A stretch of DNA of 64,000 nucleotides from positions 3,712,001-3,776,000 of the forward strand of contig OY781964.1 of NCBI GenBank assembly GCA_963677485.1, written 5' to 3'. The translations under genes and the position numbers were made by a program. The stretch is from Armatimonadota bacterium (lineage in GTDB: Bacteria; Armatimonadota; HRBIN16). This document shows positions 1-64,000 of the stretch, in pieces. The notes under the pieces were generated by a model, which searched no databases, had not been told where the DNA came from, and saw only the letters and a list, made by a program, of their open reading frames with translations. Each line of letters starts with the position of its first letter. The first letter of the stretch is position 1.

Positions 1-31
1 ATCCCTGATCCCATCTTCATTGTCTGAATAG

Positions 32-122
32 ACCCACTTCGGGGTAGGTGCCTTATGGGCGCCAACCACGGGTATCGCTGATGCTCACCCGTGGCTATAA
101 GAATCATACCCACTTCGTGGGT
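32..122. repeat. REP-like palindromic element (two small TTCG-loop hairpins flanking a CCACGGG...CCCGTGG hairpin)
   Basis: acccacttcggggt ... ccacggg-tatcgctgatgctca-cccgtgg ... acccacttcgtgggt; intergenic. Confidence 0.55.
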
Positions 123-164
123 GCCCGGACTAGCCATTACCGGTGGCTAGGCTGAATTCTATTT

Positions 165-301
165 CCGCGACATAAATGTCTCGGCTATTGATCAGCAAGC
201 CCGTTCAAACGGGCTGCGGCCCTTCGTGCCGACGGTGGTAACGACTTCATAGACTGCTTCAGCAGTCTTGTTGTTCAATAGCCGAGACATTTATGTCGCG
301 G
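165..301. repeat. MITE/REPIN-like element A, 137 bp with perfect 27-bp terminal inverted repeats
   Basis: ccgcgacataaatgtctcggctattga (165-191) is the reverse complement of 275-301; internal hairpins gcccgttcaaacgggc and agactgcttcagcagtct; an inverted copy starts at 53587. Confidence 0.85.
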
Positions 302-424
302 CCTATGGGGAATACAACTCCGGTACGCATTTGTTCAGGTCTTTGATTGTGCATGTGTAAGCAGGTCTGCCCAGGCGTGCTGGTGAACATATCCATAACC
401 AACCACACAATGAGGAAACCCGTG

Positions 425-3400
425 ATGCTCTACCGTCTGCTCGCACTATTCGCCATGCTTACCATGCTCTCCACCAGCGCCCTCGCGGCGCCGGATTACC
501 TGTGGCGTGAGGCGGAGACCGCCGACACGGCCAACTTCGCTGTTCAAGCGACGCCTGGATCGCCCGAGTTTAGCGGGGGACAGTGGCTGAAGGAGGGCAT
601 CCCCGATGGGGGCACACTGAGCTATAGGCTCAACGTGCAAATACCAGGTGATTACCACCTGTGGCTGCGCATCGGCATGGAGTTCATCCGCGCCAGCATG
701 CAGTGGCGGATCGACGGTGGCGAGTGGAAGACCATCGGCCCCAACGACCTGACCACGAACCTGACGGGCATCTGGTACTGGGCGGAGCTCTCATGGATGA
801 ATGCTGGCACGGTAAACCTCAAAGCTGGTGCGCACGAGCTGGAAGTGAAGTTCGGGCCGAAAACGGGCGATAACATGGTGGCGGCGTTTGACTGCTTCTG
901 TCTGGTTCAGGGTGACTGGCAGCCCGATGGCGCGTTGAAACCGGGTGAGCAGCCGAGTAGCGAACTCGACAAGCAAGCCGCAGCGCAGATATTCAGCTTC
1001 CCCAATACCGCAGTATCCACCCCAGGCGAACGGCAAAGCCTCTCGTTGAACGGCGTGTGGCAGGTTGCGCGGCACGATGACCTCGATATGAACAAAAACC
1101 GCTATGAACCGGTGCGCGACTTCCCAGCGGAGCCGCGGTGGCGCGGCATCAACATCCCCAGCGACTACGCCAGCCAGGTTTCGGCTCTCAAGCTGGGACA
1201 CCGCGTCTGGTTCCGCACCAAAGTCGACATCCCTGCCAGCATGTCTGGACGCAGCTTCATGCTGGACTTCGCGGGCACGAACTGGATCGCCTCGGTAGTG
1301 GTGAACGGCCAGTTCATGGGATGGCGGAAGTCCACCCGTGTGCCGTGGCAGTGCGACATCACGAAGGGCATCAAGCCCGGGCAGGTGAATGAGGTTTGGA
1401 TCGGCATCAAAGGCTTCTATTACACCATCGACAACGACAACCTGAACAAATCGCGCAACATCCCGCTGGACGCCATCCGCCAATGGCCTCCGCATTTCGT
1501 GGCGCCCATCATGCCCTCCACCAAGGGTGACGCGGATGGAGTGATGTGCGGCATCACCGACCCCGTGAGCCTGGTCGTAGCCGGAGCATCGGCGTATGTG
1601 TCGGATGTATTCGTAAAGACGACGGTCACTGACGCGCAGTTCAAGCCCACTAACAAAAAGATCAACGCTGAGATCACGCTGACCAACCCCACGGATCAGG
1701 ACGCGACGGTGAGTGTGAGCGCGGAGGCGGTGTTCGCGGGGAGCCGGAACAGCGAAAAGGCTCTGGCACCTGTCAGCGTGACTGTGCCTGCCGGTAAGTC
1801 ACAGATGGTGACCCTCACCGCTCCCTGGCCCGAGGCGAAGCTCTGGTGGCCGCAGCAGAATCCGGCCAATATGTATACCCTGCGCACATCCGTTGCGGTG
1901 GACGGTAAAGTGGTGGATATCCACGAGCAGCCGTTTGGCTTCCGCGAAGTGAAGATCGATGGTAAGTATATCCGCATCAACGGTCTGAGGCGGAACTTCT
2001 GGAACCTGCTGGGCGGATTATCTGGCTCCACCGATGCCCAAAGGCTCAGCAACTTCTACCTGGGCAACAACCGCTTCGAGCGGTTTAGTGCCGACATCAA
2101 TGGGCAGATCCCTTCATCAAGCAGGTGTGAGCAACTCGAGTGGGCCGACAAACACGGCATTCCCGGACGGCTCTCCACCATGATCGACGGCATGGCTATC
2201 ACGTACACATTGGAGAACCAGACCACATGGGAGAATTTTAAGGAACACATCGACCAGGTGGTGCGGAACTATAGAAACCATCCTTCGGTCATCGTGTATA
2301 GCCTGGAGAATGAGCTGCTGTTCATCAACGGCGCGCTCACGCGGGATGCGAAAGGGATGGACCTGGTCGAAGAGAACGCGCAGAAATACCTGGTGGACAC
2401 CGCGCATCAGCTTGATCCCACACGGCCGGTGATGTTTGACGGCGGCGGTGCCTTCAAGAACAACACGGTGGACATCTGCTGCACCCACTACGCCGAAGAT
2501 GGGTTCCACCCGGATAACGCCTTTCCGATGGACAAGATCATCAGCCAGAACCGCTGGAGCTGGGACATGAAGCGGCCCTATAGTGCGGGCGAGGTCGCCT
2601 ACTTCTCGGGAAATAACTCCGACCACGCCTGGATCGGCGGAGAACTGGCCTCCACCGGAAAAGTGGGCGCGATCAAGTCGTATGCCAAGTATATGAAGTA
2701 TCTATTTGAACGATACCGCTGGAACGATGTGGCGATGATCTGCCCGTGGACCGGCATGGCTGATGCCGAAGAGACCTGGAATGCCATGAACGAGATCGCT
2801 GCCTTCACGCGGGAGTACAACAGCAGCTTCTTCGGCGGGGAGAAGATGACGCGCACGGTGAAGGTGTTCAACGACACCTTCTCAACTGACCCACTCAACT
2901 TCACCTGGAAATTGATGGCCAACGGCAAGATGGTCGGCAGCGGGACACAACAGCTCAGCATCGAGCCGGGATTCGCGAAGCAAGTGTCGATTAGCTGTGT
3001 CTCGCCGAAAGTGACCGCGCGGGTCAACGGCCAGCTCATTCTTCAAGTCACCCAGAAGGGCGCGAAGCCCTTCAAGGATGTGAAGCCGGTGGCCTTCTAC
3101 CCGCGAGTGCAGGGTGTGAAGCTGCGCCGCAGCTTGTATGTGATTGAGAGCAAGGGCGTGACCAGCAAGTCACTAGCCAGCTTGGGCATCATCGCCAAGC
3201 CGGTCAAGAGCGTGGCGGGTATCAAACCCGGTGGCATCGTGCTGGTAGGTGATAATGCTGTGGCTGAGAAACAACCCGTCAACGATCTGATGGGATATGC
3301 CCAGAGCGGTGGTCGTGTGGTGATTCTGGAGCAGGATCAGCCGATCCTGGGTGACCGTTTTGGCTCCCCGCTGAACATCGGGAAGGGACTCGACAAGAAC

Positions 3401-4873
3401 CCCTACAACGCCAATTTCGCGTTTGCACAGCAGGGCACCAAACTGCTGGACGGTCTCGATAGCCTGACGCTCTCCAACTGGGCAGGGTTTGGCTCCACCA
3501 GCAAGACGGTCTGGGAGAAGAGCTCTGGAGCCGCTCGTTCTTGGATCACCTGTGGACCGGCACTGAACGGCTCCACGCTGATCGAGATGCCGAAGGGTAA
3601 AGGCGAGGTGATCGCCACGCAGATGCGGGTGGGTGAACTGCTCATGGTGGAGCCGGCGGCGCAGTTGCTTCTGGCCAACATGCTCAAGCGGGCTGATACC
3701 TACACAAGGCCGTCGGCCACGGTGGGGGTCTACGCTCCTGACAGTACAGAGGTAGGCGAGTTCATCGCAGGCCTGGGCTGCCAGCAGAAGAAGCTGGCTA
3801 AGCTGACCGATGGGTTGAATCTGAAAGGGACACCGGTTTTGGTTGTTCATGCGTCGATAGCCGGTCTTGAAGCGCTCAGTGCGGCTAATGCGCAGCTCAA
3901 TGCGTATACACAGGCGGGTGGATACGTCATGATGATGGGCTTGCAGCCAGATGGTCTGGCACTATACAACAAGCTGCTGGGTACTCAGCATGTGATGCGC
4001 GAGTTCCGGCGGGAGTCTGTGCAGCTTATCGACGATCCGCTGATGGCTGGGGTCAGCAGCTCCGACTTGTCGCAGTTCACCGATCAGGTCATCGCGCCAT
4101 GGTCTGGGCAGCGCAACGTCTCGCGGGATCTATTCAGCTATTGCCTGGACGGTGAGGATATCGCCCCGTTCTGCTTCGGAGCACCCAACCCGGACTACCC
4201 TGAGGCGAACGGCAACGGAGCCTATAACCTGGTGAACGGGCTGTTCAACGCCGACATGTGGTGGTATATTGACCAGATCAGCTACGACCCGACCAAACCC
4301 GAGAATGAACTGGTCAGCTTCAAGCTGCCCGTGAGCAGCAAGCTAAAGTCCATCACCATCTGGAACAACAAGAATTATGACACGGTGAAGGAGTGCGATA
4401 TCCGCCTGAACGGCAAATCCGTCAAGAGGGTAGAGTTGCCGGATTCCTTTGACGCTGTGGAGGTGCCTTTAGGCGGAGCCTCCGCTAGCAGCCTCATGTT
4501 GACATCGCTGAGCACACGCGTTCATGGCACATCCAAGCTGGTGGGTCTGGATGAAGTGAAGATAATCCGTGAGGTGCCGGAGTGGTATAAGGGGCGGGTC
4601 TATCCGTTGGTCAACAGCGGGGGACTGATCCGCTACCCGCGTGGCAAAGGTGGGTTCGTGTTGAACAATCTGAAGCTGGATACACCGGCTCGCAAGGACT
4701 TCCCCGAGAACCTTGCCAAGAAGCGGCGCGTCACCTCCGTGCTATTGCAGAACCTGGGCGTGGCCTTCAATAGCGAGGATGCGGTGAGCCAGGAGGGCCA
4801 GCAGCTTGGTCCTAACGGGCTGCCGATCTACATCCCGCCCACCGGCAGAGCCAATCTTGGCGAGAAGGAGTAA
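425..4873 (+). CDS. Large secreted GH2-like glycoside hydrolase with N-terminal CBM-like and C-terminal accessory domains
   Basis: Signal peptide MLYRLLALFAMLTMLSTSALA; GH2 hallmarks SLNGVW, LWWP..PANMY, FGFREV, RNHPSVIVYSLENE, DPTRPV; start moved to ATG 425 behind GAGG. Confidence 0.8.
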   Translation: MLYRLLALFAMLTMLSTSALAAPDYLWREAETADTANFAVQATPGSPEFSGGQWLKEGIPDGGTLSYRLNVQIPGDYHLWLRIGMEFIRASMQWRIDGGEWKTIGPNDLTTNLTGIWYWAELSWMNAGTVNLKAGAHELEVKFGPKTGDNMVAAFDCFCLVQGDWQPDGALKPGEQPSSELDKQAAAQIFSFPNTAVSTPGERQSLSLNGVWQVARHDDLDMNKNRYEPVRDFPAEPRWRGINIPSDYASQVSALKLGHRVWFRTKVDIPASMSGRSFMLDFAGTNWIASVVVNGQFMGWRKSTRVPWQCDITKGIKPGQVNEVWIGIKGFYYTIDNDNLNKSRNIPLDAIRQWPPHFVAPIMPSTKGDADGVMCGITDPVSLVVAGASAYVSDVFVKTTVTDAQFKPTNKKINAEITLTNPTDQDATVSVSAEAVFAGSRNSEKALAPVSVTVPAGKSQMVTLTAPWPEAKLWWPQQNPANMYTLRTSVAVDGKVVDIHEQPFGFREVKIDGKYIRINGLRRNFWNLLGGLSGSTDAQRLSNFYLGNNRFERFSADINGQIPSSSRCEQLEWADKHGIPGRLSTMIDGMAITYTLENQTTWENFKEHIDQVVRNYRNHPSVIVYSLENELLFINGALTRDAKGMDLVEENAQKYLVDTAHQLDPTRPVMFDGGGAFKNNTVDICCTHYAEDGFHPDNAFPMDKIISQNRWSWDMKRPYSAGEVAYFSGNNSDHAWIGGELASTGKVGAIKSYAKYMKYLFERYRWNDVAMICPWTGMADAEETWNAMNEIAAFTREYNSSFFGGEKMTRTVKVFNDTFSTDPLNFTWKLMANGKMVGSGTQQLSIEPGFAKQVSISCVSPKVTARVNGQLILQVTQKGAKPFKDVKPVAFYPRVQGVKLRRSLYVIESKGVTSKSLASLGIIAKPVKSVAGIKPGGIVLVGDNAVAEKQPVNDLMGYAQSGGRVVILEQDQPILGDRFGSPLNIGKGLDKNPYNANFAFAQQGTKLLDGLDSLTLSNWAGFGSTSKTVWEKSSGAARSWITCGPALNGSTLIEMPKGKGEVIATQMRVGELLMVEPAAQLLLANMLKRADTYTRPSATVGVYAPDSTEVGEFIAGLGCQQKKLAKLTDGLNLKGTPVLVVHASIAGLEALSAANAQLNAYTQAGGYVMMMGLQPDGLALYNKLLGTQHVMREFRRESVQLIDDPLMAGVSSSDLSQFTDQVIAPWSGQRNVSRDLFSYCLDGEDIAPFCFGAPNPDYPEANGNGAYNLVNGLFNADMWWYIDQISYDPTKPENELVSFKLPVSSKLKSITIWNNKNYDTVKECDIRLNGKSVKRVELPDSFDAVEVPLGGASASSLMLTSLSTRVHGTSKLVGLDEVKIIREVPEWYKGRVYPLVNSGGLIRYPRGKGGFVLNNLKLDTPARKDFPENLAKKRRVTSVLLQNLGVAFNSEDAVSQEGQQLGPNGLPIYIPPTGRANLGEKE

Positions 4874-4877
4874 GGGA

Positions 4878-5669
4878 ATGGCAAAGCGCGTGCGGAAAAG
4901 CCGTATCATGACCACCAGCGATTATATACAGCAGCTCACACAGCTCTTTGACGACAAGTTTCGTCGGCCAGCGTCGTTTTACAACAATGGCTGCTGCGTC
5001 GGCGACGATGAAGCACGGCTGCTGATCGAAACACCAAGGGCAAAACTTACCGAAGAAGAGTTGAGTAGTCCGATCGATCACGCTTGCGGTTGTTTTGGCA
5101 CATTCGAGCAGATGGCATATTACGTGCCCAGGTTGATGGAGATTCTGAATGAATCGGAAGATGGATTTACACATGGGTGCCTCAACTTCAGCTTTTTTCG
5201 GCTGCTGGTCGACCATGAGCAGCAATATCGCGTTTTGGGGCTGTGGGACAGTATCGAAAACACAATGTATAGCATATTTGCCGATCGAACATCCACTTTT
5301 GTTTTAGTAGGCAGCGACTACACTGTGTGTTCGGATCTGTTGAATGAGTTGCTTGAAGGTTTCTTCCAACCTGTGCTACACAACAGAGCAGGCGTAAGCA
5401 GTCCCTGTATGACCCAGTGGGATGAATTCATCGCGAAGTGGGCTGATGAAGGGGATCCTCACATGATAGCTCATCTCTTATCGTTCGTCCGATGGCAGGC
5501 TATCGATGATGACTGCATTTTGCCGGAGAGCTTCATGACGCGACTGAAAGATCAGGCGTATTCATCATCCCTACTCAAGCGTGCAGAACCTGCGTTAGTC
5601 TCAATGCCGTCAGAGTATTGGTTGTACGTTGTGCGAGAGTGTCTTGAGGAATTCGCGAAGCGTGATTAA
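4878..5669 (+). CDS. Hypothetical protein (Cys-rich N-terminus GCC, YYVPRLMEIL motif)
   Basis: ORF; ATG 4878 follows AGGAG at the upstream stop (alternative start 4908); more AT-rich codons than its neighbour. Confidence 0.6.
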   Translation: MAKRVRKSRIMTTSDYIQQLTQLFDDKFRRPASFYNNGCCVGDDEARLLIETPRAKLTEEELSSPIDHACGCFGTFEQMAYYVPRLMEILNESEDGFTHGCLNFSFFRLLVDHEQQYRVLGLWDSIENTMYSIFADRTSTFVLVGSDYTVCSDLLNELLEGFFQPVLHNRAGVSSPCMTQWDEFIAKWADEGDPHMIAHLLSFVRWQAIDDDCILPESFMTRLKDQAYSSSLLKRAEPALVSMPSEYWLYVVRECLEEFAKRD

Positions 5670-5671
5670 CA

Positions 5672-6883
5672 CTAGATACTCCACGCCGGTATGGACGCCG
5701 TGGAAGCCGTGATTGGCAGCGATTGTTGCGCCAGGCAGATCACGCCTCCGGGACCTATGGGTAACCCAAGCTTCTCGAGTGTTGAGAAGGCCCGCACATC
5801 GGCGACGGAAGGCGAAGCCGACTTCTTAATCTCAAGCGGGTAGATGGTGCCATCTTGAACGATCAGTAGGTCAATCTCCTTCTGGTCTCGATCGCGGTAG
5901 TAGTAGAAGGGCGGTTGTTTGCCGTTGTGCAGGTAACCCTTAAGAAGCTCCGAAAGGACCCATGTCTCCAGAATGGCACCAGACATCGCCCCCGCCTCTA
6001 GTGTCTCAGGGCTAGACCATTCGGTCAGATATGAGCATAGGCCTGTGTCGAGGAAGTAGAGTTTGGGTGCCTTGACCAGTCTTTTTCCGAGATTGTGGTG
6101 ATATGGCTCCAACAGATAGACTACGCCCGATGCTTGCAGAATCGACAGCCAGCTTTTGGCTGTGTTTACGGTGATGTCTGCGTCACGTGCCAGATCGCTC
6201 AGGTTCAAAAGCTGTGCCGATCGCGCCGCCGCGATCCTCAAGAATCGCAGGAACGCGAGTTCGTCACCCACTTTGGCTAGGTCGCGTATGTCCCTTTGCA
6301 GGTAGGTTTGGACGTAGGAACTGTAAAACAGGCCTTTGTCCATCCCATCTGACAAGGCGATGGCAGGGTACGACCCACGCCAGATCATATGATATAGCTG
6401 CTGTAGGGTCAAGCTATGCCCGACTGGAGGCTGAACTGCTGATGGTAGAAAAGGACGATGCACTGAACCTTGGCCGACCATCTCCCAATGGCTGAGACCC
6501 AGCAATTGGACCACTGCCACTCTGCCAGCCAGTGATTCTGAAACACCTTTCATCAGGTGAAACTGTTGTGAGCCGGTCAGCCAGAAAAGGCCGGGTTGAT
6601 GTGTGTTGTCAACCTCCATCTTGATGTATGGCAGCAGCTCAGGTGCATATTGGATTTCGTCGATGAGCAGAGGCGGCCTGTATCGTTGGAAGAAGAGAGC
6701 AGGGTCACGCTTCGCGAGCTCCAACACCAGCGGGTCATCTAGCGAGACATATGTGCGGTCAGAATAACTCAGGTGGCGCAGGAAGGTCGTTTTGCCGACT
6801 TGCCGTGCTCCGGTGACCATCAGCACCGGAAACTGCATCCCAGCCGACCTGGCGAAACTCTCAAGCGTGCGTGGTAGATACAT
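5672..6883 (-). CDS. AAA+ ATPase, COG1373 (AAA_14 + DUF4143)
   Basis: Walker A GARQVGKT, Walker B LLIDEIQ, TGSQ, YVQTYLQRD, KLYFLDTG, C-terminal EIDL...EIK nuclease-like motif. Confidence 0.92.
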   Translation of the reverse strand: MYLPRTLESFARSAGMQFPVLMVTGARQVGKTTFLRHLSYSDRTYVSLDDPLVLELAKRDPALFFQRYRPPLLIDEIQYAPELLPYIKMEVDNTHQPGLFWLTGSQQFHLMKGVSESLAGRVAVVQLLGLSHWEMVGQGSVHRPFLPSAVQPPVGHSLTLQQLYHMIWRGSYPAIALSDGMDKGLFYSSYVQTYLQRDIRDLAKVGDELAFLRFLRIAAARSAQLLNLSDLARDADITVNTAKSWLSILQASGVVYLLEPYHHNLGKRLVKAPKLYFLDTGLCSYLTEWSSPETLEAGAMSGAILETWVLSELLKGYLHNGKQPPFYYYRDRDQKEIDLLIVQDGTIYPLEIKKSASPSVADVRAFSTLEKLGLPIGPGGVICLAQQSLPITASTASIPAWSI

Positions 6884-6894
6884 GGCACGTAATC

Positions 6895-6948
6895 TCCGTC
6901 TATATTGCAATCCAATTGCAATATAGACGGATTATTTTGTATTGTCAA
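6895..6948 (-). promoter_or_regulatory. Sigma70-like promoter (TTGACA-N17-TATATT) overlapped by a perfect 17-bp-arm inverted repeat (putative operator)
   Basis: tccgtctatattgcaat-cca-attgcaatatagacgga at 6895-6931; minus-strand -35 at 6948-6943 and -10 at 6925-6920. Confidence 0.7.
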
Positions 6949-7034
6949 GCGTGTGGTTGGCGATGTGTTGATATATTGCTATACTCAACACATATCGGTG
7001 TGTGGTCATCTTGCTGATTGAAGAGGTGCTGTCT

Positions 7035-7586
7035 GTGTTTGCCCTGAAACTCTCCGGTGATACCGAGCTCAAACTGCTTCAGCATTCGAATGCAGATGAG
7101 CTCTTCTCGCTGGTGGAAACAAACCGCGAGCATCTGCGGGCCTGGCTGCCCTGGGTAGACAAAACACTGTCTGTGAGCGACATAGAGACCTTTATAAACC
7201 GATCACTACGTCAGTATGCGGGAGATGGTTCGATCACGGCCGGGATATTCGATCGTGGCTCTGTGGTGGGGGTGATTTCACTCACTGTTCGGGATCCGGG
7301 GCGGCACGAAATCGGCTACTGGCTCGACAAAGACCACCAGGGCAGCGGCATCATGACCATTGCCTGCAAAGCATTGATCGAGTTCGCATTCCACCACACG
7401 ACGGCTCAACGGATCGACATCCGCGTGGAGCCTGCCAACGATCGAAGCAGGGCGATCCCCGAACGGCTCGGATTCACATGGGAATCCGTATACAGAGAAC
7501 CCGTTCTGCACACCAATGACCCCGGTCGCGAGCTGGTGACCTATGTCATGCCTAAGGAAGCATGGCTGAGATCACGAGCTACCTGA
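7035..7586 (+). CDS. GNAT N-acetyltransferase, RimJ/RimL family
   Basis: NREHLRAWLPW, EIGYWL..HQGSGIMT, N.RSRAIPERLGF; GTG start after GAGG. Confidence 0.9.
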   Translation: MFALKLSGDTELKLLQHSNADELFSLVETNREHLRAWLPWVDKTLSVSDIETFINRSLRQYAGDGSITAGIFDRGSVVGVISLTVRDPGRHEIGYWLDKDHQGSGIMTIACKALIEFAFHHTTAQRIDIRVEPANDRSRAIPERLGFTWESVYREPVLHTNDPGRELVTYVMPKEAWLRSRAT

Positions 7587-8276
7587 GTTGATGCCTACCC
7601 CTGACGCCAAAACAGGCCGGTGGTCGGATGCCTGGCTGTTGACCACCGTCACACTCGATGCCGTAAGCTCAGGGCTCGCCAGCATGTAGTCGATCCTGCA
7701 ATCCGGCGTGTCTGCCGGGAAGGTGAATTCTACATCACCGTCCTTGACCGCTAGATCACGCTGCCCCGTGAGGCTGATCAACGTGCTGACGGCCGCGTGG
7801 TCGGCGGTTTCGTTGAGGTCACCACAGATTATTTTGGGCCCAGTGGTGGCGTTGATCGCGGCAGCAGTTTCACCAGCCTGCTTGATGCGCTCTTCGCCGT
7901 TCAAGCCCCAGTGAGTGCAGAACACGCTCAAATCGCCCTGTTCTGTCGATATCTGCACGCGGATCATGCCCCGCTGTTCGCCCACGCTGGGCAGCAGGTA
8001 TCTATCGGATTGGACCACAGGGTAGCGCGTCAATATCGCGATGCCGTAGCGGTAGTGCGGGAGGGTCAGAATGCCATGGAACTCCACATGCATCGCCAAC
8101 AATCGAGCTAAATCTGCGGGTTGATTCCCGAAACCCACCCCGGGCTCCCATTGCTCCACCTCTTGCAGACAGACGATGTCGGCTTGCGAGGAACGGATGG
8201 TGTCGACGATTCTCTCCACAGAGCGTATATCATCGATGCCTCGGGTGCCTCGGACATTGTAGGTCAGGATGTTCAT
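7572..8276 (-). CDS. Endonuclease/exonuclease/phosphatase family protein
   Basis: LTYNV, DIVCLQEV, GDLN, RIDY, ASDHRPV. Confidence 0.92.
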   Translation of the reverse strand: MNILTYNVRGTRGIDDIRSVERIVDTIRSSQADIVCLQEVEQWEPGVGFGNQPADLARLLAMHVEFHGILTLPHYRYGIAILTRYPVVQSDRYLLPSVGEQRGMIRVQISTEQGDLSVFCTHWGLNGEERIKQAGETAAAINATTGPKIICGDLNETADHAAVSTLISLTGQRDLAVKDGDVEFTFPADTPDCRIDYMLASPELTASSVTVVNSQASDHRPVLASGVGINSGSS

Positions 8277-8374
8277 TCAAGCCTCCCATCGCTCTATCGG
8301 AAAATCCGTGTTTGTCGACAGTTCACAATTGCAATACAATGAACTGAACTTCACTTATTCAGGAGCATTATCAC

Positions 8375-10432
8375 ATGCATGATACAGATATTCCGACAGG
8401 TTTCCCCAATGATCCCATCATGGCTGGGCCGGACGAGGTGACTCGTGTCGTGAGCTGGGCGAAAGCGGCATTCGCCGGGGCACCTCTCGAGACGTGGGAC
8501 GCGTTACTCATCAAGCCGACATCTCTGCCATTCACCTTCAAACTCAACGGGGTGGCATCTACGGAGTTCCTCGACCGCTGGCATCACAGCAGTGTCAGCA
8601 CGGAACTAGAAGACAAGCTGCTGATCGACGCAGAGTGGTCGGAACCCGCTACCGGGTTGACCATTACCGTTGAGGTCAAGGTGTTCAAGAAGTTTGCGGC
8701 CATCGACTGGCTGCTACGATTTGAAAACAAGGGTAGCGCAGAGACACCCATTATCGAAGATATCAAGACCGTGGACATCACGTTGGATACGAATAGCCGA
8801 GAGTGCGCTCCGGTGCTGCACCAACTGCACGGTGATTCGTGTGGAGGGCAGAGTTTTGCGCCTTTCGACACGGAGCTGTTCTGGTCTGGGCAGGTTCTCA
8901 CCATGGCTCCCAGCGGCGGACGGCCGTCAAACGCCACGGCTTTCCCGTTCTTTGACTTTGAGTATGAGGGGCAAGGTGTCATCACCGCAATCGGTTGGTC
9001 TGGGCAGTGGTCCGCGAGTTACCATCGGTCTGATGATAAGCTGCAAACGGCCTTTTGTGCAGGGCAGGAGCTGACGCATCTGCAGCTCCAACCCGGGGAG
9101 TCCATCCGCACACCTCGAGTGCTGCTGGTGCCCTGGGCAGGTGATCGCGCACAGGCGCATAACCGCTTCCGCCGCTTGATGATGGACGAATATCTACCAA
9201 GGCCAAATGGCCACTTGATCAACATGCCTGTGGTGTTGCAGACATTTGACCTGTACCACAACTTCTGCACCGACCATGTCGATTTTGCCGACTGGGCGAC
9301 CGAAGCAGGCCAGATTGAGGCGGTAGAGGCTGCACACAAACTGGGTTGCGACACCTACTGGTTTGACGCCGGCTGGTTTGTGGGTGACTTCCCAGCAGGA
9401 GCCGGAAACTGGTTCTGCAAACCCAAAGAGTTCCCGAATGGTCTGAAGCCGGTTAGCGATCGCTGCCATGAGTTGGGCATGAAGTTTGTGCTCTGGTTTG
9501 AACCCTGCCGTGTGGCTCCCAATACTCAGATTGCGAATGAGCATCCAGAGTGGCTGTTGGGCGATTCATCCGCGGATAGGCTGTTCAACCTGGGTATCCC
9601 TGAGGCCAGACGCTGGATGACAGATATGCTCTCAAGCCGGATCACGGAGTTCGGCGTGGATGTCTATCGCGAAGACTACAACATCGACCCACTGGGTTTC
9701 TGGCGATCTTGTGACGCCTCCAACCGGCAAGGCATGGCGGAGATACGGTTTATTGAGGGCCATTACGCCATGTGGGATGAGCTACTGGAGCGGCACCCGG
9801 GTCTGTGGATCGACAACTGCGCCAGCGGCGGCCGGCGGATCGACCTGGAGACCATCTCACGATCCGTGCCGCTGTGGAGAAGCGACACCGGCTGCTTCAG
9901 CGGTCACCCAGAGTGGAACCAACTGCAGTCGGCGGCGCTCAGCCAATACCTGCCCTTGCACACCGCGTGCGGATGGAGCCATGATGCTTATACGCTGCGC
10001 AGCTCTGCCACGTCTGGCGTGATCGTGCAGTTACCTTATCATGACGAGGAATTCCCGTACGAGGAGGCACGGCAGGCCATCGCGGAGGTGGAGCAGTGCC
10101 GTCAATACTGGTATGGCGACTTCTACAACCTGACTGGCATCACCTCTACGGTCGATGACATGATCGCCTACCAGTTCCATCGCACCGACCTGGACGCAGG
10201 TGTGGTTTATGTGTTCCGCAGGCAGCTCTGCCTCTACAGTGGGCTGGTGTTGGCATTTCAGGGGCTCGATCCTGAAGCGGGCTATCAGCTAGAGGTAATC
10301 GATGACCACCGCCACATCGTGCAGTCTGTTGAGTTTACTGGTGTGCAGCTTCAGGAAGAGGGTTTCGAAGTGCGGCTGCCGAGGAAGTCTAGCGTGATCA
10401 TTCGGTACCAGCGACTGACCTCTGGGGGGTAG
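8375..10432 (+). CDS. Alpha-galactosidase-like, GH36/GH27 clan
   Basis: WFDAGWF, FPNGLKPV, LWFEP, YREDYN, IDNCASGGRRID, LWRSD; AGGAG RBS; no signal peptide. Confidence 0.88.
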   Translation: MHDTDIPTGFPNDPIMAGPDEVTRVVSWAKAAFAGAPLETWDALLIKPTSLPFTFKLNGVASTEFLDRWHHSSVSTELEDKLLIDAEWSEPATGLTITVEVKVFKKFAAIDWLLRFENKGSAETPIIEDIKTVDITLDTNSRECAPVLHQLHGDSCGGQSFAPFDTELFWSGQVLTMAPSGGRPSNATAFPFFDFEYEGQGVITAIGWSGQWSASYHRSDDKLQTAFCAGQELTHLQLQPGESIRTPRVLLVPWAGDRAQAHNRFRRLMMDEYLPRPNGHLINMPVVLQTFDLYHNFCTDHVDFADWATEAGQIEAVEAAHKLGCDTYWFDAGWFVGDFPAGAGNWFCKPKEFPNGLKPVSDRCHELGMKFVLWFEPCRVAPNTQIANEHPEWLLGDSSADRLFNLGIPEARRWMTDMLSSRITEFGVDVYREDYNIDPLGFWRSCDASNRQGMAEIRFIEGHYAMWDELLERHPGLWIDNCASGGRRIDLETISRSVPLWRSDTGCFSGHPEWNQLQSAALSQYLPLHTACGWSHDAYTLRSSATSGVIVQLPYHDEEFPYEEARQAIAEVEQCRQYWYGDFYNLTGITSTVDDMIAYQFHRTDLDAGVVYVFRRQLCLYSGLVLAFQGLDPEAGYQLEVIDDHRHIVQSVEFTGVQLQEEGFEVRLPRKSSVIIRYQRLTSGG

Positions 10433-10474
10433 ATATCAGGTAAAATCAAGCTGAATGGTAAAGGAGTCAAACCG

Positions 10475-10858
10475 ATGACTGACAAAGTTCTTTACTGGCT
10501 CGAAATAGCTGATTACGATCTCGACACCGCACGTGACATGCTTAAGGCCAAGCGTTACGTGTACGTAGGGTTCATGTGCCACCAGGCTGTTGAGAAGGCG
10601 ATGAAAGCGGTGGTCGCATCAACTGGTGTGTTTCCGCCGAAGATACACAATTTAAAGGCACTTGCTGAAAAGGCCGGATGTCTTGCTAAAATGAGTCCTG
10701 AGCAGATAGCCTTCCTGGTGGACCTGACACCGATGAACCTGGAAACGAGGTGTCCTGAGGAGAAAAAGAAAATCTATGACTTGCTGACGGCCAGTTATAG
10801 CAAGGAAATACTCAGGAAAACGGAGGAGTTCTTATGTTGGATAAAAGCTATGTTGTAG
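10475..10858 (+). CDS. HEPN domain protein
   Basis: W...A..DL..A, FMCHQAVEKAMKA, PPKIHNL; AAGGAG RBS. Confidence 0.9.
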   Translation: MTDKVLYWLEIADYDLDTARDMLKAKRYVYVGFMCHQAVEKAMKAVVASTGVFPPKIHNLKALAEKAGCLAKMSPEQIAFLVDLTPMNLETRCPEEKKKIYDLLTASYSKEILRKTEEFLCWIKAML

Positions 10859-11151
10859 AGTGCGTGCGCCGATTAGCTGATCTGGTACGACACGATGCAG
10901 ATATCCAGCAGGTGATATTGTTCGGCTCATACAGCCACGGAACTGCCAATGATGAAAGTGACATTGATGTTGCCGTGGTGACTGATACCGAAGATAACTG
11001 GTGGCCCAGGGTGACTGATCTGTGGCGGATGTGCAGTGATGTTGACTCAATGATCGAACCGCACCTGATGTATTCCGGCTCAGACCGCAGCGGCTTCCTT
11101 GAGGAAATCCGCCGCACGGGCGTGTTGATCTACGAACGCCAGAGTGCGTGA
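10834..11151 (+). CDS. Minimal nucleotidyltransferase (MNT), partner of HEPN
   Basis: LFGSYSHG...SDIDVAV motif; overlaps the HEPN 3' end. Confidence 0.9.
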   Translation: MLDKSYVVECVRRLADLVRHDADIQQVILFGSYSHGTANDESDIDVAVVTDTEDNWWPRVTDLWRMCSDVDSMIEPHLMYSGSDRSGFLEEIRRTGVLIYERQSA

Positions 11152-11163
11152 TACCCCCAAGTG

Positions 11164-11207
11164 TGAAGAAGCCCATCCGACATGCTTATGTCGGATGGGC
11201 TTCTTCA
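11164..11207. terminator. Bidirectional hairpin terminator between convergent genes
   Basis: Perfect 20-bp stem tgaagaagcccatccgacat-gctt-atgtcggatgggcttcttca. Confidence 0.75.
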
Positions 11208-11220
11208 TGGTGATGTAACC

Positions 11221-13536
11221 CTACTTGGTAGTTTTGACCTCATACACACTACCCGACTTCAGCTTCACGCTGCCGGCACCGGGCAGATGGAGCTTCAGGC
11301 TTTGCACGATCTCACCCTGTTTCCATGGCATCATGAAGCAAAGCCTCTTCTGTGCATCCGGGAAGCGAATCTGCCGAGACACGATCCCTGCGTCTTCCTT
11401 ACCCGGTAGTGACCAGCTTACCCGCAGGTCCCTGGTGGGCTTCTCTACTTGTATCTCCAGTTTGAGCAGGTTCAAACCATCGGAGTTGACTTCGAAATCT
11501 GACATAGGCAGCACGATGTAAGGATCATTACCCATGACCGTGAAGCTGGCAACACCCTTGGAAGTGCCCTCATACTTGATGTCATGCAAGGTGGCTGAAG
11601 GCAGACCCAGAGTGCTGATATCTAGTTTCCACTTTCGCACGGAGGTGGCTTGGTGGTCACCTGATGTCAGCTCATTCACCACTTTTTGCAGTGGGGCGAG
11701 GTGCTGCTGCAGGTAGCTATGTTCGGATATGCTCATGCGCTGCAACATGTTGGCGATCTTCTTCATTGGAGCTTGCTTGGAGTTGCCATTGGCGGTGCTG
11801 GCCTGAAGCACGCTGTCAGCCAGGTCATCCCAGGTTGACAGTGGCAGCGGCTCACCCAGGGTTTCCAGAATCTGCTTGCGAGGCATCACCTTAAGCTTGC
11901 CGGCTTCTTTCGCCTTTTCGACTATCGCCAGCAAATCCGATATCTTGGCGCTGGCGTAACCGGAGCCGCTGTATTCGCAGCCCTCGCCTGAATACCAGAT
12001 TTTGACTTCGTCACCAGCGATCACGGCTGAACAAGCGCGCACACCCAGGTGACCCCATGTTCCCCAGTCCGACCAGGTGACGATCGGGTCACTGCTCTGG
12101 AAGGGCGGTTCTGTGGTAGCGATGTCGTCATACTTCACCCAGTTGACTCCATCCAGCGAGAACGCCCATCCCAGCCGCTTCACCCCAGCCACAAACTCAT
12201 CATTGGTGATGTGTCCGTGGTAGAAGCAATGGTAGCTGGCGCCGGATTTACCTTTATATATACGTGTTTGTGTCTCTTCATCGCCCAGCTTCAGCATTGC
12301 GGCGGCCGACAGCCAGCCGCTGTCCCATTCGCCTGGTTCGCCCTGGGTGATCACAGGACTGAGGGATGACTTCTTCCAATGGATACAATCACTGCTTTCA
12401 GCGTATCCGAACTCGTTACGGTAACCTCGCTCAGCGAAGTTGATACCCGTATACCACATCTTCCAGATGTTGCCATCCTTGATGAACGAGTGGTCGCCAA
12501 TCACGTTCTCGTCCCAGGCACCCGTCGGGCCCATGTAAAATAGGGGATTGCCGGGTTCGGATGTCCAGTGGATGCCGTCCTTAGAGCGGTGCAGACCCAT
12601 GCCATCCCACCAGTTGGCGTTGATGGTGCTGCCGGCTGGGTGCCACATGAGATACTCGTCTCCGTACTTCAGACCGTCGGCATCGGCCTCATTGAAGTCA
12701 CCCCAAGTTCCTGGGGCTCCCAGAGGTTTCACCGCCTTGGTGCCGGCTGGCTGCGTCCAGGTGATGCCATCCTTGGATTCCGCATACGCCTGGCCATCAC
12801 CGCTGCTGTACCACATCTTATAGGTGTCGCCGTCCAGGATCACGGTTGGCGAATAGGCGTCGATGTTCAGCGGGTTCCCGGCGTAGACGGTGAACGGGCT
12901 TTTCGATCGCAAAGCTGGCTTCACCGATATATCGCTGAAGGAACCGGTCGCCGCCGCGGCGTAGAATCCAACCATTCCGCTGGGATGCTGTGATACCTTG
13001 TTTTCGACCGCGTGCCCTACATACTGACCGTCGATATAACAGTAGATGCCAGCCCGGTCCGTCACCACTTTCATTCGATACGGATGGTCAAACTTAGCCT
13101 GAAACGGGAAGGTGCCCAGCGTGGTGAACTGCAGATTTCTGACAACCTCGATGGTGACCACTTTCCGTGGCGCATTGAACCGCACGTTGATGAAATCATC
13201 TGTCGCATCGTTACCACGCAGGATCAGGCCGAGGCCTGCCCAGGATTCCCCGTTGTTCGATTGCATGTTGATGGTCGCCTCGAACACACAGTCTATCCAT
13301 TCATATCCATTCACGAATGTGCGTGCTCTGACGGCATCGACATCTGTGGATTGGAGGGAAGTTCCGTCTAGATTCCATGTGCCTTCCTTGGTGATCAGGT
13401 TGCCAGCGAGCTGGGCGCTTGTGATCGCTGCGGTTGTTTTGTCTACTGCCGTCAGGTCGGCAGCCGTCGATACCGCTGCTGTCGTCATCGCCATGAATAA
13501 TACCCCCATGATTTGGCTAATATTGGTTCTGTGCAT
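11221..13536 (-). CDS. Secreted multidomain protein: concanavalin/DUF1080-like domain, five-bladed beta-propeller glycosidase-like domain (GH32/43/130-like) and C-terminal beta-sandwich
   Basis: Signal peptide; repeated blades YKMWYS, AESKDGITW, SKDGIHW, SLDGVNW, WD...; start at ATG 13536 after GGAG. Confidence 0.75.
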   Translation of the reverse strand: MHRTNISQIMGVLFMAMTTAAVSTAADLTAVDKTTAAITSAQLAGNLITKEGTWNLDGTSLQSTDVDAVRARTFVNGYEWIDCVFEATINMQSNNGESWAGLGLILRGNDATDDFINVRFNAPRKVVTIEVVRNLQFTTLGTFPFQAKFDHPYRMKVVTDRAGIYCYIDGQYVGHAVENKVSQHPSGMVGFYAAAATGSFSDISVKPALRSKSPFTVYAGNPLNIDAYSPTVILDGDTYKMWYSSGDGQAYAESKDGITWTQPAGTKAVKPLGAPGTWGDFNEADADGLKYGDEYLMWHPAGSTINANWWDGMGLHRSKDGIHWTSEPGNPLFYMGPTGAWDENVIGDHSFIKDGNIWKMWYTGINFAERGYRNEFGYAESSDCIHWKKSSLSPVITQGEPGEWDSGWLSAAAMLKLGDEETQTRIYKGKSGASYHCFYHGHITNDEFVAGVKRLGWAFSLDGVNWVKYDDIATTEPPFQSSDPIVTWSDWGTWGHLGVRACSAVIAGDEVKIWYSGEGCEYSGSGYASAKISDLLAIVEKAKEAGKLKVMPRKQILETLGEPLPLSTWDDLADSVLQASTANGNSKQAPMKKIANMLQRMSISEHSYLQQHLAPLQKVVNELTSGDHQATSVRKWKLDISTLGLPSATLHDIKYEGTSKGVASFTVMGNDPYIVLPMSDFEVNSDGLNLLKLEIQVEKPTRDLRVSWSLPGKEDAGIVSRQIRFPDAQKRLCFMMPWKQGEIVQSLKLHLPGAGSVKLKSGSVYEVKTTK

Positions 13537-13702
13537 CAATGTCGTCTCCATTCGTTGCATTACAGTATGAATATAGTCCTATGTGAAGTGAGAGTCGATA
13601 GCATTGATATCGAATGTTTGGCAATTCTTGTTATTATACAGTGACCATATAGAGCATCAATAGGCGTGACATTCTATCCGGTGGCCTTGAGGGGGTAGTC
13701 AA

Positions 13703-14509
13703 TTGGATTCATCAAGTATATTACACTTACCAAAAATTACGCACGCCAGAGAACATCAGGGCGGGGTTCTGGCGGCATACATTGACCGCGAATACGTATT
13801 CCAGCACTGCGTGAGCGGCGAGGCGAAGTTCCGGCTGCGGGACAGCTTGTACCGGGTGACACCAGGCACCACCTTTCTGATGCCTCCGCAGTTGCCCCAT
13901 GCGCTGCACTTTATGACTGAGGTGAGGGACTACCGGTATCTGGTGGTGCATTTCTCTTTGCCGGAGGATTCCACCCTGCTGAAGCCGTTCCCTATGGTGG
14001 TATCACTGACCGGTGATGATGCCGATGCGGTATCCAACTCCCTGAAGGAGATAGTCTCAGAATGGCAGGCCGGGCAGCCAGGATATCGGCTAGTCACCTC
14101 AGGTCTGCTGGTGAAGGCACTGGGCATTTTCTGGCGTCACCGCGGCGCCGATGTTCTTTCGGATGTGGTCGTGTCCAGTGCCTGGCAGGATGTCGAACGC
14201 GCCATCAGTTGGATGCATCAACACTACATGGAACCATTGAGCGTGGATCGTATGGGGCAAGTGGCTGGTCTATCACCTGCCTACTTCTGTAAGGCGTTCA
14301 AGGAGTACACCGGCTGCAGCCCACACCGCTACCTCACCAACATCAGGGTCAGCAAGGCCACCCAGCTATTAACGACCACCGAGTTGAGCTGTACGCAGGT
14401 CGCCGAGCGTGTTGGGATCCCGACGGTGGCCGCCTTCAGCCGAGTATTCCATCGCGTGATGGGGGTTTCGCCAACCCAGTGGGTTCAGGACAACTATCCC
14501 AATAGTTGA
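13703..14509 (+). CDS. AraC family transcriptional regulator
   Basis: N-terminal cupin; C-terminal double HTH LSPAYFCKAFKEYTG...FSRVFHRVMGVSP. Confidence 0.93.
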   Translation: MDSSSILHLPKITHAREHQGGVLAAYIDREYVFQHCVSGEAKFRLRDSLYRVTPGTTFLMPPQLPHALHFMTEVRDYRYLVVHFSLPEDSTLLKPFPMVVSLTGDDADAVSNSLKEIVSEWQAGQPGYRLVTSGLLVKALGIFWRHRGADVLSDVVVSSAWQDVERAISWMHQHYMEPLSVDRMGQVAGLSPAYFCKAFKEYTGCSPHRYLTNIRVSKATQLLTTTELSCTQVAERVGIPTVAAFSRVFHRVMGVSPTQWVQDNYPNS

Positions 14510-14616
14510 GAAGCGGACCTTGATGGGATCGTATCGAACTCAGAAGGAACAGAGCCATGGGTTGACGTATATATAACCTATAGCGATACCCAACAAAAGC
14601 TGTATGGAGACATGGG

Positions 14617-17600
14617 ATGAAAGCATCTTCCGATACCGCAACCACTCAGATTGAGACCAAGGACGTGACCGTCGGGCTTCGGCAGGGAGCGGTGGTGGCG
14701 ATCACCAACCGGTTGACCTCAGAAAGCTATCTGATGGCTAATAGTTCTGAGGTATATGCCCGTGTCCACAGCACCGCGAACAAGCTGCCCTCGAGCCAGG
14801 CTCCTGGTGAATGCAGCGTGAACCGCCAGGGGAGCGTAGCCACGCTGAGATCGATCTGGAGCGATGGAAGCAAAGCCAGTACGGTATGCGAAGTTGATCC
14901 CAAATCTGGCGAGGTGATGATTACCCAGCAGGCCAGCACCCCATCGGGTGGTGTTTATGGGGTGTCCTGGGAGCTGGGGGATGTGCCTGACAGCATGTCG
15001 ATACTCGTACCCGGTGACAGCGGCCAGTGTCTGGGTGCCGAATCGGCCTTCGAAACACGCAGCTTTGACTATCCTATGCAATGGGAAGCCCCATATGTGG
15101 TGATCCTGGGATCGAAGGGTGGGGTGGTCATCCGCGCGGAAGACACGAAATACCAGTTCAAAACTCTGCATGTGGAGCACCGTCCGGGCTTTTTCCGTTT
15201 GCGGTTTGAAAGCCGAAACCAGGCACCATTTGACAAGCTGAACTCTGTGAAGTCCGTCAACTGGAAGATCACCGCATTCCGTGGACCGTGGCAAGTCGGC
15301 GCGGCGATTTATAACAACTGGGCAGCCAAGGCCTACAAGATGGTGTCTCTCGAGCGTAAGTCGGCCGCCTGGGCCAAGGATATCCAGTTCATCGTCACCA
15401 TGGATACCAATGTGGACCTGCTGCAGCCTCTGGCAAAACAGGTGAACCCCAGGCAGACCATCCTCTATCTGCCGGGCTGGCGTAAAGACGGTTATGACCG
15501 CAACTATCCAACCTACGAGGCGATAGATGGCTTCGAGCTGTTCGTGCAGGCCGCCCACAAGTTCGGTTTTCGCGTGATGCCGCACTGCAACTACTTTGGC
15601 TGCGACCCTTTGAACCCGCTATTCGCGCAGTTTGAAAAATACCAGATCCGCGATGCCTTCACCAAGGAACCGCAATGGTGGATTTGGAAAGCCGAACCGA
15701 TCATCAAATTCGCCTACATAAATCCCGCTAGCAAGGCCTGGCGAAAGCTGCTGGTGTCCCGCTTGGTGGAGCTGGTGAAGCGGTATAAAGTCGACGCACT
15801 CTACATTGACCAAACGCTGTGTATATATAATGATGGCGCTGGACTGGTCGACGGGATGAACTGCATTCAGGGCAACATCGCGCTGATCCGAGAGCTGACC
15901 CAAGCACTGCCCAATGTGCCTGTGGGCGGTGAGGGGTTGAACGAAGTGACCTGTCTATACGAGAGCTTCGCCCAGCGGCATGAGCTCTCCATCGACTTTA
16001 CTGCCGGTACTTGGGATACCAAGAAACTCGATCAAGCCCATCCCATCAGCTCCTCGCTGTTACTTCAGTACACCCGGATGTATGGCTACCTTGGTATGCC
16101 AAACCCCAACAACAATCCGGGGCTGTTTACCGCCTGGCGGACCGGATATGAGCGGTATGGGATCATACCGACGCTGCCATGGCCCAGCATCGACCAACTG
16201 GAAAAGCCAAGCGGGTTAGTCGCACAGGTATTTGACGAGGCCCGATTCTACCAGAAATACAAACCGACGGCAGACTTCAGCCCCACCTGGGGAAAGAGTG
16301 ACCGCTTTGTATACAAGCTGTCAGATGGCCGGCGGGCTGCATATCGGCAGGACACCGGCAGCAGCTTTCAGGTTGATGCTCCAGGCGGTAGCCAAACGCT
16401 CTGGCGGCGAATCACGGGCGTGTCTGAGCTGCCCACCACCGGCTCCATCCCCAGTTGGTATGCTTATGATGAGAAGAAGATCATCGGCCTGGACCCGGTG
16501 CAGACATACTACTGGAGCCCAAAGCCGCGCGACATGAAGGCACTCCACATCGCATCCTTACCAAGCCAGGAATTGACCTTAGCTGGGATCGGGGTACACG
16601 AGCAGTTCGCTAGGTTCCAGATGAAGTATGCGAAAGAGACGATCAGGCTGATGGACTGCGCGAGGCAGGCCCAGTCCGGTGTGAAGCTGTATAACGGGCT
16701 GGTGAAGCACTACCCAGGTGTTGGTTTTAGCGACGAATGCGGCGGGGCGATGATACAATCAGGCTCAGCGCTCTACATGCATCCGCCGTGGAAGCCATCC
16801 AAGGGAGGGCCTCAAACAACGAAGGCTGGGACTGGCTACGGCGATACTTTCGTGACCTACAACCTTGAGCTGCCTGCCGCGAAAAGCATCATTATCGAGG
16901 CGATGGTGAACCTTAGGGCCGGGCAGGACCCAGGTTCTGATGGGGTGCTGTTCCGCATAGAGGCATCGGCGGGCGGGAAACGGCTCTCCGCTGAGACGTT
17001 CGATGACACCACGGTGCCAAAGCCCCTGCGTCTCGATATTTCCTCGCTGAGTGGCCAGAAGGTAGAGCTGACACTCACGCTCAACCCAGGACCGGCCGGC
17101 AACTTTACCTGTGATGGCGCCATGGTCAACGACCCGGTGATCAAAGTCACCGCTGAGATGGCGGGTGCGGTTGAGGTGGTCTGTCCGCAGGCAGTCAAGC
17201 ATCTTCTCAGCGCATCGGGGCAGTCGAAACTCACCAGGGTTTCGGTTGATCGGTACCGCATCGAGAGCACCTTTCCCAACACCATCACGATGGTGTATTC
17301 CGATCCGTTGGCAATCACAGGGGATACAAACCTGCTGACCACGCCATACATGGCGTGCCAACGATCGAGCACAGGGATGGAGAGCCCTCCCGGTGGATGG
17401 TCATCAGTGGGCGTCGGTGAGGTGAGTTGCCTGAATGTACCTAAGCAGTCGTTATCGGCGCATCCGCCGGCCGATGGCAAGACCATCGTGGACTACTGGT
17501 TGAATGTGCCTTCTGGCAAAGCGAGGGTGATCGGGTATGTCGGCCTGCGGGATGGCTCCAAGTCGACGGGTGTGGCGTTCGAGGTGTGGGTGAATGGACA

Positions 17601-17775
17601 GCCTGTGGTCAGGAAAGTCGCAGTGCCTGACGATGGCTGGCTGCCGATTGAGGTAGATATTTCCCGTTATTCAGGCGCCCCTGTGATGCTGAGCCTGGTG
17701 ACCGACCCCAACGGGTTCGCGGACTACGACTGGGCAGTGTGGGGTGACATACGGCTGCAGACAGTTTGGAAATAA
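14617..17775 (+). CDS. DUF6259-like putative glycoside hydrolase with two C-terminal NPCBM-like domains
   Basis: GPWQVGA..Y, WRKDGYDRNYP, YINPAS..W, YIDQ, GEGLNE; two HPP...DG/TG V.F...DIS..SG..V.L...D.A modules. Confidence 0.65.
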   Translation: MKASSDTATTQIETKDVTVGLRQGAVVAITNRLTSESYLMANSSEVYARVHSTANKLPSSQAPGECSVNRQGSVATLRSIWSDGSKASTVCEVDPKSGEVMITQQASTPSGGVYGVSWELGDVPDSMSILVPGDSGQCLGAESAFETRSFDYPMQWEAPYVVILGSKGGVVIRAEDTKYQFKTLHVEHRPGFFRLRFESRNQAPFDKLNSVKSVNWKITAFRGPWQVGAAIYNNWAAKAYKMVSLERKSAAWAKDIQFIVTMDTNVDLLQPLAKQVNPRQTILYLPGWRKDGYDRNYPTYEAIDGFELFVQAAHKFGFRVMPHCNYFGCDPLNPLFAQFEKYQIRDAFTKEPQWWIWKAEPIIKFAYINPASKAWRKLLVSRLVELVKRYKVDALYIDQTLCIYNDGAGLVDGMNCIQGNIALIRELTQALPNVPVGGEGLNEVTCLYESFAQRHELSIDFTAGTWDTKKLDQAHPISSSLLLQYTRMYGYLGMPNPNNNPGLFTAWRTGYERYGIIPTLPWPSIDQLEKPSGLVAQVFDEARFYQKYKPTADFSPTWGKSDRFVYKLSDGRRAAYRQDTGSSFQVDAPGGSQTLWRRITGVSELPTTGSIPSWYAYDEKKIIGLDPVQTYYWSPKPRDMKALHIASLPSQELTLAGIGVHEQFARFQMKYAKETIRLMDCARQAQSGVKLYNGLVKHYPGVGFSDECGGAMIQSGSALYMHPPWKPSKGGPQTTKAGTGYGDTFVTYNLELPAAKSIIIEAMVNLRAGQDPGSDGVLFRIEASAGGKRLSAETFDDTTVPKPLRLDISSLSGQKVELTLTLNPGPAGNFTCDGAMVNDPVIKVTAEMAGAVEVVCPQAVKHLLSASGQSKLTRVSVDRYRIESTFPNTITMVYSDPLAITGDTNLLTTPYMACQRSSTGMESPPGGWSSVGVGEVSCLNVPKQSLSAHPPADGKTIVDYWLNVPSGKARVIGYVGLRDGSKSTGVAFEVWVNGQPVVRKVAVPDDGWLPIEVDISRYSGAPVMLSLVTDPNGFADYDWAVWGDIRLQTVWK

Positions 17776-17814
17776 AGCACCGATCCTGAATAAAAACCCT
17801 ACCGGATTTATCCG

Positions 17815-17903
17815 GTCGTCGGGGCGTCCCTTGTGGGCGCCCTACTCGATTGTTCATTCGATAATTCATGTTTTAGGGCGCCCACAAGGGACGCCCCTAC
17901 GAC
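17815..17903. repeat. GTAG-type REP doublet (30-bp inverted repeat, one mismatch)
   Basis: gtcgtcggggcgtcccttgtgggcgcccta ... tagggcgcccacaagggacgcccctacgac. Confidence 0.85.
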
Positions 17904-17949
17904 TAGTTGCTTACAAGGAGACATCACACATCGAAGGCGTGACTGGTTC

Positions 17950-19890
17950 ATGAGTATCCAAGAGCCAAAACATAGCGGCGCATCCTGGCGGTCGATCATC
18001 ATCGGTCTGCTTCTACTGCCGCTCAACGCGCTGTGGATGGCGTTGATGGAAGTGAAGACGAACTCGCTGGACACCACGGCGGTCAGCTTGTTCTTTCATG
18101 TGATCTTCATGCTCTTGCTGATCACCGCCCTCAACGCGCTGGTTCGCCGTATGAAACCAGGTTGGGGGTTGTGTCAGGGGGAGCTGCTGACCATCTATTC
18201 AATGGTCAGCGTGGGCAGTGCGATGGGCGGACGGGATATGCTGACCAATCTGCTGCCGAACCTGACCCATCCTTTCTGGTATGACACCACGGCCAACGGG
18301 TATGCACAGCTCATGAAGCACATCCCCGACTGGATGGCTGTGCGTGATAAGGACATCCTGCATGGTTATTTCTACGGCGACACGGTGTTGAGCCGCCGAA
18401 TCCTTCTAGCCTGGCTGCCTGTGATGCTGTTCTGGGTGGGCATGTTGACGGTGCTGAGTTACATGATGCTCTGCCTCAATGCCGTGGTGCGAAAACACTG
18501 GGTTGAAGATGAGAAGCTGAGCTTCCCGCTGATGAACATCCCACTCGCCATCACAGCCAGCCCATCGCCGTTTCGCAGTAAGGTGTTCCTGCTGGGTTTC
18601 ATCATACCCGTGCTCATACAGTCACTGAATTACCTGGCTTACTGGTTCCCTAGTCTGCCGACCTGCCATCTGAAGCTGCAGAATATCGGGCAATATTTCA
18701 CCACACCTCCCTGGAATGGGCTGGGCTGGTTTCCCATCGCGTTCTTTCCGTTTGCCATCGGGATCGCCTACTTTCTGCCGGTCGACCTGCTGTTTGGCTG
18801 CTGGTTCTTCTATCTGCTGCGGAAGCTGATCGATGTGGGCTGCGTGGCCTGGGGGCTGCATGACCCTGGTGCTTCGGCTGCTACGCTGGCGTTGCCATAT
18901 GTGAAGGAGCAGGGGACGGGTGCATGGCTGGGACTGGTGCTGACGATGTTATGGTTGTCACGAACCACCTGGCTGGCGGTGCTCAAGCAGGCGATACATC
19001 CCCAGACAGGCGGTGACGACCCCCAGGCTGGTATGAGCTATCGAGCGGCTTTGCTGGGTATGTTAGTGGGTAGTGTGGTCTTGACGCTGATGTTTGTGAA
19101 GGCCGGCATGAGCTGGTGGCTGCCCCCGCTCTATTTTGCGTTCTATTTCATCCTCAGCATCGGGGTCACCAGGGTTCGTGCTGAGCTTGGACCGCCCGCA
19201 CATGAGCTGAACTGGGTCAACCCCGAAAACTTCCTGGTCACCTTCTTCGGTACGACCGCTCTGGGCACACAGAACCTCACGCTGCTTTCGATGCTGTTTT
19301 GGTTCAACCGAGGATACAGATGCCACCAGATGCCGCACATGCTGGAAGCCTCGTATATGGGCGGCAAGCAGAACTGGAACATGCGCCGGCTGCTGGTCGC
19401 GATGATGCTGGCGGCTGTAGTGGGCAGTATCTGCTGTATACTGGCTTTTCTATGGGTATTCTACAGTAACGGCGAAGCCACCCCGCGCATTCAGTGCTAT
19501 TCGTATGGCATAGGGCTGGAGGCCTATTCGCGGTTGTCGGACTGGAACGCCAACCCGCGAGGTCCCAGCGGAATACGCATTGTGTTCATTGGTATCGGCG
19601 CGGCGATCACGCTGCTGCTGGGTATGGCGCGGGGGATGCTCTCCTGGTGGCCGTTCCCTCCGCTGGCGTATGCACTGGCGAACAGTTACGCGCTGGAGTA
19701 TTTCTGGACCACCATGCTGATCGGTTGGGTGATCAAGCTGGTGACGTTGAAGGTGGGCGGAAACAAGCTCTACAAGCAGTTTCAGCCGTTCTTCCTGGGG
19801 CTGATCATCGGCGACTATGTGGTCGCCAGTGCCTGGGGGCTACTGGGTGCCATCACCGGCCTGCCCACCTACCGGACGTTTATATTTTGA
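17950..19890 (+). CDS. Polytopic membrane protein DUF6785/DUF6784 (putative OPT-like transporter)
   Basis: Many TM helices; ELLTIYSM, W...EKLSFPL, R.RAELG, WWPFPPLAY, PFFLGLIIGD; start ATG 17950. Confidence 0.75.
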   Translation: MSIQEPKHSGASWRSIIIGLLLLPLNALWMALMEVKTNSLDTTAVSLFFHVIFMLLLITALNALVRRMKPGWGLCQGELLTIYSMVSVGSAMGGRDMLTNLLPNLTHPFWYDTTANGYAQLMKHIPDWMAVRDKDILHGYFYGDTVLSRRILLAWLPVMLFWVGMLTVLSYMMLCLNAVVRKHWVEDEKLSFPLMNIPLAITASPSPFRSKVFLLGFIIPVLIQSLNYLAYWFPSLPTCHLKLQNIGQYFTTPPWNGLGWFPIAFFPFAIGIAYFLPVDLLFGCWFFYLLRKLIDVGCVAWGLHDPGASAATLALPYVKEQGTGAWLGLVLTMLWLSRTTWLAVLKQAIHPQTGGDDPQAGMSYRAALLGMLVGSVVLTLMFVKAGMSWWLPPLYFAFYFILSIGVTRVRAELGPPAHELNWVNPENFLVTFFGTTALGTQNLTLLSMLFWFNRGYRCHQMPHMLEASYMGGKQNWNMRRLLVAMMLAAVVGSICCILAFLWVFYSNGEATPRIQCYSYGIGLEAYSRLSDWNANPRGPSGIRIVFIGIGAAITLLLGMARGMLSWWPFPPLAYALANSYALEYFWTTMLIGWVIKLVTLKVGGNKLYKQFQPFFLGLIIGDYVVASAWGLLGAITGLPTYRTFIF

Positions 19891-19923
19891 CCGCGCATTA
19901 TCTCATATTGACAGGAGACAGAG

Positions 19924-21087
19924 TTGGTTGATCTCATCATCGCTAATGGAACCTTAGTCATGCCTGATCGTGAACCTTGCTCAGGTGATGTTGGTATTCA
20001 ACACGGCTTGATACACTTTTTGGTTGATGTTGAAAGCCAGGGCAAGACGACCATCGACGCAACCGGCTGTTACGTGCTGCCAGGCATTATCGACATCCAC
20101 ACCCACGGCATCGGCTATGAATCGTCCGCGTCGGAGAGTTTGCATGAGTATGCCAAACTGGAGGCATCGCACGGCTGCACCACTTTTTACCCCACGCTGT
20201 TTGGCCCACCTGAAGAGAGCGCTGAGCATATGCGCCGGCACCGGCGCAACACGAACGAACTGGCTGAGCTTCCGCAGGTCGGAGGGTTCCGGCTGGAGTC
20301 ACCCTATCTGGGATTCACCGGAGCAGGAATCTCGCGCGACCTGGCTCCTATCAGCAAGGCAGTTACCAATGAGCTTCTTGACGCAGGTGGGGGACACATC
20401 AAGATATGGGACATTTCGCCAGAACTTGAGGGTGCCGCGGGATTGATATCGGAGCTTTCCTCGATGGGGATCATCTGCAGCCTGGCGCACATGCGCGCCA
20501 CGATCGACCAGGCGAGGGCCGCCATCGACGCGGGAGCGCAACTGGTGACGCATCTGTTCTGCACCTTTGAAGTGCCGGAAATGATCGATCCGGGTGTCTA
20601 CCCGGCCGGGGTCACCGATCTGTTTCTGGTGGACGACAGGGTGGCCTGTGAGATCATCGCCGATGGCACGCACGTGAACCCCATGCTGATTGAGATGACG
20701 CTGCGATGCAAGCCAGATGATATGACGGTGTTTGTAACCGACAGTAACTATGGGGCGGGTCTGCCATCGGGCCGATACGACCTGCCTGGCGGCTGGGGGC
20801 TGGCGGCCATCGATGGTCCCAACAACGGTGTCCGGCTGGTGGAACGCGAGATGGGTCTTGCCGGGAGTGCCTTAACACCGATCGATTCGCTTCGGAACTG
20901 CGTGCAAATGCTGGGTAAGGATTTAGGCATGGCCTCCCGCCTGTGTTCGGCTAATCCCGCCCGACTGCTGGGCTTGAACAAAGGTCGTTTGGCCGTGGGC
21001 TGGGATGCCGATTTGATTGTGCTGGATGAGCAACTGGAGCTGATGTATACCATTGTGCGGGGGAAGGTGGCTTTTTCAAGGAGTTAG
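19924..21087 (+). CDS. nagA: N-acetylglucosamine-6-phosphate deacetylase-like amidohydrolase
   Basis: PGIIDIHTHG, RLESPY, AHMRAT, VTHLF, IIADGTHV, FVTD, LAGSALT, NPARLLG. Confidence 0.75.
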   Translation: MVDLIIANGTLVMPDREPCSGDVGIQHGLIHFLVDVESQGKTTIDATGCYVLPGIIDIHTHGIGYESSASESLHEYAKLEASHGCTTFYPTLFGPPEESAEHMRRHRRNTNELAELPQVGGFRLESPYLGFTGAGISRDLAPISKAVTNELLDAGGGHIKIWDISPELEGAAGLISELSSMGIICSLAHMRATIDQARAAIDAGAQLVTHLFCTFEVPEMIDPGVYPAGVTDLFLVDDRVACEIIADGTHVNPMLIEMTLRCKPDDMTVFVTDSNYGAGLPSGRYDLPGGWGLAAIDGPNNGVRLVEREMGLAGSALTPIDSLRNCVQMLGKDLGMASRLCSANPARLLGLNKGRLAVGWDADLIVLDEQLELMYTIVRGKVAFSRS

Positions 21088-21164
21088 GAGAAGAGGAGAA
21101 TAGGAAAAGGCGACCAGTATCTGCAACCGCGTCCTACTCGTCCTACTCATCATACCTGTCCTAC
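21085..21164. repeat. Degenerate 9-mer tandem repeats in inverted arrangement
   Basis: taggagaag/aggagaa/taggaaaag ... gtcctactc/gtcctactc/atcatacct/gtcctac. Confidence 0.5.
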
Positions 21165-21196
21165 GGCGTCACCCGCGAAATGCCGCTCCGTTGCCC

Positions 21197-21246
21197 TTGA
21201 CACCACTTAATCATATATGTATACTCATTATAATGAGTATACATAT
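21197..21246 (+). promoter_or_regulatory. Near-consensus sigma70 promoter (TTGACA-N17-TATACT) with a perfect 32-bp palindromic operator
   Basis: -35 at 21197-21202, -10 at 21220-21225; atatgtatactcattataatgagtatacatat at 21215-21246. Confidence 0.85.
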
Positions 21247-21263
21247 TCGGCAAGGACGGCAGA

Positions 21264-22022
21264 ATGAGCGTAGGTTCCAGTTCCCCGTTATATAACGAAA
21301 TATACGAATCCTTGAAGGGCAAGATACTCTCAGGCCACTACACGCCTGGGGATTCGCTGCCCTCTGAACCAAAGCTGAAACTGGAATATGGTGTCAGCAC
21401 GATCACAATCCGCAGGGCGATTCGCGAGCTCTGCCTGGATGGGCTGGTGGAATCGCGGCAGGGGATGGGCAATTTCGTGCGGGACAGCAGCACGGGCTCG
21501 GTCGTGGTCGGGATGTCCAGCTTTACGTCTGATGTTGTTGGTGGACGGCTGCGCCTGATCCGATCTCTTCTGACAGACGAGATGACCACTGCGCCTGTGG
21601 ATATCGCCAATCAGTTGAATGTGCCGGTCGGATCCATGCTGCGTCGTCTGGTGCGGTTGGACTATGAGGGCAACACACCGCTATCTCTCGATGAGGTGTA
21701 TATCCCACCTGATATCGGCTCGTGTATTAACCACGAGATTGCCGGATCGCCGGTGTTCATGCATCTGTGGCAGAAGGAATCTGGCCTGGAGCTGGTGAGC
21801 ACACAATACCAAATCTGGACCGAAACCGCTTCGGAAATGGACATTCAATATCTGAAGATGCAGCCAGAGTGCCCAGTGTTGATCACCACCGAGTTGGTAT
21901 ATGATATCAACAGCCGAGCCTGTGCCTGGATCATCAGCCGGTATCGAGGAGACAGAGGCCGCCTGTCTGGCACGGTGATGTTAGTTCAAAATCGATCCGA
22001 TATAAAAGTGATTGGTGAATAA
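21264..22022 (+). CDS. GntR (HutC/UTRA) transcriptional regulator
   Basis: PLY..I...I..G.Y.PGD.LPSE..L...YGVS.ITIRRAI; C-terminal UTRA domain. Confidence 0.92.
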   Translation: MSVGSSSPLYNEIYESLKGKILSGHYTPGDSLPSEPKLKLEYGVSTITIRRAIRELCLDGLVESRQGMGNFVRDSSTGSVVVGMSSFTSDVVGGRLRLIRSLLTDEMTTAPVDIANQLNVPVGSMLRRLVRLDYEGNTPLSLDEVYIPPDIGSCINHEIAGSPVFMHLWQKESGLELVSTQYQIWTETASEMDIQYLKMQPECPVLITTELVYDINSRACAWIISRYRGDRGRLSGTVMLVQNRSDIKVIGE

Positions 22023-23307
22023 GATGCTTGCAGGAACCGCAAAACAAGATATCACACCCAAAGATGCTGTTTGGATGGAGGGCATGATCCGTGCTCATCG
22101 CTCAGATGGCGTTCATGATGCGCTCACCGCCCGCGCACTGTATGTGGCCGACGGTGAAATGCAGACCGCCATTATCACGCTTGATGTGTGCGCCATCCAA
22201 GATAGTGACGCCTCTGCCATCCGTCATGAGATCGAAGCGCAGCTAGGGATACCATCAGCCAACATCATCATCGCTGCCAGCCACACCCATTCCGGACCAG
22301 CGACCATCGGGTTTTTCAGTGATGGTGAACCCGAATACGTGCAGTGGCTGGGTAAGCAAGTCGTGCTGGCGGTCGCGGAGGCCAAGGCGAGTGCGGTGCC
22401 TGCCCTGACCGGATGTGCCAGCGGAAGTGAGACCACCATCAGCCACTACCGCCGCTTCCGCTCCGATGCCGGCCAGATCGTGATGATCTGGGAGCAGGAC
22501 CCCTCCCTGGGTGGCATGACGGTCATGGGAGAAGCGGACACGGAGGTGGGTGTACTCAAATTCGTGAAGGCATCCAATCCGGAGAAAACCATCGGATTGT
22601 TATTCAACTATGCAGGGCACCCGAATGTGATGAGCGGGGATAACTACAGCATCAGCGCCGACTACGCGGGTGCAGCCTCCCGCATACTCGAAGAGAAGCT
22701 AAGCTGCATCTCGATGTTTACCAACGGCGCCCAGGGTTCCGTCGACATCGACAACTGGGCCTGGCGAGACTGGCAAGGTGTCGAGGTTCTGGGATCGGCA
22801 CTGGCGCAGGTGGTCTCGGATGTCTCATGTGGTGTTGAAGTCTCATCACAGGAACTGCGCATCTCGCGGGTGGCTTATTCACTGCCTCGCCGCACGATCT
22901 CTGAAGAACAACTCAGGTGGGCTGAGGATATCCTGGCCCAAACCGGTGGCAAGCTGCAGGCCGTGGCCGATGGCGTGGGTGATGACTTCAAGGCATTGCT
23001 ATACAAGCAGACATATGATTTGAGAGATAAAACGGTGGATATCGAGCAGGTATGCATCGTGGTAGGCGACTGCGCGTTTCTCAGCTTCCCCGGCGAGCTC
23101 TTCACTGAAATCGGGCTGGAGATCAAACGCCGAAGCCCGTTCAACAAGACCTACATCATCGACCTGGCCAATGGATATACCGGTTATGTGCCCACCAGCG
23201 CGGCTATTGCGCAGGGTGGTTATGAAGTGGATACCCGTCCCATCAATGCAGATGCAGAGCAGGCCATCATAGACCACTCGCTGTATCTTCTCAACCAACT
23301 GAAATAG
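22015..23307 (+). CDS. Neutral/alkaline ceramidase-like metal-dependent amidohydrolase
   Basis: G.AK.DITP, GVHD.L.ARAL, ASHTHSGP, NYAGHP, ISADY, NGAQG, PGELFTEIG, NGY.GYVPT, GGYE; start 22015 or 22024. Confidence 0.8.
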   Translation: MNKMLAGTAKQDITPKDAVWMEGMIRAHRSDGVHDALTARALYVADGEMQTAIITLDVCAIQDSDASAIRHEIEAQLGIPSANIIIAASHTHSGPATIGFFSDGEPEYVQWLGKQVVLAVAEAKASAVPALTGCASGSETTISHYRRFRSDAGQIVMIWEQDPSLGGMTVMGEADTEVGVLKFVKASNPEKTIGLLFNYAGHPNVMSGDNYSISADYAGAASRILEEKLSCISMFTNGAQGSVDIDNWAWRDWQGVEVLGSALAQVVSDVSCGVEVSSQELRISRVAYSLPRRTISEEQLRWAEDILAQTGGKLQAVADGVGDDFKALLYKQTYDLRDKTVDIEQVCIVVGDCAFLSFPGELFTEIGLEIKRRSPFNKTYIIDLANGYTGYVPTSAAIAQGGYEVDTRPINADAEQAIIDHSLYLLNQLK

Positions 23308-23317
23308 GGAGAACACC

Positions 23318-24649
23318 ATGTCCGAAAGACTAGCTATCGACGGCGGGACACCAATCCTGCAGAGAAGTGACTTCAAAAACTGGCCGGTCATCACAGATGA
23401 TGACCGCCGGTTCATCAACCAGGTGCTCGATTCCGGGATATTGGCCGGTGGAACGGCCCCTCAGGTATCCAACCTGGAGAAGGAGTGGGCGGCATACATC
23501 GGCTCAAACCACTGCCTGACCACCTGCAGCGGTACCGCCGCACTGCATATGGCTCTGGCGGCACTGGGTGTTGGTCCGGGCGATGAGGTGATCACCTCGG
23601 CATTCACATTCCTGGCCTCCGCGTCTTGCGCGCTGCATCAGAACGCCATCCCTGTGTTTGTGGATATCGACCCCAAGACCTATTGTATGGACCCCGCCAA
23701 GCTGGAGGCCGCGATCACCGAACGCACGAAAGTGATCATCCCAGTGCATATCCAGGGCTGTCCTGCCGACATGGACCCCATTCTAGCGATCGCGAAGAAA
23801 TATGGCATCCATGTGATCGAAGATGCCTGCCAGGCGCACGGTGCCATGTATAAAGGCAAGATGGTCGGCAACATCGGCGATGTGGGATGCTTCAGCCTGA
23901 ATAACTTCAAGAACCTGTGCGGCGGAGAAGGTGGCCTGTTCAATACTAACGATGAGGACATACTGAACAAGGCGGCGCTCGTGCGTTGCTTTGGTGATGA
24001 AGTGGACGAAGTGAGTCGCAGGCGAAAATACAACGCCTCCATACTTGGCTATATGTATCGCAACCAGGAGCTGCCCGCGGCCCTCACCCGAGGCCAACTG
24101 CTGCACCTGGATGATTCCAATGCGGTGCGTATTCAGAATGCGGAGTATCTGACGCAAGCGCTGAGCAAGATCCCTGGTGTGATCCCGCCTTATTGCCCGG
24201 ATGACTGCAAGCATGTGTATTTCATGTATAACGTGCGGTTCGACCCCAAAGCGGCAGGTGTGGATTGTGAACCCCGGAAGTTCAGGGACGCAGTGGAGAA
24301 GGCCCTCTACAAAGAGGGGCTGTTGCTCGGACAGTGGCAGACCATGCCGGTGCCCGCTCAAGACCTGTTCCAGAGCAAACTCGGGTATGGCGGTTCCGGG
24401 TATCCCTGGAGCATCAACGAGACCAAAGGAATCACATACGACTACAACCCGGACGCCTATCCGGTAGCGCAGAACCTCTGCGATACCTACACCATCGTGC
24501 ATGGCATCCACACCCCCAATGGGCTGGAGCTGATGCAACGGTTTGTGGCCGGCTTCAAGAAGGTGTTTGCTGATCTTGATACGGCTATCGCCCACGCAGA
24601 TGATGCCATCTATCCGGGAGCTGACGGAAAGCTCTACGGAGCGGGCTAA
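23318..24649 (+). CDS. DegT/DnrJ/EryC1/StrS family PLP aminotransferase
   Basis: LAIDGG.P...WP, SGTAALH, GDEVI, EDACQAHGA, FSLNNFKNLCGGEGG with the catalytic Lys. Confidence 0.92.
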   Translation: MSERLAIDGGTPILQRSDFKNWPVITDDDRRFINQVLDSGILAGGTAPQVSNLEKEWAAYIGSNHCLTTCSGTAALHMALAALGVGPGDEVITSAFTFLASASCALHQNAIPVFVDIDPKTYCMDPAKLEAAITERTKVIIPVHIQGCPADMDPILAIAKKYGIHVIEDACQAHGAMYKGKMVGNIGDVGCFSLNNFKNLCGGEGGLFNTNDEDILNKAALVRCFGDEVDEVSRRRKYNASILGYMYRNQELPAALTRGQLLHLDDSNAVRIQNAEYLTQALSKIPGVIPPYCPDDCKHVYFMYNVRFDPKAAGVDCEPRKFRDAVEKALYKEGLLLGQWQTMPVPAQDLFQSKLGYGGSGYPWSINETKGITYDYNPDAYPVAQNLCDTYTIVHGIHTPNGLELMQRFVAGFKKVFADLDTAIAHADDAIYPGADGKLYGAG

Positions 24650-24655
24650 CAGATG

Positions 24656-24691
24656 GGCTGTCGAAGGGGCAGTGTTGCCCCTTCGATGGCC
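24656..24691. terminator. Intra-operon hairpin
   Basis: ggctgtcgaaggggca-gtgt-tgccccttcgatggcc; no U-tract. Confidence 0.5.
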
Positions 24692-24709
24692 GTCACATAG
24701 GAGATTTGT

Positions 24710-25738
24710 ATGATAAGCAAGGGACTGTTCGGCAAGAAGTATCTGGATATCCAGCAGCGCACTCAGGAAATCGGGCCGCTTGATGAAGACCATGTGCTGT
24801 TGAAGATCATGGCCTGCGGGGTTTGCGGTACGGATATCAACTTCGTGCGCGACTGGGACGATGATCCGATGGCCCTGGGGCACGAGATATCGGCGGAAGT
24901 GCTGGAGGTCGGCAAGAACGTCACGAGTGTGAAGCCTGGTGACAGCGTGATCGTAGAGGACTGCACGATGTGCGGTGTGTGCGATAACTGCAAGAGTGGG
25001 CACCCCGAATTCTGCCGCAATATGTATGACATGGAGGGGCAGCCCGGCATGGGCGAATATATGTCGGTGCGGTATAACTGCCTCAACAAATATGAGGGGC
25101 TGGACCATGTCTCCGCCTGTTTGACTGAACCCTTGGCGGTCTCCCTCACATCGGTGCTGCATGCCGACATCCCTCTTGGGGGAAGTGTGGTGGTGCTGGG
25201 TAACGGTCCGTTGGGGCTGATGGCCGCTAAACTGGCCAAGCTTAAAGGTGCAGGCTATGTAGCCATCACCGGGCTGACGGCAGATAACGAGCGGGAACTG
25301 GCCAGATTCGCGGTCGCAGACAAATTCGGCTGCGACAAGAACATCCAGGTTGGCAAACAGAGCGTGGAAGATGAGATACTGTCTCGATTCCCAGATGGCG
25401 TGGACAGGGTGATCGTCAGCTCACCGCCTGAAAGCATGTATGACGCCTTCAAGATCATCCACTTCGGTGGGATCATCACCTTCTTTGGCTTGCACTTTGG
25501 TGGTAAGAACATGGTCAATGTGGACATCAACGACATGATCTTCCGAAAGATCACTCTCAAACCGGCATTTGCGGAACCTGCGATCAACTTCCCAATCGCG
25601 AACAGACTGCTAAAGGAGGGGCTGATCGATGCCCGTGATCTAGTCACGACCACCTTCCAAATGGCCGATGCCAAGATTGTGATGGCCGCGATTGTGGATG
25701 GCAGCCAACCTGTCATCAAGGCCGTGATGGTGCCGTGA
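24710..25738 (+). CDS. Zinc-dependent medium-chain dehydrogenase
   Basis: CGVCGTD, LGHE, structural Zn site CGVCDNC...C, EPLAV, GNGPLG. Confidence 0.92.
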   Translation: MISKGLFGKKYLDIQQRTQEIGPLDEDHVLLKIMACGVCGTDINFVRDWDDDPMALGHEISAEVLEVGKNVTSVKPGDSVIVEDCTMCGVCDNCKSGHPEFCRNMYDMEGQPGMGEYMSVRYNCLNKYEGLDHVSACLTEPLAVSLTSVLHADIPLGGSVVVLGNGPLGLMAAKLAKLKGAGYVAITGLTADNERELARFAVADKFGCDKNIQVGKQSVEDEILSRFPDGVDRVIVSSPPESMYDAFKIIHFGGIITFFGLHFGGKNMVNVDINDMIFRKITLKPAFAEPAINFPIANRLLKEGLIDARDLVTTTFQMADAKIVMAAIVDGSQPVIKAVMVP

Positions 25739-25746
25739 GAGGCGGC

Positions 25747-28590
25747 ATGACTGTGCTTCGTTTGGTGAATAGAGCCCTTCTATCGGTGATGATCATGTGT
25801 GCCGCGGCATTCCCTGCTGTGGCACAGGCCGTGCTGAACGGCAGCTTCGAGAACGGCACGCCTGGGTATGGTGTGGCGGCTGGATGGAGCAGTTCCTATC
25901 ACTTCCATGCGGGTATCGCCACGCCGGATGGCAAGTCCTGGTTCGATAACGGAGCCACCCCTGATGGCAAGCAGGTCGCATTTATTCAGAGCAACAGTCA
26001 GGCGTCACTCAGCCAGCAGATCACCGGTCTGAAGGCCGGCAGGGTGTACTGGCTGCAGTATAGCGAAAACTCTCGGCAGTCCAGTGCTGTACCGCTGCTC
26101 TTGGTGAGTGTCGGTGAGGTGGTGGTCGACCCCGCCCATGCGGTGCCGTCGATGGGGAAAGCCGGGGTCTTCACCAAGCCATTTGTGAAGCGAGTAGTCA
26201 GTTTTTCGGTACCCTCAGATGGTGACTATGCGCTCACTTTTCAGTCAACCAGCATGTCAGGCGATTCGACGCTGCTGCTGGACAACATCAGCATCGGCGA
26301 AAAACCGGGTGCTGCACCGTCAACGAACCGTCCACCTGCAATGGTACCCGCAACCACGGTGAGGGCTAAGCCAATGAAAGCCTCGAAACCCAGCACTAAG
26401 CAGACTTCGCTTCAGACCCAATTCCACCGGGGACGGCAGTGCCTGGTGTTCTCAAACGGGCTGACCGCGCTATACCTCGACGCCCATGAGTTTACACTGG
26501 TGGACATCATCGATCTGCAGCAGGGCATCAGTTACGTGGTGAAGCCGGGCGGAACCCTGTTCTCCGCGAACTTTAAGTCGGCAGGGCGAACCCTGGTTGC
26601 GAATGGGTCAGGTGCGAAAAAGTATCGCACTGAGTTGGTGAAGAACAAAGCATCCACTGTGCTGCGCTTGAAGTTCACCGGGTGTCCAATTGGCCCAGGC
26701 GGTCTGAGCACTGATGCGGTGATCTCCATTACCCTCCGCACGAATGACCCTCTGCTGAGGTTTGGTCTGGAGTTGAAGAACTTCAAGAAGGCCATGGTCA
26801 GGGAGACTGCGTTCCCCACACTGAGCGGTCTTGGAAGCTCGGTTCCCGGTTCGGATGCCACCGACTACATGGTCGCGCCCGGGTATCCCACCTTCCATCA
26901 TCCCAGGTCAACGTATGATTCTGCTGTGCCGAAGCTAGGGATCGATGCCAGCTCTACGGAGTATCCCGGCGGTATGAGCATGCAGATGCTAAGCTACAGT
27001 GACGGGTTGGGACACGGTGGGCTGTATCTGGCGGCTGAGGATGCCTCCTATTCACGCAAATACTTCGAGAGTAGCGCGACGCCAAAACGGGGATCGTTCA
27101 TGATGAAGGTAGTTCACTACCCCGATGGTAAGCCCTCTCAGACGAAGCGTGTGCTGCCCTACCAGGTCGCCTTTGGGCCTATTCAAGGTGACTGGTATGA
27201 TGCGGGCAAGATATACCGCAAGCAGCTTCTGGCCCAGGGCAAGATCAAGCCGATAGCCCAGCGACACGACATCCCCGACTGGTTCTTGAACACGCACGTT
27301 TGGTACCAGGGGCAGGACTCACTGAATGGGTCGGATCATATGGCGACCCTATCAAAGAGACTTACCGATATCCGCACGGCTCTGGGGATGCCCTACGGCT
27401 TCCATCTCTATCTGTGGTGGAAGGGCAGCACCATGGCGACAGGCTTTCCTGACTACTTCCCGGCCATACCGGGATTCGGCGAAGCCGTCACAGGGTTACG
27501 GGCGAAGGGCGTAGAGTTGATGCCCTACATCGATATGGAGATGTTCGACACCACCATACCGATGTGGAAAGCCGAAAACGCCCAGAAATGGGCCTCACGC
27601 AGTGCCGATGGCAAGCTGAACCCGGTCTATACCGAGATGCGGCCAAATGTGAATATGTGCGAATCGACCGCGTACTGGCAGGACAAGATGGTCTCCTGCA
27701 TGAAGCAGCTTGTCCAGACCTATGGTGTGCGCTCGATCTACCTCGATGAGCTGTACTATCACCCGCCGTTCTGTTTCTCTAAGAACCATCTGCACGAGGA
27801 CATCGGCGGGAGCTACTTGGCTGACGGCTTCCGTAAGATTATCAAACGCGCCAAAGCCGAATGCGGAATCAAGCAGCTTGTGCTGACAGGCGAACACTCC
27901 GGTGAGACTTACGCCGATCTAGTGGCAGGCGGCCTCACCTGGGCCAGCGTGTTTACGGATGTGAAGCCGATCCATGAAGCGATACTGAAGGACTGCTCGA
28001 TCCCATTTGGGCAGATGATGATGAGCACTGACTTGGCGAATATGGACACCTTTGCCGCGAAAATCGGGTGGCAACTGGTGGGTGGACGTCAGTTAGGGTG
28101 GATCAATCTCGACCAAGGCGACCTGCTGGGAGAGCAATTTCAACGGCAGATGGCATTCTTGAAGTCGGCTGCCCAGTGCCGGGCGGCTGCCAAGGACTTC
28201 GTGTTGTTCGGGGAATACCTGCGTCCACCTGATACCTCCTCCAGCGGCATGCACACCGTGGGCTGGAGCCTGGCGCCTATCAACGTGGTCAACCCTGAGA
28301 CAAACCAAGTGGTTGGCTTGCAGACACTTCCCAAAATCATGGGGTCGGCTTACCGGGCAGTGAACGGCGATATCGGCATCGTGCTGGTGAATGTGACCAC
28401 CACGGCGATATCCGCCTCGGTGCCCGTGAATGAGAAGGACTGGGGGCTGCGGGTGGGCAAGCTGTATGAGAGCTCACGATGGGCCAACGGATCGTGGAGT
28501 CTCGCGGGTCAGAAACGGCTGGAGGCCACATTACATGAGAAAATTCCCGCCTATTCGGTGTTGGTGATCCGGCTTCACCGCACGAAGTAG
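25747..28590 (+). CDS. Secreted DUF6259-like putative glycoside hydrolase with N-terminal galactose-binding-like domain
   Basis: Signal peptide; LNGSFE...LSQQITGL..G..Y; YPG..SMQ, GDWYDAGKIYR, PDYFP, MC....YWQ, IYLDE, H.H..GG, LTGE. Confidence 0.7.
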   Translation: MTVLRLVNRALLSVMIMCAAAFPAVAQAVLNGSFENGTPGYGVAAGWSSSYHFHAGIATPDGKSWFDNGATPDGKQVAFIQSNSQASLSQQITGLKAGRVYWLQYSENSRQSSAVPLLLVSVGEVVVDPAHAVPSMGKAGVFTKPFVKRVVSFSVPSDGDYALTFQSTSMSGDSTLLLDNISIGEKPGAAPSTNRPPAMVPATTVRAKPMKASKPSTKQTSLQTQFHRGRQCLVFSNGLTALYLDAHEFTLVDIIDLQQGISYVVKPGGTLFSANFKSAGRTLVANGSGAKKYRTELVKNKASTVLRLKFTGCPIGPGGLSTDAVISITLRTNDPLLRFGLELKNFKKAMVRETAFPTLSGLGSSVPGSDATDYMVAPGYPTFHHPRSTYDSAVPKLGIDASSTEYPGGMSMQMLSYSDGLGHGGLYLAAEDASYSRKYFESSATPKRGSFMMKVVHYPDGKPSQTKRVLPYQVAFGPIQGDWYDAGKIYRKQLLAQGKIKPIAQRHDIPDWFLNTHVWYQGQDSLNGSDHMATLSKRLTDIRTALGMPYGFHLYLWWKGSTMATGFPDYFPAIPGFGEAVTGLRAKGVELMPYIDMEMFDTTIPMWKAENAQKWASRSADGKLNPVYTEMRPNVNMCESTAYWQDKMVSCMKQLVQTYGVRSIYLDELYYHPPFCFSKNHLHEDIGGSYLADGFRKIIKRAKAECGIKQLVLTGEHSGETYADLVAGGLTWASVFTDVKPIHEAILKDCSIPFGQMMMSTDLANMDTFAAKIGWQLVGGRQLGWINLDQGDLLGEQFQRQMAFLKSAAQCRAAAKDFVLFGEYLRPPDTSSSGMHTVGWSLAPINVVNPETNQVVGLQTLPKIMGSAYRAVNGDIGIVLVNVTTTAISASVPVNEKDWGLRVGKLYESSRWANGSWSLAGQKRLEATLHEKIPAYSVLVIRLHRTK

Positions 28591-28708
28591 CGACGAGGTA
28601 GGCCCCTAACCGCGAGGTGCGATACAATGACCGATAGTAATACACGATGTTCGGCATGTGCTGACCGATCAGTGCCATGCATGTTATGAGTAAACAAGGT
28701 GAACTGAC

Positions 28709-31444
28709 ATGAAAATCTGGCCTTCGATTCTGCTGGCAGCCATAGTGGTTGCGATGCCCCTCTCGGTGTGCCGCGCGGATTCGCCACGAGTGGTGAAGTC
28801 GTTTGTGTTCAACCAGACGAAATCAGCTGAGTGGATACCTGGCGGGGTGGTGAAATGCTCGGTGACTGGTGACATGTTGAAAGTCAGCACGGTTGCTGAA
28901 GACAACGTGGTGATGGGGCCGTTGATTGATATCAAAGCCGATGCCCGCCAATATATCGAGATCACGATGCAGAGCAGTGTGGATGCCACACACCAGATTT
29001 TCTACACCAACACCACGGAAGAGCCGTATGGCGGGATGCGTGGCGACTGGCGTGCGCAGTTCCAGATCAAAAAGGGTGGGATGAGGGTCTACACGCTGTT
29101 CCCTCATTGGAGTAGCCTTGGGAAGATCATCAGGCTGCGGTTGAGCCCACCGGCAGGGACTTTCAGCTATAAAAGCATCCGCATTATGCAGGCCCCTGAC
29201 GGGCAGGCTACCAACGGTGTGTGGAAGGCATCCAAACCGTCAACCTGGAGTGTGCTTGGTACTTACAAATCAAACCCCAATGGGATACTGGCCACTGGCG
29301 AGCTGAAAATGATGTCGCCAATGCTCACGACCCCTACGGCGAAGCTGCCCTGGATGTCGCTGATGGTGAAGTCCACCGGTGCTCAGCAGGCGATCGCCCA
29401 GTGGACGACCAGTGAATGGAAAGAGCCCCGCACTTGTGTGTTCCCGTTAAAATCGGACGGGTTATGGCACTCATACAACGTCTCAGTTGAGCCACTCGCC
29501 GACTGGACGGGCGTGTTGAACATGCTGACGCTGAACATCACCTCGCCGGACGGCAAACCCACCGAAGTGCGGCTTTTCGGTGCGAGTGCGGTGCCTCTGG
29601 GAGATGCAGAGTTGAGCGCTCCCCAGTTCATCGTGCAGCAGAACTTCGTGAGGATTGGGCAGACGGCAGATATCGCCGCCAATGTGATTAACTTGGGGGG
29701 CACTCCCAGCAAGGCTCAGAAACTGAGCATCCGCATGAGCGCTCACCTTCCCAAGGAGCTGGTGCCTGGTACCGTCAAGCTGAAGGACGCCGCGGTGATG
29801 AATCTGCCCAGCATCAAACCTGGTCAGACCATCAAGGTGAACTGGGCATTGACCCCTCTAAAGGCGGGTTCAGTCAAATTCGAGTTGATGACGGCGGGCC
29901 ATAGCGCACCGATTGCCACCAGCCTGTTGCAGATCAACCCCGCAAGACCCACCCTTCCGCAAGGCCAAATTCCGCCAGTGGTGGCCCCAAAAAGTGATTA
30001 TGATGTGGGCGTATACTACTTCCCTGGCTGGTTTAACTACAGCCGATGGAGCGTGCTAAACGATTACCCTGAGCGGAGCCCAGTGCTGGGTTATTACCGT
30101 GAAGGGGAACCTGAAGTGGCTGACTGGCACATCAAATGGATGGCGGAGCACGGCATCAACTTCATCATATACGACTGGTACTGGAACAACGGAAGCCGGT
30201 CTCTTGAGCACGCTCTGCATAATGGCTTATTCAACGCCGATCTCCGTAACCAGATGAAGTTCTGTCTGCTGTGGGCCAACCATAATCCTGAGGGGACCAG
30301 CAGCGAGGACGATCTGATCAAAGTGACTCAGTATTGGCTTGATAACTACTTCCTGCGTCCAGAGTATTACAAGATTGACGGAAAGCCGGTGATGGTGATT
30401 TTTGCACCACGACGCTTCACGGACGACATAGGAGTCGAGGCAGTCAAGAGATCATTTGAGAAGATGCGCCGTATGTGTCAGGAGAAGGGGCTTCCTGGTC
30501 TTTACCTAGTGGCCTGCTCCGGACCGAGCCCGAATGACATCAAGTTGATCGATGATGCCGGCTACGATGCCATCAGCGGCTACAACTACCCGTCGGCAGG
30601 GACGAATGGCGAACTGCGCGCACCTTATGATGTGAACATCAAGGGATACGAGGGAATCTGGAAGTCGATCGCAAAGAGCAGCACGCTGCGCTACATCCCT
30701 GTGACCGACCCGGGCTGGGACAGCCGCCCCTGGCACGGCGCGAACGCGATGGTGCGCACCGACAAGGCACCCTATAAGTTCGAAAAGATGCTGGATCTGG
30801 CCAAGCAGTTTGTGGACACCGAACATGCCAAAGAGCAGCGCAAGGTGGTGTTTGTGGAGGCCTGGAATGAGCTGGGTGAAGGCGACGCGATTGAGCCCAC
30901 ACGGGATTGGGGCTTCGGCTACCTAGATGCCATCCGCCGCGTGTTTACGCCCAATGCGGGGCCGCATATCGACGTGGTGCCGGAGGATGTGGGCATGGGC
31001 CCATATAACATTAAGAAACCTGTGTCAGCTACGAGCTGGGATTTCAACGATCCGAAGAATCCCGGTTGGGAAGTGCTTTTCAGTGTGTCTGACTTCAAAG
31101 TGCAAAAAGGCATGATATCGGGCCTGTCAGAGAATTACGATCCGAGCTTCGCCAGTCAGGTGATTGATGTTGAAGCCAGCAAAGTCAAGGCGATCGTCAT
31201 TAAGATGCACGTCAGTGCAGGTAAAGAAGCGCAACTTTACTGGACTGCACCCGGAGGAAGTGTTTCCGAGGCAGCCAGCGTGCGATTCAACTTGAAGCCG
31301 GGCAGCGAAACACAGACATATCGGCTTGATATGAAGGCCAATCCCCGTTGGAAAGGCAATATCGCCGGGTTCCGTTTTGACCCGACGGATGCCAGCCAGG
31401 CCAAGATCGACATCTACTCAATCAACCTGGAGCTTGCGAAGTGA
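28709..31444 (+). CDS. Secreted GH99-like (WbsX-like) glycoside hydrolase with repeated beta-sandwich modules and a CARDB-like domain
   Basis: VGVYYFPGW, PVLGYY, YDWYW, FCLLWANH, YYKIDGKP, PGWDSRPW, EAWNELGEG.AIEP. Confidence 0.82.
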   Translation: MKIWPSILLAAIVVAMPLSVCRADSPRVVKSFVFNQTKSAEWIPGGVVKCSVTGDMLKVSTVAEDNVVMGPLIDIKADARQYIEITMQSSVDATHQIFYTNTTEEPYGGMRGDWRAQFQIKKGGMRVYTLFPHWSSLGKIIRLRLSPPAGTFSYKSIRIMQAPDGQATNGVWKASKPSTWSVLGTYKSNPNGILATGELKMMSPMLTTPTAKLPWMSLMVKSTGAQQAIAQWTTSEWKEPRTCVFPLKSDGLWHSYNVSVEPLADWTGVLNMLTLNITSPDGKPTEVRLFGASAVPLGDAELSAPQFIVQQNFVRIGQTADIAANVINLGGTPSKAQKLSIRMSAHLPKELVPGTVKLKDAAVMNLPSIKPGQTIKVNWALTPLKAGSVKFELMTAGHSAPIATSLLQINPARPTLPQGQIPPVVAPKSDYDVGVYYFPGWFNYSRWSVLNDYPERSPVLGYYREGEPEVADWHIKWMAEHGINFIIYDWYWNNGSRSLEHALHNGLFNADLRNQMKFCLLWANHNPEGTSSEDDLIKVTQYWLDNYFLRPEYYKIDGKPVMVIFAPRRFTDDIGVEAVKRSFEKMRRMCQEKGLPGLYLVACSGPSPNDIKLIDDAGYDAISGYNYPSAGTNGELRAPYDVNIKGYEGIWKSIAKSSTLRYIPVTDPGWDSRPWHGANAMVRTDKAPYKFEKMLDLAKQFVDTEHAKEQRKVVFVEAWNELGEGDAIEPTRDWGFGYLDAIRRVFTPNAGPHIDVVPEDVGMGPYNIKKPVSATSWDFNDPKNPGWEVLFSVSDFKVQKGMISGLSENYDPSFASQVIDVEASKVKAIVIKMHVSAGKEAQLYWTAPGGSVSEAASVRFNLKPGSETQTYRLDMKANPRWKGNIAGFRFDPTDASQAKIDIYSINLELAK

Positions 31445-33282
31445 TGAGTTTAACAATAAACGAAAGACCATCTGGCGCGGGATTAGATATCGCTGGCGTG
31501 CAGCTGACGATGGTACGGTATCCGGCAGGAGCGACGGAGACCGAACGGTTTGCCGCCTCCGAGCTGGCCCGCTATCTGCAGAAGGCCTGCGGGGTCGAGT
31601 TCCGTCTATCGGAGGGCTTACCCGGCGCCGGGGTGCTGTTCGTGAGTGCTTCGATCCCGCCCGGGGTCAGCACCAGGTTCCGCAGAGATGGTTATGACAA
31701 GGCTTTTGTCACCGCAAAGGGTGGCTGCGTCTACCTGGTCGGCGAAAACAAACGGTCTGCGCTGTATGCCGTCTACGACTTCCTGCAGCAATACATCAAG
31801 ATCGAGTTTTTCGGGCCGGACGAATCACATGAGCACATCCCGCCGGTGAGTCACATCACGCTGCCGGATTCACTGAACGCCAAATACGGCTCTGATATGG
31901 AGCTGCGGGATTACTTTACCAGCGTGCCTGAATCGATCGACTTCATGGCGAAGAACCGCGTCAACATCATCACCGTCGGGCAGGACATCGGTGCCGGGCT
32001 ACCGAAGCCGCCATCACCGGCAGATGCTATACGAAAACGGGGTCTGCTGGTAAGAGGGCCGATCCACGACTGGCACTTCTTCATGGTTGATGCCAAGCTT
32101 TTCGATACTCACCCCGAATACTTTCCCATGGTCGATGGGAAGCGTACGGTGAATGGCCGCACGGCTTGTTTCTCGAACCCGAAGGCTGTGCAGATATTCA
32201 TGGACAACTGGCGTGAGTATGTGCGAACCAACCGTGGTGCCTGGGATGTGATCACCTATTTCCCCGAGGATGTGCCCGATGAGCATTATTGCGGCTGCCC
32301 CGAATGCATCAAGGAGCCCAACGCCAACTGGTATGCCATGCTGGTATGCAAGGCCGGGAAGATCGTGGAGGAAGAGGCACCGGGCACCAGGATGGAGTTC
32401 TGCGCCTACCACTCGCTGCGGACGCCGCCGACGCGTAAGGTGGAATACCCCTCAAGCGGGCGTAACTTGATCGTGAACATGAGCCTGGGGTACGACCGCG
32501 ACCTGTATGAGCCTCTGAACAGCGATAATAAGCTCAACCGGCTCGTAGATGGCATGTTGGACAAGCAGCTAGCCTATCTGGCTTCATGTGGATTCAAGGG
32601 CACCGTGCTCATGCAGGACTACTACAACCTGTGCGAACTGCCTGGGATGGGGCCTAGAACCCATTCGTTCCTGTGGCCGGTCGATGTGATCAAGAAGGAC
32701 ATGCAATACTACAAGAAGCGCGGGGTCACCGCCGTTGCCGACTGGGTGCTCTACAACAAGATGTGCTTCCCGAACCCATACATGATGTGGGCTTGGCTCA
32801 AGGTATGGTCGGATGGCAGGGTTGATTTGGCGAAACTGGAGGCCAGGTTCTACCCGGCATATTACGGAGCTGCAGGGAGCAAGGTTCGGTCGTATATCCA
32901 CCGCCTGACCGGGCTGATGCACGAGCTGGTCTCAGTTGATTACGAACGCAATCTAGTCCAACTCGAAAAGCTGGTCAAGGGCCTGGATGGTATCCGCACA
33001 TCAATGCTTTCTGAGCGCGAACGCCACCATATCGAGGTGCTGAAGGTGCATGGCCTTTACTGTGTTTTGCTGAAGAAGGCGTATCATGCCATCGTGACCG
33101 GTGGTCAGGCCCAAAGCGAGGCTTACCGGAAAGAGTTCGCGTTATTTTTCACGGAGACCCATGGCACGCTGTTGAAGGATGAGATCGACCCCAATATGTT
33201 CGGCACCGACTATTGGTGGTTTTGCGTGAACGCCTACCAGGGGTTCGACAAGACCATGGCCACCGACCAGAGGCTGCATTGA
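31441..33282 (+). CDS. DUF4838-like protein (GH20/67-type N-domain plus TIM barrel)
   Basis: FAASELARYL, ALYAVYDFL, F..HPEYF, CFSNP, C.C.EC, F.AY. Confidence 0.72.
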   Translation: MMSLTINERPSGAGLDIAGVQLTMVRYPAGATETERFAASELARYLQKACGVEFRLSEGLPGAGVLFVSASIPPGVSTRFRRDGYDKAFVTAKGGCVYLVGENKRSALYAVYDFLQQYIKIEFFGPDESHEHIPPVSHITLPDSLNAKYGSDMELRDYFTSVPESIDFMAKNRVNIITVGQDIGAGLPKPPSPADAIRKRGLLVRGPIHDWHFFMVDAKLFDTHPEYFPMVDGKRTVNGRTACFSNPKAVQIFMDNWREYVRTNRGAWDVITYFPEDVPDEHYCGCPECIKEPNANWYAMLVCKAGKIVEEEAPGTRMEFCAYHSLRTPPTRKVEYPSSGRNLIVNMSLGYDRDLYEPLNSDNKLNRLVDGMLDKQLAYLASCGFKGTVLMQDYYNLCELPGMGPRTHSFLWPVDVIKKDMQYYKKRGVTAVADWVLYNKMCFPNPYMMWAWLKVWSDGRVDLAKLEARFYPAYYGAAGSKVRSYIHRLTGLMHELVSVDYERNLVQLEKLVKGLDGIRTSMLSERERHHIEVLKVHGLYCVLLKKAYHAIVTGGQAQSEAYRKEFALFFTETHGTLLKDEIDPNMFGTDYWWFCVNAYQGFDKTMATDQRLH

Positions 33283-33313
33283 CCGGGTGGTATGTCATCT
33301 ATACCCTTCTAGC

Positions 33314-33483
33314 GTTGCCTAAGTCCGGGGCGGTCTGTGCGTAGGCCAGCGGCCGCAGAAGGCTCGAGACCGCGCCGGTCTGGCGGTTAGCCTCACGGGT
33401 TTGGTTTCGGGAACAAGACCGGCGCGGTCTATAGACTGTAGGCATCGCTAGCTGTCTGACAGACCGCCCCGGACATAGGCAAC
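33314..33483. repeat. MITE-like element B, 170 bp, with terminal and internal inverted repeats
   Basis: TIR gttgcctaagtccggggcggtctgt / acagaccgccccggacataggcaac; internal agaccgcgccggtct / agaccggcgcggtct; inverted copy of the same length at 53704-53873. Confidence 0.85.
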
Positions 33484-33498
33484 ACAATGATATCGTGT

Positions 33499-34818
33499 CT
33501 ATGTCAGCAAAAGGCAGGGATTCTCTAGTATCTCCTTCAGCCTGGCGAAGAACTCGGCGGCGGGAACGCCGTCCATGATCCGGTGGTCGAATGACAGGCA
33601 AAGGTTCATCATGGCGCGCTGCTTAATCTCCCCGCCGCAAATCACCTGCTTCTCTGCGATCCGACAAACGCCCAGGATGGCGGCCTGACCAGGGGTGATG
33701 ATGGGGTCGAATTGGTCGATACCATATGCACCCAGGTTGGAGATAGTGAAAGTACCCCCGGTGAAGTCATCTGGGGTCGATTTTCCCGCGCGGGCACGTG
33801 CCACGATCGCTTTCAACTGAGTGGAGATGTCGGGCAAACTCGTGGAGGTCACACTCTTGATCACAGGCACGACAAGCGCACCCTCTACCGCGGTGGCGAC
33901 TCCGATTTTGATCTGCTCGTGGATAATGATCTCCGTATCGGTCAGCGAGGAGTTTACTATGGGCCTGTCTTGGATGGCCCTACCAACAGCCTTGACGATG
34001 ATGTCTGTGTACGAGATTCGCACCCCGCCGTGGGCCTCTATGTCTTTAAGTATCCGGTTGCGGAGCGCCACGCACTCCGTCATATCTACCTCAATCACGA
34101 GGGTCACATGCGGTATACATTGGGCACTCTTCATCACATTGTCGCCGACCGCTTTGCGTCTGCCGGTGTATGGGATACTTGAACCTAGTCTTACACTACC
34201 TGGGGCTGTCTGAGCAGGGGAAACGGCCTGGTGGATGTCCGCACTGGTCACCTTGCCGCCGATACCCCTGCCGGACACCGCATGGATATCTATCCCCATC
34301 TCGGCAGCCATCTTACTGGCGAGTGGTGTGACTTTCGGTGCGGACTTGAGGTAGTCCTCCACATCCCGTTGGATGATGCGCCCGTTGGGGCCGGTGCCGC
34401 GTGATGACAACTTCATGATGTCGAGGCCATGCTCTTTGGCCACGCGTCGGGCGGCTGGTGACGCGAATAGCCTGTCAGCATCTGGCTGATCGATGACGAT
34501 GTTTGACACTTGGACATCAGATGTGTCAGGAGCCGCTTGTTCTGGAGCAGGGGTGGTGATCTCAGGCTCTATAGATTCATCAGCCGTCCCGATGATGCAG
34601 ATGGGGTCTCCCACAGGAATCACGTCATCAGCTTGTGCAGTGATCTTGCGCAGGATGCCGGTCTCTGTGGCTTCTACCTCAAGGTTCGTCTTGTCGGTCA
34701 TCACCTCAAGCAGCAACTCGCCAGCCTTAACATGATCGCCCTCGTTCTTGAACCATTGGACAATGGTGCCTTCTTCCATCGTCTGACCTAACGCGGGCAT
34801 CAATATCGTCATCGCCAT
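33499..34818 (-). CDS. Dihydrolipoamide acyltransferase E2 (AcoC/PdhC-like; one lipoyl and two subunit-binding domains)
   Basis: EVMTDKTNLEV lipoyl motif; two ASP/TP.A...GID...G.G..G modules; TFTISNLG; DHRIMDG. Confidence 0.93.
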   Translation of the reverse strand: MAMTILMPALGQTMEEGTIVQWFKNEGDHVKAGELLLEVMTDKTNLEVEATETGILRKITAQADDVIPVGDPICIIGTADESIEPEITTPAPEQAAPDTSDVQVSNIVIDQPDADRLFASPAARRVAKEHGLDIMKLSSRGTGPNGRIIQRDVEDYLKSAPKVTPLASKMAAEMGIDIHAVSGRGIGGKVTSADIHQAVSPAQTAPGSVRLGSSIPYTGRRKAVGDNVMKSAQCIPHVTLVIEVDMTECVALRNRILKDIEAHGGVRISYTDIIVKAVGRAIQDRPIVNSSLTDTEIIIHEQIKIGVATAVEGALVVPVIKSVTSTSLPDISTQLKAIVARARAGKSTPDDFTGGTFTISNLGAYGIDQFDPIITPGQAAILGVCRIAEKQVICGGEIKQRAMMNLCLSFDHRIMDGVPAAEFFARLKEILENPCLLLT

Positions 34819-34842
34819 GATTTACCATCCAATCCTGTTTGT

Positions 34843-35676
34843 CTATCGGGGAGTTGCATCGGGAAGGCCGCCGTCCACCGGAATGGTGGCGCCTGTGGTG
34901 GGCGTCTGGTGCGACACCAGGAACAACACCGCATTCGCCACGTGTTCTGCGGTGACTTGCGCTTTCAACAGGTTGCGGCTCTGGTAATACTCCTCCAGCC
35001 CCTTCTCGTCCAGCCCACGTGCCTTCATTCTGCCCGGCCCTACCTCTTGCCATAGACCTGACTTGCGGGCACCATCGGAAAACACCGCATCGGGTGCGAC
35101 CATGTTCACACGCACGCCGATGGGGGCCAGTTCCAGGCTGGCGATGCGCGCCAACTGGTGCGCCGCGGCCTTGGTCGCGCTGTAGGCACCAAATGTGGCT
35201 CCCGGAGCAAACACGTTCTTGGTAGAAACAAGCACGATGTCGCCGCCATCGCCTTGCTCTTCAAACACGCGCGCCATCTCGCTCAAGACCAACAACGTGC
35301 CCTCGACATTGATCTTTTCCAACTTTTGGAACGCCGTCAGTGCCATATCTTTCAGTGATGACACATGTGCCACTCCGGCATTTATGACGGCGATCTCGAT
35401 GCTTTTCCATTGTGACTTGATGACCACCACTGCTTCAGCAACCGAAGCCGGGTCGGTCACGTCCATCGGCACGCCGATGACCCGGTCTCCAAATCGGGCA
35501 GACAACTCCGCCACCAAGCCATCCAGCCGCTCGCCTGGCAAGTCGGTGACGGCCACTCGGCAGTTCGCCTCAAGCAAGCCGCGGCTGATGCCTGCGCCTA
35601 TCGCGCCTGCGGCTCCGGTCACAAACGCCACGCGCCCATCTAGGTCGTAACGGCATACTGCTTTTTTGTAACTCAT
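34843..35676 (-). CDS. Short-chain dehydrogenase resembling the C-terminal (RhaW) domain of bifunctional rhamnulose-phosphate aldolase/dehydrogenase
   Basis: TGAAGAIG, NAG, STKNVFAPG, YSATKAA, RVNMVAPDAVF, YYQSRNLLK. Confidence 0.85.
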   Translation of the reverse strand: MSYKKAVCRYDLDGRVAFVTGAAGAIGAGISRGLLEANCRVAVTDLPGERLDGLVAELSARFGDRVIGVPMDVTDPASVAEAVVVIKSQWKSIEIAVINAGVAHVSSLKDMALTAFQKLEKINVEGTLLVLSEMARVFEEQGDGGDIVLVSTKNVFAPGATFGAYSATKAAAHQLARIASLELAPIGVRVNMVAPDAVFSDGARKSGLWQEVGPGRMKARGLDEKGLEEYYQSRNLLKAQVTAEHVANAVLFLVSHQTPTTGATIPVDGGLPDATPR

Positions 35677-36389
35677 TTGGCACTCCTGATGATATTTAAC
35701 ATCGATATGGCGTTATCGTGGGGTGTCTTACCATCGTATACAGCACTTCCGGTGACCACCACATCCGCGCCCAGTTTCGCAATCTCTACGATGTTCTCTT
35801 TAGTGATTCCGCCATCCAGGCAGATCAGAATATCTCTATCGGCAATAAGTGTGCGCAACTGTACCATTCGTTCGGACGTGGCGGCGATGAACTTCTGACC
35901 GCCCCAGCCCGGGTTGATGCCCAGCAGTGTGACCATCTCGATCTCATCGAGCAGCGGCTCGATGGCCTGCATGGGTGTTCCTGGGTTGATGGCTAACCCG
36001 CGGACAATCCCTCTGTCTGGGTCGTTCGCATTCGCCATCTTACCCAGAGCTTGGAACACGCGATGGATATGGGTTGGTTCGCTTTCCCAATGCACAGTGA
36101 GAATATCCGCACCGGCAGCCACAAAATCTGCAAGTTTGTTCAGCGGCTCATTGATCATCAGGTGGATGTCTTTGAGCAAATTCGTCTTGATTCCCTTGAT
36201 GAACGGCGGGCCTATTGTCATGGACGGGCAGAAACACCCGTCCATGACATCGAAATGGAGGATGCCGACCCCCGTGTTCTCCAGAGCCGTCAGCTCATCC
36301 CCAAGCTTCATCATACTGGCGGTCAGTATGCCGACACTAATTGAAGGTGTCAAGGCTCTGAGTGTTTGCATCACGGGAGTAAGCGGCAT
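35673..36389 (-). CDS. rpe: Ribulose-phosphate 3-epimerase family protein
   Basis: HFDVMDG.F, DIHLM, GADILTVH.E, INPGTP, NPGWGGQKF, LDGGI, VTGSA. Confidence 0.88.
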   Translation of the reverse strand: MPLTPVMQTLRALTPSISVGILTASMMKLGDELTALENTGVGILHFDVMDGCFCPSMTIGPPFIKGIKTNLLKDIHLMINEPLNKLADFVAAGADILTVHWESEPTHIHRVFQALGKMANANDPDRGIVRGLAINPGTPMQAIEPLLDEIEMVTLLGINPGWGGQKFIAATSERMVQLRTLIADRDILICLDGGITKENIVEIAKLGADVVVTGSAVYDGKTPHDNAISMLNIIRSAK

Positions 36390-36390
36390 G

Positions 36391-37272
36391 TCAGGCCTTC
36401 CTGTTTTTCTCGGTGAGATAGAATTCGTAGGCGTGTTCAGCGCATAGCCCTTCATGAACCACCTTGCGCACGGCCTGGATCATAGGAATGGGGCACTCGG
36501 CTTGGAAGATGTTGCGGCCCATGTCCACGCCGCAAGCTCCCTGTTGGATCGCGTTGTAGGCCATCTTCAAGGCGTCAAGCTCGGGCAGCTTCTTGCCGCC
36601 GGCTATCACGATTGGCACGGGGCATGAGGCCGCCACGGTGTCGAAACCCTCTTCCACGTAGTAGGTCTTCACGTAGGTTGCTCCCAGTTCGGCGCACATG
36701 CGGGTGGCGAGCCTCATATAGCGTGCGTCGCGCGCCATATCCTTGCCAACAGCGGTGACGCCCAGGGTGGCGATGCCGTAGCGGTTGCCCATGTCGACCA
36801 GCCTGGTCATGTTATGAATGGACTGCGACTCGTATTCGCCACCCACAAACACCTGCACGGCCATCGCCGCGACGTTCAAACGGATCGCTTCGTCGATGTC
36901 GATGGCGATCTGCTCATTGGATAGCTCCTTCAGGATGCTCGGTCCGCCGCTGGCTCGCAGCACGATGCCGCGGGTAAACGTGGGAGGGATCACCGAGCGC
37001 AGCACCCCGCGGGTGAGCATTAGGGTGTCAGCGTAGGGGAGTAGCGGCAGGATGTTGACGTCAATTCTTTCAAGGCCGGTGGTCGGTCCCTGGAAATATC
37101 CGTGGTCGATGGCCAGCATGACTGTCTTGTTTGTGTTGGGATCGAAAATCTGGGATAGCCTGTTTTTCAGGCCCCAGTCCAGGTTATTGCATCCCTTTAG
37201 CGGGTAGACCGTATTGGTCTGTGGGATATCCAGATAGAAGTTTTTCTCTTCGCGTGCATCTGCTTCCGGCAT
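36391..37272 (-). CDS. lsrF: LsrF-like 3-hydroxy-5-phosphonooxypentane-2,4-dione thiolase (class I aldolase fold)
   Basis: [37 protein letters not shown] (Schiff-base Lys), [19 protein letters not shown]. Confidence 0.92.
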
Positions 37273-37339
37273 TCTGATCTCCTTCTGTGGGCCTTCTTGG
37301 TTGGTTATCTCAAGTGATGAAATTCATCAGAACTATCAC

Positions 37340-37392
37340 TTGACAATGTAACATCCTTACAGTATCCTGTCAAGTAGTGAAATGACATTACA
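37340..37392. promoter_or_regulatory. Overlapping divergent sigma70 promoters with two RpiR/HexR-like operator boxes
   Basis: Plus strand TTGACA 37340 / TATCCT 37363; minus strand TTGACA 37373-37368 / TACATT 37350-37345; boxes TGTAA-N5-TTACA (37347-37361) and TGAAA-N5-TTACA (37378-37392). Confidence 0.7.
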
Positions 37393-37417
37393 TTTCATCA
37401 ACGACAAAGAGGGTTAT

Positions 37418-38305
37418 ATGACACCGGAAATAGATGCATCTAAAACTGAATTATCGAAGGGCACGGTCTTTTCCCGCATCCAAAGTATGTCCGCCAGCGG
37501 CAAAAAAAGTGTGACGGCCATCTCCGCATATGTGCTTCAGCATTCTGAGGCTGTGCTTCAGATGACCCTAACTGAACTGGCCACCCGTGTGGGCACCAGC
37601 GTGGCGAGTATCAGCCGTTATTGCAGCATGCTGGGTTATGAGAACTATCGGGCGTTTCAGATCGACCTGACTGCCTCCCTGGCTAATAACGCCACTTCCG
37701 TATCTGACCTGTTTGGATCGGAAGATGATACATCGACCATCATCAAGCGGGTTTTTGAGATGAATCGGCAGGGACTGGCCGACACAGAATCGCTGATGAA
37801 GCATGATGATATGGTAGAGGTGGCGAAACTCATCACCGCATCTCGAAGACTGTGTCTGCTGGGAATAGGCAGTTCAGGGCTGGTAGCCAGATCAAGTGCG
37901 CTAAAGCTGGCCAGTCTGGGTATTACAGCACTGGCGATTACCGACCCCTATGAGGGGATACTCACCCTCTCATCATCAACATGCGAGGACGTGTTGATAG
38001 CCATCAGCCACTCTGGACGCAGCGGACTCATCATTGAGCTGCTTGAGATTGCCAAAGAGAAAGGTGCCCGCACGGTGGGGATCACCAACTACTCAGACAC
38101 CACACTCGCCAACCAGTGCGAGTTCACTTTCCTGACCTCATTCCGTGAACGGCGCATCAATGCCGCCGTCTCCTCATCCAGCATTGAGCAGTTGTGCATT
38201 TTAGATGCGCTCTATTTTCTGATCGCACACCTGCAAGGGCCGATATCTGAATCAATGGTAATGGAAATCGAGACGAACGCAGAACGAATCATCCGAGCAA
38301 GGTAA
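37418..38305 (+). CDS. RpiR/MurR family transcriptional regulator
   Basis: HTH LTELA...TS.ASISR.C..LGY; SIS domain GIGSS, ISHSG, ITNY. Confidence 0.92.
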   Translation: MTPEIDASKTELSKGTVFSRIQSMSASGKKSVTAISAYVLQHSEAVLQMTLTELATRVGTSVASISRYCSMLGYENYRAFQIDLTASLANNATSVSDLFGSEDDTSTIIKRVFEMNRQGLADTESLMKHDDMVEVAKLITASRRLCLLGIGSSGLVARSSALKLASLGITALAITDPYEGILTLSSSTCEDVLIAISHSGRSGLIIELLEIAKEKGARTVGITNYSDTTLANQCEFTFLTSFRERRINAAVSSSSIEQLCILDALYFLIAHLQGPISESMVMEIETNAERIIRAR

Positions 38306-38334
38306 CATACCAAACACACAAGGAGAACCTGTAG

Positions 38335-39678
38335 ATGTATCAAACCTATTACAACCCTGAAATCTTCTGCCAGACCTTCGATGGTATCGACCGTGACAAA
38401 TATGTGGTCGCCACATATTACATGGATGACTGCTTGCCTGGCGAGGATTTCATCGACCATTTTGCACTCGTTCAGGCGATGGCCCTGGAAGGCTCCACCG
38501 GCACATGGGAGAAGGTCGAAGAAGACACGCCCGAAATGCGCGAGGTCTATTCCTCCAAGATGGTGGGTTATTTTGAGCTGCCGTCGGATGACCCCAGCCG
38601 AAAACGGGCGATCGTTCAGCTTGCCTTCCCGCTGGCCGCATGGGGCAACAACATCACGATGATGCTTCTGGCCATCGCGGGCAACTGTTTTGCTTACAGC
38701 CCTTCGATTCGACTGCTGGACGTCTATCTCGGTGAGAACATTCTTAAGGGGTTCCAAGGACCGAAATTCGGCGTGCAGGGCATCCGCGACATCCTCGGTG
38801 TGGAAAAACGGCCTCTGTCGCTTCATATCATCAAGCCCAAAATGGGGATGACACCCGAGCAGGTGGCTCATCAGTGTTATCAGACCGCTATCGGCGGTGT
38901 CGACATGATGAAAGACGACGAGATGACCTCGGATGTCTCCAACAGCAATTACCTTGATCGTCTTAAAGCGGTGAATATCGCGCTGGACAAAGCGGAGAGC
39001 GAGACGGGCAAGCGCCCTATCTATCTGCTATCCATCACCCACGAGCCAGAAAAGATGAAAGAGCGTGCCTACAAGGCGATTGATGCTGGTGCTAACGGGC
39101 TGCTGGTCACCTATTCGGCTGGCCTGGGCGCATTGCGCGAACTGACCGAAGACCCCAAGATCAATGTGCCTGTGATGCTGCACGCCTCGCATATGATCGC
39201 TTCGTTGAAGAGCGTGTCATGGCCGGTAGGTGCCAAACTCTGCCGCCTGTGCGGTGCTGACCTTATGCTCACACCCACCATGTGGAGCTCCATCCCCATG
39301 GTGTCGCTTGAAGAGGGCGTACGCACCAGTCACATGCAGTTGGCACCTCTCGCTCACATCAAGCCGACCTTCGCGATGCCTTGCGCCGGGGTCTACCCAG
39401 GGCTGGCTCCCATCCTGGTCGGCGAATACGGCACGGATATCGTGATCCCCGCCGGTGGAGGGATGCTCGGGCACCCGGACGGCTACACCGCCGGTGCGAA
39501 GTCCTGGCAGCAGGCGATCGCTGCCACGATGAGCGATGAACCATTCATCGAGTATGCCAAACGGCCAGAGTGCGGTGAGCTCAGGAGAGCCATCAGCAAG
39601 TGGGGATACCTTGAGCGACCGAAGAGCCCATGGCTGCGTGTGGCACCAAAGTTCCACCCGAAGCATATGGAGCTGTAG
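38335..39678 (+). CDS. RuBisCO-like protein (Form IV RLP)
   Basis: EGSTGTW, AGN, GPKFG..GIR, IIKPKMG, MKDDE carbamylation motif, AGGGMLGHP; lacks the loop-6 Lys and the HR motif; no small subunit or PRK gene. Confidence 0.93.
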   Translation: MYQTYYNPEIFCQTFDGIDRDKYVVATYYMDDCLPGEDFIDHFALVQAMALEGSTGTWEKVEEDTPEMREVYSSKMVGYFELPSDDPSRKRAIVQLAFPLAAWGNNITMMLLAIAGNCFAYSPSIRLLDVYLGENILKGFQGPKFGVQGIRDILGVEKRPLSLHIIKPKMGMTPEQVAHQCYQTAIGGVDMMKDDEMTSDVSNSNYLDRLKAVNIALDKAESETGKRPIYLLSITHEPEKMKERAYKAIDAGANGLLVTYSAGLGALRELTEDPKINVPVMLHASHMIASLKSVSWPVGAKLCRLCGADLMLTPTMWSSIPMVSLEEGVRTSHMQLAPLAHIKPTFAMPCAGVYPGLAPILVGEYGTDIVIPAGGGMLGHPDGYTAGAKSWQQAIAATMSDEPFIEYAKRPECGELRRAISKWGYLERPKSPWLRVAPKFHPKHMEL

Positions 39679-39690
39679 AGTTCCTTCTAG

Positions 39691-39729
39691 ATGGGGGTAG
39701 ATCATCAGACACAGTTGATCTACTCCCGT
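39691..39729 (+). terminator. Intergenic stem-loop after the RLP gene
   Basis: atgggggtagatca ... tgatctactcccgt (G-U pairs allowed). Confidence 0.5.
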
Positions 39730-39809
39730 ATCCCGACCAACACATACCGGCAGCTTACCGACCATGTGCGCAGATTGATGTGCCGCACACCTATACAGGG
39801 GAATGATCG

Positions 39810-41297
39810 ATGACGACGGCAAAGCGGTTTTTGGCATATGACATTGGGGCATCTAACGGACGGGCCGTGGTGGGGGAATTTGATGGCGAGAAACTAACCT
39901 GTCGCGACATCTACCATTTCCCTAACGACCCCGTGCATGTGCCAGGTGGATTTCACTGGGATATTTTTCGGCTGTTTCACGAGGTCAAGCAGGCATTATG
40001 GGCTTACCGTTCGGAATGCGGTAGTGAGCTGGATGGCATCGGGATTGACACCTGGGGAGTGGACTTCGGCCTATTCGACAGAAACGGCAGACTGCTGGGA
40101 AATCCGCACCACTACCGTGACAGCCGCTGCGACGGCGCCGCCGAGGAACTCAGGCAGATCATCAACGGGTATGAGCTGTTTCAGCAGACCGGTGTGGCGA
40201 TTCAACAGGTAGCCACTATCACTCAGATGTATGCGTATGCGAAGAACAAGTCGCCCCTGCTGGAGGTGGCCAAGTCGTTCTTGATGATACCGAGTATCTT
40301 CAACTACTACCTGACCGGCGAGAAGGTGGATGAGCATTCCAATATATCCAATACCGCCTTGCTGGCCATCAAGGACAACGCCCCTGCCAAGGGGGTGCTG
40401 AGTGCCATCGGCATCTCGCGCAATATCCTGCCTCGGTTTGTGATGCCTGGAGACACCATAGGATTGCTTCGAGGACGGGTGGCGGATGAGCTAGGTATGG
40501 GTTCGGTGCCGGTTTTTGCTCCAGCGACGCACGACTCCGCGAGTGCGGTGCTATCGATACCGGCTGATCCCACCACCAACTGGGCGTTTTTGAGCTGCGG
40601 AACCTGGTCGGTGCTGGGTGTAGAGACCGATAAGCCGATTCTCGGTCCCCGCGCCTATGAGCTGAACCTCACGAGTGCCGCCACCGCTGACGGCAAGTAT
40701 ATGTCGCGCTTCAATATCAACGGGCTTTGGATATTGCAGGAGATTCGCAGGGCGTGGGAGGGGCAGGGCAGCCGGATGAACTGGAAGGGCATGGTGCGTG
40801 TGGTGGCATCCACTGAGCCGTTCACCGCGTTCATCGATGTGGACGACCCTGCCTTCGCCGATCCGGTAGATATGCCCACGGCGATCATTGAGTATTTGAC
40901 AGCTACAGAGCAGCGGATTCCGGGCGATAAGGGCACGATGGTGCGTATTGTGCTGGAGAGTCTGGCAATGAAATATCGCTTCCTGCTGCGCCAGATCAAA
41001 GAGCTGTCTGGGAAGCCGATTGACGTGCTGCACATCGTGGGTGGTGGTGTGAAGAACACAGTGCTGTGCAGCCTGACAGCCAGCGCGGTCGGGATTCCGG
41101 TTGTGGCCGGCCCTATGGAGGCAACCTGCAGCGGAAACCTGCTTACCCAGATGATGGGTGCAGGCATTGTAAAGACGATAGACGAGGGGCGCATGTTGCT
41201 GCGTTCCTCCTACGACCTGACTTTGTACAAGCCACACCGTGCTAAAGCATGGGACGAGGCCTATCAACGATACCTGACAGTGACAGGGAGGAAATAG
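39810..41297 (+). CDS. FGGY sugar kinase, rhamnulokinase-like
   Basis: DIGASNGR, IGIDTWGVDF, YRDSR, ATHDSASAV, SCGTWS, NINGLWILQE, VGGG, AGP.EAT..GN. Confidence 0.92.
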   Translation: MTTAKRFLAYDIGASNGRAVVGEFDGEKLTCRDIYHFPNDPVHVPGGFHWDIFRLFHEVKQALWAYRSECGSELDGIGIDTWGVDFGLFDRNGRLLGNPHHYRDSRCDGAAEELRQIINGYELFQQTGVAIQQVATITQMYAYAKNKSPLLEVAKSFLMIPSIFNYYLTGEKVDEHSNISNTALLAIKDNAPAKGVLSAIGISRNILPRFVMPGDTIGLLRGRVADELGMGSVPVFAPATHDSASAVLSIPADPTTNWAFLSCGTWSVLGVETDKPILGPRAYELNLTSAATADGKYMSRFNINGLWILQEIRRAWEGQGSRMNWKGMVRVVASTEPFTAFIDVDDPAFADPVDMPTAIIEYLTATEQRIPGDKGTMVRIVLESLAMKYRFLLRQIKELSGKPIDVLHIVGGGVKNTVLCSLTASAVGIPVVAGPMEATCSGNLLTQMMGAGIVKTIDEGRMLLRSSYDLTLYKPHRAKAWDEAYQRYLTVTGRK

Positions 41298-41299
41298 AA

Positions 41300-42280
41300 A
41301 TGCTTGGTAAGAACAAACTGGGTGCGTGCCTTCCAACGTTCGGCTCATGTGCCGACAGATACTGCCTCTCGGGGTATGGTGGGGGTGGCACCACGATGGA
41401 GGAGATGCTGGACCTAGCCACTCAGGTCAAGCAGCTTGATGGCCTTGAGATCGTGGGTAACTGGCATGTGAATGACCAAAACATCGATCTGGTGAAAAGG
41501 CTGTTCGCAGAGCGTAACCTTGAAATCAGCATGGTGGTGCCGGATCTGTGGACTCAAGCGAAGTGGGGCAAGGGTAGCCTCGCCTCCCAGGATCCACTGA
41601 TTCGCAAGGCGGCGGTGGCGGAAGTGAAGAAGTCGATGGACTGGGCTGCGGGGGTTGGCTGCTCGTATGTGGATGTTTGGCCCGGGCAGGACGGTTATGA
41701 CTATCCGCTTCAAGCGGACTTCACTGAGGCCTGGAAATGGATGAAAGACGGGATTGAGGATTGTGCGGCCCACCGCACCGATGTGAAGGTGCTGGTGGAG
41801 TATAAGCTCAAGGAGCCTCGCACGCATTGCTATATCAACAGTGCCGCGAAGACGATCCTGCTGATTGACGGACTGCCGAACACCGGTGTGCTGCTGGATA
41901 TCGGCCACTCGATGGCTGCGGGCGAGAACATCGCGGAAGCGGCGGCATTGCTAGATGACTACGGATGCCTTGATTATCTTCATCTGAATGATAACTACCG
42001 CGTGTGGGACGATGACATGATGTTCGCCGCGGTGAATATACCGGAGACTCTAGAGTTCATATTCTGGCTGAAGAAACTCAACTACACCGGATGGCTGACG
42101 CTGGACATCTTCCCATACCGCGAAGACAAAATACCGGTGGTGGAGAACTGCTTTGCCTGGCTGACGACGTTGATGGCGGCGGTCGAAAAGAAGGGCGTTG
42201 CCGAAATTCAGGCTGTGCTGCGATCGGCCGACGCCAACCGCAGCGTCGCGCTGGTCCGCGAATTGCTGACAGGGGGATGA
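41300..42280 (+). CDS. Xylose-isomerase-like TIM-barrel sugar isomerase
   Basis: WPGQDG, EYKLKEP, DIGH, HLND, WDDD, LDIFP metal-binding motifs; GGAGG RBS. Confidence 0.88.
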   Translation: MLGKNKLGACLPTFGSCADRYCLSGYGGGGTTMEEMLDLATQVKQLDGLEIVGNWHVNDQNIDLVKRLFAERNLEISMVVPDLWTQAKWGKGSLASQDPLIRKAAVAEVKKSMDWAAGVGCSYVDVWPGQDGYDYPLQADFTEAWKWMKDGIEDCAAHRTDVKVLVEYKLKEPRTHCYINSAAKTILLIDGLPNTGVLLDIGHSMAAGENIAEAAALLDDYGCLDYLHLNDNYRVWDDDMMFAAVNIPETLEFIFWLKKLNYTGWLTLDIFPYREDKIPVVENCFAWLTTLMAAVEKKGVAEIQAVLRSADANRSVALVRELLTGG

Positions 42281-42284
42281 TACG

Positions 42285-43286
42285 TTGACTCATGAAACAC
42301 GCGACCTGAGAGGCCGTGAACCCGAACAAGAGATATCGGCTGATAGGCTGCTGGCCATGTACAAAACCATGGTTAGGATCCGCCGGTTCGAAGACACCAT
42401 ACACCTGAGATTCCTGAAGGGCACACTGCCTGGAACAGTTCATCTATATCAGGGGCAGGAGGCCGTGGCGGTCGGTGTGTGCGCACATCTGAACGAACAA
42501 GATGCCGTTGCCAGCACACACAGGCCGCATGGCCACGCCATAGCTAAGGGTGTGAGTCTGCGGTCGCTGATGGCGGAGCTTTACGGCAAGGAAACGGGTT
42601 GCTGTAAGGGAAAAGGCGGGTCGATGCACGTGGGCGATGCTTCTGTGGGTATGCTGCCGGCTATCGCCATCGTGGGTGGCGGACTTACCATCGCCACAGG
42701 CTGTGGACTGGCCTTCAAGATGCAGAAGAATCACAACGTGGCAATCGCCTTTCTAGGTGATGGTGCGTCCAACGAGGGTGACTTCCATGAGGCACTGAAC
42801 ATGGCCGCGATATGGAATCTGCCGGTGGTGTTCGTGTGTGAAAACAACCTGTATGGTGCTTCCACTAGCCTAAAGCTTGTGTGCAAGCTGGAGGATATCG
42901 CCGACCGTGCAGCCAGTTACGACATGCCATCGTCGATCTGCGACGGTAATGACCTCTTCTCAGTGTATGGGGCGTTGGCTGAGGCTGTGGAACAGGCACG
43001 CTCTGGCGGCGGCCCAAGCCTGGTGGAGTGCAAGACCTACCGTATCGGCGGACACTCCCGTTCAGACGGCAACGCTTACCGTGACAAAGAAGAAGAGAAG
43101 CTCTGGTTTGAGCACGACCCCATTCGAAACTTGCAGACAAAGCTGATCAGCATGGGCGTGATGACAGAACCCGACATCGCACGCATCGATGATGAGATCG
43201 AAAAAGAGATCGAAGATGCGACGGAGTTTGCGGTGAACAGCCCGCTTCCTTTACCGGACGAGTGCTTTACGGACCTCTGGGCATAG
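42285..43286 (+). CDS. ThDP-dependent dehydrogenase E1 alpha subunit (AcoA/PdhA-like)
   Basis: HLYQGQEA, HRPHGH, GKGGSMH, GDGASNEG...ENN, TYR..GHS. Confidence 0.93.
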   Translation: MTHETRDLRGREPEQEISADRLLAMYKTMVRIRRFEDTIHLRFLKGTLPGTVHLYQGQEAVAVGVCAHLNEQDAVASTHRPHGHAIAKGVSLRSLMAELYGKETGCCKGKGGSMHVGDASVGMLPAIAIVGGGLTIATGCGLAFKMQKNHNVAIAFLGDGASNEGDFHEALNMAAIWNLPVVFVCENNLYGASTSLKLVCKLEDIADRAASYDMPSSICDGNDLFSVYGALAEAVEQARSGGGPSLVECKTYRIGGHSRSDGNAYRDKEEEKLWFEHDPIRNLQTKLISMGVMTEPDIARIDDEIEKEIEDATEFAVNSPLPLPDECFTDLWA

Positions 43287-43298
43287 GAGAAGAGAGAT

Positions 43299-44318
43299 AT
43301 GAAAAAACTGTCATACGCCGAAGCGATACGGGAAGGCATCAAAGAGGAGATGCAGCGCGACCAGCGCGTGTTCTGCATCGGTGAAGATATTGGGGTGGAG
43401 AATGGCTTTGGTGGAGCCTTTACGGTCACCCTTGGATTGTCCGACATCTTTGGGCATGAGCGTATCCTCGATACCCCCATTTCGGAAGCAGGTCTGGCGG
43501 GGGCCGCCATCGGTGCTGCTATGATGGGCATGCGCCCCATCGCCGATGTGCAGTATTGCGATTTCCTGTTCTGCTGTATGGACCAGATGATCAATGAGGC
43601 TCCGAAGATGCGTTACATGTCCGGTGGCGGTTTTTCGGTGCCGATGGTGATGCGCGCTCCTGTGGGGGTGACCGCCCGCGGTGCCCAGCACGCCCAGAGC
43701 GTGGAGAGCTATTTCATGCACTGCCCAGGTTGGAAGATCGCCTGCCCTTCGAATGCATACGATGCGAAAGGCATACTCAAAACAGCCGTGCGGGATGACA
43801 ACCCGGTGTTGATATTTGAACACAAAAAGTTGTATGGTGCCAAAGGCATCCGCAAGGTGGAAGGCGCACTGGATGCCTCCAGTGATATCCCAGAGGAAGA
43901 CTACACCATCCCCGAAGGCAAGGCGCGGATCGTCCGAGCGGGTAAGCATGTGACCGTGTTGGCCAACCTCAGGATGGTCTACGAGGCCGGTTTCGCCGCC
44001 AGTGAACTAGCGGAAGAGGGCATTGAAGTGGAGCTCATCGACCCACGCTGGCTGGTGCCATTTGACTATGAGACGCTGTATGCCTCTGTGAAGAAGACAG
44101 GCCGACTGGTGGTAGTGCATGAAGACACCATCACGGGCGGATGGGGTGCTGAGATCGCCGCGAAGGCGATGTTCGATGTGTTCGACTATCTTGATGCGCC
44201 GGTCTGGCGTGTCGCCGCGCCAGATACCCCTGCACCCTTCTCGCCTCCATTGGAGGATGTGTATGTGCCGAGTAAGGAGCGCATCAAGCAGGCGATACGG
44301 AAGATCTGTTATCGGTGA
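43299..44318 (+). CDS. ThDP-dependent dehydrogenase E1 beta subunit (AcoB/PdhB-like)
   Basis: GEDIG, DTPISE, RYMSGG, AQHAQ, DDNPV.FEHK, KKTGR, LDAP. Confidence 0.93.
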   Translation: MKKLSYAEAIREGIKEEMQRDQRVFCIGEDIGVENGFGGAFTVTLGLSDIFGHERILDTPISEAGLAGAAIGAAMMGMRPIADVQYCDFLFCCMDQMINEAPKMRYMSGGGFSVPMVMRAPVGVTARGAQHAQSVESYFMHCPGWKIACPSNAYDAKGILKTAVRDDNPVLIFEHKKLYGAKGIRKVEGALDASSDIPEEDYTIPEGKARIVRAGKHVTVLANLRMVYEAGFAASELAEEGIEVELIDPRWLVPFDYETLYASVKKTGRLVVVHEDTITGGWGAEIAAKAMFDVFDYLDAPVWRVAAPDTPAPFSPPLEDVYVPSKERIKQAIRKICYR

Positions 44319-44878
44319 GAACTGGTTACATCTTCGACTTTGACGGTGTGCTGGTCGATAGCATTGAAGTGCATTGGTCCAGCTTCATGCCAGCCTGTTC
44401 AGAAGTGGGTATACATGTAGACAGGGACAGACTTGTCAGATACAACGGCATCCCGGTAATCCAGCAGATTGAGCTGTTTGCAGGCCACTCCAACGTTCAG
44501 GTGAATGCAAATGCAGTATTCGATCGATATTCAGAAAACTATGCCCTGCAGTCAATAGAAGATGTGGTCATCATCGAGCCCATGTTAGGGATAATGCGTG
44601 CATTATCCCTTGCCGGTTGCTCGGTGGCCATTGCATCTAGCGGCTCACGGGAGCACATTCAGGCGATTGTAGACAAGTTTGCCATTCCATGCGAGATCAT
44701 TGTCTCGAATAACGATGTGAGCAACGGCAAGCCAGACCCCGAGATATTCCTTACCGCCGCAGCAAGGTTGGGCATCTCTCCCGAGAACTGCGTGGTGTTT
44801 GAAGACTCAGATATAGGCATTCAGGCCGCCGTGCGCGCAGGAATGGCTACCCTGCATTTCCGACAGCACGACGACTGA
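44315..44878 (+). CDS. HAD-family phosphatase (beta-PGM/CbbY-like)
   Basis: FDFDGVLVDS, IASS, KPDPEIFL, VFEDS. Confidence 0.9.
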   Translation: MRTGYIFDFDGVLVDSIEVHWSSFMPACSEVGIHVDRDRLVRYNGIPVIQQIELFAGHSNVQVNANAVFDRYSENYALQSIEDVVIIEPMLGIMRALSLAGCSVAIASSGSREHIQAIVDKFAIPCEIIVSNNDVSNGKPDPEIFLTAAARLGISPENCVVFEDSDIGIQAAVRAGMATLHFRQHDD

Positions 44879-45062
44879 TTGGACTCTGACGCAAGGCCGC
44901 TTTACACACCCTCGTTGGAAATGGTATAACATAATCACTGCGTATCCCAACGTTTGCGTTGGGGTTCTGGTAAAAGCAATATGCCACATCCCAACAAGCA
45001 TGCTGGCAGCTTAAACCGCTAGCTGGGTCCAACTCACACATACAACGGCCAAGGGTAAGATC

Positions 45063-45557
45063 ATGAACAAGTCGAAGGTTATCACTATACTCGTATTCAT
45101 CGGGATTACAGTGACCGGGGTGTACTGGCTGATGGACATAAATCGCAGCGAGCATTATTATATATATCTCCCTGGAGGATTTGTATCCTATAGAGATGAG
45201 TATGGTGCGATATTCAAAAATATTCGCCTTCAACCGCCACCTTCAAAGAAACGGTATATAGGCCCTAATGTGGGTGGATATCACGTATATCAATCTGCCA
45301 TCGTAGGGAAGATAACACCGCATCCCAATGACCAGGATTTATCGCAGATGAATATCAGCCACGACTTATACGAAAGACGGCCCGGCTATTTCATCCTTGA
45401 TCTACGCACGAAAGAGGTGTATGGCGGTTTGAATAAGCACAACTGGATACTGAAGTTAAAATCCTACGGCATCACCGAGGAGCCGGAGTTATACGAACCC
45501 TCCTGGCGGGACGAAAAGCTGAGGCGTAATGAGCCGCAAGCCGACATTGTGGAGTAA
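45063..45557 (+). CDS. Small membrane-anchored hypothetical protein (DUF3997-like), AT-rich
   Basis: N-terminal TM helix; LPGG.., I.P.V, YFILD...EVYG.L pattern; AT-rich codons. Confidence 0.6.
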   Translation: MNKSKVITILVFIGITVTGVYWLMDINRSEHYYIYLPGGFVSYRDEYGAIFKNIRLQPPPSKKRYIGPNVGGYHVYQSAIVGKITPHPNDQDLSQMNISHDLYERRPGYFILDLRTKEVYGGLNKHNWILKLKSYGITEEPELYEPSWRDEKLRRNEPQADIVE

Positions 45558-45661
45558 TGGGAGCATTAATTACAGCAAACCCACAGGGCGTCTTGCTGAA
45601 CTGATATGCTCAGCAAGGTTTCAGAGAGTATAGCGACTATATACCTTCGACGATTAATCCA

Positions 45662-45689
45662 TTGGGGCAGCCTCTGTGGCTGCCCCCAA
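45662..45689. repeat. Single REP-like hairpin or terminator between convergent genes
   Basis: ttggggcagcc-tctgt-ggctgcccccaa. Confidence 0.55.
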
Positions 45690-45702
45690 CGGTTGCGGGT
45701 GA

Positions 45703-48700
45703 CTACTTCACAGCCAGTATCTGCACCGGCCCTAACAGCCCCGAAGAATACAGCGGCGTATCAGCCCCCAACTGGAAGTTGGATTTGGTCAACCGTTGAG
45801 CCACAGGCAGGGCGGCATCACCGATCACGCGGTTCGCCCACAGGTTCGCCACCTCGATCTCCAGCGTATTCACACCAGGTTTGATGGCTGCTCCCAGATC
45901 GGCCTGCCAGGGCTCGCACCAGGTCACGCCCAAATCCTTGCCGTTCAAGCGCACACGGGCGATGTCCTTCACCACACCCAGGCTGAGCCGCAGCTTCGAA
46001 ATCTGCGCTGGCGTCAGACCCTGGGGTAGGTTGAAACTGGTGCTGTAGGTTGCGATTCCGGAGTAGAATCTCAAGCCGGGTTCGGCACGTTTCGTCCAGT
46101 CGGTGAGCTGTTTGAACACCAGCCTGCCTTTCGACAGGTCGCCGGAAGTCCCCAGAGCAGGTGATACCCAGGCTGGATCGAACTGCACGGCCCAAGGGCC
46201 TTTAACTTCTTGCATCGGCTTATACTCATGGAAGTTAGGTTTGGCTTTCACAGTGGCTGGTGTGGCTGCCTTCTGGCGGAAGATGATGAACAACCCCTGG
46301 TATGCCTCGAAGCGCATGGGGATGACTGTCTGCTGTGCTTTGATTGAGTAACTCGGAAGCGCACTGACCTTGCCTGTGAGCGGGTCGAACAGCTCCGGTA
46401 CTTTGCCAGTGATGCGTAATGCTATCTGCATTTTGAGCAGCTTACTGGACGGGTTCGCTACGAAATAGATGTCAGTGTCCTTCGTGCGCCGATGAATCCA
46501 GTCGAGGCTGATGGTTGCGGACGGATCGAATGAGCCCCATGGGCTGCAGCCTAACGGTCCGACGATGCTGGCGGATGTCCAAGTTTTGGCATCCTGGCTG
46601 GACTGCCATGTGTCCGCATCGGTGCAGAGTTCCGTTGTCTTGCCGTTTGATAGTGTGACCACGAATTTACCGATCAACCCAGCGGGGCTGGGCTCGTTGG
46701 TGATATTGACGGCCTTCACCAGGACTGTGTTCCGTCCGGCCTTCAGCAGCTTCGAAATATCGGCGTCAGATGCTTTCTGCCAGTCTACGCTCTTCAAGCA
46801 CTCTTTGCCGTTGACCGTCAGGGTGAACTCGTTGTCTGCGGACATGCTGACCAATGCTTTCTGAACCTTGGCTTTTGCTGGCAGATCGATGGTCGATCTG
46901 AAGTAACGGGTTCCGGGTGCTGGGTATCCTGCGGCACTGCCATGCCATATCCAAGAGGCATTCGCCAGACCCGCTCGTTTGGCGGTAGAGGCATTGCCGA
47001 TATCGGTAGCCACCATATCGGGCAGGGAGTTGTCCTTCTGCATCAGCTTGTCAATCGAGAGCCCCCACACTACGCGGCCTATGCCCACGCTATGGATGCC
47101 CTTCGGTGTGCGTTTGGTACCCCATAAGGTGTTGACGAGTGCTTTCAGCTTAACCTCGGCGGACGCCCGGTTTGCCAGGCCTGGGGTGCGTGTGGGCGGT
47201 TTCCCAACCAGTGTGCCACCTGCTGCCACCAGATTCGCAATCTTCTGCAGCACTTCAGTGCTCATGGTCGAACTGTATGGGTCGGTGAGCACGAGATACC
47301 GGTAGCTCAGCCTGTCCGGCAGTGTCCACCGGCCGTTCTTGACCGAGAGGCGGGTGAGCAGCACTTCAGCATTTATGCCGTCGTAGTCGCATCCCAACGG
47401 CAACGCAGGCTTCAAACTCGCCTTGCTGGGCACATATCGGGAAGAGCCCTCGCCCACAAAGTAGGCGGCGTCGGCCACGAACTTCCCTTGCTGCAGAAGA
47501 CACTGGCAGCGTCCGATGTAGTTCAGCATCCCCTCAGCCATCGGCCACCAGGTGTAGTGACGGCTGAATATGCCATAGTCTTCCAAACCGGGCTTGTATT
47601 CAAAGGGCTGATGAACATACTTGTGTATCACCGCGGAGTTCAGACCATTGGCGAAGCAATAGTTGAGTGTTTTGCGGTAACGGTCGGGGGCGGTGACCTG
47701 CCCCAGCCAGGGGTGATAAGTCAGCGTCTCGGCTTGCACGATCTGCCGGCCGTAGATGCGTGCGCCGGAGGCGGCGGTACGCAGTGCATCGGCGAAGGGG
47801 TTTGACATCGCACTGGAGACGTTCTCTAAAGAGTTGTTGTGCGAGACCTCCGCCATTGGCAGGTCGGCGCGGCCAAAAACCTTCAGACCATCCTGGTGCG
47901 GTGAGGGATAACTACCATAACCCGATTCTGGGTTCATCATGGTGTTGGTCAGGTGCGCTCTGTGCTGGAGCTGTCCGTAGTAATCCGCCACCAAGTCCGC
48001 GATGGTGGCGCGGTAGTCGGTAAGGAACCTTTCGGTGGTCTCGCTGTCATCCACGATGCGGCGCGCCATCGCAGGGAGCATCGAAAGCAAGTCATACCCT
48101 CGGCGCTTGCGGAACTGCTCGCGGAACTCTGGCGTCCAGGTGGGCTGCTGTCCTTGGACATCGGCACCGATCTCCCAGCTATCGGTGTGGAATAGTTTCA
48201 TCACGCCCGGTGCGCTCTTTTCGGTAGCCTTGAGCATGCCCATCGCCGCGTTGTCGAACATCAGGTCAGCGCCTTTGGTGCTCAGCACATCCACCTCGTA
48301 GCCACCGCCAGCGGACATACGCGCGGGCTGTCCGATGGTGGTCCATCCGAAGCGCATGATTGTCCAGCGTCCTGAGGGTGCCTTCCAGTCCAAGTGACCG
48401 TCGGGTCGCAGATATTTGGTGAGGTCGATCACCTGGCTGCTCTTGAGGTCGTATTGTTTGTGGAATGGGTTGTTATCATCCATCGCAGCTTCCACCAGAA
48501 TGCCGCGGTTGCCAGACTTGTAGTTCCACCATTTGATGCCCTGGCGCACCGTGGGCTGGTCACCCTGACGCAGCATCTGGAACTCCGCCAGACTGACATC
48601 CGGTGAATAGGCCGATGTGATCACCAGCCGGAAGTAACGTCCAGTGGTTTCTGCGATGGAAATCTGCTTCGCCTCGCCCTGCTTCATGTTGATTTGCTTG

Positions 48701-49506
48701 ATCGATCGGAAGTTTTGGCCGTCGTCAGACACTTGAAGCTCACTCTCACGTGGGCCTCCGCCGGGCATACCCTTCAGGTATACCGACACGGCGGTTAGCG
48801 GTTGTGAATAGGCATATTGTATCCAAACGGGGCTGGTGACACTTGGCGCGCTGGAGGTTTTCCAGAAGGTGTCAGGGTCGCAGTCAGCCGCGTGGATAGC
48901 CGGCCAGTTTTCCTCTGCGCAATAACCCATGTGGGTGTTGCTGCCGACAGCGGATGCCGGCGTCAGCGCACGGGTGGCCCGCTCTGGGAAGGCGATCACG
49001 GCCACATCGTGGTAGACATCGAGCCTGTTGAAGGGCTTCGGCAGTGGTTGGCTCATGTCAGTTGAGCGATCCACTTGCAGTTCAGAGCTGACCAGCATCA
49101 TGGCCGCGTGCTCTTTATCTACCCATTTGCCGCCAAACGCCCAGCCATCCACCATACTTGCGGCGAAAGTCATGTCGGCGTTCCCCGCCAGCTTGGCGGC
49201 TTCGCCGAACCAGTCGGCCCATTCGGCACCCAGCATCGGGGGTTGAGAGGGGAGGGGCAGACCGGTTGTGTCGATGGTCTGCATATGCATCACCCCGCCG
49301 ATGCCCTTCTCGCGCATGGCCGCGATGTCCTTCGCCATGCCCTCTTTGTTGCCGTATCCGCCCTCGAACCACCAGAACACCCAGGGGCGTGCCTTCATAG
49401 GTGGTGCGGCGAACTCCTTGCTTAACAGCGAAGGTGCTGCCGATACGATGGAATTGCAGCATATGACTGCGCAGAATAGTGTAGATAGCATACGCCAGAA
49501 GGTCAT
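45703..49506 (-). CDS. Secreted GH106 alpha-L-rhamnosidase-like protein with inserted F5/8-type and beta-sandwich domains
   Basis: FAAPP..ARPWVFWW, GIGGV, GRWTIMRFG, HTDSWE, F.KRRGYD, QAET, Y..RCQ.LLQQG, YDGIN, W..PW, N.W.NR..GD, SGLLGPV. Confidence 0.88.
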   Translation of the reverse strand: MTFWRMLSTLFCAVICCNSIVSAAPSLLSKEFAAPPMKARPWVFWWFEGGYGNKEGMAKDIAAMREKGIGGVMHMQTIDTTGLPLPSQPPMLGAEWADWFGEAAKLAGNADMTFAASMVDGWAFGGKWVDKEHAAMMLVSSELQVDRSTDMSQPLPKPFNRLDVYHDVAVIAFPERATRALTPASAVGSNTHMGYCAEENWPAIHAADCDPDTFWKTSSAPSVTSPVWIQYAYSQPLTAVSVYLKGMPGGGPRESELQVSDDGQNFRSIKQINMKQGEAKQISIAETTGRYFRLVITSAYSPDVSLAEFQMLRQGDQPTVRQGIKWWNYKSGNRGILVEAAMDDNNPFHKQYDLKSSQVIDLTKYLRPDGHLDWKAPSGRWTIMRFGWTTIGQPARMSAGGGYEVDVLSTKGADLMFDNAAMGMLKATEKSAPGVMKLFHTDSWEIGADVQGQQPTWTPEFREQFRKRRGYDLLSMLPAMARRIVDDSETTERFLTDYRATIADLVADYYGQLQHRAHLTNTMMNPESGYGSYPSPHQDGLKVFGRADLPMAEVSHNNSLENVSSAMSNPFADALRTAASGARIYGRQIVQAETLTYHPWLGQVTAPDRYRKTLNYCFANGLNSAVIHKYVHQPFEYKPGLEDYGIFSRHYTWWPMAEGMLNYIGRCQCLLQQGKFVADAAYFVGEGSSRYVPSKASLKPALPLGCDYDGINAEVLLTRLSVKNGRWTLPDRLSYRYLVLTDPYSSTMSTEVLQKIANLVAAGGTLVGKPPTRTPGLANRASAEVKLKALVNTLWGTKRTPKGIHSVGIGRVVWGLSIDKLMQKDNSLPDMVATDIGNASTAKRAGLANASWIWHGSAAGYPAPGTRYFRSTIDLPAKAKVQKALVSMSADNEFTLTVNGKECLKSVDWQKASDADISKLLKAGRNTVLVKAVNITNEPSPAGLIGKFVVTLSNGKTTELCTDADTWQSSQDAKTWTSASIVGPLGCSPWGSFDPSATISLDWIHRRTKDTDIYFVANPSSKLLKMQIALRITGKVPELFDPLTGKVSALPSYSIKAQQTVIPMRFEAYQGLFIIFRQKAATPATVKAKPNFHEYKPMQEVKGPWAVQFDPAWVSPALGTSGDLSKGRLVFKQLTDWTKRAEPGLRFYSGIATYSTSFNLPQGLTPAQISKLRLSLGVVKDIARVRLNGKDLGVTWCEPWQADLGAAIKPGVNTLEIEVANLWANRVIGDAALPVAQRLTKSNFQLGADTPLYSSGLLGPVQILAVK

Positions 49507-49617
49507 GTTTGTGTATCCTCTCAATGCTGATGCGTCGGTGCTACCTACCACGATACAGCCATGGCGTATGCTTGTGCAATGGTTGATTTGGCCTTTTGTT
49601 TGCACATTCTGACCAAA

Positions 49618-50541
49618 CTAACTGGCTTGTGTTGACAACCGGTTTATGATGAGCTTGCCGATCTTTCGCAGTGTCTGCTGCACATTTTGCGGAAGGTTGC
49701 GTGCGCCAAGGTGGGTTGGGCCGTCAAGCCCGCCGGGCCAGATGTAGCAGACAAGAGCGATCACATCGGGTTCCGCCATAGATGCCCGGTAGTAACTCTC
49801 TGCGATCTTGGCCATATCTTCTTTTTTGACATTTGCATCGGTCTGGTAGAACGGCAGCCATTGAGTGCTTGAGATCACCACAATCTTTTGATCGGGCCTG
49901 CTGCGTGCAGCCTTCACTCCACGCAGATCGGCCTGCCACCTGGGGTCGTGCTCAGGGTCTTTGATGTCATACCGGTCGAACCCCACCCAGTCCAATTCCT
50001 TGGGAACCATGATCTTGTCGAGTATCTTGTAGGCCTCAATCATGACCGTAGGGATACCGGGTACATACTTCTTCACGATCTTGAGAGCTTTAGTGAACTC
50101 GGCGCGCGACAGCCCGTTCCATGCGGGTTCATCGACCACATACAGTGCCGCGATATGTTGGGCGGTCAAGACCGATTTGTTGCGCTTGACGTAGTCGCTC
50201 CATAGCTTTTCAGCGTCTGGACGTAAGGTCAGCTTGGTGCCTGAGAGGGCTGTCACCTTCTCCCGCTCGAACAACAGCGGTTCGATGTGCAGCAGCGCTT
50301 TGACTTTGGCTCGCTGGAACTTCGCCAGCCGAGGGGCCAGCAGATCGTCTTTAGAGAGCACACCCATCTGCCCTATGTTGGTAAACCCCGCGACTTCGTC
50401 GATGTAGTTGGTTTTGCCTGTATGGTCATTAGGGTCGTGCCAGCCGCAGTCGATGGCTGCGAACCCGTAGTATTTTAAGCTGGGGCGAGGCTTGCGTTTC
50501 GCCAAGTCTAGATTTCGGCTGGTGGGGAGGATATTGGCCAC
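49618..50541 (-). CDS. Hypothetical TIM-barrel GH-like protein
   Basis: YVVDEP, DWVGFDRY, Y.WP; GTG start after GAAGGAG. Confidence 0.6.
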   Translation of the reverse strand: MANILPTSRNLDLAKRKPRPSLKYYGFAAIDCGWHDPNDHTGKTNYIDEVAGFTNIGQMGVLSKDDLLAPRLAKFQRAKVKALLHIEPLLFEREKVTALSGTKLTLRPDAEKLWSDYVKRNKSVLTAQHIAALYVVDEPAWNGLSRAEFTKALKIVKKYVPGIPTVMIEAYKILDKIMVPKELDWVGFDRYDIKDPEHDPRWQADLRGVKAARSRPDQKIVVISSTQWLPFYQTDANVKKEDMAKIAESYYRASMAEPDVIALVCYIWPGGLDGPTHLGARNLPQNVQQTLRKIGKLIINRLSTQAS

Positions 50542-50762
50542 GTGATGCTCCTTCGGGTTGTGATCCTCGTCAAAATACTGACTACCTAACACGATACCCG
50601 CATCAAGAATGCACCGCAATAGGCACAAAACATACGGATAAAGCCGACTTCGGGTAACATCTATATGGCCATGTTGCTTTTTGGATGGTTTCCTCAACTA
50701 CTCTGAATGGCGGCATGGCTATTTCTATATCATGACGCACGCTCTTCCTGGGAGAATATGAT

Positions 50763-52226
50763 ATGCCGCTCACACAAACGCCCTTCTATACACACCGATC
50801 CTGTTATGTGAACTTCGCGGAGCATCTGCAAAACAGTTGGAATGTGAACATGCTTTACCCCCAGGCCCCGAACCGATGGGAGCTTGAGGATTGGCGGCAG
50901 TTTCTGACCATGATCAAAGCGTTTGGATACAACTGCTTTGAATACTGGATTCCGCCCACGATGTTTCAAGAGGCTGCGCTAACTGGCGAAGGTCGTTACG
51001 GCATGTTCGCGGATACGATGCGGAGGGTGACGGAACTAGCGCATGAGCTGGGCTTGAAGACCAAAGCGGGTGCCATCCCGAACTGTCTGGGTGCCGATTG
51101 GTATTTCGCCTGCCTCAACGATAAGGCCGACCGCGAGCGGATCATGAAACTCTGGTCGCACTGGTGTCAGCAGCTTTCGGGAACGGACATCATCACCATC
51201 TTTCCAGGTGATCCTGGAGGCTGTAACCGCAACGGCTGCGATCATGAGACCTTCATAGAGCTAGCGTTGAATCTCACAGAAGTCTCACGAAAATACCTGC
51301 CGGATTGCGGTTTTGAGCTCAACACCTGGGGAACCCCGTTCTCAGGATGGGGCAGCGACCTGCGGCACACCCCAGGCTGGGACGGCAGTTGGGCGATGCT
51401 GACCAGCTGCGAGCACGACACTCCTGAAACCCCCTGCCACATCTGGAACGGTGACCCTGAACGCGCGGAGCGTGCGATGAGTTATCTGCTGCGACGTCTA
51501 CCCGAGTTCCCTCAGGAGACGATGGTGGCGATAAACCTTGGGTTCAGTCCTGACGGCGATATGTTGATGGGCGGCGACGCTCGCGGATATGCACGGGAAA
51601 TCGCAGCCATCCGCCCGATTGTGACGTGGGACTACTCGCTGTGCGAGGGTGAGCTGATCAACTACCCGCACTGGCGGCTGCCTCGCATGGCTGCCCGCCG
51701 ACGCGAGGAGCGGTCGGCTGCACCATACTCTGGCGGGATGTGCTACACCATGACCCCGAAGCTCAACCTACTATCTCTGTATGCGGGTGGGCAACTGCTG
51801 ATAAAACCCGATGCTGACCCCGACCAGCTCTCCAGGCAGTTTTGCGCGGATGTGTTTGGTGCAGAACATGCGGAACTGGGTGAGCTGTTTGAGGCGTTCG
51901 AGGTCGTGCAGGGATGGGGACATTATCCCCGGCACCAGTGGTCAAAACAGCAACTCCGCCTGAAATACCAGCAGATCATCGACCGACTTGAGGCTGTGAA
52001 GGCTCCGTCGGGTTGCTTGCCGATCTATCCTGCGTTCGATCAATATCGGTCTGATCTGCTGTGGTTTGCCCGAAAATTCTTGACGATGGCAGGCGACAAG
52101 CCCAACAGAGCGCAGATTGAGCAGGAATACTGGCAGCGCGCCTTGAATATCTATGATGTGATCGAGATGTCCGCGGACCCTCGCGCGCATCTTGCTGCAC
52201 AGAATTTCTCTTCAATACTGGCATAA
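50763..52226 (+). CDS. Hypothetical cytoplasmic protein, glycoside-hydrolase-like barrel
   Basis: 487-aa ORF with RBS GGAG; W..FL.M...GYN.F..W, AHELGLK, FPGDPGGC...GC. Confidence 0.65.
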   Translation: MPLTQTPFYTHRSCYVNFAEHLQNSWNVNMLYPQAPNRWELEDWRQFLTMIKAFGYNCFEYWIPPTMFQEAALTGEGRYGMFADTMRRVTELAHELGLKTKAGAIPNCLGADWYFACLNDKADRERIMKLWSHWCQQLSGTDIITIFPGDPGGCNRNGCDHETFIELALNLTEVSRKYLPDCGFELNTWGTPFSGWGSDLRHTPGWDGSWAMLTSCEHDTPETPCHIWNGDPERAERAMSYLLRRLPEFPQETMVAINLGFSPDGDMLMGGDARGYAREIAAIRPIVTWDYSLCEGELINYPHWRLPRMAARRREERSAAPYSGGMCYTMTPKLNLLSLYAGGQLLIKPDADPDQLSRQFCADVFGAEHAELGELFEAFEVVQGWGHYPRHQWSKQQLRLKYQQIIDRLEAVKAPSGCLPIYPAFDQYRSDLLWFARKFLTMAGDKPNRAQIEQEYWQRALNIYDVIEMSADPRAHLAAQNFSSILA

Positions 52227-52249
52227 TCGGTGCCGTGGGAGCTCATATA

Positions 52250-53536
52250 GTGAAATACCAAATAGGAATGATGTTGGCTGTCGGACTGCTTGTCGCGACC
52301 GCGGCGTCAGCAAACCGGGTGACAGGTGATCAAAACATGCTTGAACTGTTCAAGTCGGATTCAAAGATACTCAATAAAGCACCAAAGATGTACGACAGCG
52401 ATGTGGCAAAACCTGTTGGTACGAAGTCATATGCATTCGATTCGATGTTTTATGACAGCCCACTGCGCGAGAAAGCGCTTGAGAGCGACGTGAAGGCCAT
52501 CTTCTACGACGGCCTTGAATATAAAGGTAAACCAACCCGTGTTTTTGCGTATCTGGGTATGCCGAAGGTGCCTGCGGGCACCAAGGTTCCGGGAATCGTG
52601 CTGGTGCATGGTGGCGGAGGCACCGCGTTTGAGGCTTGGGTGCGGTTGTGGAACGCGCGCGGCTATGCGGCGATCGCCATGGATAACTGCGGCACGGTAC
52701 CGGAGGGCGAGTATGGTAACTGGAAGGCTCATGACCACAGCGGGCCTGGTTGTAATGACACCTTCGGCAATATCGAACTGCCGGCCAAAGATAACTGGAC
52801 CTACCAGGCGGTCGCTACCGTGATGCTGGCCAACTCGCTGCTGCGCTCGCTGCCTGGTGTGGATCGTAACCGCATCGGTGTGACTGGCATATCCTGGGGT
52901 GGTTACCTCACCTGCATCACGGCTGGTGTGGATTCCCGCTTCAAATACGCGGTGCCGGTGTATGGCTGCGGTTTCCTCGGTGATAACTCCACCTGGCTAG
53001 ATACCTTCCAGGGGATGGGTGAGACGAACCGTGCCAAGTGGCTGTCGATGTGGGACCCCTCTGTGTATGTAGGACATGCGAAGATGCCCGTGCTCTGGGT
53101 GACCGGCACCAATGACTTTGCATACCCGATGGATTCCTTGCGCAAGACCTATCGACTGCTCGATGGAAAGGCGACGCTGTGCTTACGCATCGCGATGCCG
53201 CACGGCCATGGCGGAGCGGGGGAACGACCAGAGGAGATATACGCGTTTGCGAAGACCTTCTCTGAGAAGGGGTTGCCGCTGGCCAAAGTGAAGGCGACCC
53301 AACAAGATGCGAAACAGGCATGGAGTGAGTATACATCGAAATCGCCGATCAAAATCGCGGAGCTTGTGTATACCAAAGACACCGGCAAGTGGCCTGAACG
53401 CAAATGGGAGTCACTGCCTGCCAAGGTGGATTCTAAACGCGTGAGTGCGGAGCTTCCCGATGGCGTGAAGGTGTTCTATTTTAACCTGACCGATGAGCGC
53501 GGGCTCATCGTGAGCTCGGAGCATCTGGAGCTGTAG
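52250..53536 (+). CDS. Secreted alpha/beta-hydrolase, acetylxylan-esterase-like
   Basis: TRVFAY, PGIVLVHGGGG, RIGVTGISWGG nucleophile elbow, GTND, HGH. Confidence 0.85.
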   Translation: MKYQIGMMLAVGLLVATAASANRVTGDQNMLELFKSDSKILNKAPKMYDSDVAKPVGTKSYAFDSMFYDSPLREKALESDVKAIFYDGLEYKGKPTRVFAYLGMPKVPAGTKVPGIVLVHGGGGTAFEAWVRLWNARGYAAIAMDNCGTVPEGEYGNWKAHDHSGPGCNDTFGNIELPAKDNWTYQAVATVMLANSLLRSLPGVDRNRIGVTGISWGGYLTCITAGVDSRFKYAVPVYGCGFLGDNSTWLDTFQGMGETNRAKWLSMWDPSVYVGHAKMPVLWVTGTNDFAYPMDSLRKTYRLLDGKATLCLRIAMPHGHGGAGERPEEIYAFAKTFSEKGLPLAKVKATQQDAKQAWSEYTSKSPIKIAELVYTKDTGKWPERKWESLPAKVDSKRVSAELPDGVKVFYFNLTDERGLIVSSEHLEL

Positions 53537-53586
53537 GACCGCAGCGTCGACTACCCAGGTAAAATCGGGATGATGTAGCACCGATT

Positions 53587-54009
53587 CCGCGACATAAATG
53601 TCTCGGCAATTGATCACCAAGACTGCTGAAGCTGTCTGAGATGGCGTGATCACCGTCGGTACGAAGTGTTACAGCCCGTTTTAACGGGCCTGTATGAAAC
53701 TTGGTTGGCTATGTCCGGGGCGGTCTGTCAGTACGCCTGCGAAGGCCACTGTCTATAGACCGCGCCGGTCTAGTTCCTGACACATATCTATCATGGCTAT
53801 CCGCCAGACCGGCGCGGTCTTGAGCCTTCTGCATCCGCTGGCCTACGTACAGACCGCCCCGGACATAGGCAACGATTGGCTGCAATAGGGGCGAACAGCC
53901 ATTCGCATGTCACCTGTCACCTAAGTGTGGCGCGTGAGTTATAGTCCGGGCGGCCGTGCCAGCACGGGCGGTTGCTTGTTGTTCCATAGCCGAGACGTTA
54001 ATATTGCGG
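53587..54009. repeat. Compound element: inverted copy of element A interrupted by extra sequence that includes element B
   Basis: Left TIR ccgcgacataaatgtctcggcaattga; interior matches the reverse complement of 165-301 up to aacgggc; degenerate right TIR ttgttgttccatagccgagacgttaatattgcgg at about 53976-54009. Confidence 0.75.
53704..53873. repeat. MITE-like element B, second copy (inverted relative to 33314-33483)
   Basis: Same 170-bp length, same TIRs and internal IR. Confidence 0.85.
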
Positions 54010-54101
54010 CGCGATGGAGTGGGTATTATTTATGCTTACTTTTCGACATGTTGACATTCCAGAATCCGAACGCTCAAGCCATGATAAAGGAACATACATC
54101 C

Positions 54102-56774
54102 ATGCCCACCAATGGTCATAAATATCTGAAACCCTATATCCACATCGGGTTCTCACTACTGGTCATGTGCCTATCGCTCGCTGCCGTATGCTCCGCGGAA
54201 CCTGCAGAGAAGACGACACCTTTACAGCCGCACGACGATCTCTATGCGCTGAAGATTGACCAAAACGCGGAGCCGGTGAACTGCCGCACGATGCCCTTCC
54301 TGGCGTGCGCACCTGACAAGCGTGGGCAGACCACTCGCACGCAGATCGGCTCCGAGGAGCGTATCCCTGTGGGTGCGACGGCCAGTCAGATATACCTTCT
54401 TGGCATGATCAACGACGGCTATGACTATGGCACGGGGCCCTGGATGGACCACCCTGAGCTAATCGCCAATCGCAACGACCAGCAGTATGTCGGCCAAAAT
54501 CTGGGCGAGATCGAGATCCGGTATGCTGACGGTAAGTCGGACCGCATCCCTTTCATCATGGGCGCGACCGCCTGGTTTGCTCAGTGGACCTATATGTATC
54601 AGGATCGTGTTATGGTCAGGGAGCCGTTCATCTCGCGGCCAGACTGCGCCCAGGCCTATGCCCGCAGCATGAAGCTTCGCGAAACTGCGAAAGGGGGCAA
54701 CTATCCCGGCCGATACGCGCTCTACTACCTGCCGGTGAAGCCCCGAGCTCAAGTGATCGAATCAATCATCGTTCGAGACAATCCGGCGACGCGTGGTGTG
54801 CCGTTGGTATCGGGAGTCACTCTGGCTGGAGCACATGCCAATAACAACCTGCAGTGGCTGGGCAAAAACAAGGTCGATGCGGAGGACCTGAAACCGACCG
54901 TTGACAGCACCAAAACCAGTGGATGGGCAAAAGACACGAACCGTCTGGCGGCTGCGTTGTATACCCAAGATTCGGATTTACCCAAAAAAGTGGAGCTGCT
55001 GCCATTTCCGAAAGGTCTGGATGCCACTCTCATCCAATTCAAGGGCGACCGTATGGCCGATATGCTCACCAATGTCTGGGTGGCCAACCTGACGCAGATC
55101 GACCGCAAATTCGACAGCAAGAGCGGCTTCTTTCAAGAGACCGAAGCGGACAGTCCGTGGTATAGCGGCTTGATCGGATACGGCGTGTGGGCACCCATCG
55201 GCATCTATTACGGCGGGGCATACGGGCGGAGCTCGGATCACTTTGTGACCCTGGCGCTGCGTGGCTTGAACAATGACCAACGCGCACAGAGCTATGTTGA
55301 CTACTGCGACAGCCGGCTGTACTACTACCGAACCAATCGTGACCCTGACAAGGGTCCGCTGAACGAAGCACTCGACATCACCAAATACCCCAAGGACGCG
55401 CCACCGCATTGGACCTTTGGGCTGCATGAGCAGTATAGCCTGCCGTTCCCTCTGAACGAAATACCGGGTGGTGAGGAGATGGAGGGGCATGGCTCCACCA
55501 TCGTGGGTCGATGGGCTGCCTGGCGGTTGCTCGGTGCGCCGAAGGGTGAGTGGCTGAACGCTCCACGTCCCGGGGTTTATGGCAAGAGTCGCTGGGATTC
55601 CTCGAAAGATGCAGCGGACTTCATCTGCTGGCTGATGGACTACACCGGTCGGGATGTGATCTACACCGAAGGCGAATCGGTGGGCTGGGCCGGACCTTAT
55701 CAGGTCTCGATACCTAAGGGCATGGCCACAGAGACTGACCCTGTGAAGATCAAGCAGAACTACGCCAACGCTGATATGTATTTGCCATATGCCAGCTACG
55801 TGAACTACTCTGCATTACGATGCTCTGCTAACATGGCGGATGCGGTGGGTGACACAACCTCGGCTGCGAAGTGGCGGTCGTATGCCAAGCGGCTGCGTGA
55901 CGGTATGGTGCGGCTGCTCAGGGCAGGGGATACCAACAACTTTACCTGGAAAATGAGCCCCTATTCGTGGTTTTCATCGCAGCAAGATTCGCTTGTGCAG
56001 GCCTGGTTTGCTCAATACCAAGACGGGCTGGATCCCAACAAGTTCGATGCAGAGATGACCGCAATCACCCGCAACACGTTAAAGCAGCAACTATCACAGC
56101 CGTACGGCAAAGCGGCGGTATTGGCCATGGGCTACGGTCAAGGCTGGCTGACACAGTCGGCTTTGGTCTTGGACGACATGGACGCCTCTGGGCCGTTACT
56201 GACCAACATCGCGCGCTTTTCGTATGACAAGAACATGGACTACGTGGATGCCAAACGGGGCATCGACTGGCGAAAGTGGCTGTGGCTGATACCGGAAGGC
56301 ACCAATCTGCTGCCGAACGGGATGTGGCACAGGGTCAGTGATCTGTCCAATGGCGCGAACCAGGGCCCACCCATGCACGCGATAAATAGCTGTGCTGGGG
56401 TGGATGACCTTGACCCTTCTAATATCAAGATACTGCCGCGGGTTCCCGAGCCGATGACGGGCATCAAGGTATCCAACTACTTCGTGATGCTGCCTGAGTG
56501 TGATAAGCTGGTCAAGAGCCGCCTGGCGTTTGAGTTCACACGGCCTGGGCTGTTTACGATGCAGTGTGATCGCGAAATTCCAGAGCTGTCTGTGCGCCTG
56601 GGACCCTTCGACGAGGCCACCGCGAGACGTCGGCTGGAGACGGGTAAACGCCCTCTGGGCAGCACCGTGCGGCTGGATCGCTCGGGCACGTGGCATGGGA
56701 AGGACGCCTGGTGGATCTGGGTGGAGGGCATCAAGCAGGCGCGGTCGGTCGAACTGGATTTTGGGAAAGACTAA
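54102..56774 (+). CDS. Large secreted hypothetical protein, possible (alpha/alpha)6 glycosidase
   Basis: Signal peptide; E.EGHG, AADFICW, ALRCSANMADAVGD...A.KW...A..L; start ATG 54102 after AAGG. Confidence 0.6.
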   Translation: MPTNGHKYLKPYIHIGFSLLVMCLSLAAVCSAEPAEKTTPLQPHDDLYALKIDQNAEPVNCRTMPFLACAPDKRGQTTRTQIGSEERIPVGATASQIYLLGMINDGYDYGTGPWMDHPELIANRNDQQYVGQNLGEIEIRYADGKSDRIPFIMGATAWFAQWTYMYQDRVMVREPFISRPDCAQAYARSMKLRETAKGGNYPGRYALYYLPVKPRAQVIESIIVRDNPATRGVPLVSGVTLAGAHANNNLQWLGKNKVDAEDLKPTVDSTKTSGWAKDTNRLAAALYTQDSDLPKKVELLPFPKGLDATLIQFKGDRMADMLTNVWVANLTQIDRKFDSKSGFFQETEADSPWYSGLIGYGVWAPIGIYYGGAYGRSSDHFVTLALRGLNNDQRAQSYVDYCDSRLYYYRTNRDPDKGPLNEALDITKYPKDAPPHWTFGLHEQYSLPFPLNEIPGGEEMEGHGSTIVGRWAAWRLLGAPKGEWLNAPRPGVYGKSRWDSSKDAADFICWLMDYTGRDVIYTEGESVGWAGPYQVSIPKGMATETDPVKIKQNYANADMYLPYASYVNYSALRCSANMADAVGDTTSAAKWRSYAKRLRDGMVRLLRAGDTNNFTWKMSPYSWFSSQQDSLVQAWFAQYQDGLDPNKFDAEMTAITRNTLKQQLSQPYGKAAVLAMGYGQGWLTQSALVLDDMDASGPLLTNIARFSYDKNMDYVDAKRGIDWRKWLWLIPEGTNLLPNGMWHRVSDLSNGANQGPPMHAINSCAGVDDLDPSNIKILPRVPEPMTGIKVSNYFVMLPECDKLVKSRLAFEFTRPGLFTMQCDREIPELSVRLGPFDEATARRRLETGKRPLGSTVRLDRSGTWHGKDAWWIWVEGIKQARSVELDFGKD

Positions 56775-57992
56775 GTGAGCATGGTGACTCGCACCCCCTG
56801 GGCGGCGGCGGTGCAGCTGCAGCTTGGTCTGGTGATCGCCTGTGCGGCTTTCAACCCGCTGCTGCAGCCGCTGATGGCGAAAGCGTTAAGCCCCTGGAAT
56901 TGGCTGCTGCTTGGTCTGCTGGTGCTGGTTTGCCTGGTATTTGGGTATCTGTGTGCCTCGAAGCCGATCGTGCGCTGGCTGAGCGGGACGCCGTTCGCGG
57001 TGGTCAGCCTGCTGCTGATGTGCCTGCTGGGATTAATTGGCACGATGGTGCTTCAAAAGCCCGAGCTGGGTGGTTTGGCAGCCAGAATCGGCTTGAGGGA
57101 TGTGTTTCACTCCGCGCCCTTCTTTATCGCCTCGTTGATGGCCTTGCTGAACCTGAGCCTGGTGGTTGGACGCAGAATAGCGCAGCCAAAGCCGGGTAAT
57201 GGCGCTTTCTTATGCAACCACATCGGCATGGTGCTGGTGCTGTTGGGCATGATGGCGCAACCCGGTGCGATGCAGGAGGGGATGCTGCAGCTCCATGAAA
57301 GGGAACAGAGTCGTCAGATCATCAGCAAGACTGGCACCACGATGAACCTGCCGGACGCGATGAGCTTGGAAAAGTTCACCGTAAAGCATTACCCACCGAA
57401 GTTGATCATCGGTGAGATGACGGATAGAGGTCCCGCCGATGGGGAGATGGATCCGAAGTGGGCGAATGAGCTGCATACCTATCGTGCACAGGGAATCAGT
57501 GTGACGATACACCAGTATCTGGCGTCTGCGGTGCCCGATGTGCCTCAAGACTGGCGTGATGGAGAGGGTGGGGTGCCCGCGGTCAAGTTGTCCATATCGG
57601 ATGCATCCGGGCAGCAAGGTGACATCTGGCTGGCTCTGACGCCGCAAGCATCGGGCGAGGAGGCACAGGATGCTGTGCTGGTGGGAGAGAACCACTTTGT
57701 GCAGCTCAGCCAGGCTGTTCCCAAGCTGTTCCGCTCCGATCTGCTGGTCAAGCCTGTCGATAAGCCGAAGTATCGGGTCACGTTGGAAGTCAACAAACCA
57801 CTCAGTATGGATGGTTGGATGCTATATCAAAGCTCTTGGGGTGAGGACCAGTTCGGCCGTTATTCGGTGATCATGGCGGTGAAAGATCAGACGGTGCCCG
57901 TGGTTTTCACCGGTCTGGGCATGATGGTGGTCGGTGCCTTCTGGGCACTGTGGAGCCGGCGCGTGATGGCCAGTGTGGAGGTGTCGGCATGA
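56775..57992 (+). CDS. resB: Cytochrome c biogenesis protein ResB/CcsB-like (system II)
   Basis: TM helices, DVFHS..F, FLCNHIG, EVNKPL...GW.LYQSS, C-terminal TM. Confidence 0.8.
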   Translation: MSMVTRTPWAAAVQLQLGLVIACAAFNPLLQPLMAKALSPWNWLLLGLLVLVCLVFGYLCASKPIVRWLSGTPFAVVSLLLMCLLGLIGTMVLQKPELGGLAARIGLRDVFHSAPFFIASLMALLNLSLVVGRRIAQPKPGNGAFLCNHIGMVLVLLGMMAQPGAMQEGMLQLHEREQSRQIISKTGTTMNLPDAMSLEKFTVKHYPPKLIIGEMTDRGPADGEMDPKWANELHTYRAQGISVTIHQYLASAVPDVPQDWRDGEGGVPAVKLSISDASGQQGDIWLALTPQASGEEAQDAVLVGENHFVQLSQAVPKLFRSDLLVKPVDKPKYRVTLEVNKPLSMDGWMLYQSSWGEDQFGRYSVIMAVKDQTVPVVFTGLGMMVVGAFWALWSRRVMASVEVSA

Positions 57993-58795
57993 GCGCCCAT
58001 GGGCCATTCGGCTTGATCGGCTCTGTTCTGCTGGTTTTGTGGCTGCTGGCGTTAGTAGGCTACGCTCTGCCCGTCAAACCCTGGCTGCAGCGTGCGGGTG
58101 CCATCGCCTTTGCCACAGGCGGAGTGGTGGTCTGGGGGTATCTGGGCTGGCTGTGGAAGGTGCTGGAGCGGCTGCCGATGCGCACTCAAGGCGAGACGCG
58201 GCTCTGGTACATGGCGTTCCTGGTGTTGATGGGGCTGGCCATACAGGCCCGGTGGCGGTCACGGGTGCTGGTGGCACCGGCGATTGTGATGACCATGGTG
58301 TTCCTGATCATCACGATGCTCCACCCGGAGAGCCTGGACAAAACGCTGATGCCCGCCTTGAACAGCCCCTGGTTTGCTCCGCATGTGATCGTGTATATGA
58401 TGGCCTATGCGGCCCTGGGCACGGCGGGAGCCGTGTCGGCCTGGGCCTTGATTGTGCTGAAGCGCCGCGGAGCACAAGAAGGTACCGCTCTGGAGCAGAT
58501 GGCACGCAGCCTGGTTTATGTGGGTTTCCCCTTGCTGACCACAGGATTTATCCTGGGGGCGTTCTGGGCGAAGGTCGCCTGGGGCCACTACTGGAGCTGG
58601 GACCCGAAAGAGACCTGGGCGTTCCTCACCTGGGCGGTGTATCTGGCCTACCTACACCTGGACCGCGCCAAGCTGCTCACTACGAAGCTCAGTCTGTGGG
58701 TGGTGTTTGGTGCGTTCATGGTGCTGCTGGTCTGCTGGTTTGGCGTCACCATCCTGCCCAACGCGGCCAGCAGTGTGCATATCTACAGCCAGTAG
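57989..58795 (+). CDS. ccsA: Cytochrome c biogenesis protein CcsA/ResC
   Basis: LMPALNSPWFAPHV, GAFWAKVAWGHYWSWDPKETWA (WWD domain), YLH, SVH.Y. Confidence 0.93.
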   Translation: MSAHGPFGLIGSVLLVLWLLALVGYALPVKPWLQRAGAIAFATGGVVVWGYLGWLWKVLERLPMRTQGETRLWYMAFLVLMGLAIQARWRSRVLVAPAIVMTMVFLIITMLHPESLDKTLMPALNSPWFAPHVIVYMMAYAALGTAGAVSAWALIVLKRRGAQEGTALEQMARSLVYVGFPLLTTGFILGAFWAKVAWGHYWSWDPKETWAFLTWAVYLAYLHLDRAKLLTTKLSLWVVFGAFMVLLVCWFGVTILPNAASSVHIYSQ

Positions 58796-58806
58796 AGTCG
58801 AGTAAA

Positions 58807-59010
58807 TTACTTTCCGTTGGTCAAACCCTTGAAAGTGCCTCTGACGGTTGTTTTAGTCACTTTATTTTTAAGACCGATGTAGATCGCGGTACCCGATGTG
58901 GTTCCAGTCACTGTATTCCCCTGCGGTTTTACGATAACTCGCAAAATGAGGTTTACTGATCCACCGCCCGCTTTGTCGTAGTTGCCGGCAAATGCACCGC
59001 TGACTATTCC
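58807..59010 (-). pseudogene. Start-less 67-codon open frame (possible 3' gene remnant)
   Basis: GIVSGAFAGNYDKAGGGSVNLILRVIVKPQGNTVTGTTSGTAIYIGLKNKVTKTTVRGTFKGLTNGK*; in frame directly after the TAA of 59011-60618. Confidence 0.35.
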
Positions 59011-60618
59011 TTACTTGGTGGATTTGACGAACTCGAAGCTATAAAGGGATGCGCTCTTTAGAGTGAAACGGAACTTCACGCTCCGCCCGGCCAAACCCTT
59101 TAGGCTGCGCGAGCCGCGCCAAGAAAGCTTGGCAGCCAGGTAGTCGCCCTTCTTGATCGCAACAGAGTCCTTTACCGTGTAGCGTGCAATTGGTGTGCCA
59201 CTCGGATCCAGCATCTCCACCTTCACTGAACCTCCCGCCGCCACCACAGTATTAAGCCGAAGCTCAGCGTTCGCCGGCACCTGAAGCGCCGGAGTAGTCC
59301 AAATACCGACTTGCCCAGGCTGATCTGCGATCGCAATGAAGCCGTCGACTCTCATCTGCGTAATGTATGTGGTCATGGAGCGGGTCTTCTCATCCTTACC
59401 ACCATACGAGTTGTGCGGGAAGTCGCGGTACGAATAGAAGAACCAGAGCTTCCCTCCCTGCTCCACCAGAGGCTCCATGAAGATCATGTCGCCGTCCGCC
59501 TCGAAATTGGGGTTGTGACGGGTAAGGGCTATAAGGGATGCACCCTTCGTCTCGGGGTCCGCAAACCAGGTCCTGCTGTCGCGGCTGTAGAGCAACTGAG
59601 GATAGATCGGTCCACTGATCCCCAACGTCTCCGTCCACGAGCTATTGTGGTTATCCCGAGGAGCGTGGAATACGTTGGGTGTAGCGATGAACTGACCGTG
59701 GTAGGCCACGATATTGGTCATATATATGTCATCGCAGTTCTCAGTGATGGGACTATAGAGGAGATTGGGCTTCAGATTATACTCCAGGGGTGCGTTGAGC
59801 AGACCTTTGATAGTTGCTGAACGTTTAGTGGCGCCGCCGCGATATTCGGTCGTGCCCGCGCCAGGGGCTGGACTGCCCGATGCGTTGTACCAATAGCGCA
59901 CCGTGAGGACATACTTCCGCTCTGCGGCGTCCCAGTATATCTGGTTACCACCATCCAGCGCGTAGGCCTTAGTACTGGGCTCGTTGAAGACCAGCACTGG
60001 GGCCGAGAAGTTGATGCCATCTGGCGATGTTTGCACGTAAAGGCGATGGAATGTAGGATCATCGGAATGCCTACTGAGGCACAGATAACGTTCATAGCTC
60101 AGGGCGTTCGGATTCGGGTTAAAATATCCCGTGTCATGATGAACGATGTTGTTCGGCTCAGGGGTGTGGCTGTCGCCCTTGGGGTTCAGAACTGGCTTCT
60201 TCCAGCGGATGCCGTCGCTGCTTTCCGCATAAGACCAGCATATACTGCCATCGACTCGGCTCTTCAGCATGTACCACCAGCGCCATGGGTGTTTCGGATA
60301 CTGGCCGGAATATACTGTGGGGTCGTACGATACCTGACCGTGATTACGGAAGTACCAGTCCTTCTCACAATTTGCCTTGTCCAGGGTCACCAGCGGCCCT
60401 GCGTAAGTCGCTTGACCCACCACGATGCGCGTATTGGTCATCTCCGCGCGCAGCGTCGGATCGGCAGCAAGATACCGTATCCCGATCGCCTGGTCGGACG
60501 TGCGCTCAGGCACCGAAGCGGATGTGCAGCTTGCCACCAGGAAGAGAATACAGGTAGACAGGCATACCGCAGTCGCCGTAACTGGTCTCATAAATACGAT
60601 CATTCTGCTCAGCGGCAT
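59011..60618 (-). CDS. Secreted five-bladed beta-propeller glycosidase-like protein with C-terminal beta-sandwich
   Basis: Signal peptide; YAESSDGIRWKKP, SPDGINF, YSRDSRTW, RVDGF, LN...G.VKVE, L.GRSVKFRF...LYSF. Confidence 0.72.
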   Translation of the reverse strand: MPLSRMIVFMRPVTATAVCLSTCILFLVASCTSASVPERTSDQAIGIRYLAADPTLRAEMTNTRIVVGQATYAGPLVTLDKANCEKDWYFRNHGQVSYDPTVYSGQYPKHPWRWWYMLKSRVDGSICWSYAESSDGIRWKKPVLNPKGDSHTPEPNNIVHHDTGYFNPNPNALSYERYLCLSRHSDDPTFHRLYVQTSPDGINFSAPVLVFNEPSTKAYALDGGNQIYWDAAERKYVLTVRYWYNASGSPAPGAGTTEYRGGATKRSATIKGLLNAPLEYNLKPNLLYSPITENCDDIYMTNIVAYHGQFIATPNVFHAPRDNHNSSWTETLGISGPIYPQLLYSRDSRTWFADPETKGASLIALTRHNPNFEADGDMIFMEPLVEQGGKLWFFYSYRDFPHNSYGGKDEKTRSMTTYITQMRVDGFIAIADQPGQVGIWTTPALQVPANAELRLNTVVAAGGSVKVEMLDPSGTPIARYTVKDSVAIKKGDYLAAKLSWRGSRSLKGLAGRSVKFRFTLKSASLYSFEFVKSTK

Positions 60619-60707
60619 GTTTCCTTCCAACGTGGTTTGTTAGGTGCTTTGTGAGTAGGGTTCCTTAATGCCACGAATAAGACGACCAATATCGAATGCT
60701 GTTTACG

Positions 60708-61457
60708 CTACCGGCGCATCTTGAGCTTGCGCTCCAGGCTGCGGCCAAGTGTCAGCCATCGGTGCATAGGCCCAATTTTGCGAAGGAAACCCAGCCCGAC
60801 ATCCTTGGCTGTGATCTGTATACGGGGCAGGGCGTATGGGTTCATTCCTGCGAACTTCACACCATCGAATATGGCCAGGGCACCGCGGTATCCCGCCTCA
60901 GCGGCGGTTCGCCGTACCAGCCGGTTGTGGCGGCCATACGGGTAACAGAGCGTTTCCGGTGGAAAACCCAGGTTCTGCTGGAATGTCTCACGGGAGATAT
61001 ACAGTTCATCTTCGAGTTCAGACAAGCCGATGTGAGTGAGATCAGCATGCGAGCAGGTATGAGAACCCAGCTCCATACCGTCCGCCAGCCACATCTGAAG
61101 TTGGTCCCAGTTCATCATCCTGCAGCGCGGATTGTTGGGTTTGACTTCAAAGTCGTTCATCAACCCTACCCAGTTGGCGATGGGGAACACCGTACCGTGG
61201 AAGTCAAACGCGGCCATGATGGGCATCGCGTGTGTGTAGTTATCTTCATACCCATCGTCAAAGGTGATGACTACAGGCTTATCGGGTAGGTCGAAACCGC
61301 GGTTGATGGTGTCAATCAACTGAATGACCGAAACCGTCTTATATCCAGCGCGCCATAACAGCTCCATCTGGTGTTGAAACACATCCGGTGGCACACTGTT
61401 GCGATGACCTGGCACATCCGCTATGCTGTGATACATGAGTATGGGCACTCGTTTCAT
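60708..61457 (-). CDS. Polysaccharide deacetylase (CE4, IcaB/PgaB-like)
   Basis: PILMYH, ITFDDGY, GSHT.SH, YPYG, LPRI. Confidence 0.92.
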   Translation of the reverse strand: MKRVPILMYHSIADVPGHRNSVPPDVFQHQMELLWRAGYKTVSVIQLIDTINRGFDLPDKPVVITFDDGYEDNYTHAMPIMAAFDFHGTVFPIANWVGLMNDFEVKPNNPRCRMMNWDQLQMWLADGMELGSHTCSHADLTHIGLSELEDELYISRETFQQNLGFPPETLCYPYGRHNRLVRRTAAEAGYRGALAIFDGVKFAGMNPYALPRIQITAKDVGLGFLRKIGPMHRWLTLGRSLERKLKMRR

Positions 61458-62554
61458 GAGCGGCTATCCCGGGCTGCCGTGTAAATGGGCATCATTTTAT
61501 TCACCATGGCGTCAATGGTGAAATGCTGTTCAATACGCTGCCTGGCAGCCATGCCCATCTGCCTTGCTTCGTCTGGGTGGATGGCCAGCCACACTAAACG
61601 GTCAGCTAATGATTCTTCGTCTTGATAAGGCACCAGAAATCCGGTCTCCCCATCCGCCACTAACTCTGGAACGCCACCTACCGCGTAGGCCACGGTGGGT
61701 TTTCCGCAGGCCATCGCTTCCGCCAGGCTCAATCCAAAGGTCTCGCTAAACGTGGGCAGGGCCACGGCGTCGACCCAGGGAAGTATCTGCGGGATATCCT
61801 GACGGGCTCCCAGGAAGTGAACCCTGTCCGTTACCCCGAGCGTCTGTGCCATCTCTTGGAAATAGCTGAAGAACCGGCCGCCACCGATGAGTATGGCGTG
61901 CCAATCTTTGCAGTTGGGGTTGGATGCTAAAATCTTTATGATTGTGTGGTGGCCTTTGCGATGTTGAGAGAACATCCGGCCGATCAGCCCTATTGTGAAG
62001 GCCTCTGGGGGAATACCCAGTTCAGCGCGTATATTTGGCTCGGTAGGTGTCATCGAAAAGTGTTGAAGCTGCACACCATTCGGAATGGTGGTGAGGAGTT
62101 CCGCCGGGTAGATACCCTCGGCGATGATGTCGTTACGCAGGTAATCGCTGACGCAGATCATCTTGAACGCCTCTCCAAACTGTTGATATTTAACCTGGTG
62201 CCGAAACAGCCTGCCGTGAGCTGTCATCACCCATGGGGTGCGGGCAGCCTTGCATGCTTTGGCGGTGACCACCGCCGCATTCGCCGAGTTGGCATGAACG
62301 ACATCGGGCTTCAACTTGTTTATAAGGCGCCCGAGGAGCATGGTTGAGATACCCACATGAAGGCGGAACGGCACGTAGTGCTGCTCGATGCCGTCTTGCT
62401 CCAACTGTTTGGATATCTGACCACCGCCTGATGCCACACTGACTCTGATCCCTTGTTGAAGCAGTTGCCTGGCCAGCAACGCTGTATATGTTTCAGCCCC
62501 CCCCGCATTTAGACGGGGTACTGTCAACAAAATTTTTAGCGGTTGGCTGAGCAA
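61454..62554 (-). CDS. Glycosyltransferase family 4
   Basis: GGAE, KGH, ETFGLSLAEAMACGKP, VGGVPE. Confidence 0.92.
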   Translation of the reverse strand: MLSQPLKILLTVPRLNAGGAETYTALLARQLLQQGIRVSVASGGGQISKQLEQDGIEQHYVPFRLHVGISTMLLGRLINKLKPDVVHANSANAAVVTAKACKAARTPWVMTAHGRLFRHQVKYQQFGEAFKMICVSDYLRNDIIAEGIYPAELLTTIPNGVQLQHFSMTPTEPNIRAELGIPPEAFTIGLIGRMFSQHRKGHHTIIKILASNPNCKDWHAILIGGGRFFSYFQEMAQTLGVTDRVHFLGARQDIPQILPWVDAVALPTFSETFGLSLAEAMACGKPTVAYAVGGVPELVADGETGFLVPYQDEESLADRLVWLAIHPDEARQMGMAARQRIEQHFTIDAMVNKMMPIYTAARDSRS

Positions 62555-62617
62555 TGGGCGCCCTCATGTAATATTGTCATGCAGATATATATTACAGGAA
62601 TCCGTGTCATAATCATG

Positions 62618-63406
62618 CTACGCATCGGCTGCTGTGATGTGATAGCTGTCACGGCTGCGGTGTACATGAATCGGGGTGTCAAACAGCTCGGTGAGGTTCT
62701 TGCTTGTGAGTATTTGAGATGGGGTCCCATCGTGTAAAATCCGACCGTTTTTCATCGTGACCACGCGGTGGATGTCTGAGGTGATATCGGGCAAATTGTG
62801 CGTGACCAGGATGATTCCGTGCCCAGCATCAGCGATCTGGTGGATGGATTGGCGCAACCTTTGCTGAGCCGCCGGATCGAGGCCGTTGCCTGGCTCGTCC
62901 AGCAGCAGCGTCTCGGGTGAATTCACCAACGCTCTGGTGATCAGAACCCGCCTTATCTGTCCGGTGGAGAGCGTGTTCATCGCCCTGTCCGCCAGGTGAG
63001 CGCATCCCAGCCAATCCATCAGCTCTGCGGATCGCTGCCACATCTCCGCGGTCGCCTCGTGCTGTCGGAACAGTCCCATCGAGCCGAAGAAACCTGACAC
63101 CACCATCTGCTTCACCGAAATATCACGCCAGCACTCGCGCTGTAGTTCACCGGAGACCACGCCCAGATGCTGCCGCAGCTCGAAGACATCCCAGCGCTGC
63201 TGCCCCATGATGGCGGCGTAGCTGTTGCTGTCGGCTATCGGGAACAGTTCGCGTAGGATGGTTTTGATCAGGGTGCTTTTGCCGCAGCCGTTCGGGCCGA
63301 GGATCGCCAGTTTTTCACAGCGATCGATACGCAGGGTCAGACCATCCAGCACGGTTTGACCACCACGCTTCACGGTAATGTTCTCGAAGTGGCACAGAGG
63401 TTCCAT
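62618..63406 (-). CDS. ABC transporter ATP-binding protein (ModF-like)
   Basis: GPNGCGKS, LSTGQ, LLLDEP, VTH. Confidence 0.9.
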   Translation of the reverse strand: MEPLCHFENITVKRGGQTVLDGLTLRIDRCEKLAILGPNGCGKSTLIKTILRELFPIADSNSYAAIMGQQRWDVFELRQHLGVVSGELQRECWRDISVKQMVVSGFFGSMGLFRQHEATAEMWQRSAELMDWLGCAHLADRAMNTLSTGQIRRVLITRALVNSPETLLLDEPGNGLDPAAQQRLRQSIHQIADAGHGIILVTHNLPDITSDIHRVVTMKNGRILHDGTPSQILTSKNLTELFDTPIHVHRSRDSYHITAADA

Positions 63407-63658
63407 GTAAATGATGAGTTCCTTTCAGGTGTGTCTATTTACATTATATGACTCCGTGGTTTGCCGAGGGCGCCTGACACCACAGACTGCATGCATAGGG
63501 TGCCGTGTACCACAAATATGGCATCGAGTGCTATGAAGGAATATGCCTGCATGATACAGTAGAGATAGATCATGCTACTGAGTGGTGTTGGTGCAACGTC
63601 ATTGGTAGGATACCCTCAGAATTGGCCATACGATATAGCTGAACCCAGGAGTGAGAAC

Positions 63659-64000
63659 TTGTACAAAATCAACCCGAAACACTGGAATACCCCGCTTAGC
63701 AAGCCAGACATGGAACACTACTACCGGTTGGTGAAGTGGATACTGCAGTTCTGTCCGAGCCTGCATCAAGACCGGTTGGCCAACCTGGCGATACAGCTAT
63801 ACTTCATGATGACGGATTCGCCTAATAGAGATCAGAGCCCGAATGGGCTGCAGAAGCTTTCGAGTGGCATCTACAATCTGGTGAAGGAGATCACCGCCGG
63901 TTTGCCATATGTGCATGTCGTCATCACCAAAGAGGGGCTGTCTGTAGCCGCCTCGGAGCTGACGCTGCCCGAGGGACTGGAGCAGCCCGTGCTGGTATGG
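63659..64000 (+). CDS. Hypothetical protein, truncated by the window end
   Basis: TTG after AGGAG; frame open to the end (MYKINPKHWNTPLSKPDMEHYYRLVKW...). Confidence 0.55.
   Translation, partial: MYKINPKHWNTPLSKPDMEHYYRLVKWILQFCPSLHQDRLANLAIQLYFMMTDSPNRDQSPNGLQKLSSGIYNLVKEITAGLPYVHVVITKEGLSVAASELTLPEGLEQPVLVW

Follow-up and report, generated by a model that had tools for sequence, protein, structure and literature searches.

LsrF cleaves 3-hydroxy-5-phosphonooxypentane-2,4-dione into dihydroxyacetone phosphate (DHAP) and acetyl-CoA, the E1 component of acetoin dehydrogenase cleaves methyl ketols, and fuculose and rhamnulose kinases act on methyl-ended ketoses. The RuBisCO-like protein (RLP) of R. 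rubrum shifts the carbonyl group of 5-methylthioribulose 1-phosphate, which yields 1-methylthio-xylulose or -ribulose 5-phosphate. Relatives of these enzymes were encoded side by side in the window, the whole stretch of 64,000 nucleotides from an Armatimonadota bacterium that was analyzed. ORF calls and domain profiles confirmed the eleven-gene divergent arrangement described in the initial annotation, with coordinates and domains as follows:

33499–34818, minus strand: E2 dihydrolipoamide acyltransferase (PF00364, PF02817, PF00198), last gene of the minus-strand operon
34843–35676, minus strand: stand-alone SDR (partial match to NF006194)
35673–36455, minus strand: Rpe-like ketose-phosphate 3-epimerase paralogue (PF00834)
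36391–37272, minus strand: LsrF-type enzyme (NF006081), 3-hydroxy-5-phosphonooxypentane-2,4-dione thiolase family
37339–37373, no strand: intergenic 35-bp block (alignment of four genomes)
37382–38305, plus strand: RpiR/MurR-family regulator (HTH_6 and SIS phosphosugar-binding domain)
38335–39678, plus strand: RLP (PF02788 RuBisCO_large_N and PF00016 RuBisCO_large)
39810–41297, plus strand: FGGY kinase of the rhamnulokinase/fuculokinase branch (TIGR02627 below cut-off, solved relatives)
41249–42280, plus strand: xylose-isomerase-like TIM barrel (PF01261)
42285–43286, plus strand: ThDP-dependent E1 alpha (PF00676)
43299–44318, plus strand: E1 beta (PF02779 and PF02780)
44315–44878, plus strand: HAD-IA hydrolase of the beta-phosphoglucomutase family (PF13419)
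45703–49605, minus strand: GH106 gene, convergent with and following the plus-strand operon

A total of 27 related loci were retrieved, and the 26 usable ones form the basis of all counts given below. They carried the labels of Acidobacteriota, Planctomycetota, Armatimonadota, Chloroflexota, Actinomycetota, and Bacteroidota, and the cluster is therefore patchily distributed over at least six phyla. The most constant neighbor within 10 kb of the RLP gene was the xylose-isomerase-like gene (24/26 loci), followed by E1 (20/26, in several phyla and in varying gene order), the FGGY kinase (19/26, with none found in that range in the other seven), RpiR (16/26), E2 (13/26), and a gene for a URO-D-like protein (12/26). 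The recurrence of the same families beside the RLP in 26 loci of several phyla indicates clustering beyond chance. In a distant locus (L018), ten of the eleven families were located on one strand in the order LsrF-RLP-E2-E1a-E1b-Iso-FGGY-RpiR-Rpe-SDR, and the HAD alone was absent. The co-occurrence expected in the initial annotation was widespread for the RLP with isomerase, kinase, and E1, and was seen for LsrF, Rpe, and SDR in 4/26 loci; its eleven genes were correct, although the URO-D-like member had been overlooked. Literature searches turned up no description of this cluster, in agreement with its designation as apparently undescribed.

LsrF, Rpe, and SDR constitute an accessory module outside the universal core. 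Among five further genomes, two contained an LsrF-Rpe(-AldII::SDR) group on the RLP contig at a distance of 10–13 kb, whereas no LsrF above the cut-off was detected in the other three. The system is therefore not "built on" LsrF, as had been proposed. The LsrF of the window itself scored 492.8 bits against the equivalog model NF006081 (cut-off 297) and 398 bits over 285 residues against the E. coli LsrF chains 3gkf, 3glc, and 4p2v; over the first 103 aligned positions, a hand count gave 66 identities to E. coli LsrF (approximately 64%), and identity to the acidobacterial and L018 copies was similar (65–69%). This E. coli-level similarity, together with the equivalog score, supports action on the same five-carbon compound. 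The Rpe-like protein shared 35% identity with its best-matching paralogue elsewhere in the genome and remained below the cut-off of TIGR01163 (182.7 vs. 212.6), but exceeded that of the subfamily model NF004076 (170.7 vs. 165). Its ORF overlapped lsrF by 65 nt and its Pfam match did not begin until residue 39, which makes a translation start further downstream probable. The SDR matched only profile positions 436–703 of NF006194 (400.6 bits) and was homologous to the SDR half of rhamnulose-1-phosphate aldolase/dehydrogenase fusions (TIGR02632, 192 bits). Full-length fusions were present in two genomes of the same family (G128 and G155, 875 and 858 bits against NF006194, cut-off 686), in L004, and in the acidobacterial L070 (702 aa, Aldolase_II and adh_short). 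By these matches, the SDR is what remains of a fusion between a class II aldolase and an SDR and corresponds by orthology to the C-terminal half of the NF006194 fusions; the SDR had been correctly called, but this origin had been missed. The HAD is likewise an accessory member, with homologues in 3/26 loci; it scored 114.9 against TIGR02009 (cut-off 153), and the first 4 nt of its ORF coincided with the last 4 nt of E1 beta.

The RLP scored below every NCBIfam cut-off, and its best NCBIfam matches were the MtnW models. Trees, an AU test, and a residue signature place it in a separate form-IV clade, outside MtnW and the other named clades included in the comparison, as had been anticipated. Trees and residues ruled out an assignment to MtnW, and trees and the residue signature excluded the Photo-like type and the type that adjoins four-carbon acid-sugar kinases. 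An exclusive clade of the RLP and MtnW, a group picked after a first tree had been viewed, was rejected by the AU test (p = 4.6e-56). All 17 clade members examined retained N123, K175, K177, K201, D203, E204, H294, and the P1-site glycines, and all 17 carried the replacements R295 to A/G/C/P, H298 to M, H327 to L, K334 to S/A, and S379 to C/S. The residues for enolization in RuBisCO are thus kept, whereas the second-phosphate site has become hydrophobic. Named MtnW sequences contain K123 and V177, in contrast to N123 and K177 in the RLP of the window. K123 also characterizes a clade to which the R. rubrum type probably belongs; as the RLP differs from both at this position, the isomerization of the R. 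rubrum type may not apply. Short contigs of four RNA libraries matched the RLP with 0 differences, a weak hint of expression for which DNA carry-over is an alternative source.

The FGGY kinase should phosphorylate a ketose at O1. It scored 373 against TIGR02627 (cut-off 528), and its best solved relatives were S. pneumoniae FucK (4c23, 275 bits) and E. coli RhaB (2cgj, 249 bits). Kinase orthology was not uniform across the loci, and the L018 kinase was XylB-like. The xylose-isomerase-like protein, presumed to be an aldose-ketose isomerase, showed weak matches to xylA_Arthro (78 vs. 447) and RhaI_grampos (73 vs. 531); its best solved relative was 3ktc (193 bits), followed by class I xylose isomerases (approximately 70 bits). 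Both are additional paralogues, since the genome encodes elsewhere a canonical RhaA (646 bits), a kinase closer to RhaB (476.6 bits), RhaM, and FucI. E2, composed of lipoyl, E3-binding, and catalytic 2-oxoacid_dh domains, was below all NCBIfam equivalog cut-offs (e.g., TIGR01349, 328 vs. 445), as was E1 alpha on TIGR03182 (360.7 vs. 393.85). E1 alpha shared 36% identity with the other E1 alpha of the genome and 47–52% with E1 alpha genes that plasmids carry in acetoin-type or sugar-uptake contexts, and its tree did not separate acetoin-type from other E1s.

The alignment of four orthologous intergenic regions revealed that the 35-bp block was invariant or nearly so. Two overlapping divergent sigma-70-like promoters were predicted in it, with hexamers matching at 10/12 positions per strand, as well as a short palindrome, TGTAA-N5-TTACA, that is a likely operator for RpiR. 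The block and its core palindrome each occurred only once in the 5.22-Mb genome.

We tentatively prefer a horizontally spread catabolic cluster, each step of which we infer, in which a methyl-ended sugar is isomerized, phosphorylated at C1, rearranged by the RLP, and cleaved to acetyl-CoA and a triose phosphate. The sugar most likely has a non-polar end (methyl, possibly methylthio) and is a 5-deoxypentose or becomes one; the 5-deoxypentose logic of the initial annotation (1,3-isomerization by the RLP, Rpe, and E1/E2, or oxidation followed by LsrF) is still the most economical reading and fits the hydrophobic replacement of the second-phosphate site. The xylose-isomerase-like enzyme would convert the aldose to a 2-ketose, and the RhaB/FucK-like kinase would convert the ketose to its 1-phosphate. 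The P1 site of the RLP would then hold this phosphate and the pocket replacing the second-phosphate site the methyl end, so that enolization at C3 by the carbamylated-lysine/Mg2+ center would let the carbonyl walk along the chain; for a branched, carboxylated sugar, decarboxylation may precede this rearrangement. The product would be a 1-deoxy-ketose phosphate, a methyl ketol that the acetoin-dehydrogenase-like E1/E2 with a shared E3 could oxidatively cleave to acetyl-CoA and glyceraldehyde 3-phosphate. Where the accessory module is present, the Rpe-like protein may epimerize C3, the SDR may oxidize C4 to form the LsrF substrate, and LsrF may thiolytically cleave this dione into acetyl-CoA and DHAP. 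Repression by RpiR at the shared promoter would be relieved by the ketose 1-phosphate or a later phosphosugar. No role falls in this model to the URO-D-like protein, the HAD, or the class II aldolase domain, all of which are lineage-specific additions. The model is weakened by the lack of a transporter gene in the window cluster, by the redundancy of E1/E2 and SDR plus LsrF, which would yield nearly the same products, and by the fact that 5-deoxypentoses are not known to be abundant as free sugars.

A 6-deoxyhexose, fucose- or rhamnose-like or rarer, is an unlikely alternative substrate. The RLP would form a 3- or 4-keto isomer of the ketohexose 1-phosphate, E1/E2 would release triose phosphate and lactyl-CoA or lactaldehyde (oxidized by the RhaW-like SDR), and LsrF would split a 4-oxidized form into DHAP and lactyl-CoA. 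The FucK and RhaB relationship of the kinase and the homology of the SDR to the SDR half of rhamnulose-1-phosphate aldolase/dehydrogenase fusions are consistent with such a route, and the neighbors in L007, two Amidohydro_2 proteins (a family that includes fucono- and rhamnono-lactonases) and an SDR, point rather to it than to the preferred model. However, the genome already possesses the rhamnose and fucose enzymes named above, LsrF is very near an enzyme with a five-carbon substrate, and the Rpe-type epimerase has no obvious six-carbon one. The adjoining GH106 rhamnosidase gene could also be cited in favor, but GH106 was found beside the RLP cluster in 0/26 other loci, including the same-genus genome L002; this adjacency is not conserved and hence provides no evidence for the pectic source suggested previously.

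A route resembling methionine salvage, in which a class II aldolase-type dehydratase forms a 2,3-diketone 1-phosphate, RLP enolase and HAD phosphatase act on it, and the acireductone is oxidized to a 2-oxo acid and, via E1/E2, yields an acyl-CoA, is highly unlikely. It would give E1/E2 a normal 2-oxo acid substrate, and it agrees with the sub-cut-off MtnW matches, with the translational coupling of the HAD to E1 beta (cf. the mtnW-mtnX adjacency in Priestia and Bacillus plasmids), and with class II aldolase-family proteins in L007 and L017, SDR-fused in relatives. The window cluster lacks such an aldolase-family gene, no cupin dioxygenase was seen among the annotated neighbors, and position 123, position 177, the AU test, and the rarity of the HAD oppose it as well. 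Even less credence is given to an Lsr-like destruction of autoinducer-2 (DPD) or a near diketone, with phosphorylation of DPD by the kinase, the RLP as LsrG-type isomerase, and cleavage by LsrF. An equivalog-quality LsrF and an FGGY kinase are present, and RLP enolization of diketo phosphates could conceivably cover the LsrG step; yet the kinase reached only 66 bits on the LsrK model (cut-off 528), LsrF is confined to a minority of loci, the cluster has no Lsr transporter, and the constant partners, isomerase and E1/E2, would be left without a role. Least probable of all is that there is no single pathway, with an ordinary pyruvate/acetoin dehydrogenase and an unrelated LsrF/Rpe/SDR group merely adjoining the RLP-kinase-isomerase operon. 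E1 beta did pass the cut-off of a PDH E1 beta subfamily (NF006667, 331 vs. 321), E1 alpha was about equidistant from acetoin-context and other plasmid E1s, and most loci lack the LsrF module. On the other hand, E1 accompanies the RLP across phyla despite changing gene order, the genome contains another complete E1a/E1b/E2 set at 4.30 Mb, and in the family of the window the RLP and the NF006194-type SDR occurred together in the same four genomes (4/4) and were both absent from the nine others (0/9). Furthermore, one conserved, genome-unique 35-bp block serves as the divergent promoter region of both the LsrF operon, which includes E2, and the RLP operon, which includes E1; this argues against unrelated modules.

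These results suggest that this soil-type bacterium carries a cluster with a new kind of RLP, through which an unusual methyl-ended sugar is probably degraded via an undescribed route.

ORF calling and profile searches recovered all 11 genes that the initial annotation had listed between 33499 and 44878, with the domains claimed for them. They form two divergent operons in a genome that consists of a single contig of 5.22 Mb, of which the window covers 3,712,001-3,776,000:

33499-34818, minus strand, E2 (ORF with domains PF00364, PF02817 and PF00198)
34843-35676, minus strand, SDR (ORF with domain)
35673-36455, minus strand, rpe-like gene (ORF with domain)
36391-37272, minus strand, lsrF (ORF with domain)
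37382-38305, plus strand, rpiR (ORF with domain)
38335-39678, plus strand, RuBisCO-like protein, RLP (PF02788 and PF00016)
39810-41297, plus strand, FGGY kinase (ORF with domain)
41249-42280, plus strand, xylose-isomerase-like TIM barrel, the isomerase (ORF with domain)
42285-43286, plus strand, E1 alpha (PF00676)
43299-44318, plus strand, E1 beta (PF02779 and PF02780)
44315-44878, plus strand, HAD hydrolase (ORF with domain)

The longest ORFs of the rpe-like gene and lsrF overlap by 65 nt (36391-36455), and those of the isomerase and kinase by 49 nt (41249-41297). Since the domain matches of the Rpe-like protein and the isomerase begin at residues 39 and 23, the true starts of these two genes are probably further downstream. 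The 109-bp gap between lsrF and rpiR contains a 35-bp block (37339-37373) that was invariant or nearly so in an alignment of four genomes despite diverged flanks. This block includes the palindrome TGTAA-N5-TTACA and a pair of divergent promoter-like sites that overlap, each with 10 of 12 positions matched, and it occurs only once in the whole genome. A single regulated site therefore probably serves both operons. A regulon search of the genome with the block and its core palindrome returned only the cluster's own site, and tied no transporter or glycosidase to the regulator. Downstream of the cluster, a 164-aa ORF (45063-45557) matched no family and had five paralogues in the genome (40-44% identity).

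The RLP contained both RuBisCO large-subunit domains above their cut-offs (PF02788, 35.8 bits; PF00016, 137.6 bits). However, in the profile search it fell below every NCBIfam cut-off, including those of MtnW (NF007095, 269.3 bits against 409; TIGR03332, 220 against 513.6), the form III model (220 against 497), and OiaX (NF042437, 136 against 700). Its best solved relatives, MtnW of Bacillus and Geobacillus and form III RuBisCO, all scored approximately 190-200 bits. Bona fide RuBisCO needs R295, H327, and K334 (standard numbering) for carboxylation and for binding of the second phosphate. These residues were kept in nine bona-fide-like representatives and were replaced by A/G/C/P, L, and S/A, respectively, in all 17 clade members, which places the window RLP in form IV.

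Active-site residues at columns fixed by alignment (123, 175, 177, 201, 203, 204, 294 / 295, 298, 327, 334, 379 / 381, 403, 404)
Window clade (17 of 17): N K K K D E H / (A/G/C/P) M L (S/A) (C/S) / G G G
Bona-fide-like: N K K K D E H / R H H K S / G G G
Named MtnW: K K V K D E H / P S L S S / G G G

Trees were built from the 17 clade members, representatives from a library of 1.84 billion proteins (1702 scored at E<=0.001), and named plasmid references, namely two MtnW, four RLPs beside four-carbon acid-sugar kinases, and one Thiodictyon RLP. The window clade formed one branch (support 97-99) beside which unnamed sisters, 53-41% identical, were nested. Four other groups were separate from it, namely the bona-fide-like group (99) and, each with a support of 100, the MtnW/K123 clade, the kinase-linked RLPs, and the Photo-like RLPs. 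The window clade and MtnW fell on separate branches with supports of 99 and 100, and the AU test rejected an exclusive clade of the two (p 4.6e-56), a grouping that was picked after viewing the first tree. The K123 with a non-lysine residue at 177 that marks MtnW (K123 and V177 in Priestia and B. velezensis) was likewise replaced by N123 and K177. The initial annotation had named grouping with MtnW or another characterised clade as a result that would speak against its proposal, and for MtnW the RLP does not group in this way. Assignment to OiaX/OiaT also failed, as the OiaX cut-off was missed and no four-carbon acid-sugar kinase domain was found among the cluster genes; the four RLPs that adjoin such kinases formed another clade (support 100). 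An unnamed K123/L177 group, which may represent the R. rubrum-type RLP clade ('DeepYkr', 5-methylthioribulose-1-P 1,3-isomerase), was sister to MtnW, and the window RLP fell outside it in a tree that held no named R. rubrum sequence.

The window clade keeps the metal/carbamate centre, the RuBisCO-type N123/K175/K177, and the first phosphate site, while the second phosphate site and the loop-6 Lys334 are exchanged for small or hydrophobic residues. Because the first phosphate site is kept and the second is small or hydrophobic, we read the substrate as a monophosphate with a non-polar tail; the residues are also read as favoring enolisation at C3, as in RuBisCO, and not at C1, as in MtnW. An RLP that beta-eliminates phosphate in the manner of methylglyoxal synthase, giving a 1-deoxy-2,3-diulose, was also considered, although such a reaction would deprive LsrF of its phosphorylated substrate.

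Loci carrying an RLP relative were found 27 times, all in metagenome-assembled genomes labelled as Acidobacteriota/Terriglobia, Planctomycetota, Armatimonadota, Anaerolineae, Acidimicrobiia, 'Bacteroidaceae' or unclassified; one (L028), a 54-residue fragment at a contig end, was left out. Neighbors were counted in the DNA reaching as far as 10 kb from the RLP in either direction, by tblastn with the proteins of the window and a small number of further queries; the counts are limited by contig ends in the 10 of 26 loci that span <20 kb.

Gene families near the RLP (number of 26 loci)
Isomerase: 24
E1 alpha or beta: 20
FGGY kinase: 19 (18 RhaB-like; 1 XylB-like, in the distant locus L018)
RpiR: 16
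E2: 13
URO-D-like protein: 12
LsrF: 4
Rpe-like: 4
SDR: 4
HAD: 3
GH140-like: 3
GH106: 0

The partners of the RLP thus recur elsewhere, a co-occurrence that the initial annotation had put forward as a check, with the isomerase, E1, and the FGGY kinase as the most frequent. Gene order around the RLP differed from lineage to lineage, which argues for selection on the gene set rather than inheritance of one block; the distant locus L018 has the order LsrF-RLP-E2-E1a-E1b-Iso-FGGY-RpiR-Rpe-SDR on a single strand. Within the window's phylum the RLP was patchy (11 of 401 sampled genomes; 10 of 300 high-quality genomes), and RLP identity between phyla was 59-75%; together, these observations point to horizontal spread of the cluster. 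A plasmid search with the RLP gave no match >33% identity; with the isomerase it gave relatives 33-38% identical, and the two contexts inspected were uninformative. Hundreds of close homologues of the RLP clade occur in soil, peat, and bioreactor metagenomes, where the clade is abundant. In the Armatimonadota relative L007 (12320-16108), four genes encoding a class III aminotransferase, two Amidohydro_2 proteins, and an SDR were inserted between the kinase and two isomerase copies, and a class II aldolase-family gene and a DeoR regulator lay upstream in place of RpiR. Three unrelated genomes carry AAA_14/DUF4143 ATPase genes close to the RLP cluster (window 5672-6910; L018 4339-5517; L013 7696-9192), which may be coincidence or a mark of mobile DNA.

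The closest solved relatives of the kinase are the fuculose kinase of S. pneumoniae and the rhamnulokinase of E. coli, enzymes that phosphorylate O1 of methyl-ended ketoses. The kinase nevertheless missed both family cut-offs (TIGR02627, 373 against 528; TIGR02628, 127 against 471), and a closer RhaB-like paralogue (477 bits) is encoded elsewhere in the genome. The isomerase scored far below TIGR02631 (77.9 against 447) and TIGR02635 (73.1 against 531); its nearest solved relative was the uncharacterised 3ktc (193 bits), followed by class I xylose isomerases. The Protein Atlas gave only generic family names for the isomerase and the URO-D-like protein, and the latter matched MtaA/CmuA models weakly (56-76 bits, cut-off 235). 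The URO-D-like gene sits inside the RLP cluster in the related loci counted above and is absent from that of the window. In the same-genus locus L002 a URO-D-like gene follows E1 beta; it was discarded as a cluster member, as it is adjacent by rearrangement and its 93% orthologue lies at 1.006 Mb of the window genome. That genome holds a large URO-D-like paralogue family, found at 17 and 15 places by two queries (tblastn, E<=1e-5).

E1 alpha, E1 beta, and the lipoyl E2 have the standard domain architecture of pyruvate dehydrogenase (PDH)- or acetoin-type complexes. PDH proper was not supported for E1 alpha (TIGR03182, 360.7 against 393.85) or E2 (TIGR01349, 328.4 against 445), and the only PDH-type cut-off that was reached was that of the E1 beta subfamily NF006667 (331 against 321). 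E1 alpha was 36% identical to the other E1 alpha of the genome (4.30 Mb) and 47-52% identical to plasmid E1 alphas. Their contexts were of acetoin type in Enterococcus (sigma-54 regulator, lpdA, E1, and E2), and of sugar type in Rhizobium, Nitratireductor, and Priestia (PTS glucitol-type transporter and SorC regulator) and in Arthrobacter (FGGY kinases and a sugar ABC transporter). An E1 alpha tree (21 rows, quick method) placed most RLP-linked E1s together (87% support), without resolving them from E1s of acetoin type or those linked to PTS genes; the second E1 of the genome was on a long branch. The sugar-uptake clusters on the Rhizobium (L091), Nitratireductor (L111), Priestia (L110), and Arthrobacter (L092) plasmids contain E1 alpha/beta and E2, with or without E3, and no RLP. 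Their E1 alphas were 48-52% identical to that of the window, and GutM accompanies the PTS transporter and SorC regulator. Lipoyl-dependent complexes acting on sugar-derived ketols may therefore be a wider, little-described class.

The LsrF copy passed the equivalog model NF006081 (492.8 bits, cut-off 297) and matched E. coli LsrF (3gkf, 3glc, 4p2v) with 398 bits across 285 residues. It is about two-thirds identical to the E. coli protein, a similarity equal to that with its own orthologues in other phyla. The Rpe-like protein, a diverged paralogue, shares 35% identity with its closest counterpart elsewhere in the genome; it scored below TIGR01163 (182.7 against 212.6) and above the subfamily NF004076 (170.7 against 165). 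Five genomes that lacked LsrF within 10 kb of the RLP were searched further out. In two of them, the contig with the RLP also carried an LsrF above the cut-off (494 and 496 bits), 10 and 13 kb away and with the Rpe-like gene following it; the other three, metagenome-assembled genomes of unstated completeness, had no LsrF above the cut-off. In the acidobacterial locus L070, a 702-aa class II aldolase::SDR fusion comes after LsrF and the Rpe-like gene, and GH3, GH28, and GH140-like genes lie between the LsrF module and the RLP module. Within the window's family, the NF006194-type SDR occurred in exactly the four RLP genomes (G000, which is the window's own, G146, G128, and G155) and in none of nine others. 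In the relatives L004, L104, L105, and L070 (11533-13641), the SDR is the C-terminal half of a class II aldolase::SDR fusion of ~700 aa. The full fusion was present in G128 and G155 (875 and 858 bits, cut-off 686) and in L004; the window and its same-genus relative retain only the SDR half (34843-35676), the aldolase half having been lost. The LsrF module is accessory and truly linked to the RLP cluster. The initial description of a system built on LsrF thus held for the linkage, which exists in some genomes, but not for a central role, as LsrF was within 10 kb in only four loci.

Several known systems share parts with the cluster. A plain rhamnose or fucose pathway was rejected because canonical RhaA (646 bits), the RhaB-like kinase, RhaM, and FucI are encoded elsewhere in the genome, together with four class II aldolases. 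The phosphorylated L-rhamnose and L-fucose pathways consist of RhaA/RhaB/RhaD or include the RhaEW fusion, and they resemble the cluster in the isomerase, the 1-kinase, the ketose 1-phosphate, and the homology of the SDR to the dehydrogenase half of aldolase::SDR. On the other hand, all family cut-offs were missed, the window lineage no longer has the aldolase domain, and the RLP and E1/E2 would replace aldol cleavage. The cluster is not a methionine-salvage operon, and it is not an lsr operon, as the kinase scored 66 bits against the LsrK cut-off of 528 and LsrG and the Lsr transporter are absent from the cluster. In the Lsr system, autoinducer-2 is processed by LsrK, LsrG, and LsrF. The cluster shares an equivalog-grade LsrF and an FGGY kinase with it, whereas LsrG, LsrR, and LsrACDB are missing from the window cluster, the kinase is RhaB/FucK-like, LsrF is accessory, and the dione would arise by SDR oxidation of a deoxy-pentulose phosphate and not from phospho-DPD. 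The acetoin dehydrogenase complex (AcoABCL) likewise combines E1 alpha/beta with a lipoyl E2, and the window E1 alpha is 47.6% identical to the Enterococcus plasmid E1 alpha that adjoins the sigma-54 regulator and lpdA. In contrast, the window cluster lacks E3 and a sigma-54 regulator, its complex is embedded in a sugar operon, and a phosphorylated sugar ketol takes the place of acetoin as the presumed substrate.

In the MTA-isoprenoid shunt of R. rubrum, the RLP reportedly acts as a 5-methylthioribulose-1-P 1,3-isomerase towards 1-deoxyxylulose 5-P, and is said to convert the 5-substituted pentulose 1-phosphate to a mixture of C3 epimers. The window RLP would similarly act on a ketose 1-phosphate with a non-polar end, with a 1-substituted or 1-deoxy pentulose 5-phosphate as the expected product. 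The systems differ in that the substrate is supplied here by a xylose-isomerase-like enzyme and an FGGY kinase and there by MtnP/MtnK and MtnA, the cluster has no cupin methylsulfurylase, and the product would be cleaved by E1/E2 instead of feeding isoprenoid synthesis. The window RLP also belongs to a different clade with N at position 123, a comparison that includes no named R. rubrum sequence. 5-Deoxyribose salvage by the DHAP shunt (DrdK, DrdI, and DrdA; PMC6079011) reportedly proceeds by kinase and then isomerase and releases acetaldehyde. Both systems would convert a 5-deoxypentose via 5-deoxy-pentulose 1-phosphate to triose phosphate and a two-carbon unit, whereas the window has the order isomerase then kinase, contains an RLP and a lipoyl-dependent complex, lacks a stand-alone class II aldolase, and would keep the two-carbon unit as acetyl-CoA and not lose it as acetaldehyde. 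D-apiose catabolism (see also PMC6302742) uses an isomerase, a kinase, and a split transketolase, with the RLPs OiaX and OiaT as decarboxylase or transcarboxylase in the oxidative routes. The isomerase, the kinase, and a two-subunit ThDP enzyme are common to both, apiose is a rare plant sugar, and GH140-like genes lie near three of the 26 cluster loci. In the window, however, the ThDP enzyme is an E1 with a lipoyl E2 for oxidative cleavage to acyl-CoA and not a transketolase, and the RLP, with 136 bits against the OiaX cut-off of 700, lies in another part of the tree than the RLPs linked to four-carbon acid-sugar kinases.

The cluster is very probably one functional catabolic system that has so far not been described. 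Its four constant enzymes would convert an aldose to a 2-ketose, a ketose 1-phosphate, the RLP product, and finally an acyl-CoA and an aldehyde. A ThDP E1 with a lipoyl E2 requires a 2-oxo acid or a ketol, and an ordinary ketose phosphate can be managed by transketolase; a 1-deoxy (methyl) ketol is therefore the likeliest reason for the presence of E1/E2. The RLP would yield such a methyl ketol by an R. rubrum-type reaction on a 5-substituted pentulose 1-phosphate, and the C3 epimers expected from this reaction would explain the Rpe-like protein, which would handle them. The SDR would oxidise C4 of the deoxy-pentulose phosphate to the known LsrF substrate, which fits the SDR-LsrF pair. These considerations favor a 5-deoxypentose-type skeleton with acetyl-CoA and triose phosphate as end products, a route that we regard as plausible, if somewhat short of probable. 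It leaves unexplained why E1/E2 and the SDR with LsrF would be redundant, and the URO-D-like, HAD, and aldolase-domain members stand outside it.

Aceric acid is a possible source sugar; its isomerisation would give a beta-keto acid to be decarboxylated by the RLP or the URO-D-like protein. Equally possible is 5-deoxyribose or 5-methylthioribose released by other cells. An unlikely, though conceivable, reading makes the cluster the first catabolic pathway to degrade a rare branched sugar with a methyl end, of plant or microbial origin, with decarboxylation and rearrangement by the RLP and cleavage by E1/E2; aceric acid, the 3-C-carboxy-5-deoxy-L-xylose found in rhamnogalacturonan II, would be one such sugar. 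Decarboxylation would then be RuBisCO carboxylation in reverse on a monophosphate, aided in many lineages by the URO-D-like protein, and the RLP would next give 1-deoxy-pentulose 5-phosphate, from which E1/E2 would produce acetyl-CoA and glyceraldehyde 3-phosphate directly. The GH106 gene near the window cluster, which the initial annotation took as compatible with a pectic source, was dropped as a substrate clue because no GH106 homologue lay within 10 kb of the RLP in the 26 other loci, the same-genus genome included. Outside the window, the region at 4,505,000-4,535,000 of the same genome (L102, L103) contains a GH140-like gene, two GH106-like genes, and two GH127 genes, along with NPCBM and F5/8 domain proteins and a URO-D-like gene, and is compatible with the breakdown of rhamnogalacturonan-II-type side chains. 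This region and the GH28 and GH140-like genes inside the acidobacterial locus L070 are a weak hint to aceric acid, as such genomes are rich in glycosidases. Upstream of the cluster, a row of large plus-strand genes (14617-33282) encodes members of little-characterised families, namely DUF6259 (twice), DUF6785/DUF6784, WbsX/GH99-like, and DUF4838 proteins. They are accompanied by genes for an amidohydrolase, a zinc dehydrogenase, a DegT aminotransferase, and a GntR regulator, and the row probably constitutes a further locus for glycan utilisation.

Short contigs from four metatranscriptome libraries of four studies (X16, X18, X19, X20) matched the RLP, kinase, and isomerase with 0-1 differences. 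Such libraries may contain DNA, so the matches give no more than a hint of transcription in bioreactor communities, and cluster parts without cover in the four runs carry no meaning. A search of full-text literature, with subscription journals mostly outside its range, returned no paper in which an RLP is described together with LsrF, with a rhamnulokinase-like kinase or with an E1/E2 complex, and nothing on aceric acid catabolism. We regard the locus as a cluster for sugar catabolism whose RLP represents a new subfamily and in which E1/E2 and LsrF are used in an unusual way. To our knowledge, only a handful of RLP functions have been established (enolase, 1,3-isomerase, decarboxylase, transcarboxylase/hydrolase, and oxygenase), and the very constant and unusual partner set of this clade makes its function directly testable. 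If the proposed 5-deoxypentose route is true, cleavage of a sugar phosphate by E1/E2 would be a new way to split sugars in which the two-carbon unit is kept as acetyl-CoA, and LsrF would gain a metabolic role beyond the removal of a quorum-sensing signal. Catabolism of a branched sugar would add a new RLP reaction and a class of sugar-phosphate-cleaving 2-oxoacid-dehydrogenase-like complexes; related E1/E2 sets occur in the PTS and sugar-kinase clusters of the Rhizobium, Nitratireductor, Priestia, and Arthrobacter plasmids. Should a rare sugar from pectin or a radical-SAM by-product prove to be the substrate, a gap in carbon-cycle biochemistry would be filled by the cluster.
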